A stretch of DNA of 64,000 bases from Podarcis erhardii (lineage: Eukaryota), in the NCBI GenBank assembly GCA_964252035.1, contig OZ176206.1; one strand, 5' to 3'. Below the pieces are notes generated by a model that had not been told where the DNA came from, did not search any database, and saw nothing but the letters and a program-made list of their open reading frames with translations. Of the stretch, positions 1 to 64,000 are shown piece after piece (the first letter of the stretch is position 1; each line of letters starts with the position of its first letter). Made by a program: the position numbers and the translations under genes.

Positions 1-172
1 GACATGGCACATGATGCCAGTCACGTGATGTGAACCCCAGAATAGGGCTTGTCTTTCACTTTGTTTCTGGTTGCGTAGCCCTGTATAAAACAGTGGGGGA
101 AATGTGTGTTTGGGGCCGAGGGGAGACATGCAGGATTTTCAATGTGACTTGGTTTCTCTCCTCTATCCTCAG

Positions 173-13194
<13,022 letters not shown>

Positions 13195-16100
13195 TGGCTG
13201 ATCTCCAAGGAGCTGCCTTGATAAGCGTTTCTCTTGCGGGAGGAGTTGCTGGAGAAGAGGAGGCTGCCTGTGGCTGCATTAGGAGCCAGGACTCTTTCCC
13301 TCTCTCTCTTCTTCAAATGGAGCTGCTGAAGTGGGAGATCTGCTCCAGACCTAAACAGCCTATTGTCACGATGGGTGATGCTTGGCTCAGATACCTGGAT
13401 CCTTTAGACTTGCTGCGGAAATAGTATAAATATATACATGAGATACTAGCAAGCTCAAGCTGCAGGGATCTGCTTCGTATGTAACTGTGTGAGGTTAAGG
13501 ACACCTTCAAATGATTGTGGGGTTTTCTTTCTATTTTTTCCCCTTCTGTGCAACCTGCTTTTGGTTGATTATCCTTATTCTAAGCCCACAAGGATCCTGT
13601 TTCAGTACCTGCCGGTCCTGTATATTTGTTCTTAAATGCTGCACCAAAAGTGGAATGTCCAGTGGAACTTGGGGCTACTTCACCCGTGTGACTTCTTTCT
13701 CCCTCCACCCAATATTGTTTAAACCAGATCACTCTAAAAAGTCAGAGTCTTATGCAGATGTCAAGACACTTGGGTCACGATGTTAACTTCTTGCACAAGA
13801 GAGTTGGGGTGGGTCTCCTTCACGCTCGTTCTTGCGGGGGAGTTTCCGGTAAGGGAGTTGAATCAGAGCAGCTGACTTGTTAACGCTGAACCCAACCGAT
13901 GTTGGACTTCATTGGGAGTTGCCTGTCCATTAAAGAGTGGATCCTTCTAAGAGTCCAGTTCTCAGCTGCCTCCCTGGAAAAACAAAGAACACCCCTTACT
14001 GTGGAATGGCAGTGAACACAACGGGGGAAGATGCCTCTAAAATAAAACAAAATATTTGTGGAACGCATTTTGTGTTATTGTTATTGAACAGTTCGTACTT
14101 CTACGCATTTGGGGATAACTTTGATTATAACCGCAATGTTGTAAGCCACCCTTCTTTCATCTAGTGCCATTGATATTTCGGACTCCCGACTCCCATCATC
14201 CCCAGCGAACATGGCTGATGGTCAGTGATTATGGGAGTTTTAGTTCAACAGTGTGTGGACAGCACCAAGCTTGGAGAAGGCTGCTGTAATATTTGTCAGC
14301 TACTGCTTTTATAACATTATTCTACTGGAAAATTTGTTTAATTGAAATATTTCTAAGCGGTTTTTCTATGCAGCTTGCAAGAGTGAAAATAATGTAAAAA
14401 AGAAAAGAACCCTTCCACACAAATATCTTCTTTGTTCCCCCAACTGTCCAAGATAAAAACCAATACATGTACTAATTAAACCACTCTTCACAGCACTGCT
14501 AACCCAGAGTCCAAGGCAGGCAGGACTTTACCACCATCCTAGTAACAACTACTTAATATTACTCTAGCTAAAGCTATTGAACCTGGGAGCTTCATATCGG
14601 ATGATATGGAGGCAATGTGTTCTTGTTGCGGGAGTTCACTGGCTGTGTTTGGCAGAGCTGAGCAAAGAATGTACCGGTATGTACTGGACCCTCCCCCCGA
14701 GAAGCAGAGGCACAGTGAAATATAGCAACTTGTTTCTTATTTCCTTTAAAGAAAAGGCTGTGCTCAGAGTTGTTTACCTTGATTATTTATTTGCAGTCTT
14801 CAGCCATAATGGTTCTCAAAGCGGTTTCAGGATAATAAAATCAGATTTATAGGTGGTCCCCGCCGTTCTCACTGTGATGCATCCCTGGAAATATATGCAA
14901 GCACTGGAAAAGGTACATTTCTAAAACAGCATGATGGCTCTGGTCTGAGAGAGTGCCAGAGGGGAGAGGTTAGACCTTAGCAGCAGGGATGGATTTTGCA
15001 GGGGGGGGCGTGTTGGGGTGCCCATTAGTAAGCTCTGTCCACCTTTCACAGAATCACTGTTTAAATTTTCCATAGTGCCCTGGATTGATACTTTAGGGTA
15101 TATGTTTTTCTGTATACATATATGCATCCTGAGCACTAACACTCCAACAGATCTTGCGTCCCCATTAGGTTTCCGGGGGGGGGGGTCACCAAAGTCACAA
15201 CTCTGTTTCTCAACACAGAACAGTTTCAGCTTCTCTGTGTCTTTTAAATGCAAACTGGATCAGATTTCTCTCTCATCCCCCAGTGCTATTTTTCTAGAAA
15301 AAGAGGTGCCAGAACTCACCATGAACACCTCCCTCATTCTCTTAGAATGGCAATGGTGCCCACCTGAGAGGTGCTGGAACTGAGTTCCTGTGAGTTTCCC
15401 CTGGAAAAAAAAGCTCTGTTCCTTCCTAACAGAAGCCCACATATGCACATACTCATTAGTAGGGATGGGATTCGCAATCACAGACTGACGTGACAAGTCC
15501 CCCCACCCCCGCAATTCCCTAGGACAAACACTATTCATTTTGCAAAATGGTTCATAAAAACTCAAACAGGGAACCTTTGGACTATTCTTATCACCTAATT
15601 GGCTTTGATTCTTCGAAAAATTATGAGCCCTGTAAATGTAAAGCTTCTCATTACCCATTATCGCCATCCATTTGTATGCCCCCAGAGGTATTGAATTTTA
15701 TCTTGAGTTGTGCACAATGTGAAGTCATCAAAACGCAACGTCCATTTCAGTTAGTTTTTACAGAATCATACCCAGCTTTTTAAAAGTGTGTATTTGGGTA
15801 GAGGAAGTTACTTGGATGTTGTTTCTGTGTCAGTCTATCTATCTATCTATCTATCTATCTATTATTTATATATTATTTGCCACAAGAAGACTGGGAAAGA
15901 ATCAAAGTGAAACAAATCACTTGCACGTTTTGCTAGTAAGTAACCAGGATTGAACTGGATAGAATTAACTGCAGAATAAACATGCATTGGATCAGGATAA
16001 ATGTTCTCCATTCCTAATTCATTCTCTCTTCTCCTCACCCCACACTCTCTTTCCTTCCCTCCTTCCCCTCCCCCTCCTTTTCTCTTTCTTCCCTTCCCTG

Positions 16101-17140
16101 TGCTTGGAGGCCAAGCCCCCATGGTGTTCTCTTGGACTTACTGCTACTATAGCTGCCATAGCAAACCTTATCCTCTCTCTTCCTCTCCAAACCTGCTTTT
16201 AATAGTCCCCACTCCATGATTTAGAATACATTCACAGGGTGGTGTTTGCCCACAAGTGATATAGAAGTCAATGGGTATGGCATGAGACACTCAGACTAAC
16301 ACAGAAGTCTTGACTTTCCAGGCCAGGGTATGGGTTGTATTCATGAATTCTGTGTCTTTAACAATATGCTACTTGCTCAATATAGAAAAGAAATACGACC
16401 CCCCCCCCAAAAAAATCCAGTAACATTTACATTTTAGGTGAAAATATTTACTGCCTGTCCTCCCCAATGTTAAAAAGTCTCTGGATTGTTTCCTCTTTCA
16501 TGTGAGAAATAAATGAAAAACATCACATGATGAACTGAGGGCGAGAAATGAGAACCCTTGCGCAATTAAGAAATGACCTCTGTTTTCTTTATAAAGCTAG
16601 GCTTGAACCAGTAAGCTTTATGACCTCCCTCTGCCCCCAAGTGAACAATCCTGTCCTCATGCACTGGAGAGACAAAACAGATAAGAAACACGAGAACAAA
16701 TGTTAATGGCTCCTTTAGCACCTCCATAAAACAGAGTTCAAGGAAATACACAGTTCGAGAAACAGTTGCAACATTATAATGGCATCTTCTAAACAGCTGC
16801 CCTTCAGTTTTGGTTTTTTTGGATTTTGTGTGTGTGTGTGTGTGCTGCAAAAAAATCTCCTGTGAAAATGCCAACAGTCACTCGAAACCTGATCGGCTCT
16901 CAAACATTCATGAACATGCAAACAAGGAAAAGCTCAGTATCAAATTTGTCTTTTCTGAATGTTGTTTTCACCCCTACTCGTTAGGCAAATAGAAGGGGAA
17001 AGTCTTCTGCACAAAGTGAAGTTGTGCGTGCTACAGTTTCCTTTAAAGGAAGAAAGAGACTATTGATTTGAAGTCTGGCACACGTTATGCTGTTTGGGTG
17101 AGGCAAAACATGACCTCTTCACCACCTCTACACATACCCT

Positions 17141-17265
17141 CTGGGAAATGGGAAATTAATAGCCAATAATAGTTCTTTATTGCTGCTTTCTTGACTTGGA
17201 ACCATGTTGGGAAATCTTCCCAATATAAGCCTCCTGGAGTGTCATTGGTCCCAGCAAGTATATAA
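17141..17265 (+). promoter_or_regulatory. Candidate ficolin core promoter
   Basis: TATATAA 17259-17265, CCAAT 17220-17224, ATTGG 17244-17248, CTGGGAA 17141-17147, immediately upstream of exon 1. Confidence 0.55.
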
Positions 17266-17314
17266 GGAGAGCAGGACAGGGAGACAGTAAATTGCACAGA
17301 GGAACAAGGAAGCC

Positions 17315-17405
17315 ATGCATCTGGAGCTGTGTTGCAGGGTTTTTGCAGTCTTGCTCTGTTTTCCCACCTGGATGGAGGCAACTGGTGATTCCAACAAATG
17401 CGCAG
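17315..17405 (+). CDS. FCN3: Ficolin exon 1, signal peptide
   Basis: agccATG good Kozak context; [30 protein letters not shown]; donor CAG|gtaaga; TATA box about 55 bp upstream. Confidence 0.8.
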
Positions 17406-18101
17406 GTAAGAGATTTTAATTTCTTGCCAGTAAGTAAAGCCATTTTATACCATGTCAGGCCAATGGTCCTGCCAGCTCCATATTGGCAGCTCTCCATGAT
17501 TCATATGGAGGGTGGGAGGAGAGTCTTCCCCAGTCGTACTTGGAGATGCCATGGTTGAGCCTGGGACCTTCTGCATGAAAAGCATGTGTTCCACAAATGA
17601 ACCATGGCTTCTTCCACCCTTGGAGAATGCTGGACATCACACAAAGATCATGATGGGAGGAGTGGTTTCTACATTTTTGTGAGTCGTTTTTACATACTTA
17701 AAGGTTGGCATATCCCTGGGTACACAGAAATATATATGCATGTAAATTATTGTTTTTTAAAAGCAAAACACCAAATGGTCTGATGAGGACCTTTGAACTT
17801 CTGAAAGCATTCATGTGTCAGATGAGATTTTGTGGGGTGGGTGAGGTGGAGACGGAAGAGGGAACTGGTGTGCTCAAGCCCTTAATAGTTTCTGGTAGAT
17901 AAACTAGGGTTGGAGGAATGTGAGCTGAGAGGCTAAATAATTCAGCTCCCAGAATTATTTCAGGAGGATGAAAGGGGGGACATATTTTCCAGCTGTTCAG
18001 AACCTCCACCCCAAGATATAGCAATAGGTTTCAATCCTGAGTCCTAGAAAGCAAGGCATCGGAGCCTGGGAAAGGGGAAAGATGACTGTTTCCCTTTCCT
18101 G

Positions 18102-18184
<83 letters not shown>

Positions 18185-21100
18185 TGGTTATAAGGTTTTC
18201 TGAAGCCCTGAGCAAAAGCATTCCTCTTAACAGGTGGGGATACACTGCAACATTTTGTTTTAGGTACCACCTGATATTTATTTATTTCTACCTTTCCCAC
18301 TTGATTTTCATCCGCCTCTGTGGAGTTGTGCTGTCCTTTGAATTGTGACACTGGTGCAGTACCGACTACTATTAGGCAAAGGGAGGTGACTGCCTCAAAC
18401 AGCAGATGTTAGGGCAATGGAAGCACCTGCCTGGCTGTTTTCCCCATGTCCCCCGGTTGAAACTTTCTCCTCTGATAGAGTTGTCAGTGTCACATGCCCT
18501 GCCCTATACCCCTAGATACTAAGCAGCCAGTCCTGGATCGTGGTCCTCTGCATAATGCCCAGGGGTGTAAGTGTTTACTGAACATAGCAGGGGTAAGGAG
18601 CTCCTGGTCTGTGGGGCAATTTTGGCCCAGCACAGGTCCCAATTTGGCCCGTGGAGCCATTTTCCTCAAACCATGCCCACCTGCCCCACACCTGGGCCAA
18701 TGTGTAACATCAGGTGTGGAGCAGGTTGGGATGCAGCTGGCACGGCTGCACATGCCAGTTCCCCATGGATAGCACAGCTGATCCTTGCAGAGAGAAAGGT
18801 TGCTCGCTGCTTGTCAGCTGATGGGCGGTGACTTCAAGCCTGCTGCATCAGGGAGGAACTGGATTGTGCAGCTGATCCCTACAGAAAGGGAAGTGTTGAG
18901 CATATAGGGATGGCAAAGTTCCTTGACCTGTGCTTCCCAATGACAGAATATCATGGTGAAATGAAAATGGGCAGTTCAAGGACACATTCCAGCCAGGCAT
19001 AAAAGAAGGTGTGTAGCTTGTTGAAGACTGATGAAGGCCAGAAAAGAGAGGCCTCGAGGGCCACATGTGAGCCTCCCCATTGTTGAAACAGGGTCTAATC
19101 TCAGGTGGACACTGACGTTAACATAGGGGGTGAAATACTTCATTCCCTATCTTTTCCCACAGAAGTGAAGATTGTGGGTCTTTTGGGTGATGAGAAGCTT
19201 TGCTTTCCTGAAGGGATGTCCTGGGTTTCCTGGAGTGGCAGGAACCCCTGAGAATCCTGGGAGCTGTAGTTTGTTAATGGTGCTGAGAGTTGTTAAGAGA
19301 CCCCAATTCTCCTCACAGAGCTGCCGTTTCCAGAGTTCCCTGAGAAGAGGCATTGATTGTAAAACCACTTTGGGGTTTCTAACTCTGTGAGGGGAGTAGG
19401 ATCTGTCCCACCTCTTAAAAACAAACATTCCAGATCCTAGATATGCCAAAAACAGAAATAAAGAGAAGCATGGCAATCTTCAGTTTAGCAAAGCCAGGGA
19501 TTGATTTTGGATGGCAGGTGTGAAACTTGATACCTGCAGCACTTGTTGGGAGGAACTTAGCCTGTAGACTCCCTTCGGTCTACCAGCTGACCTCATGACT
19601 ACAACATCAACCTAAGTTTTGTACCCTTCCCCCACTCCCCTATTTGCCTCAACTCTCTACCCCACCCTTTATGGGTGACATCTGGAGAACTGGAAAGTGT
19701 GCCACAAGTTTGTGACATTTGGTGAGTCCTAATCAAGGTATTAGGGACACGGGTGGTGCTGTGGGTTAAACCAGAGAGCCTAGGACTTGCCGATCAGAAG
19801 GTCAGCGGTTCGAATCCCCACGACGGGGTGAGCTCCCGTTGCTCGGTCCCTGCTCCTGTCAACCTAGCAGTTCGAAAGCAAGCGAAAAAGTGTAAGTAGA
19901 TAAATAGGTACCGCTCTGGCGGGAAGGTAAACGGCATTTCCATGCACTGCTCTGGTTTGTCAGAAGCGGCTTAGTCATGCTGGCCACATGACCCGGAAGC
20001 TGTACACCGGCTCCCTCGGCCAATAAAGCGAGATGAGCGCCGCAACCCCAGAGTCGGCCACGACTAGACCTAATGGTCAGGGGTCCCTTTACCTTTACCT
20101 TAATCAAGGTATTGCCCAATTGCGGGTTTTGGAATCATTTCGCCTTCAGTGTATTGTTACGATTTGCTTAGTAACAAGTTTTTTTTTTTAAATATCAGGT
20201 GATCGAGGAGATCTTTTGGCCCTCTGCCAATCCGGTGAGTTTTTTTCTTGCTTCTCTTGGGAAATGCACCCTCTGCCATCTAGTGGCTCAACTTTATAAT
20301 AATCCTCAAACTCTAATAATATAAAATCGCAAGGATGTTGTCGCTTTGCAGTTCAGTTTGCCCCAGACAGGTGGCACTTAGAACTACAGTGTGACGAGCT
20401 ACTGGGCTGTCCGGCAGGTGGACCAATGGACAGAGATGCAGGTCAAGGTAATGTGAGGAGGAGAGGCAGGTGGGCAGCTCAGGCGATTAACCCAGGTGAA
20501 GCAAAGGGGAGGGATCTGGAGAACAGAGATGAGGGTGGGCAGCCCAGGCAAGTAGCCCAGGTGAGGAAAGGATGAAGGAACTGGAGGACAGAGATGCAGG
20601 CAAGCCAGCAGGGGGCTCAGGTGAGTTGCAGAGACCTGGTGAGGTCCAAGGTTTTCTTTTGTGAAGTGCAAAGGGAGGGAGGAGGGTTGGCCAGGGAAGG
20701 AAGGTTGACAGAGTTCAAAGGAAGGGGGGCAGCAGTTGGTGAGCTGGAAAGGGAGGGTGTAGGGGGTTGGCGAGAGAAGCAAGTAGGGCTTCAACCCTAG
20801 TGTACTATATGTTGTTGTTTAGTCGTGTCCGACTCTTCGTGACCCCATGGACCAGAGCTCGCCAGGCACTCCTGTCTTCCGCTGCCTCCTGCAGTTTGGT
20901 CAAACTCATGCTGGTAGCTTCGTAAACACTGTCCAACCATCTCGTTCCTCTGTCGTCCCCTTCTCCCTGTGCCCTCAATCTTTCCCAACATCAGGGTCTT
21001 TTCCAGGGAGTCTTCTCTTCCCATGAGGTGGCCAAAGTATTGGAGCCTCAGCTTCAGGATCCAGTGAGCACTCAGGACTGATTTCCTTAAGAATGGATAG

Positions 21101-23120
21101 GTTTCATATTTTTGCTGTCTATGGGACTCTCAAGAGTCTCCTCCAACACCATAATTCAAAAGCATCAATTCTTCAGTGATCAGCCTTCTTTATGGTCCAG
21201 CTCTCACTTCCATACATCACATGGTACACAAAGACAACAGTGTACTATATAATGATCCACAAACTGCCCCCAAATACCTACACCATGGGTAGTCAACATG
21301 GTGCCACCAGGGATGATGGGAATTGTAGTCCAGCAGCATCTGAACGGCACCACGTTGCCTACCCTAATTGCTTATGTGACAGTAGTTCCTCAGGACTGCC
21401 ACGATAAGGAAGCGAGTCCATTGTGAGCTCTTCAAAGCCTCCCACAATTCTCCTTTCTTCAAAGGCATATGCGGACTTTGAAATCCCACAGCTTTTCTTC
21501 CTTCCTTTCATTCATTCATTATATATGGTTTAACATTCCCTTTTCGTGGTACGAAACGCGACTGAGCTGCTGATAAAATCCCAACATCATTAGGCAAAGC
21601 AGGGGCTGCTTCTAAATGCTTCAAAAGCCCCAGTGAATGAAGTTTCACATGCCTTATAAATGTAGAAGTGTTATAAAACGTAGAGATAAAAGGATGTCTC
21701 TTTTACCCAAGGGCCAGTTTAAAAATGTGGAGTAAAATTTGTAATCTGCATTAGCGACCTGTAGGAACACTTCTAGGCTAAAAGCAGACAGACTAAACAA
21801 GATCACTCTCACAAACACAAATAGCAAAATGAGAAACCCAGCTTTTGTGTGGACATTTTATAGTATACAATGTGAAAAAAGTGAGCTTTAAACTGTGTTG
21901 TAAGCAACAGTAATATTACATTAAACCAGCAGCTCCCAAACTTTTTTGTCCTCTGCCCCCTTGGTTCCACAAACTCATCCCCAGTGCTCCCTACCCCACC
22001 CTATAAAAATATTTATTCAGAATAGTGGTTTGGACAGCCCAATAGGGAAGATAATAACATAATAAAATTCACAACAGTCACAATTAATTGCACATTCATT
22101 CAAAATCCAATTAAAACCAATTAGTCAGATAATTCAACAAAACCAATGAACTTGATCCAGTGATCCCAGCTTTTCAAAATCTCATTCACACTTCCAGCAC
22201 TCCCCACCCTAGGTAATCCCCCCACCCCCGGGGGTGGTACCACCCTCTTTGGGAACCGCTGCATTAAACAAGTGAAAATGAACCTATGGAGTGGTCTTAA
22301 TGCACTGTCATCAATATCTGCAGGTTTTTTCATTGGTAGCACTGATGTTATGAAATTCACTCCCTGCTGGATAAGAGAGGCCCCCATCTGTATTGGCATT
22401 CTGCTGGCTTTCGAACTGTTTGCACAGGCATTCCTTTGACATCTTGACCTATTTAATTGGTGTTCTGGTTTAGCAGGATTTAATTCTGGATTTTAGAGTT
22501 GTTGTTTTTTATTATTATTTCGGTGTCATGACTTGGATTTTAGAGTTTTAATTGGATCCTTTTATTATGTGTTTTTATTCCAGATGCTTATATCTATCTT
22601 AATGTTTCTCTCATTGGTTTTTATACTTGTAAACAGCTTAGAAGCCTAATTTGGCATTAAGTGGCATATAAATAATAATCATATAATGACCGTAATTGGG
22701 AGCTGTGGTGGTATCCCTAGCTTGCTACATTTCCTGCCTCCATTGCCTTTCATCTTGCCTTTTGTCATTTGGCATATTCTCCCAGCACCAAGAAGCTGCA
22801 AGGAGCTGCTGAGCAAGGGGGAGTTCCTGAGCGGCTGGTACACCATCTATCTGCCAGGCTGCTGGCCCCTGAGGGTCTTCTGTGACATGGATACTGATGG
22901 AGGGGGCTGGCTGGTGAGTGGCTGCTTTGAGGTGAAGGCCCTGTATTGTTATTGGGATTTTTTGCTCCCGTTGGGTTTGATAATTTATTTATTAAACTTA
23001 TTCGCCGCTTGTCATGTAAACGGTCTCCTAGTAATTTGCACTTTAAAAAAACTTTTACACAAATAACATAGAGAAGAAAATTTATGTAAAACATTAACAT
23101 TCCATACAGCATGGGAAAAT

Positions 23121-23173
<53 letters not shown>

Positions 23174-24493
23174 TTACAGCAATGGAAAACTTTGTAATTA
23201 TGCTAACTTAAGAACATGGCAGTTTTTCCAACCCACTAACCAGCAGATTAAAATAAAAACACAAACACTGATCCTCCTGCACTCCGTTGCCCAGAAGTTG
23301 GCCGTCTTAAAAATCCCCTTCCCATACCTTCCAACACAACGCAGCCCAAATCCAGGATCTCATTTTCCAGGTCCGCATTTCCATGCCTGTGAAACCTAGG
23401 GTGGGAAGTCTCTTGCACTCCAAATGTTTCTGGATTCGAACTCTTAGCAGCCCTATCAGGCATGGTCAATAGCTAGGGGTGCTGGGATGTGAAGTCAAGC
23501 AAAAACTAGGACGCCATAGCCCCTGCCACTCAAACACTGGATGTGAGAGGCTGAATGAGAAAACAATACATTTACAGGCGATGTACTCATTTTTTTCTGC
23601 TATGTTTGTTTCTATATCTCTTTCTCAGGTGTTTCAGAAGCGGTTGGATGGGTCTGTTGATTTCTACCGTACCTGGAATGACTACAAGAAAGGCTTTGGG
23701 AACCAGCTATCAGAATTCTGGCTGGGCAACGAAAACATTCATCTCCTGACACGGGAGGGTAATCCCGCCTTTGATCTGGGGATAAGGGTGGAGGGGAAAT
23801 TAGATTTGGTTTACAATGTAAGCTGAAGTTGCACAGCCATACCTCGAAATCCACACTTCTCTGAATTTTGCAGTGCAGTTCTCCAGTTAAGTAATGTTAC
23901 AAAAAGTGCATGTGCAAGGGTAAAGTCTACATACAAATGGGGTAAAGTCTGCATACAAATGAATGTATTAGAAACAGCATACTATTGGGGAAAATAGTGT
24001 GCATAAATGTGTATATTCGCACACAAATGCATTCATTCATTCAAAACTGATGTCAACATGTGGGGAACTGAACTTAAGACTGGAAATCTGAAAGAAACCA
24101 GAAAGGACTTAGGTGCCAATCCTCATCTGGAAAAACATTCTTTCCAGGCCAGTAGCAGGGACCTGCTATGCTATTGTGAGCCTCTGGGAGTCAAAAGAGA
24201 GCTGTGTTTTTATTCCATCACAACAATAATATTGGATTTATTTGCAGCAGCCTATCTGTGCAGGATTTAAAAATACAATGTCTCCACTACCCTCTTCAAC
24301 CCCACTCTTCTAATAGCAGCCCCCAGTTCAAAATTTTAAGACACCCAGTGATGTGTTTTGATATGACAGGCGCAAGAACCATTTTTTAAGGCAGCCCTGT
24401 TTAGGGAAGCTTTTCATGTTCAATGGTTATTGTATTTTAGTGTTTTGTTGGAAGCCACCCAGAGTGGAAACCCAGCCAGATGGGCGGGGTATA

Positions 24494-24575
<82 letters not shown>

Positions 24576-27500
24576 TTCAGCCTGAGGACCACGTCCCCAA
24601 CCTTCTAGAGGCTGCTTTGGAAATATTTCTTGTGCCACATCGCACATAAGTTTTTCAAGTGTGCAAAAGGCAAAGTTGTGCTGAATTTCTGTCCTCTTTT
24701 CCTTAGGGGAGCACCAGCTGCGTGTGGACTTGGTAGACTTTGACGACCGCAAAACCTTTGCTCATTACCAGTCCTTCCAGCTCAGGGGAGAAGAGGAGAA
24801 GTATCAGCTTGTCCTGGGGCAATTCCTGGGTGGCACTGCAGGTGAGGGACTTCAAACCTGCTTTCCACACGCACTGTGGCCTGGTTTGCATGCCGCTTTA
24901 AACCAGGAGTGGGGAACTGGACCTGGTCAGAGGCATTTAGTGCATATACTGGAGATAACGGATCTCTGATATCAGATGGTATCAGGTGACTGACAGGTCG
25001 GCATGGTTTGCCTAAAATGGTCGTCTGGGCCAAATGCAGAGGCCTGGTGGGTGGGCCTAATTAGGCCCACAGGCCAAAGGCTCCCTGCTGCCATTTTAAA
25101 TTATAGTTAAGCTTACCTATGGTTTGAACCATAGGTACAAACTATCTACAGCAAACCTTTTTAGAACTAAAATACCCAGCAGATGAAGTTAGACAACAGA
25201 TCAACAGAGCCAGACTGATACCCAGAGAGAACTTGCTGCAAGACAGACCCAAAAAAGAAAATAACAGAACACCTCTAGTCATCACATACAGCTCCCAAGT
25301 TAAAACAGTACAACGCATCATCAGAGATCTACAACCTCTCCTGGACAATGACAGTTCTCTTTCTCAAGCTCTGGGAGGAAGACCTTTCATTGCCTCCAGA
25401 CAGCCCCCCAATCTTAAACAACTCCTAACCCACAATAATACTATAACCAGACTTAACACGGACACTGGCACCAGAGCCTGCAATAAACCCAGATGCCAAC
25501 TTTGCTGCCACATACACCCGGACAACACCATTACTGGCCCCAACAACATCACACATACCATCTCGGGACTATTTAATTGCTCATCGTCTAACATTGTGTA
25601 TGCCATAAAATGCCAACAGTGTCCTTCAGCTCTCTATATTGGACAAACAGGCCAGACCTTACGCCAAAGAATAAACGGACATAAATCCGACATCAGGAAC
25701 CACAAGACAGAAAAACCAGTAGGAGAACACTTCAATCTCCCAGGACATTCTATACAAGATCTCAAAGTAGCTGTTCTATTACAAAGGAATTTCAGAAATA
25801 GACTGGAAAGAGAAGCTGCTGAATTGCAACTTATCACCAAACTTAAAACTATGGAGAGACCTGGTTTGAACAAAGACATTGGATTCTTATCTCATTATAC
25901 ATGACAAAGCCATTTTTCACCTTCTCACCCCTTGCTTTTTCCTGTTAGACCTATTGCAGTCGTTAAGAGTCGTCAACAGGCTCATCGCAGCTATCTGCCA
26001 ATCACCCATTCCCACCACCCTTCTGAGTAATACCCCTCCCTACCTTCTCACTATATAGAAAGGTCCGGTGACTTCTGTTTCAGTGTATCTGAAGAAGTGT
26101 GCATGCACACGAAAGCTCATACCTAGAACTAACTCAGTTGGTCTTTAAGGTGCTACTGGAAGGAATTTTTTTATTTTGTTTTGACTATGGTTTGAAGGTG
26201 AATGTACAGTGCGTTGGTGCATCTGGTGAGATTTCTCTTCCCTGCTCGCTCTGCTACACTGCTGTGAGCTAAGTCATCGTTTTAACTTGGGCTCATGGTT
26301 TGTCTCTCTCCAAACAAACTAAGAACTTTAAGCAAGGTTTGTTCTTGGTTTGTTTGTAGGGGGGAAATAAACCACAACTCTGGGTTTGGATGAAACACAG
26401 AGCCAAACTATGGCTTAGCACAGTGGCAGCAGGAGCAGGGAGGAATGAAGGGATATAACAGGCCAACAGTTACCCGCCCCTGCTCTATTCTAGCCTGCTG
26501 CTGTCAGGTATATGGTGAACATGGTGAATCAAGGATGATCCAACAGCTGTTCTACATGGAATTGGAGGGGAGGCAAATCTTGTCCTTTTCCTCAGGCAGC
26601 AAAATATATTGAGCTGGCCCTGTCACTTTGAAGACCAACATATTTAGTATTCACTCATTCTAGACCTGGGATTGCTGTTTTGTTACTCCAGCAATGGCTG
26701 CTGTTGGAAATGTAGCAGCAGAGATCATCCTGTGTGCAGCTAAAGGGTTAATTCTGTTACTGTTATAGTCAGCTAGCCAAGAGGGGAGGTGTGGCTTAGC
26801 AACTAGGCAGAGCAGCTTGATGTTTGCTGAGGTAGCACATGCTCAGATTGGTTATGTTGACCTGAGGGAGTTTTCCTCAGTATGTTTGGTTGACGTACAA
26901 GGCTTCTGCCAAAAGAAAGAAAAACCTCTGTTCCTTTCTTGTCACATTATACACTGTTTTTGTTCAATTTCCTCAGTAAACGGTTATCAGGATTTCTCTT
27001 TTCACTGCACTCCATTTGCATTATTTAAGTGACTTAGCTAGGAGCTGCCAGGTCTCCAGCTGCTGACAGACGCATCACTGGCACCTTACCTGCCCCCACC
27101 CGTTCCTAGAGCTACCATTTAAATTTCCTACAGTGCCCTGGAGCCGTACTGCATTGGGGGCACTGTGGGAAATTAAAGTGGTTATTCTCACACCCAGCAG
27201 CCGCTCAATGCTGATCAAAGGGCTGCTTCTCCTCCCAACCAGATGAGTCCACTAGGGCCTGATGACATGGAAAAGGCACTTTGACCGAAGCTCCCTCAGA
27301 CCCAGAGGCACTGATGCTGTGGGGGGCGGGAAGAGAAATGTAATGGGCAGCAGACAAAGGAAAAAAGAGAGCACTTTTACACCACCTCTTTCTGCTCTGC
27401 AGGTGACTCCATGACCTTTCACAGCGGGCAGCGTTTTTCCACCCATGACAGTGACAATGACACCGGGACACAGAACTGCGCTGTCACTGTGCATGGAGCT

Positions 27501-27644
27501 TGGTGGTATCTCAACTGCTATAGGTCCAACCTGAATGGAGGCTATCCTATTGGTGATCGGAAAGGGCAGACCTATGGCATTGACTGGGCAACTGGCAAGG
27601 GCGTTGGCACCTCCTACAAGCGCACAGAGATGAAGATTCGCTAA
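17315..27644 (+). CDS. FCN3: Ficolin-3-like secreted lectin (join 17315-17405, [19163- damaged collagen exon], 20199-20234, 22786-22913, 23629-23758, 24707-24841, 27403-27644)
   Basis: Signal peptide exon, neck exon and four fibrinogen-domain exons ([71 protein letters not shown]). The last exon resembles FCN3 more than FCN1/2, and the gene sits between CD164L2 and MAP3K6 as human FCN3 does. Confidence 0.88.
18104..18182. repeat. Compound microsatellite (CT)n(CA)n; a similar one at about 23124-23173
   Basis: Direct reading. Confidence 0.95.
19163..19251 (+). pseudogene. FCN3: Ficolin exon 2 (N-terminal/collagen start), frameshifted and truncated by a repeat
   Basis: cccacag|[21 protein letters not shown] is in the entry frame, while [16 protein letters not shown] is in the +1 frame. 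The entry frame stops at TGA 19249-19251, and sequence after ACCCCTG runs into a MITE with no donor. Confidence 0.75.
19743..20100 (+). mobile_element. Full-length Sauria SINE
   Basis: tRNA-like head (GGTGGTGCTGTGG...GGTTCGAATCC), (ACCTTT)n tail, 13-bp TSD TAATCAAGGTATT (19730-19742, 20101-20113). Confidence 0.9.
20199..20234 (+). CDS. FCN3: Ficolin neck exon (36 bp, phase 1-1)
   Basis: atatcag|GTGAT...TCCG|gtgagt; [12 protein letters not shown], analogous to FCN3 GEPGDPVNLLRCQE. Confidence 0.8.
20811..21220 (-). mobile_element. Bov-B (RTE) LINE 3' fragment
   Basis: Minus-strand [22 protein letters not shown], the Bov-B ORF C-terminus, plus a CAA-repeat tail. Confidence 0.88.
21927..22261. 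mobile_element. hAT-type MITE
   Basis: TIRs CAGCAGCTCCCAAAC / CTTTGGGAACCGCTG; perfect 8-bp TSD CATTAAAC. Confidence 0.85.
22786..22913 (+). CDS. FCN3: Ficolin fibrinogen-domain exon A
   Basis: cccag|CACCA...CTG|gtgagt; [42 protein letters not shown]. Confidence 0.95.
23629..23758 (+). CDS. FCN3: Ficolin fibrinogen-domain exon B
   Basis: ctcag|GTG...GAGG|gtaatc; [43 protein letters not shown]. Confidence 0.95.
24387..24575 (+). repeat. L2 3' end with an (AAT)14 tail abutting an inverted (TAT)12 tract
   Basis: Direct reading; L2 terminal motif CCCAGAGTGG...GATGGGCGGGGTATAAAT. Confidence 0.85.
24707..24841 (+). CDS. FCN3: Ficolin fibrinogen-domain exon C
   Basis: ccttag|GGGAG...GCAG|gtgagg; [44 protein letters not shown]. 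Confidence 0.95.
25129..26184 (+). mobile_element. 5'-truncated Penelope-like retroelement (GIY-YIG endonuclease end plus pseudo-LTR)
   Basis: ORF 25233-25904 with C-x4-C-x2-C and VYAIKCQQC...LYIGQT GIY-YIG motifs; flanked by CTATGGTTTGAA duplication (25117-25128, 26185-26196). Confidence 0.9.
26085..26122 (+). ncRNA. Minimal type I hammerhead ribozyme motif (Penelope-associated)
   Basis: GTAT-CTGAAGA-A-GTGTG CATG CACAC-GAAA-GCTC-ATAC: conserved core, 5-bp stem II, 4-bp stem I, palindromic AGCT in place of stem III. Confidence 0.75.
27403..27644 (+). CDS. FCN3: Ficolin terminal exon
   Basis: ctgcag|GTGAC...CGCTAA; [19 protein letters not shown]...[10 protein letters not shown]; AATAAA at 27883 and 28012. 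Confidence 0.95.
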
Positions 27645-29479
27645 AGAGATCCCATTTGAGGCCTAGAAAGCAACCAAAGGGAATGAGTAAAGCAAAAATT
27701 AAGCAGCTATATGGGTGTTTGTGTGTCTCTTTATTTTGCATGAGGGATTATTCTGCTTCCAAAATCCGTTCAAGCTTTTAATAGGTGAGGGAGAGGCTCC
27801 ATTAGGGCAAAATGTTTACTGTCCATATTGAGGATGCCTAACAAGCAAAACATTTCAAATCACAAAGGCCAAAATCAATAATAATAAAAATACAATCCAG
27901 CCCAAAGTACCTGGTTTATTCAGCAAAATACTCAAATATTGAAACTGCGGCTAGCTATTTATTTATTTGCTTGTTAGCTACTTGATCAAAGAGCTCTCTA
28001 AGCAGTGTGAAAATAAAACACACCTAAAGTCCACCACTGCCAGTTAGAATACTTAATATTTGGCAACCTTTGTAAATGGATATGTCTGACTTTGTTTTGA
28101 GTTAAATGAAGCAGTCCCCTCTAGCCTAATTCTGGCAATATTCACACCATACATTCAATGCACTACAATACCTCTTTAAACGGTCATGACTCCCCACAAA
28201 GAATTCTGGGAGCTATAGTTCATTAATGGTGCCGACAGCTGTTAGGAGAGCAATATTCACCTCCAAAACCTACAGTTCCCAGAGTTCCCTGTAAAGTGGG
28301 ATTGTTTGTTGAACTGCTCTGATAACTGTAGCTCTGTGAGGGGAATCGGGGCCTCCTCACAGCTATCAGTACCCTTAGCAAAATACAGCTTCCAGAATCC
28401 TTTGAGGAAAGCCATGGCTGTTTAGTAGTGTAGTGCTTTAAATGGCTGGTGTGAACCTGTCTGCTGTGACTGGCAACAGCTTTCCAAGGTTTCAAGTGGA
28501 GTCCTTTCGTTTTCCGGTCCTGATTTTTTGCGGGAGCTTTTAATAGGAGAGAGCAGAGGACTGGATGTCCTCGACCTCAAGGTAAGTCTCTATCCAGTTC
28601 ACTTTGGTTGCCAAGGGAGGTTATGTAGGGATATTAAAGTGTTTGACAAGGCAATTTTCAACCATGGGTCATATCTGGATGAGAAAGAGGCATTAATAAA
28701 GCTAGGGCTGTAATCAGGAAGACCGTGAGTGCATTGGTATTGGAAAAGTGAGTCAAAAAGTCTTCAGGCCTATCCATTCTCTGTTTTCATACTGCCATTA
28801 ACCTCTTTACTTTTTCCACCAGGTATTTCCTTTTGTTTTCTGTTGTCAGACTGTGGTTATCTACTTGACTTATATCGGTTTTATACCATCTTAGCTGATA
28901 GTTCCCACCCAAGCATTCTGGGAATTGTATTTTGCTAAGGATGCTGACAGTTCCCTGTTAGCAGCCTCTAGCACTGGCCTCCCATCACACAACAGCAATT
29001 ATCATAGTTCTGAGGGAAGTAGTAATACCTGTTAAAAGTATACTAACAAACATATTGTTATGAGCACCCCGTTTCTCTGAGTGGTGAGAAATCCCAGGGG
29101 TTGTGGAACAGCACTTAACCAATTTTGTTTCCTTTTAGGGAGGAGATCACTGGAGACTCCTGGGTGGTTTGTAATATTTACGTTTATTTACAAATTTATT
29201 TAGTTACTTGATTTCACAGCATTTCTTTAGCGCTTGATTGTAACTAAAACTCTTGAGTGGTTTAACAAAAAAGACTCCCAGCAACATTAAAACATTACAA
29301 GTATCAGTTAAAACAACAACAACAGGTAAAAACAAGTATTAAGAACATTCAAAATATCATTAAAATCAGCAATGCCAAAAAGAAATTAAAACACATGTCT
29401 GGATTCTGCGGATAGGCTCCATGGTTCATTTTGCATAACATAAATCCCTGCATATTTTACATAAACTAAAACATTCAGT

Positions 29480-29690
29480 ATTCCATTATTACATCCATCA
29501 AAACTTATTTACACTGTTGAATTTATCTGCCAATGTTTTCAAGTGTACACAATTTGCCCCCACATATTCAATAAACATTTTCCAATCTTCCTTAAATGTA
29601 TGTTCTTCTTGTTCTCTTATTCTATATGTTAGGTTCGCAAGCTGCACATATTCCATCAGTTTAAATTGCCAGAGACAAAAATGTTTTAAT
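29480..29690 (-). mobile_element. Old L1 ORF2 C-terminal fragment
   Basis: WQFKLMEYVQLANLTYRIREQEEHTFKEDWKMFIEY aligns by eye with the end of the L1 ORF at 55k. Confidence 0.65.
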
Positions 29691-29809
29691 CGGGCACCAA
29701 AGGATACAACAAAACTCCTGAATAATGGAAACAGGCAGGGAGTTCTAAAGTGAAGGTGCTGCCACACTAAAATATTAACAGTGTCAGTTAACAGTGCCAG
29801 TTCCACAGA

Positions 29810-30370
29810 TCAAAGTGGCCGATTGGATATATATATATATATATGGGGGGGGTAGCGGTCCTGAAAGTAAACAGGTCCCAAACTGTTAAGGGCTTTATAT
29901 ACTAATAGTAACACGTTGAACTTGGCCCAATAGCAAATTGGCAATCCGTGCAGGTCTCTGAGCAAAGGTGTTAGATGCTGACAGGGTCGCATCGCTGTCA
30001 GCATCCTGCACAAGCTGTGGTTTTCCGGATCCAAGAAGCAAAAGCAAAGCCCCACGTAGAGCACACTGCAGTAATCCAATCCTCAAGTAACGAAAGCTTG
30101 AACCACTGGGGGCAAGCTTTCCTAGTCCAGAAACTGTCTTTTCTGTCGTACTGTCCGCAGATAGCCAGTGAGGCTACCTGGGCTTCCAGTGACAAAGATG
30201 GACATAGCATCCGCAGACTGTGAACCTGCTCCTTCAGGGGCAGTGCAACCCCATCCAGGGCAGGCAGTTGGTCAGTTTCTCAGGGGCACTGAAACCACTC
30301 ACCCACAGCATCTCCATCTTGCCAGGTTTCAAGCTCAGCTTGTTTCTCCTCATCCATCTCACCCACTGTG
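29810..30370 (-). mobile_element. L2-clade LINE RT fragment
   Basis: DYCSVLYVGL...HLTPLLRDLHGLPICY..KFNVLLLVYKALNSLGP. Confidence 0.75.
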
Positions 30371-30879
30371 ACTACTCAGCCCCTCCATTTTATGGAGAAA
30401 TGGAGCTGAGTGTCATTGGCCCACTGATGGCACCTTGCCCTAAAACTAATGACCACTCTCAGTGGATTCATATAGATATTAACTCGCACTGGAGATAAGA
30501 CAGTTCCCTGCTGGAATTAGTGCTTCCGCCTTTGTTTACTTGTGTCTTACTGGAACCTACAAGAAAGTTAATATGTTTCTAAACTGGTAAAGGTCAGACA
30601 GGTATTCTGCATTTCCTTTCTTCTTTTTTTAAACAAAATAATTATGTTTTAATATACTATAACATTGTATTTCCTATACTTGTCACTTCCAAGGAAAGTA
30701 TGCTTAATCATTTATCCATGGTATTTTGAAGCTTATTTATCACTTTAACAACAGAAATGCATCAAATAATTCTAGCTGGTTATTACTTTTAATATCATGA
30801 ATGGGGGCCTTAAACTTGCAAACTGCTTTCACGTCTGTCTTTCTCTCATTCTTCCACTGAAAGCAGTTCTGGAATTCTC

Positions 30880-30880
<1 letters not shown>

Positions 30881-30927
<47 letters not shown>

Positions 30928-31305
30928 ATAATACCCCACCCATCTGGCCAGGTCTCCCCAGCCACTCTGGGCGGCTCCCAATAGAACACTAAAAACAGAA
31001 TAAAACATCAAACACTAAAAACTTCCCTAAACAGGGCTGCCTTCAGATGTCTTCTATAAGTCAGATAGTTGTTTATTTCCTTGACGTCTGATGGGAGGAA
31101 GTTCCACGGGGCGGGTGCCACTACTGAGAAGGCCCTCTGCCTGGTTCCCTGTAGCTTTGCTTCTCGCAATGAGGGAACCGCCAGAAGGCCCTTGGTGCTG
31201 GACCTCAGCATCCGGGCAGAACGATGGGGGTGGAGACGCTCCTTCAGGTATACTAGGCCGAGGCCATTTAAGGCTTTAAAGGTCAGCACCAATACTTTGA
31301 ATTCA
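30881..31305 (-). mobile_element. L2-clade LINE 3' fragment with (AAT)n tail
   Basis: FKVLVLTFKALNGLGLVYLKERL...[25 protein letters not shown]. Confidence 0.85.
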
Positions 31306-33928
31306 GTGGCTAGCAAAATTTTGTCTAGCTCCCATTGAATTCCCAGTCATTGTATGATTTGACCATTATTCTTCCAATATCCCAAATTTGGAAAGGATCA
31401 AAAATTCAATATATCCCATTATATCCTCAATGGTGTTGTTTTATTTTTTTTTAAGAATCCCCCTCATTTAACTTTATCACAGTTCCATTACATATGCAAG
31501 AAATCAGCCCCCTGTTCCTTTCATATCCAGCATCAATACTCAACCTTTCCTAATCAGAGGTTAAATACCAACAATCATAGAATCATAGTTAGAAAGGACC
31601 ACAATCGTCATCTAGTCCAATCCCCTGCAATGGAGGAATCTTTTGCTCAATGTGGGGGCTCAAACCCACAACCCTGAGATTAAGAGTCTTATGTTCTACC
31701 AACTGACATTAAAAGCATCTTATAATAATTCCCCATCATATGTGTTGGTAGTGACTCAGCCAAATGTGTAATCTATTTTAACATGGTTCTCTGATATAAA
31801 TTTGCCTATCACATCTTTTGCCATCTTAACTTGACGTCATTAATTTTTTCTCATTGGGTGTTCTGCATTTCAGAACACTTTAGTACAGGAATATGAAAGC
31901 TCTGGCAGAATACACTCTGTGGTTTCTAAATGGTTAATGAGGAGGAACAGGACAACATTGTTGTACAGGAAAGGGCCAATGGAAAAATTGCAGCTGCTGG
32001 AGATTACCTTAATGGCCTTGGCAAGTATTCTATACGTTAGGGAAATTACAGGTCAGTGGCCTGCAATTACTAGGAAAGAGTTGGAGGTTTTTATGGAAGG
32101 TTGAAAACCATTTTTGCTACACCTTTCTCTCAAACTGTGTGTAAAAAACAGGGGTTGGGAACCCTCCTTTACCCCAGCCCACATGGTCAAGGTTTCTATC
32201 TGCCCTGCCTGTTTTTGCCAAGAGAACCACATGAGTTTTTAAAGTGACTAAGAATTGTTAGCAAGAGACAAGCTGAGTAAGCAATAGTGCAGTTAGGTGA
32301 TTTTTGACTGGTGGTGGTGGTGGTAGTGATCTTACAAGCACTCCACACTTTGGATGGAAATGTGAATTACTTTAGCATGTGGTACACCAGCCCTGCTGTG
32401 GTTTGAGGCCTCTCCTGCTTACTCTGTCCAAAAGTCCTGCACTGATGACACCAATGGAAAAAGAACAGTAATTTTTTAGCCTGGAAAGATTTTTATGACC
32501 TTCCCTTAGGCTCACACAGGAAGCTTATACGGAGTCATCCATCTGGCTCAGTATTGTCTACACACAGACTGGGAGATTTCTCCCAGCCCTATGTGGAGAT
32601 GCCAGGAATTGAGCCTGAGCTAAAAACAACTTTTGTTTAAAAGAACTTCCTTATGTTGCTCCTCACACCCTTTAAGAGAGAAAAAGGGGATTCCCCACCA
32701 CAATTACTTAAGCACATAGTAAGGATGATGGTAATCAGAAAAAAAATCCAGAATGAGGCAAGTCCTGTGCAGGCCAGGCTTAGGTGGGTAGAATATTTCC
32801 ACTCCTGGGTGGCATTTTAAAAAACCAACAACAAACCAGAAGTGTTCCAGTTCTTAGAAGCAAACTCTCATTCTTTGGAAAGTGACGTGGGACAAATTTA
32901 CTAACGGAGTGATCCAGTCTAGGCAATGCACCTGCTGACCTCCTGCTGGCAGGACTGTCTGGAGAAGACGGGGAAAATTAGCTGTAGACTTTTACACCTC
33001 TCCATCCCTGGTGGTTGTTTTTCTTTCCATATGCCCTCTTTCAGTTCTCCACTTCCTCTCTCTCCCTGCCTCAACTAAGAACCAGTAGGACTTACTTGTG
33101 CTCTTAAGAGTTTTCCACGTGGTTTTAAAGATGCATCTGCACCAGGTGTTTTCTCCAGGTTGCAGCCTCCAACCCACACAGCCCCACCCCGATTCTAGTA
33201 CCAACACATCCTCATTACAAAAAGCTTCAGAAATACTACTGGTGTCTTCACACATCAACCTGCAGTATTCCATCGCCCAGGGAGGTTCAATGACCAGGAA
33301 TGGCATGTTCCAGGCTGCCACGTCAGTGCAGTGGAGGCAGTGCAGGATTTGCACACAAGCTGAATACCAATTCATAAATAAATACACTACATTTCAAGTT
33401 TTACGCAACTGGTTAAAAAAGCAAGAAAACCGGGGAAACAGGCTCTAAAACAGACATTATTGTTCTGATGTGACAAAAATATACAGTACGTAATGGCTAC
33501 AATGTTATATGTCATGTTTGGTTTAAATCTGCAGAAATCAGCATTTCTTTGGGCCAGGTGTCCATAAGCTGTCAAACAGCATTGGCGGCAGGTGACATCA
33601 GGTGCAGGATATGCAGCATCTTAAATGTGATTTAGAACTGGCAGGTGTGAGGAGCCTCTGGCCCTCCTAGTGTTGCTAAACTACAACTCCCATCATCCCT
33701 GGCCAATGGCCATGCTTGCTGGGGCTTATGGGGGTTGTAGTTCAGCAGCATCCGGAGAGCCAGAGGTTCCCCCACCTGGTTTAGGGCCATAACATGACAT
33801 AATCCTACCCTGTGTGGCCCTGAGGCCCACCTGAGAGCTGTCCAAGGTCCACTGTTTCAGAAACACTGACCTGCCGTAGCTCTCCAGAATTTTACAGCTG
33901 CTGTCTGAAATCACATTAATCATGCTCT

Positions 33929-34270
33929 GTAAAGGTAAAGGGACCCCTGACCATTAGGTCCAGTCGTAGCCGACTCTGGGGTTGCAGCACTCATCTCGCT
34001 TTATTGGCCGAGGGAACCGGCGTACAGCTTCTGGGTCATGTGGCCAGCATGACTAAGCCGCTTCTGGCGAACCAGAGCAGTGCATAGAAACGCTGTTTAC
34101 CTTCCTGCTGGAGCGGTACCTATTTATCTACTTGCACTTTTGATGTGCTTTCTAACTGCTAGGTTGGCAGGAGCTGGGACGGAGCAACAGGAGCTCACTC
34201 CGTCACAGGGATTCGAGCCGCCAACCTTCTGATCAGCAAGTCCTAGGTGCTGGTTTAACCCACAGCGCCA
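33929..34270 (-). mobile_element. Sauria SINE
   Basis: Reverse complement of the 19743-20100 copy. Confidence 0.88.
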
Positions 34271-34399
34271 TTAAACACCAGCTGCATACACACCATACTT
34301 TTTAAGCACTCCCCCAGAGAATCCTGGGAACTGTAGTTTGCAAAGAGCTGGGAATTAAAACTCTGTGAAAGGTAAACTACAGCTTCCATGATTCTCGGG

Positions 34400-35600
34400 G
34401 GCAGAATGTGCGCCCGGTGTGCGCCCTAGGAGCACACGTGTTGCCATTCTACTTTGCTGTATTCTTTAGGTGGCGCACATGCCGGATATCGTCCTTACTC
34501 GAGGTGGGAGCGGCAGGGGGGAAAAGGAGCCGGACGCGGGTGCCAGGAGGAGGCGGCACCGCGGAGCAGACGCCATGGAGACGGCTCTGCGTGTGCGCTC
34601 GCTCGCCGCTCTCCTCCTCCGCCCCCTCTTGCACAATCGCCCCGGGGGCGCTGGCGCTGGTCTCGGGGTGTTTGCGCCAACAGGAAAGGCGGCGGAAGAG
34701 CGCGCCCGCCGCGCCTCCCTTCCCTGCGCTCCGCTCCCGGCTGCGGGGCATTTCTCTCCCGCTGCGCGCCTCGGCGTCGATCCCTAGCAGCGCAGCACAG
34801 GAAGGAGAAAAATGCCCAGCGAGACCCACCCACCTCGGGAACTCGTCGAGGAAGTTTGGCGGGGCGGGGCGGGGCTTGGCGATCCCACGTGGGGCTGAGA
34901 TGGACCAAGTTTGGGAGCTGTAAATAACCCTAAAATCGGAGGCGGGCGGAAAAACAAACGCAACTTTTCTGCCTGTTGGTTCGTTTGGGGCGAATCCACG
35001 CAATGGCTCGTTTGTTTCTTTAAAAGAGGCGCTTTCTGACTCCGAGGGAATCGCAGCATGGAAGAGGACAGCAGCAAGCTGGGAAGCGCCGGGAGTCTCT
35101 GGCAGGACCCTTTGGCGATCGCGCTCACCCCCAGCAAGCCAGTCTCTGCAGGGAGCCAGGGCGCCCGAGGGGGCGGCGGCGGCGGCGGCAGCGGCAGCAA
35201 CGGGGGCGGCAGCAGCAGCGGCGGTGGCAGCGGTAGGGGCCGACCCCTGAGCGTGGTTTACATCTTCCCCGAGGATCTGGAAGAGCCTCTGCCTCTCCAA
35301 TGCCTGCGGGAAGCCTGCAAGGAGGTCCCGGCGACGGAGCTGACGACGCTGCCTTTTGGCACCGTGGCGCTGGGGGACACCGCGCCCCTGGATACTTTCT
35401 ACAACGCAGGTGAGTCCCTGCAAACGCAGCCTCTGCCTCGGCCGGCTAGCGGTTCCGTCAGTTCACCTGGGAAGGAAACCTGCCCAGGGCAACTCCGTGG
35501 GAGAGCAGAGGGCATTGGCAAGTCAGAGCTTAACGCCGCGGTTTTCGTCCGGGTTGTCTCGGGCGGACCGAGACGCTGCAGATGTGCTCAGATGTTGCCA
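34400..35600 (+). promoter_or_regulatory. CpG island / MAP3K6 promoter and exon 1 region
   Basis: Abrupt rise in GC and CpG content; tandem GGGGCGGGGC (Sp1-type) boxes at 34861-34875; overlaps the first coding exon. Confidence 0.8.
35058..35409 (+). CDS. MAP3K6: MAP3K6 exon 1
   Basis: [19 protein letters not shown]...RPLSVVY...[20 protein letters not shown]; donor GCAG|gtgagt. Confidence 0.88.
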
Positions 35601-38600
35601 GCGTCCACCTCTGCAGGGCTCCTCTGCATGTCCCCACGAGGGTTGGAATGTCGTCCATTTAGTGATTTTCTACTCGCACTTATAAGCAGCTGTTAGTGTC
35701 CCGAAAGACAGCCGGCAAGCCTGGTGAAATGGAAGTAGAATTCTTCTGCAAGTTTGAGTCTATTGGTTCAGGACTCAATGTTGACAAAGGTCCCCCCTCC
35801 CGTAGGTGTTCAGTGTATTGCACACTGACTGGCAGCTGCTCTCTGGGGTTTTGGGCAGGAGTCTCTCTCAGCCCTACCTGGAGATTCTGGGGATTGAACC
35901 TGGGACTTTCTGAATGCAAAGCAGATGCTCTACCACTGACCTATGGCCTATCCCTAAAGGCTATGAAGGCTGTGTTGTTATTATCAGTTACAGCTGTTTT
36001 AAATGATCATCATCTACACATTTTATGATTCTCACAGAAACTTTGCACAGGCTGTACCAATTGTGTTTTGTGATGTTTGGGTCATATGGTTAATTCTACT
36101 CCACCCCAAGCATACCTATCAGAATCTTAGAGTTGGGAGGGTTTTAAGGGTCATTTAGTCCAACCCTTCAATGCAGAAACCTCGCCTAGAGCATCCATGA
36201 CAAGATGGCCATCCAACCTCTGCTTAAAAACCTCCAAGGAAGAAGAATCCACTGTCTCTCTAGGGAGTCTTTTCCACTGCTGAACAGCTCTTACTGTCAG
36301 AAAGTTTTTCCTAGTGTTTAGTCGGAATCTCCTTTATTGCAACTTGAAGCCATTGGTTTGAGTCCTATCCTCCAGAGCAGGAGAAAATAAGCATGTTCCC
36401 TCCTCCATGTGACAGCCCTTAAGATATCTGAAGATGGCTACCATATCTCCTCTCAGTCTCCTCTTTTCCAGGCTAAACATACCCAGCTCCTTCAAGCACT
36501 CCTCATAAGGCTTAGTTTCCAGACCCTTGATCATCTTGGTTGTCCTCCTCTGCACACCTTCCAGCTTGTCAACAGCCTTCTTAAATTGTGGTGCTCAGAA
36601 TTGGACACAGTATTCCAAGTATGGTCTGACTAAGGCAGAATAGAGTGGTGCTATTACTTGCTTTGATCTGGACACTATGCTTCCATCGATGCAGCCTAGA
36701 ATAACATTAGCTTTTTTTGCTGCTGCATCACACTGTTGGCTCATGTTGATCTTGTGAAGGATTCCAGGATTCAAAGTAACTGTGACTGTGGTTCAGAACA
36801 GAACAATTAGCTGGATCACCTAATGCAGGATCCTTGCAGGAAGGCATGATACAGCTGTTCCCAATGCTAAGTGTGGGGAGGGAGGGAATGATGGAGGGAG
36901 AGGCGCACACACACAGAGAGACGTCAACAGACAGGCAGACAGAGGAGGGAGCTATGCATATGAGTGGAAATTGCACTGTGGACAGAGCAGAAGCCAAGTA
37001 ATTTTCATGGCAGTCACAAAGGGTGTGAGTAGAACACCTTTCTAGTGAACAGCTTGCCTAACAAGTTGAGCAGCTTGGGCAAGTAGCTACTCAAGAAGCT
37101 GGATGACACATCCTATACTTCAAAAGGCCCCCATTTACCAGGGACAACCTAAATTTTTTGGTACCTGCTTATGATCAACTGCTGTCCCTTGTCTTTCGGG
37201 GATGCCTTTTAAATATTTGTTCAAGAGCACAAATGGATGACTGTTGCCTGTCTTTAGGTTTCAGCCCCATCCTCATGATCTATAGAAGTTAAATCTCTGT
37301 GGAGATGAGGGAGATGGGCCGATACCTTTTGAGGTCCAGCTCCGAGAGCCTTCTGGCGGTTCCCTCACTGTGAGAAGTGAAGTTACAGGGAACCAGGCAG
37401 AGGGCCTTCTCGGTTGTGGTGCCTGCCCTGTGGAACGCCCTGTCAGATGTCAAGGAAATAAACAACTATCTGACTTTCAGAAGACATCTGAAGGATGAGG
37501 GAAGTTTTTAATGATTGATGTTTTAATGTATTTTTAATATTTTGTTGGAAGCCACCCAGAGTGGCTGGGGAAACCCAGCCAGATGGACGGGGTATAAATA
37601 GAGTATTGTTGTTGTTGTTGTTATTTATTAAACAGTGTTCGAAATTAGGCAGGCACCAGGTGCATTGTGACCAAGCGAAGATGCCTGGGCACTAGGATGG
37701 TGCCTGACATCCCCACCCCAGGAGGTACATGCCTGGGCATCATTGGATCTGGATTGCTTTCACATACTAGCAACACATCCTGTAGAATTCTATTTGCACA
37801 ATCAGAATGAATTTCAGGAACCAAAATTATTTTTCTGCGCAACCTGAGCAGGATTGGTGAACATTATACAGTGGTACCTCGGGTTAAGTACTTAATTCGT
37901 TCCGGAGGTCCATTCTTAACCTGAAACTGTTCTTAACCTGAACTTTAGCTAATGGGGCCTCCCGCTGCCGCCGCGCCAGTAGAGCACGATTTCTGTTCTC
38001 ATCTTGAAGCAAAGTTCTTAACCTGAAGCACTATTTCTGGTTTAGCAGAGTCTGTAACCTGAAGTGTATGTAACCTGAAGCATGTGTAACCTGAGGTACC
38101 ACTGTAGTTAATTGTTGTAGCTTGTCTTCACTTACCCCACCCCACTCCCCTGTTCACAGTTGTGAAGAATATTATTAAGTTATGAATGATCTGTGTCACC
38201 ATTAAGAATAAAAGGTAGGAATAGGCCAATACATATATGTGTTTGGATTGTCCCTGGATCAAGTGACTTTTCTTCTTTAAGTTCTTAGATTTCTTAACCT
38301 ATATCAAGGTTGTCATCTGAACTAGCCAGATATTTATCTATCATTTGAAAAATAAGACTTGAGAGCCACCTTGCCCCAAAATTGCAACTAAACACTCTGT
38401 TTTGGTGACTGTAACCTTGGTTTAAGAAACCATTTGGCGCCTGGCTTTCTGACTTTCTAACACTGGAATTCATAACTATCTTGTTTCTTGAGAAAAACTG
38501 TGCTTTGATGCATTTTCGCCCAACTCGGCTTCAATCCAAATAGAGAGAAGGGACAACCTTGCTGTGTTTTAAGCTGATGGTATGTATACAGCCCCATATC

Positions 38601-41600
38601 AGCAGCCCTTGCCAACTACCTGTCTCAGAAAAGATTGAACCCAAGAAACAAGATGGGAGGTGTGAGAACAAACTGAAGGATGGGGGCAAGCTAGTGCTCT
38701 CTGTGTCTTCTTTCTCCCTCCCTGCAGATGTGGTTGTGGTGGAGATGAGCAACAGCCTGTGCCAGCCCTCGCTCTTCTATCACCTGGGGGTGAGGGAGAG
38801 CTTCAGCATGACCAACAACATCCTCCTGTGCTGCTACACTGATTTTCCGGAGCTGCAGGCTCTCCGGGTGAGTCGGGGATGCAATTCAATTCTACAGGTG
38901 GAGTCTGTTCATGGAGATTGCTTTGAGACGCTGGACTACCCAGAAAAAGGGCCACTTAATCAGATCAGAGGAACATCTGTAGGGCAGGAGTGGGCTGCCT
39001 TTAGACTTGCTAAACAGTTGGGATTTGAGGAAACCCTTCATGCAGGGGAATAGTTAGGCAGTTTTAGAATCTGGACTTTCTGGGGCATCTGTCTTTTGGT
39101 AGAAATATGTGCAGTGTCCGTCCCGCCCGCTTTCTTCAAAATAATGGTCAGCCAGCCCTGCTGCATTTGTAGTGCCCTCCTGCTCATTTTGTGGGTGGTG
39201 GTGGGGAATCCTGGACCTTTGCCCCAAAGTCCTGCTCTGATATCATCACTGACTTGATGATCAAGACACTTAGAATCTGCTCTGAAAGATTGAAGTGAGG
39301 ATAGGAGGAGTTTCTTAAATGTTTCATTTGCAGCGATTGTTCTGCTGAAATGTTCCCCCAAGTGTGTTTTTGTGTGTAATGGAGAACACGGGTGTGAGTG
39401 CATGTATGTGTGGCAGATGACAGATTTTGTCAATGGAAAAAAAACAAAGTTGACGAGTATCCTGTAGGATACGGCCCTTAGAGGGAGATTTACCCCCAGG
39501 GCAACTTTTGTTTGTTTGATTGATTGATTGATTGATTGATTCAAGTGCCTTCTGTCCTGCCCATCCTCCAGTCTGCAGGACAGGGTGGCTAAGAACTTTA
39601 TAGATGAACTTTATCATAGAAGATAAAGTCATAACAGCAACCATTCAGCAACAAATAATATCAGTAAAACTGCACCTAAAAATAGTTTATTCCCTTCTAC
39701 GAATGCTTGATGGGTATAAAATATCTGCAGCCATCTTGCAAAAAGAAGCCTTCCTCCATCTCCCACTGCTGCCCAGATACAGATTGTGTCAAGCAAGCAG
39801 GCAAGACCTTCAACATGTAAGGCTTAAATCAGTCCTACAGCAATCTAGCTATAGGCCAGTGGAGAGTGGGGAGAGACAGATTCTCTGGGAAGCTGCTTTA
39901 TGCTGAGTCAGACTATTGGTGCATCTAGCTCAGTATTATCTCCAAAGGGGTATTTCTAAGCCCAGCTTGGAAATTTCAGGGGTTGAATTTAGGACCTTCT
40001 GCATGCAAAGTGTGTGCTCTCCGAAGAAGCTGGTGCTTTCACTTTCAAAATTGTGAAAGTTTTTCTCTTAACAGCTACTTGCTGCATTAGGATGCAGTTC
40101 TGTGCATGCCAGAAGTCCTCTTCTGACCTTAATGCTTCTGTATTACCTAACATGGAAGTGGGGAGACCCTTTTGTAGCCCAGTCCCCTATGGTCCACCTG
40201 AACAGCATGACCACCTGTCCCCACAGAGCCTTTCTGTATGCAGGTATATGCACAAAGGTTCCCATGCGACCCAGGACCCCAATCACCCAGATTTCCAGCT
40301 CACATGGAATCCTTCTTTTGTACAGCTGTGCATGTACAAAAGGCCCAGATGGTCAAGATGTTCACACAGACTCTATGGGGCAGTGCTACCTGGTACATTC
40401 CCAGTCCCATACTGAGTAACATAGAAGCACTGATGACTGAAGAGGGCAAGAGCAGGGATGAGGAACGCTTTTCAACCTGAGGGCCACTTTCCTTTATGGA
40501 CAACTTTTGTACAGTAGGCTAGTTTCTACACACAAACACACCAACCTTTTCCCTCCATTTTGGTAAGCAAGATGTATTGTAAGAGTTTAAAGACACATTC
40601 TAGCCAGGCAAATGCACTCAAGGAGGTTGCAGAGCCGAGCCTATAAGGGGTGTGGTCTGGGGAGAGTCCCAGTAGCCAGACAGAGAAGCCTGGGGGGTTG
40701 CATTCAGCATCCAGGCTTGACATTTCCTGCCCCACTTACAACCCATTTAGAGCAAAAGACCCTCTTCAGATTTGGCACATGCTGCACTGCATAAGGTAGT
40801 ACATTGTAGAAAAGCTGCATCATCTCACACAGATGATGTGAAGAAGAAGAGGAGGAGTTTGGATTTGATATCCTGCTTTATCACTACCCGAAGGAGTCTC
40901 AAAGCGGCTAACATTCTCCTTTCCCTTCCTCCCCCACAACAAACACTCTGTGAGGTGAGTGGGGCTGAGAGACTTCAAAGAAGTGTGACTAGCCCAACGT
41001 CACCCAGCAGCTCCACGTGGAGGAGCGGAGACGCAGAACCCGGTTCACCAGATTACAAGACTACCGCTCTTAACCACTACACCACACTGGCTCTCAGTGC
41101 AACATATTAATGCATGATAACACTTGCAAGAATTGCTTTGGATTCCCCTTTGGGGGGTTGCCTGTGCGTAGGAGCAGCAAGCTCTAATGAGTTTGTGGTT
41201 ACTCTGCATGATCTTGTACTAACAGCTATCTAATGTGATAAGGAAACATCGCACGGCTGCAGCATGGCAAGAGAGCAGCTTCCGTAGAGAGCTCATTATC
41301 TTACTGTTACCTACATGTGACCAAACCCTTGTGCTCTTCATTAGCGTATCAGAAGTAAAGACCACTCCAGCTTCGTTCTGTGTAGTCGTGCAACCCATCC
41401 AGATCAGGATTGATGTTTTGTCTTCTAAGCACATATGGAAGCTATCAGGGGAAGAATTGATGCGCCCCTGGTGCAAGTATGATAAATGGCTTAATAGTGT
41501 GATCCTATGCATGCCTAGGGCTAGCCGATCAGAAGGTCAGCGGTTCGAATCCCCACGACGGGGTGAGCTCCCATTGTTCGGTCCCTGCTCCTGCCAACTT

Positions 41601-44600
41601 AGCAGTTTGAAAGCATGTCAAAGTGCAAGTAGATAAATAGGTACTGCTCCAGCAGGAAGGTAAACAGCGTTTCTGTGTGCTGCTCTGGTTCGCCAGAAGC
41701 AGCTTAGTCATGCTGGCCACATGACCCGGAAAAACTGTCTGCGGACAAACGGCGGCTCCCTCGGCCAGTAAAGCGAGATGAGCGCCGCAACCCCAGAGTC
41801 GTCCACAACTGGACTTAACGGTCAGGGGTCCCTTTACCTTTATGCATGCCTACTCAGAAGTAAGCCCCGGTAAATTTAAGGGGTATTGTATCCAAGTAAG
41901 TGTAATTTACAAGTAATTTACACTACAAGTAAGTGTAGGGACGCGGGTGGCGCGCCTAGGACTTGCCGATCGTATGGTCGGCGGTTTGAATCCCCGCGGC
42001 AGGGTGCGCTCCCATCGTTCGGTCCCAGCGCCTGCCAACCTAGCAGTTCGAAAGCACCCTCGGGTGCAAGTAGATAAATAGGTACTGCTTACCATCGGGA
42101 AGGTAAACGGCGTTCCGTGTGCTGCGCTGGCTCGCCAGATGCAGCTTGTCACGCTGGCCACGTGACCTGGAAGTGTCTGTGGACAGCGCTGGCTCCCGGC
42201 CTATAGAGTGAGATGAGCGCACAACCCTAGAGTCTGGCAAAACTGGCCCGTACGGGCAGGAGTACCTTTACCTTTACCTAAGTGTAATTTCAGCCATTCA
42301 AGAGTGGGATCCTAGATATGGAGAAAGATAACCTACCATCTAAGTTCCTACCATTAACAAAGCTGGAGATTAATTTTTGGTGGGACATTAGATAAAGGGT
42401 CAATAGAGGCCAAACTGGACAGTATTGCCTAGTGATTGAAGGACACTTTACCTCCATAATAAGCAGAGTCTTTTTGTTTGACTGGAATGGGTCCTTGAAT
42501 CATGATAATGCCTCTTGCTTGCCTGGATGTCGTGTGTGTGTCTGTAGAAGCCTTCGACTTTTGCACGGCTTGAATGTAGCCTGTTGTGCAAAGGGACATT
42601 CATTGTTTCATCAGTTTTAAAAAAACACCCCAATGGGCTTTGAGCACCCAGGCAGCAGACTAAGTAGATCACCTGCTCACAATCTTCCCCACTAGCATGA
42701 AACGGATTGCATTTGTGCTTAAATTATAGTGACGCATTCATACGGATCAGTTAGCGGAAGCCATTTTTATGGAGGTCTGTGGTGATGCATTTCTACTCCT
42801 CCTTGGTGATGTGTAAACAGCCACTCTAGGAGCGTGACTTTGTGGCATGCGTTGAGGCCCAGGAGGCTTCCAGAGAAAGTGATGCATTAAGTCACTGGAA
42901 GGAGACCTTCTTGCCTCACTTCCTGCAGGCATGGGTTTTCAAGATAGGCAACCAAGTTCAAGGGAGGCTTCTGGCCTGCTATGGCATCACACAGAAACAC
43001 ACCGGAAACCGGAAACACACCGGAAACAAGCCTGCAGGAAGTTCTTGTGCTTCTTCAGAAAGTCTATGGATTTGAAACCCTTGGTGGTGCTGCCTTGCTG
43101 AACCCCTGCAGTTCCTGAAAGTTTTAATAGCTTACATGTATTCTGTACATTGTCCCTAACAGCTGCTTTTAATTTTTTCAATGTATTTATTACTACAGTT
43201 ATATGGTGCCTTTTATATGCCACTATAGTTTACCCCTCTGAGAGTTATATGGTCGTACCTTGGAAGTCAAATGGAATCCGTCCTGGAAGTCCGTTTGACT
43301 TCCAAAACATTCGGAAACCAAAGCGCAGCTTCTGATTGGCTGCAGGAAGCTCCTGCAGCCAGTCGGAAGCCGTGGAAGCCCCGCCAGACATTCATCTTCC
43401 AAAAATAGTTCACAAACTGGAACAGTCACTTTTGGGTTTGCGGTGTTTGGGAGCCAAAACATTCAAGAACTAAGCTGTTTGAAAACCAAGGTACAACTGT
43501 AATTCCCAGCAAACTTTAGCAGAATACACTGGGGATATGTGTGTGTGTTCTTCAGTTGTGTTTTCAAGTATGGTGTGTACACAGTCTTAATCAGCCTTTG
43601 AGTAAATCCAGTTTGGCTCTTTGGTACCAGCAGCTAATGATAACCTCCCCTTGCCTTTCTCCTTTCTAGGAGGAGATCTTCCAGAAGAATTCAGTAAGTC
43701 CCACTTGGTTTTCTGACCATGCACCATATGAGACTCATGATCTGTTTCTGGGAATTGAGCACAGTGAGCCTCACAGAACATAGTGGGGGCTTCTCCGTAA
43801 ACGTGTATAAGGTTGCACTGTACATGATTTATTATCTATCCAACTCGGCTGTTTCAGCTTTTGGAACACGCATGGCAAAATCCTTATGGTTGAATTTAAA
43901 AAATATATGTTGGAGACTGGGTAGTTTGCAAAGTGAAATAGCAAGTATGTTTTCCAAAAGCCACCACCATCACCCCACCCAAACAGTGCGGGGGAACTGA
44001 ACTAAGAAGAGAAAGGGATTTGCTATTTGAAAGAATACCATTACATTTGTATGTTGCCTCCTTTCAATCCATAAAGCAGAGTTGGGAAACCTTTGGCCCT
44101 CCAGCTATTGGACTACAATTCCCATCATGACGGACCACTGGCTATGTCAGTTGGGGCTGATGGGAGTTGGAGTCGAGCGACATCTGGAGAGCCAAAGATT
44201 CCCCAGCCCTGCCATATAGGTTCACCAAAAAACTTGTCCATGTTGGTTCAAGTTTTGGGCACAATTTTTGGAAACCAAAAATGCTATTTTTCTTTGCTGC
44301 TTAGATAAATTGCCCCCACCCTAATACTGCTCAAAATTCATGTGTTGGACAGTTTTGCGCCCCACGAAATGGGTACATACTACCTCTAGTAGGTCTGCTT
44401 ATTTGTTTATTTATTACATAGATGGGGAACCTGTGGCTTTCCAGTTGTGGTTGGACTCCATCTCCCATCATTCATTGCCCATACTGGCTGGTGCAAATGG
44501 GAGTTGGAGTCAGTATCTGGAGAGGCACAGGTTTCCCATTCCATATTTATGGCATTGCATTGCATTACTGAACTGTAACTCCCATCAGCTTCATCAAGCA

Positions 44601-47600
44601 TGGCCAATGGCCAGGGATGATGGGGGTTGTAGTTCAGCAACATCTGGAAGGCCAGAGGTTCCCCACACTTGCCTTGTATCCTGTTTTTCTTCCATAATGG
44701 GCCTCAGGGTGGTCTTCTACCCAGGCAATGACCAGACCTGCTTAGCTTTGTGAGGTTTCTGCATCATGTGCCTTCAGACCACATAGCTTTGATCCTTATC
44801 TTGCTGATCTGAGCAGATTTCCCAGAATAGAAACAGTTCCTAGAGAAGAGGTGGCAACACTTATTTTACTGCCACCTCAGCTAATAGTTTAATTCTGACC
44901 CAGAACTCAGCTCCAGAACCAGTGAAGGTAAAGTGGAAGGCCTATAAGTCTTCCTTTCCCCAAAAGGCACGTGAAAGATTTAAAACAAAAGAATAACGTA
45001 ATCTTCAACTTCCAGGAGGATGCCAGTGCAGGTGTATTTTTGGGTTTTCTTTTTTTTGACATAACAAAATAAAAAAATTCCTTCCAGTAGCACCTTAAAG
45101 ACCAACTAAGTTAGTTCTAGGTATGAGCTTTCGTGTGCATGCACACTTCTTCAGACTTTTTTTTGACATGTTCATAGTGCCATGTGTGTTTTAGAACTGG
45201 GTGTGTGCAGGGATCATAGCATTAATTCTCTTTTAGGATGGCAATGGCAGCTATACCTTAATCCCCTACGTGGTGGCAGCCCAGAACAAGGTCTTCTGCT
45301 GCGACCCGAATGCGATGATATGCCTGAGCGAGCTTTGCCAGCCTAATAACTTCACCATGGAGGCCTTCTTCACCCCCCTGACGGCGCAGCTTGCAAGGCT
45401 GCTGGAGGGCACCTCCACCAACACCTGGTAACACACACACCCCAGTCATCTTTCAATACATGAACTCAACTAGCGCAGCAACGGGAGTTAGGTGTGCCCT
45501 CCCAGGATCACACTCCTCACCGGACATCCTCCACACTCTCCCCAGCTGCTTTTGCCCGGCTGAAGAAGTCCTTGCACTGTGATCTTGCCTAGGTAGTAGA
45601 GGATGGAGGTGTGTGTGTGAGAGTGCAAGTTTCTGCAACGTGGTTTTCCTGGTGCGAAAAGAGCTTTTAAGCTCCCTGCCTTGCTTGCCAGGCAAGGCCC
45701 TCTTGGTGTGGCGGCTCTGGAAGCCTGCAGATGGTCGTGTGGGAACTCAAGCGACCCCACAAAACCTCAAGAAGAGAATATCCCAGCTTATTCGTATTTC
45801 TGTCCAAAGGTATTTTGGGGAGGTTGTTTTAGCAGTTGGCGCATCTGGCGTGATAACTTCCAGATTAACAGTAAAATTCTACAACCCGCTCCACTCATTG
45901 TCACAGGTTTTTGCCGTAGCAAAAAGGGCGCAGCATTCAGGCCTAGCTTATGCGTTATCTTGGTGGGGTCCTTGCCGGACTCGCCCATTGCCTTACACGG
46001 GAAGCTGCCTCATACCAAGTCAGACAATTGGTTCCTCTAGCTGAGTATTGTTAGCAGTGACTGGCAGTGGCTCTCCAGGGGGCATTTCTCAGCCAGGGGG
46101 CATTTAGCGATGCCAGGGGTTGGACTTGGGACTTTCCGCATGCAAAGTACTGGGCTATGATTTCTTGCTGGGCCTTGTGTGTCTTCATAGTTTTCCTAGT
46201 AACCATGTAAGCTGTTCTTTCTTTTTTACTGCAAAACTGAGATGTTCGAGATTCCGTAAAAAGATACCAGGGTCGTCTTGATCCTCTGCATTCTGTTATC
46301 GGTGCCCTAATCATAGCTGGGGCAGATTCTTAGAATTGCTGAGGACGGCTTGTAACTCACAGCAGTTCTCAAGAATCCCGGGAGGTGCAGCAGAATCAAG
46401 TGCAGCATTTCACTGAGTTCAAGTTAGAGTACCAGGAAAGACGGCCTTCCAGCGAGTTAAGGGGAAGGATTATGACACACTACCTTTGGAGAAGCACGGG
46501 CAGCCCCAAGAAAGAGGGAAAGCCTATTGCTTAATAAGAGTGGGTACTTGAACCTGTTGAACTCTGGCCACACCCTCTCCTTACATTTAAGGCTGTCTCA
46601 TTCCACTTTACAGTGGTACCTCGGGATGCGAACGGGATCCGTTCCGGAGCCCTGTTCGCATCCTGAACATAACGTAAGACACAACAGCGTGTCTGCGTGT
46701 GCGTGGGTTGCATTACGCCGCTTCCGCTTATGCATGTGATGTCATTTTGACCGCCTGTGCATGCGTGAGTGGCGAAACCCAGAAGTAACACACTCCGTTA
46801 CTTCCGGGTTGCCGTGGAGCGCAACCCGAAGGCGCTCAACCTGAAGTGTATTTATCCCCAGGTATGACTGTATATATTTTTCTCCCTTTTCATAAAAAAA
46901 TAATGCCACTTCAAACAGTCATAGATTGCCTCAAATAATCCTGGGAACTCTAGTTTGTAAAAGGTGTCGAGAGTTGATAGGAGACCCTCTATTCCTCTCA
47001 CAGTCCTACAGTTTCCCAGGGTGGTTTAACAATCAATCCAGTGAAACTGCATGGCTGGGTGAGAACTAGCTCTTCTAGAGACAGATCTGGTTTTATGAAT
47101 GATCTAGGTGAGGTGGTAACCATTACCCTGCAGGGGATATAATTACAGAAATGCCGCACATCTTGATGGCCGAGGTGTAGCATGCTGAGCTGGCAAATGG
47201 AGAAATACTGGACAAAAAAGGTTCTTGTTCAAGGGTAGCTGTGAGCTTCTGAAGGAAAACAGGAAGTTGCAGCAGAGGAGCAGCTGAGGACAGGGCAGCC
47301 GCACAGTGTCATGCAAGACTTAAGTGAGGGGGTGGTGGTGGCAAGGCCTATAGCTGATGCAGGGAGATGCTGTTCCTCTGTGGTATTCCATGCACTTACG
47401 AACCTCCAAGCCCTGGATGGTTTTCTTAACGTAAGAAAAAGTGCTTGCTGGATCGTTTAGTCTACCACCCTGAAACAGAGCAAAAACACATGGCAGTTTC
47501 CTGTGTTCCAGAATGAATGGCGCAGGAGAACAGCATTTCTCATCCCCAGAACTTAAATACACTGCGTACACTCCCTCCCAGTAAGCTGTTAGACTTGGGG

Positions 47601-50600
47601 GGTGAGGGGAAAGCGTTTTCCCCAAGCCTAATTTCAAGAGGGGGAAATGATCATCATAGAGATTGCAGTTAGTGCTTCCCTGCCCAGCAGCTACAATTCC
47701 CACAAAGAGCCACACAGCAATTAGACTTGAAAACAACCTTCCATTGGCATTCAGAGGAGGCTGTTTTCAAGCTCCTGAATGTCATGCAGCAGGTTTGGGG
47801 TGGGGGAAAAGATCATGGGGGAATGGGGAGCAGAGGATTAACCCTCCCATCCCCAGCTGCAACCTGCCAGATCAAGAAACTTCCTCTGTGGGAGCAATTA
47901 AATCTTGAAAAATCTGAGTGATTTTGAGAGTGTGTCTCATAGTGCATGGAAAGGGAAGTGTTAACTTCTCTGTTCCTCAGCTGCAGTTCCACACTGCTCT
48001 CTGGCTTGGGGGGAAAAAAAAAAGCCTCTAATTGGCTCAAATTGCTAATTGCTGCAGGCGGCAAAGAAAGGGATTCTCTGAGTTGGATGAAGAGGCTCCT
48101 GGGGCCATAGCTGGCCTGCAGGCTGCTGGACTTAAAGAAGCAGGAAGTGCCATCTCATTTGGGGAGCCTTTCATCTTAGGAAAGTAACCTAGAATAGCAG
48201 TGTGTTTTCCCATTCTGCTGAAAACCAGAATAAATGGATCCTTCCTACTGTTTCTAGAACTTTGCAGGAAGCTGTGGTGGGCCTCTGCGATTGCATCACA
48301 ACTGAGCACACTGATACCAGTGGCAGTCTGTTTTAAGTGGTTTTTAATATTGTGTTCTAAATCTGTAAGCTGCCTTGGGACCTTAGGTTGGAGGGTGGGT
48401 AATTTAAGAATAAAATAAAATTATTACTAACACTAGGCAGCCCTGCGTCCTATAGATAGGCATCCCTTTGCAGACGACATCCAAGGCCCATGGGCAAAAG
48501 TTGGCAGGCTGACTCACAGTGCAGTGTCAGTAGCAGGGCAAGGAGGCATGATCCCACTGTCTGCTCCCTGCTTTTAATGATACTGTTTTCATTCATTTTA
48601 GCCATTTTCTCTCTAAAAAAAGGGGATACTGCTTAGAAATTCTAGCGATTAAGCAGCATATAAATTAGCTCAAATAAAATTTAAAAATACCCTCCACACA
48701 TTAGCCCTGTGTATGGAAGAAAGTCTTGAGTGTTAAAGCTATTCTGTCTGCTCTTTCCCAGGATACTCCATTTCATTTCCACCTCCCCCAATAGAAGTGC
48801 AGCATTCAGTGGCTGTTGAGCACAGTCAGTCCACACTGGACTGTTTTGGGTCCTCCTCCCACCTCCACTGCTTAGGCCGTTCCCCCCACTAAAGGTTTTC
48901 CATACTGCCAGTCTTGGGGGTACCTCAAGCCTGCTGATGCCTCCCTCTTGTGCATGGATGGTCCTGTTTTGGCTACATGGAAAGGGCACTGGGAGAATGA
49001 GTTTCCTGTTAGTATATTAGTGGGGATGGGGAGCCCTTTCCAGTCCCAGAACTGCATTCCCTTCAAGGCATCATTCTGGACGCCACATACCAGTGGTGGG
49101 TGGGGCCAGAGGCAAAAGTGGGTGGAGCAATGCCTGTAAATTTTATCTTTATACAGAAGGCAGCTTCTACATGTACACAAACACCAGTCTCTGTTCTCCA
49201 CCCAGATAAGCGGGAGGCGTGATCAGAGAGCAAGGACGGCTTTTCAGTCAGGCAAAAACATGTGCGCTGTGGTGAGGGGCATGACCTGGGGAGTGTTTTG
49301 AGGCCTTGAGGGCTGCATTTGGCCCCCAGAATCCCCACTTCTGATATATATAGCACTGGCCCTGGGTAAATTTGCCTTTCCCTCTTGGGGTAAGCCAAGG
49401 GGCGCTATCCTTTCCTTCTTGTTTTCTCCAGCGGCTACTTTCGGGAGATGATCCGAAGGGACATCCGCAGGGCTCGCGAAAGGTACAGCGGGGAGCAGCT
49501 GAGCCGTGAGCTGACCAGTATCCAGCAGCGACTGGACAGCGTTGAATGCCTCAGCCTTGATATTGTCATGAACTTTATTCTGTCCTACCGTGACGCACAG
49601 GTGAGCTGATCCACGGGGCCCCTCAACTCTCGTGACGTGGCCAGTTAATGCACATGAATGCAGCCCAAATGCCAGCAGCAGCAGCAAGCAGAATGTTTTG
49701 ATGACTGTTCCCCAGGGCAGATGTGACCCCCTGCCAACCCAGTTTTGCATTGCAGCGGTCAACTCCAGCAATGCGCATCAGTGCCATGCAGGCATTCAAC
49801 ACCCATGGATAGATGCCCCACCACTGAGCACTTGAACATCGCCCCCCTTACACATCCTGGTCTGTGGTGTTTCATGGCAGGTTCCTAGAGTAGGAGCCAT
49901 GTGTATTTGGAGCTGAACTGAGTTTGGGTTTAGTTGAAGGCTGTGTGTGCGTGCCTGCCTATTGCGGCTTCACTTTATGTCTTCTGCAGGATTGTAATGG
50001 CATCATCACCCTAGTGGAGACCTTACAGGCCCTGCCGACTTGCAATGTCGCTGAGCAGCACAACATCTGCTTTCACTATGCCTTTGCCCTTGACAGGTGA
50101 GGAACATTGTCAGGTAAGGATGGGCCTCTATTCTCAGCCCTGTTAGGCCTCCCTACCCTCTGTTTCCCTGATGCACATGGACATTGGTACACTTAAGAGG
50201 TGTCTTCTGGCAATGGGAGCTCTGAAGTGGAGATGGATCCCCACTCCCTGGTCTATCCCATGGGTGTCTGTAGACACCAGAGCTTTCCCTGAGTCCTGAG
50301 GACACACCTCTGCCAATGGACTCTCATGGCTGGTTTGCAGACTCCTCAGCGAATCCAGAGGGCATGGAGGAGGGATCTCCACAGCTGGAGCACCCATTAT
50401 CTTGATGGGACCAATGGATGTAGCAGAAGGCATTGGCCCTTTAAGTACCCAGAAGGCAGCACCCAGTGGGCAGGATCTCTAGTCAATGACTATGCTGAGA
50501 CAACCTGGATGTTTGGCCTCTGCGGCATGGTGCTAAACCCACACCTTGGACTCTCTCCAAAGTCTCTGTGCCTTTGTAACCAGGAAATTCTGATCTCTCC

Positions 50601-51420
50601 TTTCTTGGGCCATCAGCCCTCCTCGGTGATGGCATCCCTGTGGATCCCGACACTAACACAGTAGCAGATGGGCAGAGCTGGTGTTCTTCCTGCACTGTGG
50701 CTGCTCTTGCCCCACGATGCTTCTGATGCTACGTGTGTGACTCTGTGTGATATGCATTTGCAGGCGGAACCAGCCTGGCGATCGGGAGAAGGCTCTCTCT
50801 GTTATCCTGCCCCTGGTGGAGAAGCCTGAACGGGCAGCACCTGACCTGTACTGCATGTGCGGCCGCATCTATAAGGACATGTTCATTGATTCTGGCTTCA
50901 CTGATGCCGAAAAGAGAGACCAGGCCTTTTACTGGTGAGGAATGGAAAGGGATCTTTGCTGAACTTGCACTTCTGCTTTAAATTATGGCTGCAGGCGTGG
51001 AAATCTCTTTGAAATGCTCATTGCTTGTGGGATGGCTTGGTGGTGGTAGGGTGGCCAGGTGAAACTCCTACTTCTAGACATGATTGAAGGTGCAAGCAAC
51101 CTGTCCTCTCTTTTTTTCACCCATTTGGCTTATTTGCTGGGTCTGAATTGCAGCCTTCCTAGTTAGTTTTCAGGTCTGATATTTCCTTGTGCTTCTGATT
51201 CCTCAGGTATCACAAGGCCTTTTTAACAGACCCGAGCCTCCATGCTGGGATTAACTCCGTTGTCTTCCTCATCGCTGCTGGACACAAGTTCGAAACCTCC
51301 ATGCAACTTCGGCAGTTAGGTGCGGGGCTGCTTGTTCCCATCTGCGTCTCGTAAGGGTAGCTGGATGTGTGAATCATCATTCTGATCTAAAACCAAGATA
51401 TTGACAGTGTTCTTTATTAT

Positions 51421-51458
<38 letters not shown>

Positions 51459-54400
51459 AACACAAAATCTGGTTGATTCATTTCCAAGCGATAGTGTTAA
51501 GTGCCCAATTCAATGAACGTTTTGTGATAGGGAAATATTGGCTGGGTGGTGGGTGGGATCTTATGAAAGGAGCAATTATCGCCCCATCTGCACCATATAT
51601 TTAATGCAGTTATCATACTACTTTAAACAGTGGTGGCTTCTCCAAAAACAAAATCCTGGGAGCTGTCGTTTGTTAAGGGTGCTGAGAGGTGTTAGGAGTG
51701 CCCTGTTTCCCTCACAGAGCTACCATTCCCAGAGTGGTTAAACAACCAATCCCTGCTCCCAGGGAACTCTGGGAATTGTCGCTCCATGTGGGGAGTAGTG
51801 GTTTCCTAGCACCTCTCAGCACCCTTAAACCGCAGTTCCCAGAGTGCTTTGTGGGAAGCTGTGACTGTTCAAAGTGGCAAGATGCTTTCAGGGCCCCTTT
51901 CCCTCTGCCTCTTCTCCCTGCTGAAATGAGGCTTGAAAAATGTGTTATGTTGTAGCAAATAGAATGGTAACCCCCAGTTTAGCCAGAACGTCGTGACCAT
52001 TTTGAAAATTCCCTTCAGAAATCCCTGCCACTGCCCTCCCCCGCCCCCTGCCCCTGAAACATACCTGCTGCATTTTAGAAAAATCTTCCTTGCTTCTGGT
52101 CCTTCCTTCCTTAGGTATGAAGGTGAGCTGTGTCCTGGGCAGGAAGGGATGCTTGGAAAAGATGCAACATTACTGGGATGTGGGTTTTTACCTGGGCGCC
52201 AGTATCCTGACCGGCGACTTTGACAAAATCATCCAGGCCTCGGAGAAACTTTACAAGCTCAACGCTCCAATTTGGTGCGTGGTGGGAACTTTGTGTCCTC
52301 ATGGGAACGGGGTAGGGGTGGGGGGCAAGGAAGACTAACTAGCTGACAACCCATTGAGATGAACTGGAGTTGTGAGTGCCGAAGGAGGTGCTGGGAGAGG
52401 GCAGGTTTCTGAAGAGGAAGTGATTTCCTCCTTGTTCAGTGTGGTGGGACAACAGATTTTGAACCTCTGCTCAGCCATGGAGCTCACTGGCTTACCTTGG
52501 ACCAGTCAGGGTTGTTGTGGCGATTAAATGAGGAGGGGAAGAACCATGTACACTGCCTTGACTGAAAAGGTAGTCTATAAATGGAGGAAATAATAATAAT
52601 ATGTGACGCAGACCACTTGCATTGGATAGAAACTTTAACTTACTTCACCCTTTGCAGACTGTGTGGGTCTGTTTGAAGTGTGTGCTTCTTTCTCTTTTTT
52701 AACTCTGTTCTCTTCTGCCCCCTGCCCAATTATTGGTTCAGGTTCTTGACATCTATCAAGGAGACTTATGTAATCTATAGTCATTTCAACACTGCCCCCG
52801 ACACCTGGTCACCTAAACAGGAGCTGGTTGATTTCTGGCTGGGCTTCTTGATGGATTCCTGCCAGCCCTTTGTCTCCACAGAGGAGTGTCTGGTAAGGAG
52901 GCAATGAACGTTGGTGCTTTGGCAAAACCTCTACTGAACTACCAGCTTTTCCTCCTGCCTGCTCCTTTGCTACACTACTGTGGCATCTGTTGTTTTCCAT
53001 CCTACTAGAGGCAGTAGCAGCAAAACAAAGTGGTTCTGGGGGTGGCAGAGCACTCCGGTGGTAAAACGGACTTTGCCATTTCAAACTGTGGCTTAGAAAT
53101 TGAGCACATCTGGATGATGAGGTGTGAGCTAGCATAACTAATATGCTAGTTCTTTGTTTATGGGGGTGTGTGTTCTGTTTCATTTTTGTATGGGGTAGCC
53201 CAACCTGCTGTCTGAAGTGGCATAGTCCAGTCTGCATAAAAGTTCATATACATGGCATCAAACCATTTCCCCCACGATTTTCTGTTCTGCAACTCTCCAA
53301 GGTCTTAGAGGGTTTTCCAGCCCTTTTGCCTGAGATCTTGATTGCTTCTAAGATAGTGACTTAACATTGTAAACAAGTCATTCAGAAATTGCAAGCTGCC
53401 CATCAGCAAGAGGCTTTTTTAATTTATCCAATTTTGCCCAGAAAGTTTGAATCTGGATTAAATGGCATTTTGATGGCCATATCAATGCTGTGACCTTAAG
53501 CATGCAAAACTTTGCCTTGCTCATCTGTCAGTTTCAGCAGAGTTGCAGAATGAGATTCTTAGGAAATTTCCTCTTCTGTCCTAGCAAAGCCTTTCTTGCC
53601 TAAGGTGCTCTTTCATATTTCCTCCCTTAAGCTATATAAAATTCAGGGCAAGCTTTGCATAGCTGGGTTGGAGAGAGGACTGGACAGTCTCTCTCTCCCC
53701 CCCCCCTCGCTGTTTGTGTGAAATTCATGTGCTGACAGATTTGCGGGGCAAGAGAAAATTGTGCAGATGCTTCTCTCTCCCTTTAAATCCCCTCTACAAA
53801 TCATCTCCTTGGGAGAAGCCTTTGGGATAACTCCTAGTTCTTACCTCTAGGTGAAACAAAGCCAAATTATCTATTTCTGCTCAAATTTGTGAACTTTAGT
53901 CACTCCCAACCCTTCCTTTTCTCGTCTCCCTCCATTGTGGAAATTTGGGTTGTAGTTTCCTTGAGACAGGGGCCTGTTTACCTTGCAGATTGGTGGCTTG
54001 CAAAACATCGCAGGTTGATTTTTTGCCGTGCAAAAACTGGTCCTGGAGCAACACCAATGCAGCCCTCTCAGCTTGCACCAAGAAACTCTGGAACATACCG
54101 AGCTACCTTTCTCAAGCCATTTTTCCTCTGCAGTCAGTTATAATCTTGACACACAACAGGCTGCATACACACCATACATTTGCAGCGCATTTTTCTCCCA
54201 AAGTTCTGGGAACTGTAGTTCACCCCTCACTGAGCTATAATTCCCAGCAACCTTCGCAAACTGCAGCTCCCATGATTCTTGGCAGGGTGGAGAGATGTGC
54301 TGGAAATGTATAGTATGTATGAACACAAACACACACACCTTTTCCTCCTGGCCTCCAGTTGTCGCCCCAGGCATCACATCTGAGAATATCATCACTATAT

Positions 54401-57400
54401 CCCATAAGTTGAAACAGTCAATTAGCTGTGCTCACACCTGACCACAGGACTGAGTCAGCCTTGGCTGCCCTGATGAACCAGCACTGTTACAGGTACCACA
54501 TAATACTCATTCCACATTTGTAGGGAAGCACCCAGATTTTGGAACTTCCTTTTTTTTGTTGTTAAACATATTTATTAAGTTTTTTATACACATACAGCAG
54601 AACCAAAGAAAAAAGACAACATACAGAAAAAATAAAATTAACAATAATAAAAAGAGGTAAAAACTCCCACTTTTAAATTCATACTTGAGTAACTTTCTTT
54701 CCTGACTTCCTCACGCCTCCCTTTTTTGTGTTCCTCTTTACCCAATCAAATACAGCAAATTCTAACCCTCTTTCAGAAATCATTTCTAATTATTAAAATC
54801 GCTCTATTATATCTCCAATCTTTCCTCCTTATGTTTAAATACCTTTAACATATTATTTACCTTTGACATAATAAAACTTTCGTCATTCACCTTTTTTCTA
54901 TTACATTTTTGCATGTTTTTTCCACACTGTATCACTAATGCCATATTATTTTCATATCCAACATCCTTTTAGCATTCATAAACTTTGCAGTATTTCTGCA
55001 GATAGTTCTTAAACTTCTTCCAATTCTCTTCCACCACTTCTTCTCCCAGGTCTCGGATTCTGCCAGTCATTTCTGCCAATTCCATGTAGTCTATTACTTG
55101 CATCTGCCATTCTTCCAAGGTGGGCAAATCTTGTGTCTTCCAGTACTTTGCGATGAGTATTCTTGCTGCTGTTGTCGCATACATAAAAAACGTTCTATCT
55201 TTCTTTAACACCAATTGGCCGACTATGCCCAAGAGAAAGGCCTCTGGTTTCTTAAGGAAGGTATATTTAAATAGTTCATTATATATCATCTCCCAGAAAG
55301 CCTTAATCTTCGGGCACGTCCACCAAAGGTGAAAGAATGTACCCTCAGTTTCTTTACATTTCCAACATTTGTTATCAGGCAGGTGATAAATTTTAGCAAG
55401 CTTGACTGGAGTCATGTACCACCTATAAATCATTTTCATAATATTCTCTCTTAGGACATTACATGCCGTAAATTTCATACTGGTGGTCCACAACTTTTCC
55501 CAGTCAGCAAACAAAATGTTATGACCTATGTCCTGTGCCCATTTAATCATGGCTGATTTAACCGTTTCATCCTGAGTGTTCCATTTCAACAGCAAGTTAT
55601 ACATTCTTGAAAGAATCTTAGTTTTAGGTTCTAACAGTTCTGTCTCCGGTTTCGATTTTTCCACCTGGAAGCCCAATTTCTTATCCAAATTATAGGTCTC
55701 TCTTATTTGATAATAGTGAAGCCAATCTCGCACTTTATCTTTTAATTTCTCAAAACTCTGTAAATTCATTTTGTCTCCTTCCTGTTCTAATATCTCCCAA
55801 TACTTCGGCCATTTGGCCTCCATATTGAGTCTTTTCAGAGCCTTTGCTTCCATGGGTGACAACCACCTTGGGGTCTTATTCTCCAATAAATCTTTGTACC
55901 TAATCCAGACATTAAACAATGCTTTCCTGACAATATGGTGTTTGAAGTTTCTGTGCACTTTAACCTTGTCGTACCACAAATATGCATGCCATCCAAAAGC
56001 GTTGTTAAAGCCTTCCAAATCCAAAATGTCAGTGTTCTCAAGAAGTAGCCAATCTTTCAACCAGCAGAATGCTGCTGATTCATAATAAAGTTTAAAGTCC
56101 GGCAGGGCAAACCCCCCTCTTTCCTTCGCATCAGTTAATATTTTAAATTTTATTCTGGGCTTTTTGCCCTGCCAGGCAAATCTAGAGATTTCTCTCTGCC
56201 ACTTCTTGAAACAATCCATCTTGTCCACAATCTGTAAAGTTTGAAACAAAAATAACATCTTTGGCAATACATTCATCTTTATAACTGCGATTCGACCCAA
56301 CAAGGAAAGCTTCAAATTAGACCATATTTCTAAGTCTTTTTTAACTTCTGACCAACATTTCTCATAATTGTCCTTAAATAAATTCAAGTTTTTAGCTGTC
56401 ATATTAATCCCCAGATATTTCAACTTCTTCACTAAGGTCAAACCAGTCTCCTTCTGAAACCTTTCTTTTTCAGTCTGAGTTAAATTTTTCTCTAAAACCT
56501 TCGTTTTTAACTTGTTCAATTTAAATCCTGCCACCTGACCAAATTCTTGAATCAGTTCTAGTACCCTTTCCGTACTAGATTCTGGCTCCTGTAATGTCAA
56601 AACTAGGTCATCTGCAAAAGCCTTCAATTTATATTGTTTGGCTCCGACCTGAATTCCTTTGATCAGACGGTCCCTTCTAATCATGTTCAGCAATACCTCC
56701 AGGACCGAAATAAATAATAGTGGAGAGATAGGGCAGCCCTGTCGTGTTCCTTTTTCTATCTTAAATTCTTCAGTCACCACATTATTAACTATCAATTTAG
56801 CTCTTTGTTCTGAATAAATTGCACTTATACCATTCTAAAACCCTTGTCCCACCCCCATTCCCTTAAGATTTTTCTTCATAAAATTCCAAGATATGGATTT
56901 TGGAACTTCCTCCCATCAGGCAGGCACCTTCACTGCGCTCATTTTGGTGACGGTTCTGCAGATCAAAGCAGTCAAATGGGCACATGTGGGGTTAAGGTGA
57001 TCCTGCAGGTAGACTGGTCTCAAGCCATTGAGGGCCTCATATACTAATAATAACACCTGGAGCCTGGTCCCGTAGCAAATGAGCAAGCAGCGCAGATCAA
57101 AGGACAACTAGCAGAGAGGTTATGTGTGCAGTCTTCTCTTAGTTAAGTGTATGCTCACTACGACATATGTCAGCCACTTTTAGATTTTTGCTGAAATAAG
57201 AAGCGGCATGTAAGTTAACTAGCAATCTAACTCACCACCTGTTCCAACAGGTCTTGATTCTGGAGTTGGGCAGAGTGTTGCAGCCATCTCAGCTCAGTGT
57301 CTGCAGTCAAGAAGGGCAAAAATCAGTGACGCTGAGCCACATTGGCTCTCCAGAAGAGGTATGTGGCCTGGGTCAGTTTCTTTTTCTGATTTTAATATTT

Positions 57401-60400
57401 TTAATTTATTACCCGCCCTTCACCCTAAGGTTGCAAAACAAGTTACAACAATTTAAAATAGAACTTTTTAAAAACCCTTATAATTACAAAAAAATACAAA
57501 CACAAAATATCTAATAAAAAGTAACAAAAGTTCATGTAATTACTTTCATTCTATTTAGATTTCCAGTCTTTATGCATTATAAATCTTCATGGCTGTTTAT
57601 CCCTCTGGGTGTGTGTCTCAATTTCCTGTGTTTCCCCACTCAGGGTATTTGTATGTTTCTTTCAACTTTTGGGTCTCTTTACAGGAAGGGATTTCCAAGT
57701 GGACATTCCCAACTTCTTCCATCCGTGGAATCAGGTGATGATTATTTTTTTTATATAAAACAAATAGTTTGAATTCCTTGTCTTTAAGGCTAGGCTAGTG
57801 CTTAAGATAAGAATCAGCCTTTATACCAGGTCAGAGAAATAAGCCACATTGGTTAGTATTGGCTACACTAACGAACAGTAACTCGCTGTGGTTTCAAGGC
57901 CTTTCCCAGTCCTTCCTTGAGATACATCACTGACTTACGGTTCTTCCCCTAAAAAAAAAAAGGAAGCTCTAGTTCTCAAGACCCTGAAATAAAGGGCTGA
58001 TTTAAATAGGAACATAGGACACTGTCAAGAAAGACCATTGGTGCATTTAGCACACTATTGCCTATACCTGGGGTATGCATCATGGTGCCTTCCATGGTGG
58101 ACTCCAGTTCCCATCACCTCCAGCCAGCATGGTCCATGGTCAGGAATGATGGGAGCTGTAGTTCAGTAACATCTGGAGGGCACCGCATTGGCTACTCCTA
58201 GTGCACTGGGTGGCTGAAGATTTCAGGCAGAAGTCTTCCCCAGCCCTCCTGAGAGACACCGGAGATTAACCCACAAGAATTGGCATGCAAAGCCAATAGA
58301 CTGTTGACGTACAGCCCCTCCCCTGAGAAAACAGAGCTAGCCAGGTGGCACTCGCAGTAGAGAGCACTGGGCAGAGAGGGCACATGAGAAGCTGCCTTTT
58401 TACGAAATCACAGTATACATTTTTGTGCATTTTCTGTAAAAAGAAAATGCACTGCAAAATTTGGAGAAGTGTGTAATTTGACTGAGAGAAATGCAGGGAG
58501 CTGCCTTATATGGAGTCAGCCCCTGGCTCCATCCAGTTCTGTGTTGTCTACACTGACTGGCAGAAGCACTCCAGAGTTTCAGGTACAAATCTTTCCCAGC
58601 CCTACCTGGAGATGTCAGGGATTGAACTTGGGACCTTCTGCATTCCAAGCATCTGTCTTAGTCACAGCCCACCCTCAAGATTAAGTGCATTCCAATCTAC
58701 ACTGAAGTCTGGGATTGGTGAGTTAGATCAGTTTGTCCTTAAAATGCAGTCGGAACACATTTTTCTTCCACTGCAGCTCACGTGTCAATGCTCCTCCATG
58801 CAAATATAAATAAATAAAACATCATCGCACCTAGAAAGCTAGCATCTCAAGGAGAATGGGGTCTGGTAAGCCCCTGAGGCTGATGCAAGCAACTTGCGGT
58901 GGTGGGACGCAGAGAGAGGCAGGTTTTAAAGCAAGACACAGGCTTGCGCTGATAAGGAAAGGAGACTTGCTGAAGTCCTCCTTCCACTCCCATCTTTTTT
59001 TCTTGCCAGTATCTCCAAGTGCGATGAGCGGTGCTGCTTCCTCTACGTGCTGCACACAGCGGAAGACTTCCAGCTGTACTTCCCTACCCAGTACCATTGC
59101 CGCTGGTGAGTGGGGAGACATGAATGGGTAGCAGAGGGGCAACCCACAACATTTGGAAGAGGGACAATTGAAAACAACCACAACCCAACCACATTCCCCA
59201 CTCGGGGGAAGGGAGTGTCTCCTGCAGGATGCTGCTCTGGACAGAGTGTTTCCCAGGGGTTATATTGCAGACTCAAGAAACAGGGTACCATTGATGCCCT
59301 TTCTTCTTCATCATGTGCGACCATGGAGACACATGATGTTTGGATCTCCACTGCCTGCTTGCCATGCCTGCAGCTGCGGTGTGGGTTCTGAAAACGTGTT
59401 CGTAAAAATTAAAGTCAACGAGGGTCAGGGAAGGCAAAGTAAATAAAAAGGAGTTCGGATTCTCAAATCTGATTTCTACCCCCTCAGCTCTTAAAGAAAT
59501 TGAATTGGAGGTAAACCCTGTTGATGCTCAGAGGGAAGTAATTTTAAACTTGTAATCGCCACCTTCCCTCGCATGCCCAAACATGAAAACTGCTGGCTCA
59601 AGGTGTGGAGTTTAAGAGTGTCAGCATGAATATATGGCTGCAAGTATAGTTTCACATCCACAGAGTTTGCATGGAATAAGGAAATGAAAATCTGAAGCAC
59701 CAGATTTCCTATTCCTGTTCTAACTTTCAAGGTTTTATTTTTATTTTCCCTTTTTTTAGAGTTGAGCCAAACTGCCCCTCCCCCACTTTACTACTCAATT
59801 TGCAGGTGACAAAATGGGTGGGTGGAGAATTCATTTCAGCTGAAATGGTGATGGGCAACTCTGTTTTTACAGCTCTGTCTGGCAACTGCTGGCTGTCATT
59901 TCCCCCCCTCCCTAACCCCCCCTGGAATGATGTTTTACTATCACAGTGGTACCTCGGGTTACAAACACTTCAGGTTACAAACTCCGCTAACCTGGAAGTA
60001 GTACCTCGGGTTGAGAACTTTGCCCCAGGATGAGAACGGAAATTGTGCGCCGGTGGCGGGAGGCCCCATTAGTGGAAGCGCACCTCAGGTTAAGAATGGT
60101 TTCGGGTTAAGAACAGACCCTCAGAACAAATTAAGTTCATAACCCGAGGTACCACTGTACATAGCGTTTCTCCCAGAGCTTTGCACAAACAAATAAATTA
60201 AAATAGTAACGGTAGCTGCTAGAAGGATCTCTGGAGATAGAGAGTGTGCTTCCACTCACCCGCCCCATCCTCTGAAATATCCTGAGTGATTTGGGGCCCC
60301 TTTCCCCCTCTCCTTCCAAATTCAAGCTGCAATAACTTCGGGTTTAGTTCTTAGTCCCCTCTCCCTTCTCCGTTTGCATAATTCTTCCAGATTTTCAACC

Positions 60401-62956
60401 CGTCTAGTCTGGGCTTGTAGCCTTTGATTCTGAACCCAATGATAACAGGATAGTTCTTTGCGCTGGTGTCCATTCTCTTAGGGGTTTTTTCTTCCCCCTC
60501 TGCTCTTTTACATTAGGTTTTGCGAACTGGTCCGCTCCTTCATGGCAGAGATGGGTGAGGAAGTGAATAGCTGCAGCTCCCTGGAGGAACTCGAGGTGAG
60601 CTGGCGGAAGAGGACGCTCCTTGGTTTCAGGAACCGGGAACTTTGGTCAGGGCCTGTCGAACGATGGCTGTGAAGGCGGATGTGGAAAATGGCCAAGCCC
60701 AGTGGTGAACAGGCCAAGACAGGGTGCTGCGCATAGAGATTTCACCAAATGGGCCTTTTAAGTTCCATAACTCTGTGTGTGTTCTTTGACTTGCACAGTA
60801 TGACTACGAACGCACGGAAGCAGGCGACAGGGTGATTCTAGGTAAAGGCACCTATGGGGTGGTGTACGCTGGCCGGGACCTCAGCAATCAGGTGCGCATC
60901 GCCATTAAGGAGATCCCAGAGCGTGACAGCAGGTAAGAGTTGCGAAAAGCAGGGAAGGAATTACTAATATTGTCAATTTTGGCTTCTTGTTTCTTTAGTC
61001 TTAAGCTCAGTTCATCACACTTCTGCACTTGTGTGTATTTCCCCCTCTTTTCATTAGGCCATTAACATTCATACTAATTTTTGTGTGCATTTCTCCAAAT
61101 ATTGCCATTTTTGTATGCCGTCTTGCCTATGCTTTTGCAAGCAATTTTCCCTAGTACAAGGCCTTTTTTGTACATTGTTTTCATGGATATACACATTTTT
61201 GTGCACATTTTTTGTTGGAGTGCTGTATCACAAAATTAGGGAGGAGTTCAAATTTCAAAATCTTTCAGTTTGTGCATTTGTCCAGGAAGTGTGTTTATGC
61301 TAAAATGTGAACCCAACTATTTCCTTCCCCTATCCTTAGAATGGCCAGACCACTCTGTGGGAATCTAGGGCTTCCTTCACGTTGCAAAAACTCTGGGATG
61401 TCTTTGCAATCAGATTCCCACTTACGCATCACCAAAAAAGATTTGCACAAAACCCAAATATGCTAATTGTTATGTGTAGACGCAAATTTGGGAATAATGA
61501 TTGTAACTTAAACAAAAATCCAGTGCATATTAGGGAAGACTGTGATCAGATGACCTTCGTGCCTACTCAGTCTTCTGCTCAGGAGCTACTATCATCATTA
61601 TCATCATTAATATTATTATTAATAATAGCCTGTGCTTCACTTAGCTCCCAATTAATAGGTTATGGGCAGCTTCAAAGACCCTGCTGCTGCTCTTCCTTCT
61701 GAGGGTTCTTTGTCTTTAAATCGGACTTTGACTGGAGAGCCCTTCAAAGAGAGGACTGTCCTCTCTAAAGTAGGACACATGGCTATCCTACTTGGCAGGA
61801 ATATGCTCAGCATGGGGGGAGGGGTGTGGCATCCCCTGGCTGCTGCCTCTGAGAGAGTTGTGTGAACGTCTGTCATTCATACATGTCACACTTGCACTTC
61901 AGATACTCGCAGCCCCTTCATGAGGAGATTGCTCTGCACAAGCGCCTGAGACACAAGAACATTGTTCGCTATTTGGGCTCTGTCAGTCAAGATGGCTTCC
62001 TCAAGATCTTCATGGAGGAGGTACCTGGGGGTAAGTACAGTGGTAAAAAGGTAAAGGTAAAGGGACCCCTGACCATTAGGTCCAGTTGTGACCGACTCTG
62101 GGGTTGTGGCACTCATCTCGCTACAGTGGTACCTCAGGTTAAAAACTTAATTCATTCTGGAGGTCCACTCTTACCCTGAAACTGTTCTTAACCTGAGTAC
62201 CACTTTAGCTAATGGGGCCTCCTGCTGCCGCCACACCACTGCCGCACGATTTCTGTTCTCATCCTGAAGCAAAGTTATTAACCTGAGGTACTATTTCTGG
62301 GTTAGTGGAGACTGTAACCTGAAGTGTCTGTAACCCGAGGTACCACTGTATATGCAGTAAATATGCAATGTGCAATAAAAACATGTAAAAATTAAAAAAA
62401 ACACCAGAGACCACCAATAAAGATGCTTTCTTAATTGTTTGCATCAGCAGAGCAGCACAGGAAGCTTGTCACAAAAGGCGTTCAAAGCTTAAAAGAAAAG
62501 CTGAATCTCGGTTGGCCACACGCGACTGGGCCGATGACACTAAAAGCTCAGTTTCTTGTTGCTGTCAGCTGAGCCTCACTAGCTCAGGGAATAACCGACG
62601 ATGCCCCTTACCTCAGTGACTGAGACGCGATATTAGGGTTAAGGTTTGCCGCAGAGAGCACTGCAGTAATTCAGCCTTGAGGTTACTGATGCAAGGACTG
62701 CAGTGGACATGACTAGTAGCCATTGATAGCCTTGTGTTCCGTGCATTTGTCTAATCTCTGTATAAGAAAACAGCCTCTGTAATGTTCCGTGTCCCTCTCT
62801 TCCCACCCCAAAAATCCAGGAAGCCTTTCCTCTCTTCTGCGCTCCATGTGGGGCCCCCTGAAAGACAACGAGCCCACCATCGTTTTCTACACCAAGCAAA
62901 TCCTAGAGGGGCTGCGCTACCTGCATGACAACCAGATTGTCCACAGGGACATCAAG
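35058..62956 (+). CDS. MAP3K6: Mitogen-activated protein kinase kinase kinase 6 (ASK2), exons 1-17, 3'-incomplete
   Basis: 17 GT-AG exons join into 2310 nt (770 codons) with no stop. They cover the ASK N-terminal regulatory region and kinase subdomains ([37 protein letters not shown]). Residues such as [23 protein letters not shown] and the synteny favour ASK2 over ASK1/ASK3. Confidence 0.95.
35822..35945 (-). mobile_element. Short tRNA-derived SINE (related copies near 17.5k, 32.6k, 39.9k, 46.1k, 58.2k, 58.6k)
   Basis: GGGATTGAACCTGGGAC (reverse B-box) and CTCTACCACTGA; recurs in the window; family name not certain. Confidence 0.6.
36118..36755 (-). mobile_element. CR1 LINE 3' fragment
   Basis: [48 protein letters not shown]1 ORF2 C-terminus. 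Confidence 0.9.
37315..37625 (+). mobile_element. L2-clade LINE 3' fragment
   Basis: Reverse complement of the 31k copy. Confidence 0.8.
37869..38104. mobile_element. Tc1/mariner (pogo/Tigger-like) MITE; relatives at 43249-43499, 46611-46870, 59944-60157, 62124-62348
   Basis: TA-CAGTGGTACCTC...GAGGTACCACTG-TA TIRs with TA TSD. Confidence 0.85.
38728..38867 (+). CDS. MAP3K6: MAP3K6 exon 2
   Basis: [47 protein letters not shown]. Confidence 0.95.
40840..41095 (-). mobile_element. tRNA/CORE-type SINE (MIR-like, possibly Squam3)
   Basis: Minus strand reads GAGAGCCAGTGTGGTGTAGTGGTTAAGAGC...CTGGGTGACGTTGGGCTAGTCAC...AGCCGCTTTGAG...(CTT)n. Confidence 0.75.
41518..41840 (+). mobile_element. Sauria SINE, 5'-clipped
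   Basis: 12-bp TSD TATGCATGCCTA (41506-41517, 41841-41852). Confidence 0.88.
41938..42278 (+). mobile_element. Sauria SINE, different subfamily
   Basis: TSD TAAGTGTA (41930-41937, 42279-42286); distinct 3' half (GGACAGCGCTGGCTCCC...CGTACGGGCAGG). Confidence 0.85.
43670..43693 (+). CDS. MAP3K6: MAP3K6 exon 3 (24-bp microexon)
   Basis: ttctag|GAGGAGATCTTCCAGAAGAATTCA|gtaagt = EEIFQKNS (human EDVFQKNS as recalled). Confidence 0.88.
44077..44211. mobile_element. Short palindromic hAT-type MITE (relatives near 11.2k, 14.2k, 21.3k, 33.7k, 44.4-44.7k, 58.1k)
   Basis: CAGAGTTGGGAAACC...CCCCAGCCCTG with internal ACTACAATTCCCATC/GATGGGAGTTGGAGT inverted repeat; 8-bp TSD CCATAAAG/CCATATAG. Confidence 0.7.
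45063..45156 (-). mobile_element. 94-bp Penelope pseudo-LTR end containing the hammerhead core
   Basis: Near-identical reverse complement of about 26089-26180; 13-bp TSD TTTTTTTTGACAT (45050-45062, 45157-45169). Confidence 0.85.
45237..45427 (+). CDS. MAP3K6: MAP3K6 exon 4
   Basis: [23 protein letters not shown]...[12 protein letters not shown]. Confidence 0.92.
49432..49600 (+). CDS. MAP3K6: MAP3K6 exon 5
   Basis: [56 protein letters not shown]. Confidence 0.95.
49990..50096 (+). CDS. MAP3K6: MAP3K6 exon 6
   Basis: [36 protein letters not shown]. Confidence 0.93.
50764..50934 (+). CDS. MAP3K6: MAP3K6 exon 7
   Basis: [57 protein letters not shown]. Confidence 0.95.
51207..51319 (+). CDS. 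MAP3K6: MAP3K6 exon 8
   Basis: [37 protein letters not shown]. Confidence 0.93.
52115..52274 (+). CDS. MAP3K6: MAP3K6 exon 9
   Basis: [53 protein letters not shown]. Confidence 0.95.
52742..52892 (+). CDS. MAP3K6: MAP3K6 exon 10
   Basis: [15 protein letters not shown]...[25 protein letters not shown]; donor gtaagg. Confidence 0.9.
54551..56895 (-). mobile_element. 5'-truncated L1 LINE (RT plus C-terminal zinc knuckle), 2345 bp
   Basis: 608-codon open frame 54969-56795 with [15 protein letters not shown] and CWKC...HLWWTC; 16-bp TSD GATTTTGGAACTTCCT (54535-54550, 56896-56911). Confidence 0.95.
56912..57110 (-). mobile_element. Old L2 fragment adjacent to the L1
   Basis: [24 protein letters not shown] on the minus strand. 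Confidence 0.65.
57251..57358 (+). CDS. MAP3K6: MAP3K6 exon 11
   Basis: [36 protein letters not shown]. Confidence 0.88.
57685..57734 (+). CDS. MAP3K6: MAP3K6 exon 12
   Basis: [17 protein letters not shown]. Confidence 0.88.
59010..59105 (+). CDS. MAP3K6: MAP3K6 exon 13
   Basis: [32 protein letters not shown]. Confidence 0.93.
60517..60595 (+). CDS. MAP3K6: MAP3K6 exon 14
   Basis: [26 protein letters not shown]. Confidence 0.88.
60799..60932 (+). CDS. MAP3K6: MAP3K6 exon 15 (kinase Gly-rich loop, catalytic Lys)
   Basis: [45 protein letters not shown]. Confidence 0.96.
61903..62030 (+). CDS. MAP3K6: MAP3K6 exon 16
   Basis: [42 protein letters not shown]. Confidence 0.96.
62046..62121 (-). 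mobile_element. 76-bp Sauria SINE 3' fragment inserted in a MITE terminus
   Basis: AAAGGTAAAGGTAAAGGGACCCCTGACC...CTCATCTCGC flanked by duplicated TACAGTGGTA. Confidence 0.85.
62820..62956 (+). CDS. MAP3K6: MAP3K6 exon 17 (HRD motif)
   Basis: [45 protein letters not shown]. Confidence 0.96.
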
Positions 62957-64000
62957 GTGAGAGCCATCTCAGCTTGGGCTGCCAGGTGTAGACATGTTGT
63001 TGGTGCTAGATCTCTGTGTGGCATTGCCAGACCTGGCAGGGATCAAGCAGCTCTTTTCACGCAGCTTTCCTTTTCCTCCTTCATTTGGGTTTTGACTCTG
63101 CATTAGCTTTGGTAAAACAAAGACTACATGGGATATTTATTTTCAGGACATTTTGGCTAGCTCATGCACAGCCTGCTTGCCTTGCTCCTTAGGCATTTCT
63201 TAAAGACGATCCTTAATGATTTTCAGCTAGCTGCTTATTTTAGGAATTTGCATGCAGTTAATTATCACACAGCTTTTGCTCTGGCCAGATTTAATGTGAT
63301 GTCTTTCTCAGTTGCTCTGGGGAGGAATAGGCTGGTGTTCCTTGAGGGTTTGTCCTAGTAATAACCAGGAGCTGGAACATCTGTGGAAAATATTGTTTTG
63401 TTTTTATAATTTTTATGCTGGCGCTCATCAGCAGACGATTGCCCCTTTATTGGCCAAACCAGGAAGGTCAGCTAAATTTTATGTTAAATATTTACTGAGA
63501 GATAAAACCCTGCATGTGTCATTAGTAATTTTCTTTATCAGGGACAGTGAGAACAAGAAAGCAATTAACCACCTGAAGTTGGAAATATTATATTTGGGAG
63601 CTATTTAAGACATTTGTTATCCTAGCAATATGTATACTTGAGCTGGTGGCATTTAGATAATACATTGCTTTCTGTTTTGCTCTATGCTTAAGATTATGGA
63701 GCACTGTGTGGCTTTATTTTTGCTGCATTCCTGATCTGTGGATCATAATAAATTGATGATGAAGTTACTACTACAGTTGAATTTCTAAGCAACAATCCTT
63801 GGGGTTTTATTTTTGTGGAAAGGGGGGAGTTTTTGGCACTGCCACTCCTTTTTTCACTGTTCCCAGTCCAGGATTGAAGAGGCTCTGGGTAAAGTGTCTT
63901 CCGTTGAGCCCCCTCTTCTTTTGGTGATCCCTGACAGGCTTCCTTGGCTGCTAAGGCAGTGCGTTGAACAGCATTGGGCAGCTTGGTCTGGTTCCCATAT

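Follow-up and report, generated by a model that had tools for sequence, protein, structure and literature searches.

A ficolin-3 gene with relic collagen exons and a conserved reading frame in lacertid lizards

In a 64,000-nucleotide stretch of Podarcis erhardii DNA (contig OZ176206.1, referred to below as the window), we identified a gene that, judging by its sequence and position, is the ficolin-3 (H-ficolin, FCN3) orthologue of lacertids and in which both collagen exons are relics. The most likely reading, and one we consider probable, is that the remaining exons encode a conserved lectin that would lack collagen and be uncoupled from complement. Ficolins are defined by a collagen stalk and a fibrinogen-like head; the head is responsible for recognition, and the stalk for oligomer assembly and the docking of MASPs, calreticulin and CR1. 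In lacertids, the stalk has been genetically removed across an entire clade and the head kept. No paper on a collagen-less lacertid ficolin-3 was found in the literature.

Gene identity and the exons that remain

In the window and in every fetched locus, the gene lies between a CD164L2-like and a MAP3K6-like gene. The ficolin-3 structure 2J5Z was the top match in a PDB search and aligned without gaps across the entire domain. For the entire fibrinogen domain the margin was narrow (E = 8.6e-93 for 2J5Z against 1.3e-91), and with exon D alone the E values were 2e-29 for ficolin-3 and 4e-24 for ficolin-2. The closest named proteins were also ficolin-3. Positions 2-219 of the 221 in Pfam family PF00147 (Fibrinogen_C) were spanned by the four fibrinogen exons and by P0380. 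P0003 and, in turn, P0185 led to the orthologues; a search of the representative library with exon D alone gave only distant or fragmentary representatives. An Rfam scan of positions 17000-28000 at gathering thresholds yielded no match. The features of the locus are listed in Table 1.

Table 1. Exons, relic exons and mobile elements of the ficolin-3 locus in the window
Feature	Position	Strand	Description
Exon 1	17315-17405	+	91 nt, ends in phase 1; carries the start codon and codes for the signal peptide and the start of the mature chain, with one Cys (NKC)
Collagen exon 2 relic	19163-19254	+	123 nt ancestrally; acceptor intact, extra T, no donor left
MITE copy adjoining exon 2 relic	19251-19438	.	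homology to other window copies begins at 19245-19251
Collagen exon 3 relic	19675-19721	+	47 nt, many substitutions; ancestrally 45 nt encoding GDMGPPGKQGPKGEQ-type sequence
tRNA-derived SINE in relic intron	19743-20100	.	13-nt target duplication TAATCAAGGTATT at 19730-19742 and 20101-20113
Neck exon	20199-20234	+	36 nt, phase 1 to phase 1; encodes 12 residues
Fibrinogen-like domain exon A	22786-22913	+	128 nt
Fibrinogen-like domain exon B	23629-23758	+	130 nt
Fibrinogen-like domain exon C	24707-24841	+	135 nt
Fibrinogen-like domain exon D	27403-27644	+	242 nt including TAA; encodes Ca2+ loop and S1 ligand pocket residues

The 91-nt exon 1 was found in all nine loci compared, and the neck exon has its homologue in exon 4 of A. 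sagrei, also 36 nt long. The initial annotation had described exon 1, the neck exon and the fibrinogen exons as intact, and direct reading agrees: all six have canonical splice sites, and joined they give 762 nt, or 253 amino acids plus a stop. Exons 1 to 4 of this gene all join in phase 1, and therefore splicing of exon 1 to the neck exon yields an in-frame product. In the predicted protein, the signal peptide is followed by a mature N-terminal tail, ~20 residues long and with two cysteines, and then by the full fibrinogen-like domain. The exon 1-to-neck junction has been predicted by three annotation efforts (NCBI, the P. lilfordi submitters and the UniRef P. muralis entry). In a search for short transcript-derived fragments over this junction, the UniRef P. 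muralis entry was the only match, with no Logan contig. Models of 253 residues are already present in databases and are inconsistently named across lacertid genomes (ficolin-3-like, ficolin-2-like, ficolin-1); for annotators, it should be noted that none of these three conveys the missing collagen region.

The ancestral gene had exons of 91/123/45/36/128/130/135/242 nt, as seen in Anolis, Phrynosoma, Elgaria and Sphaerodactylus. When aligned with such orthologues, the lacertid protein has a gap of exactly 56 residues, those of exons 2 and 3, comprising the N-terminal EVK..GC segment with its second cysteine, ~13 Gly-X-Y triplets and a PGKxGP motif. A collagen domain match was present in A. sagrei FCN3 and absent from the 253-residue protein. 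Exon 3 of the intact squamate orthologues encodes PGKQGP, which aligns with PGKMGP of primates. Lys47 of H-ficolin binds MASPs (Lacroix 2009, as cited in PMC5845983). By this alignment, PGKQGP holds the squamate counterpart of that lysine, and its exon is an unspliceable relic in the gene described here.

Relics of collagen exons 2 and 3

The exon 2 relic retains its acceptor (CAG at 19160-19162), and its entry frame, which opens with 13 residues in frame with exon 1, ends at a TGA at 19249-19251. The Gly-X-Y frame, four triplets long, begins at 19202 with a +1 shift. The stop and the roughly four triplets had been reported in the initial annotation, as had displacement by an extra T at one of two candidate sites; in an alignment that includes four intact squamate orthologues, the extra base falls within the T run at 19199-19201. 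Megablast of the relic against phage records gave no match.

Downstream, the relic runs into a MITE. Comparison with other MITE copies in the window confirmed the earlier suggestion that this copy lacks its left arm, as its left terminal repeat is missing the outer ~30 nt that the other copies possess. Exon and element overlap by ~10 nt (CCCCTGAGAA), and it is possible that the damage originated in a single microhomology deletion between the two. Such a deletion is an incomplete account, however, because the second collagen exon was lost through splice-site decay. On the question of whether exon 2 had its 3' end deleted or displaced by the MITE, neither a local alignment of Anolis exon 3 (19439-19491) nor a MAFFT alignment was convincing; positions ~19463-19480 weakly resemble the ancestral exon end (ATAAAGAGAAG versus ATAAAAGgtaag).

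Exon 3 was located by multi-species alignment with its counterparts in Elgaria, Anolis, Phrynosoma and Sphaerodactylus. A local alignment with Anolis exon 3 had put it at 19439-19491, a placement that the multi-species alignment corrected. The initial annotation saw neither a donor nor a further collagen exon before the neck exon; the exon 3 relic, whose GTGAGT donor still stands at 19722-19727, supplies both. Its acceptor at 19672-19674 has changed from CAG to TGG. The SINE downstream was not present at the other five lacertid loci.

The acceptor of exon 2 is perfect and the donor of the P. erhardii exon 3 relic is good. Since both are intact, some transcripts may include a stop-containing exon of 559 nt, a point against the lectin reading.

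We compared P. erhardii with five other lacertid assemblies (P. muralis, P. lilfordi, P. raffonei, Lacerta agilis and Zootoca vivipara). The extra T of exon 2 is common to all six loci. The exon 2/MITE junction is the same in P. muralis, P. lilfordi and L. agilis, and the loss of the exon 3 acceptor is found in these three and in Z. vivipara. The MITE is partly deleted in Z. vivipara; it is missing in P. raffonei, where a deletion of ~960 nt took it out together with most of both relics. The other lesions of exons 2 and 3 are common to all loci where relics survive. Individual species carry additional damage: further deletions of 5 nt and 136 nt in Z. vivipara, an 18-nt insertion in the L. agilis exon 3 relic and a GT-to-GG change in its P. 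lilfordi donor. The relic exons decay like intron. As lesions are common across genera, the damage is older than the common ancestor of Podarcis, Lacerta and Zootoca. The young pseudogene offered earlier as one explanation does not fit this age, nor a 253-codon frame that is intact in six of six species.

The course of events was probably as follows. On the branch ancestral to Podarcis, Lacerta and Zootoca, exon 2 was put out of use by the 1-nt insertion and by losing both 3' end and donor where it meets the MITE, and exon 3 by losing its acceptor. Exon 1 would then be spliced straight to the neck exon, giving the in-frame product of 253 residues.

Selection on the remaining frame and competing explanations

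All 253 codons and the canonical splice sites are kept in each of the six lacertid species, with lesions only in the two skipped exons. The main alternative to a functional lectin is a slowly decaying unitary pseudogene, that is, a gene that became useless after the loss of its stalk, whose frame survived by chance and was made into a protein model by annotation pipelines. In neutral simulations at intron rates, no stop arose in any of the six species with P = 0.006, the 20 splice nucleotides were kept with P = 0.034, and the joint probability of keeping frame, start codon and splice sites in all six was ~0.0003, which argues against chance survival. Indels are also absent from the 762 coding nt, against an expectation of 2.5 to 9 depending on the treatment of low-complexity context. 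The raw probability of zero indels is 1e-4; with a conservative low-complexity filter P(0) is 0.09, and 0.29 for frameshifts alone. Conservatively filtered, the indel argument alone is weak, and this low expectation can be counted in favor of the pseudogene. On the other hand, at least five indels arose in the 139 nt of relic exon on the same tree.

In exons A-C, lacertid omega is 0.19 versus a background of 0.18 and is below 1 at p = 0.0003; these exons are under purifying selection equal to that on collagen-bearing orthologues, contrary to what a pseudogene would suggest. For exon D, omega is 0.96 versus a background of 0.12, an eight-fold rise with dS unchanged. The crown omega is 0.46 for the whole fibrinogen domain (below 1 at p = 0.0085) and 0.67 for the whole CDS (not significantly below 1, p = 0.13). 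The branch models were run with our own code; IQ-TREE served as a check on two of the estimates, one-ratio and lacertid-only, and gave matching omegas. The whole-CDS and exon D values are compatible with pseudogenization, and the exon D rate would also fit a lost constraint on ligand binding. Nevertheless, the counterparts of Cys235, Tyr236, Tyr254 and Val264, the D-x-D-x-D Ca2+ loop and all cysteines are invariant in the six lacertids (residue list taken from PMC6379837). A pseudogene would also have a precedent in rodent FCN3 (Endo 2004, as cited in PMC6379837), and the fragment search found no transcript-derived protein. Weighing the kept frame, exons A-C and the invariant residues against these points, we regard a decaying pseudogene as unlikely.

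It is less likely still that the gene is functional in a different capacity, with its pocket under diversifying selection and an RGD tail in Podarcis, as an MFAP4/tachylectin-5-like protein and not a decoy ficolin. The rise in exon D omega at unchanged dS would agree with this, as would a branch-site test (2dlnL = 13.1, p = 0.0003), in which the flagged sites 214 and 230 adjoin the S1 residues Cys235-Tyr236 and Tyr254. However, the branch-site signal was lost when codons 196 and 230, both with multi-nucleotide changes, were removed. Multi-nucleotide changes are a known source of false positives in branch-site tests, and we did not retain the result as firm evidence of positive selection. BLASTP matches the Podarcis RGD and the next Cys, without offset, to those of an MFAP4-like protein; against repurposing, this RGD is one substitution away from the lacertid background and is missing in Lacerta and Zootoca. 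A family-wide form of the idea may be put forward tentatively, though it is doubtful: a collagen-free MFAP4- or tachylectin-like lectin that would be uncoupled from MASPs, with a diversifying S1 pocket and, in Podarcis, an integrin-type RGD(LxxL) motif in the tail. If repurposing were true, the gene would amount to a natural experiment, open to dating, on how exon loss can rewire an innate immune sensor.

An assembly or sequencing error as the source of the frameshift and of the seemingly absent collagen exons can be dismissed: the frameshift does sit in a short T run and the window has an assembly gap elsewhere (9982-10181), but five other species, each with an independently assembled genome, have the extra T as well; three of these also have the MITE junction, and four have lost the exon 3 acceptor.

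We therefore return to the conserved, collagen-less lectin as the preferred reading. The 253-residue protein would be secreted, would probably still form non-covalent trimers through its fibrinogen domain and would bind carbohydrate or acetylated ligands. Lacking the collagen lysine, it would be predicted not to bind MASPs, calreticulin or CR1; without MASP binding through this lysine, recognition would be uncoupled from activation of the lectin pathway. Its role might then be that of an agglutinin or opsonin acting via other partners, a competitor, or something new. The initial annotation had already raised a secreted, fibrinogen-only lectin that does not recruit MASPs. That proposal now appears better supported by the preserved frame and splice sites, the constraint on exons A-C and the dead exon for the counterpart of the MASP-binding lysine, and the exon D omega near 1 counts against it. 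If the protein is made, lacertids would provide a natural test of a ficolin head without complement activation, and their FCN3 a dated example of domain loss enabled by phase-symmetric collagen exons.

Comparison with known systems

Human ficolin-3 (H-ficolin, Hakata antigen) and the intact squamate orthologues have the same flanking genes, and their fibrinogen-like domain aligns with the lacertid one without gaps. The signal peptide, neck exon, CYRSNLNG-type S1 pocket, Ca2+ loop and cysteines are held in common. The difference lies in exons 2 and 3: intact squamate FCN3 has 309 residues (Anolis sagrei, Pogona, Salvator, geckos) and the lacertid protein 253, the 56 residues of these exons being absent. 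Alignment of residues 37-253 of the latter to the fragment in 2J5Z, the recombinant trimeric recognition domain of H-ficolin (221 residues), is end to end. Thus, the predicted lacertid protein would correspond almost exactly to the crystallised laboratory construct, except that it is natural and has ~14 extra N-terminal residues and one more cysteine.

Rodent Fcn3 is likewise a lineage-specific degeneration of FCN3, but there the gene is reported to be a pseudogene, whereas in lacertids decay is confined to the collagen exons and the remainder is in frame and constrained. MFAP4 and tachylectin-5A likewise have a fibrinogen-like domain preceded by a signal peptide and a short tail with Cys, and the RGD of the Podarcis tail aligns with that of MFAP4. 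Being without collagen or coiled coil, the lacertid product shares the architecture of MFAP4 and tachylectin-5, not their descent; kinship exists only at the level of the domain family, and the likeness is secondary, via exon loss. Finally, collagen-skipping isoforms of FCN3 are predicted in mammals (Fukomys, 255 residues; Erinaceus, 228 residues), where phase-1 symmetry allows in-frame skipping as in lacertids. These isoforms are optional and exist beside an intact gene, whereas the lacertid collagen exons are dead and skipping is the sole productive option.

Ficolin-3 orthology and ancestral structure

The best match among solved structures was human ficolin-3 (2J5Z), which had a clear lead over ficolin-2 and ficolin-1 with exon D alone and led narrowly, in a gap-free alignment, with the whole fibrinogen domain (E = 8.6e-93 vs 1.3e-91). 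In the window and in every related locus fetched, the gene is flanked by CD164L2-like (MGC-24 family) and MAP3K6-like (ASK family) kinase genes, the arrangement that also surrounds human FCN3. Because of this structural match and the shared flanking genes, the gene is the FCN3 orthologue. GC content is high (0.59 at 34001-36000) where the MAP3K6-like gene starts, and the window has an assembly gap at 9982-10181.

Features of the ficolin locus and its neighbors (window positions)
Feature	Position	Remarks
CD164L2-like gene, 3' part	10182-13194	upstream of ficolin gene
Exon 1	17315-17405	91 nt, phase 1
Exon 2 acceptor CAG	19160-19162	
Exon 3 relic	19675-19721	47 nt; acceptor CAG changed to TGG, GTGAGT donor still present
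Neck exon	20199-20234	canonical splice sites
Fibrinogen exons A-D	22786-22913, 23629-23758, 24707-24841, 27403-27644	canonical splice sites, all four
MAP3K6-like kinase gene, start	35058-37711	downstream of ficolin gene

Exon 1, the neck exon and the fibrinogen exons sum to 762 nt (253 codons), and the initial annotation was right in describing them as intact and in one open frame. The four fibrinogen exons combined span positions 2-219 of 221 of Pfam Fibrinogen_C. Intact orthologues of 309 aa were found in Anolis sagrei, Pogona, Salvator, Elgaria, two geckos and turtles, and genomic loci of Anolis, Phrynosoma, Elgaria and Sphaerodactylus gave ancestral exons of 91, 123, 45, 36, 128, 130, 135 and 242 nt, with exons 2, 3 and 4 in phase 1 at both ends. 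When aligned with collagen-bearing orthologues (alignment A4), the lacertid protein lacked exactly 56 residues, i.e., exons 2 and 3. The exon 3 product is a GDMGPPGKQGPKGEQ-type sequence, with PGKQGP lining up with primate PGKMGP, whose lysine is, by our own residue count, Lys47 of mature H-ficolin. This residue was reported to be key to binding of MASPs and calreticulin (Lacroix et al. 2009, as cited in PMC5845983).

In FCN3 of the teiid Salvator merianae (P0186), the nearest of the sampled relatives whose collagen region is intact, GPPGEQGP is present where other squamates have GPPGKQGP (A4 column ~79); thus, in this single predicted sequence Glu replaces the lysine matching MASP-binding Lys47. 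Because of this replacement, it is possible, judging from sequence, that MASP binding was lost earlier than the collagen exons. Two Hemicordylus capensis ficolin-3 isoforms (P0281, 232 aa, and P0384, 236 aa) begin in or after the collagen region and have no signal peptide; either the annotation is incomplete or FCN3 has suffered 5' damage in a second squamate lineage as well.

Decay of the collagen exons in lacertids

The entry frame of exon 2 loses register and ends at a TGA stop (19249-19251), and the collagen frame, offset by one base, begins at 19202 and contains four Gly-X-Y triplets. When aligned with four other squamates in which exon 2 is intact, the window has its surplus base in the T run 19199-19201 (gecko AAGC-TTGCC vs window AAGCTTTGC). 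At 19245-19251 the sequence passes into a MITE, several further copies of which occur within the window and reach ~30 nt farther out on the left. The frameshift by an extra T, the stop and the four triplets followed by a MITE without its left arm had all been described in the initial annotation and are confirmed here; its statement that no further collagen exon is visible before the neck was wrong, as an exon 3 relic is present, with many substitutions and a net length change of 2 nt. The 3' end of exon 2 may have been lost by a deletion into the MITE or by MITE insertion and subsequent decay. A tRNA-derived SINE at 19743-20100, directly after the exon 3 relic, has a 13-nt target duplication (TAATCAAGGTATT), and none of the five other lacertid loci has this insertion. 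Related copies are at ~33929-34270, 41513-41842 and 41954-42279.

Database searches yielded 253-aa collagen-free models, each with the exact exon 1-to-neck splice, in four species: Podarcis muralis (XP_028594515.2, named 'ficolin-3-like'), P. lilfordi, P. raffonei ('ficolin-2-like') and Zootoca vivipara ('ficolin-1'). The model of Lacerta agilis is unusual at 329 aa, yet the canonical 253-codon frame of this species is unbroken. The window protein is distinct from every one of these models, and intron divergence from each Podarcis species is about 4%, which places the window within Podarcis or beside it. Comparison with orthologous lizard loci, a check proposed in the initial annotation, revealed the extra T in genomic alignments of all five other lacertids. 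The exon 2/MITE junction also occurs in P. muralis, P. lilfordi and L. agilis, and the dead exon 3 acceptor in all species where this relic survives. Since the lesions are shared, an assembly error is excluded and the collagen loss predates the common ancestor of Podarcis, Lacerta and Zootoca (six species, all from one lacertid tribe); the full-length gene is still found in Salvator. A young pseudogene, one of the initial readings, does not agree with lesions of this age.

The relics are decaying independently in each lineage. Exon 2 of Zootoca has additional 5-nt and 136-nt deletions, the L. agilis exon 3 relic has an 18-nt insertion, and the relic donor of P. lilfordi is gone (GT to GG). In P. 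raffonei, a lineage-specific deletion of ~960 nt starts directly after the extra T and takes everything that followed in exon 2 along with the MITE and exon 3, leaving the 253-codon gene unaffected.

Probable maintenance of the 253-codon gene

All six lacertids retain an open 253-codon frame with its start codon, and none of the ten splice sites is lost. In a neutral simulation under a simple substitution model, with branch lengths estimated over 4,930 columns of intron alignment (tree length 0.172 substitutions per site), the probability of zero premature stops in any species was 0.006, that of keeping all 20 splice nucleotides was 0.034, and the joint probability was 0.0003. There are no indels in the 762 coding nt. 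The intron-based expectation is 9.0 using all clean small indels and falls to 2.5 (1.2 frameshifting) once those with a homopolymer or microsatellite context are left out, and therefore this argument on its own is suggestive only. Codon branch models were fitted with self-written maximum-likelihood code, whose one-ratio omega (0.262) was close to that of IQ-TREE (0.258); lacertid-only estimates also agreed.

Branch-model omega for parts of the gene, lacertid crown against background
Part	Crown	Background	Tests
Whole CDS	0.67	0.21	not below 1 (p = 0.13)
Fibrinogen domain	0.46	0.15	below 1 (p = 0.0085); above background (p = 0.0005)
Exons A-C	0.19	0.18	below 1 (p = 0.0003)
Exon D	0.96	0.12	above background (p = 4e-6)
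Signal peptide + neck	1.66	0.78	neither significant; about neutral in all lineages

The dN/dS of the fibrinogen exons, another proposed check, was divided: exons A-C are constrained, and exon D is near 1. As dS is alike across all gene parts, the higher omega of exon D stems from dN. A branch-site test (p = 0.0003) flagged codons 196, 214 and 230, of which the latter two adjoin S1 residues Cys235-Tyr236 and Tyr254 (S1 residues from PMC6379837). However, the signal vanishes without codons 196 and 230, both with multi-nucleotide changes, and positive selection is thus inseparable from relaxation. None of the six species has a change at an S1 residue, a Ca-loop aspartate or any of the seven mature cysteines.

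A slowly decaying pseudogene would account for the exon D omega, and no transcript evidence was found; however, this explanation appears unlikely, as the frame and splice sites are still present, exons A-C are constrained, and the relic exons at the same locus display neutral decay over an equal period.

An open frame of 258 aa at 25128-25901 (+), within the last intron of the ficolin gene, has a GIY-YIG domain (Pfam E = 9e-6) and presumably represents a Penelope-like retroelement fragment. Penelope-like retroelements carry hammerheads; an Rfam scan of 17000-28000 at the gathering threshold gave no match.

Predicted product and relation to known lectins

Since neither collagen exon is usable and every junction is in phase 1, the exon 1-to-neck splice would give the sole productive mRNA, and its product would be secreted and consist of a fibrinogen-like head plus a short two-cysteine tail. 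Residues 37-253 match the crystallised H-ficolin recognition fragment end to end. The protein probably still forms trimers via the head and binds ligand via S1, the collagen triple helix and higher bouquets would no longer be possible, and the MASP-docking lysine would be absent. Lacking this stalk and lysine, the protein would recognise its ligands and not set off the lectin pathway, and it may act as an opsonin, an agglutinin, a competitor of other ficolins or something new.

The neck exon encodes RGD followed by LxxL in the window and three Podarcis species, and GDPGYLL in Lacerta and Zootoca. In BLASTP, the Podarcis RGD and the Cys after it were aligned position by position with an RGD and Cys in an MFAP4-like protein (P0072); as a single Pro-to-Arg change suffices, the motif may be a chance occurrence.

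No paper describing a collagen-less lizard ficolin was found in full-text literature searches; the protein models are already public, under three different ficolin names. Fibrinogen-domain lectins without collagen are common. In rodents, FCN3 is a pseudogene, as stated in PMC6379837. For both reasons, the lacertid collagen-less FCN3 is a variant within known kinds and not a new kind.
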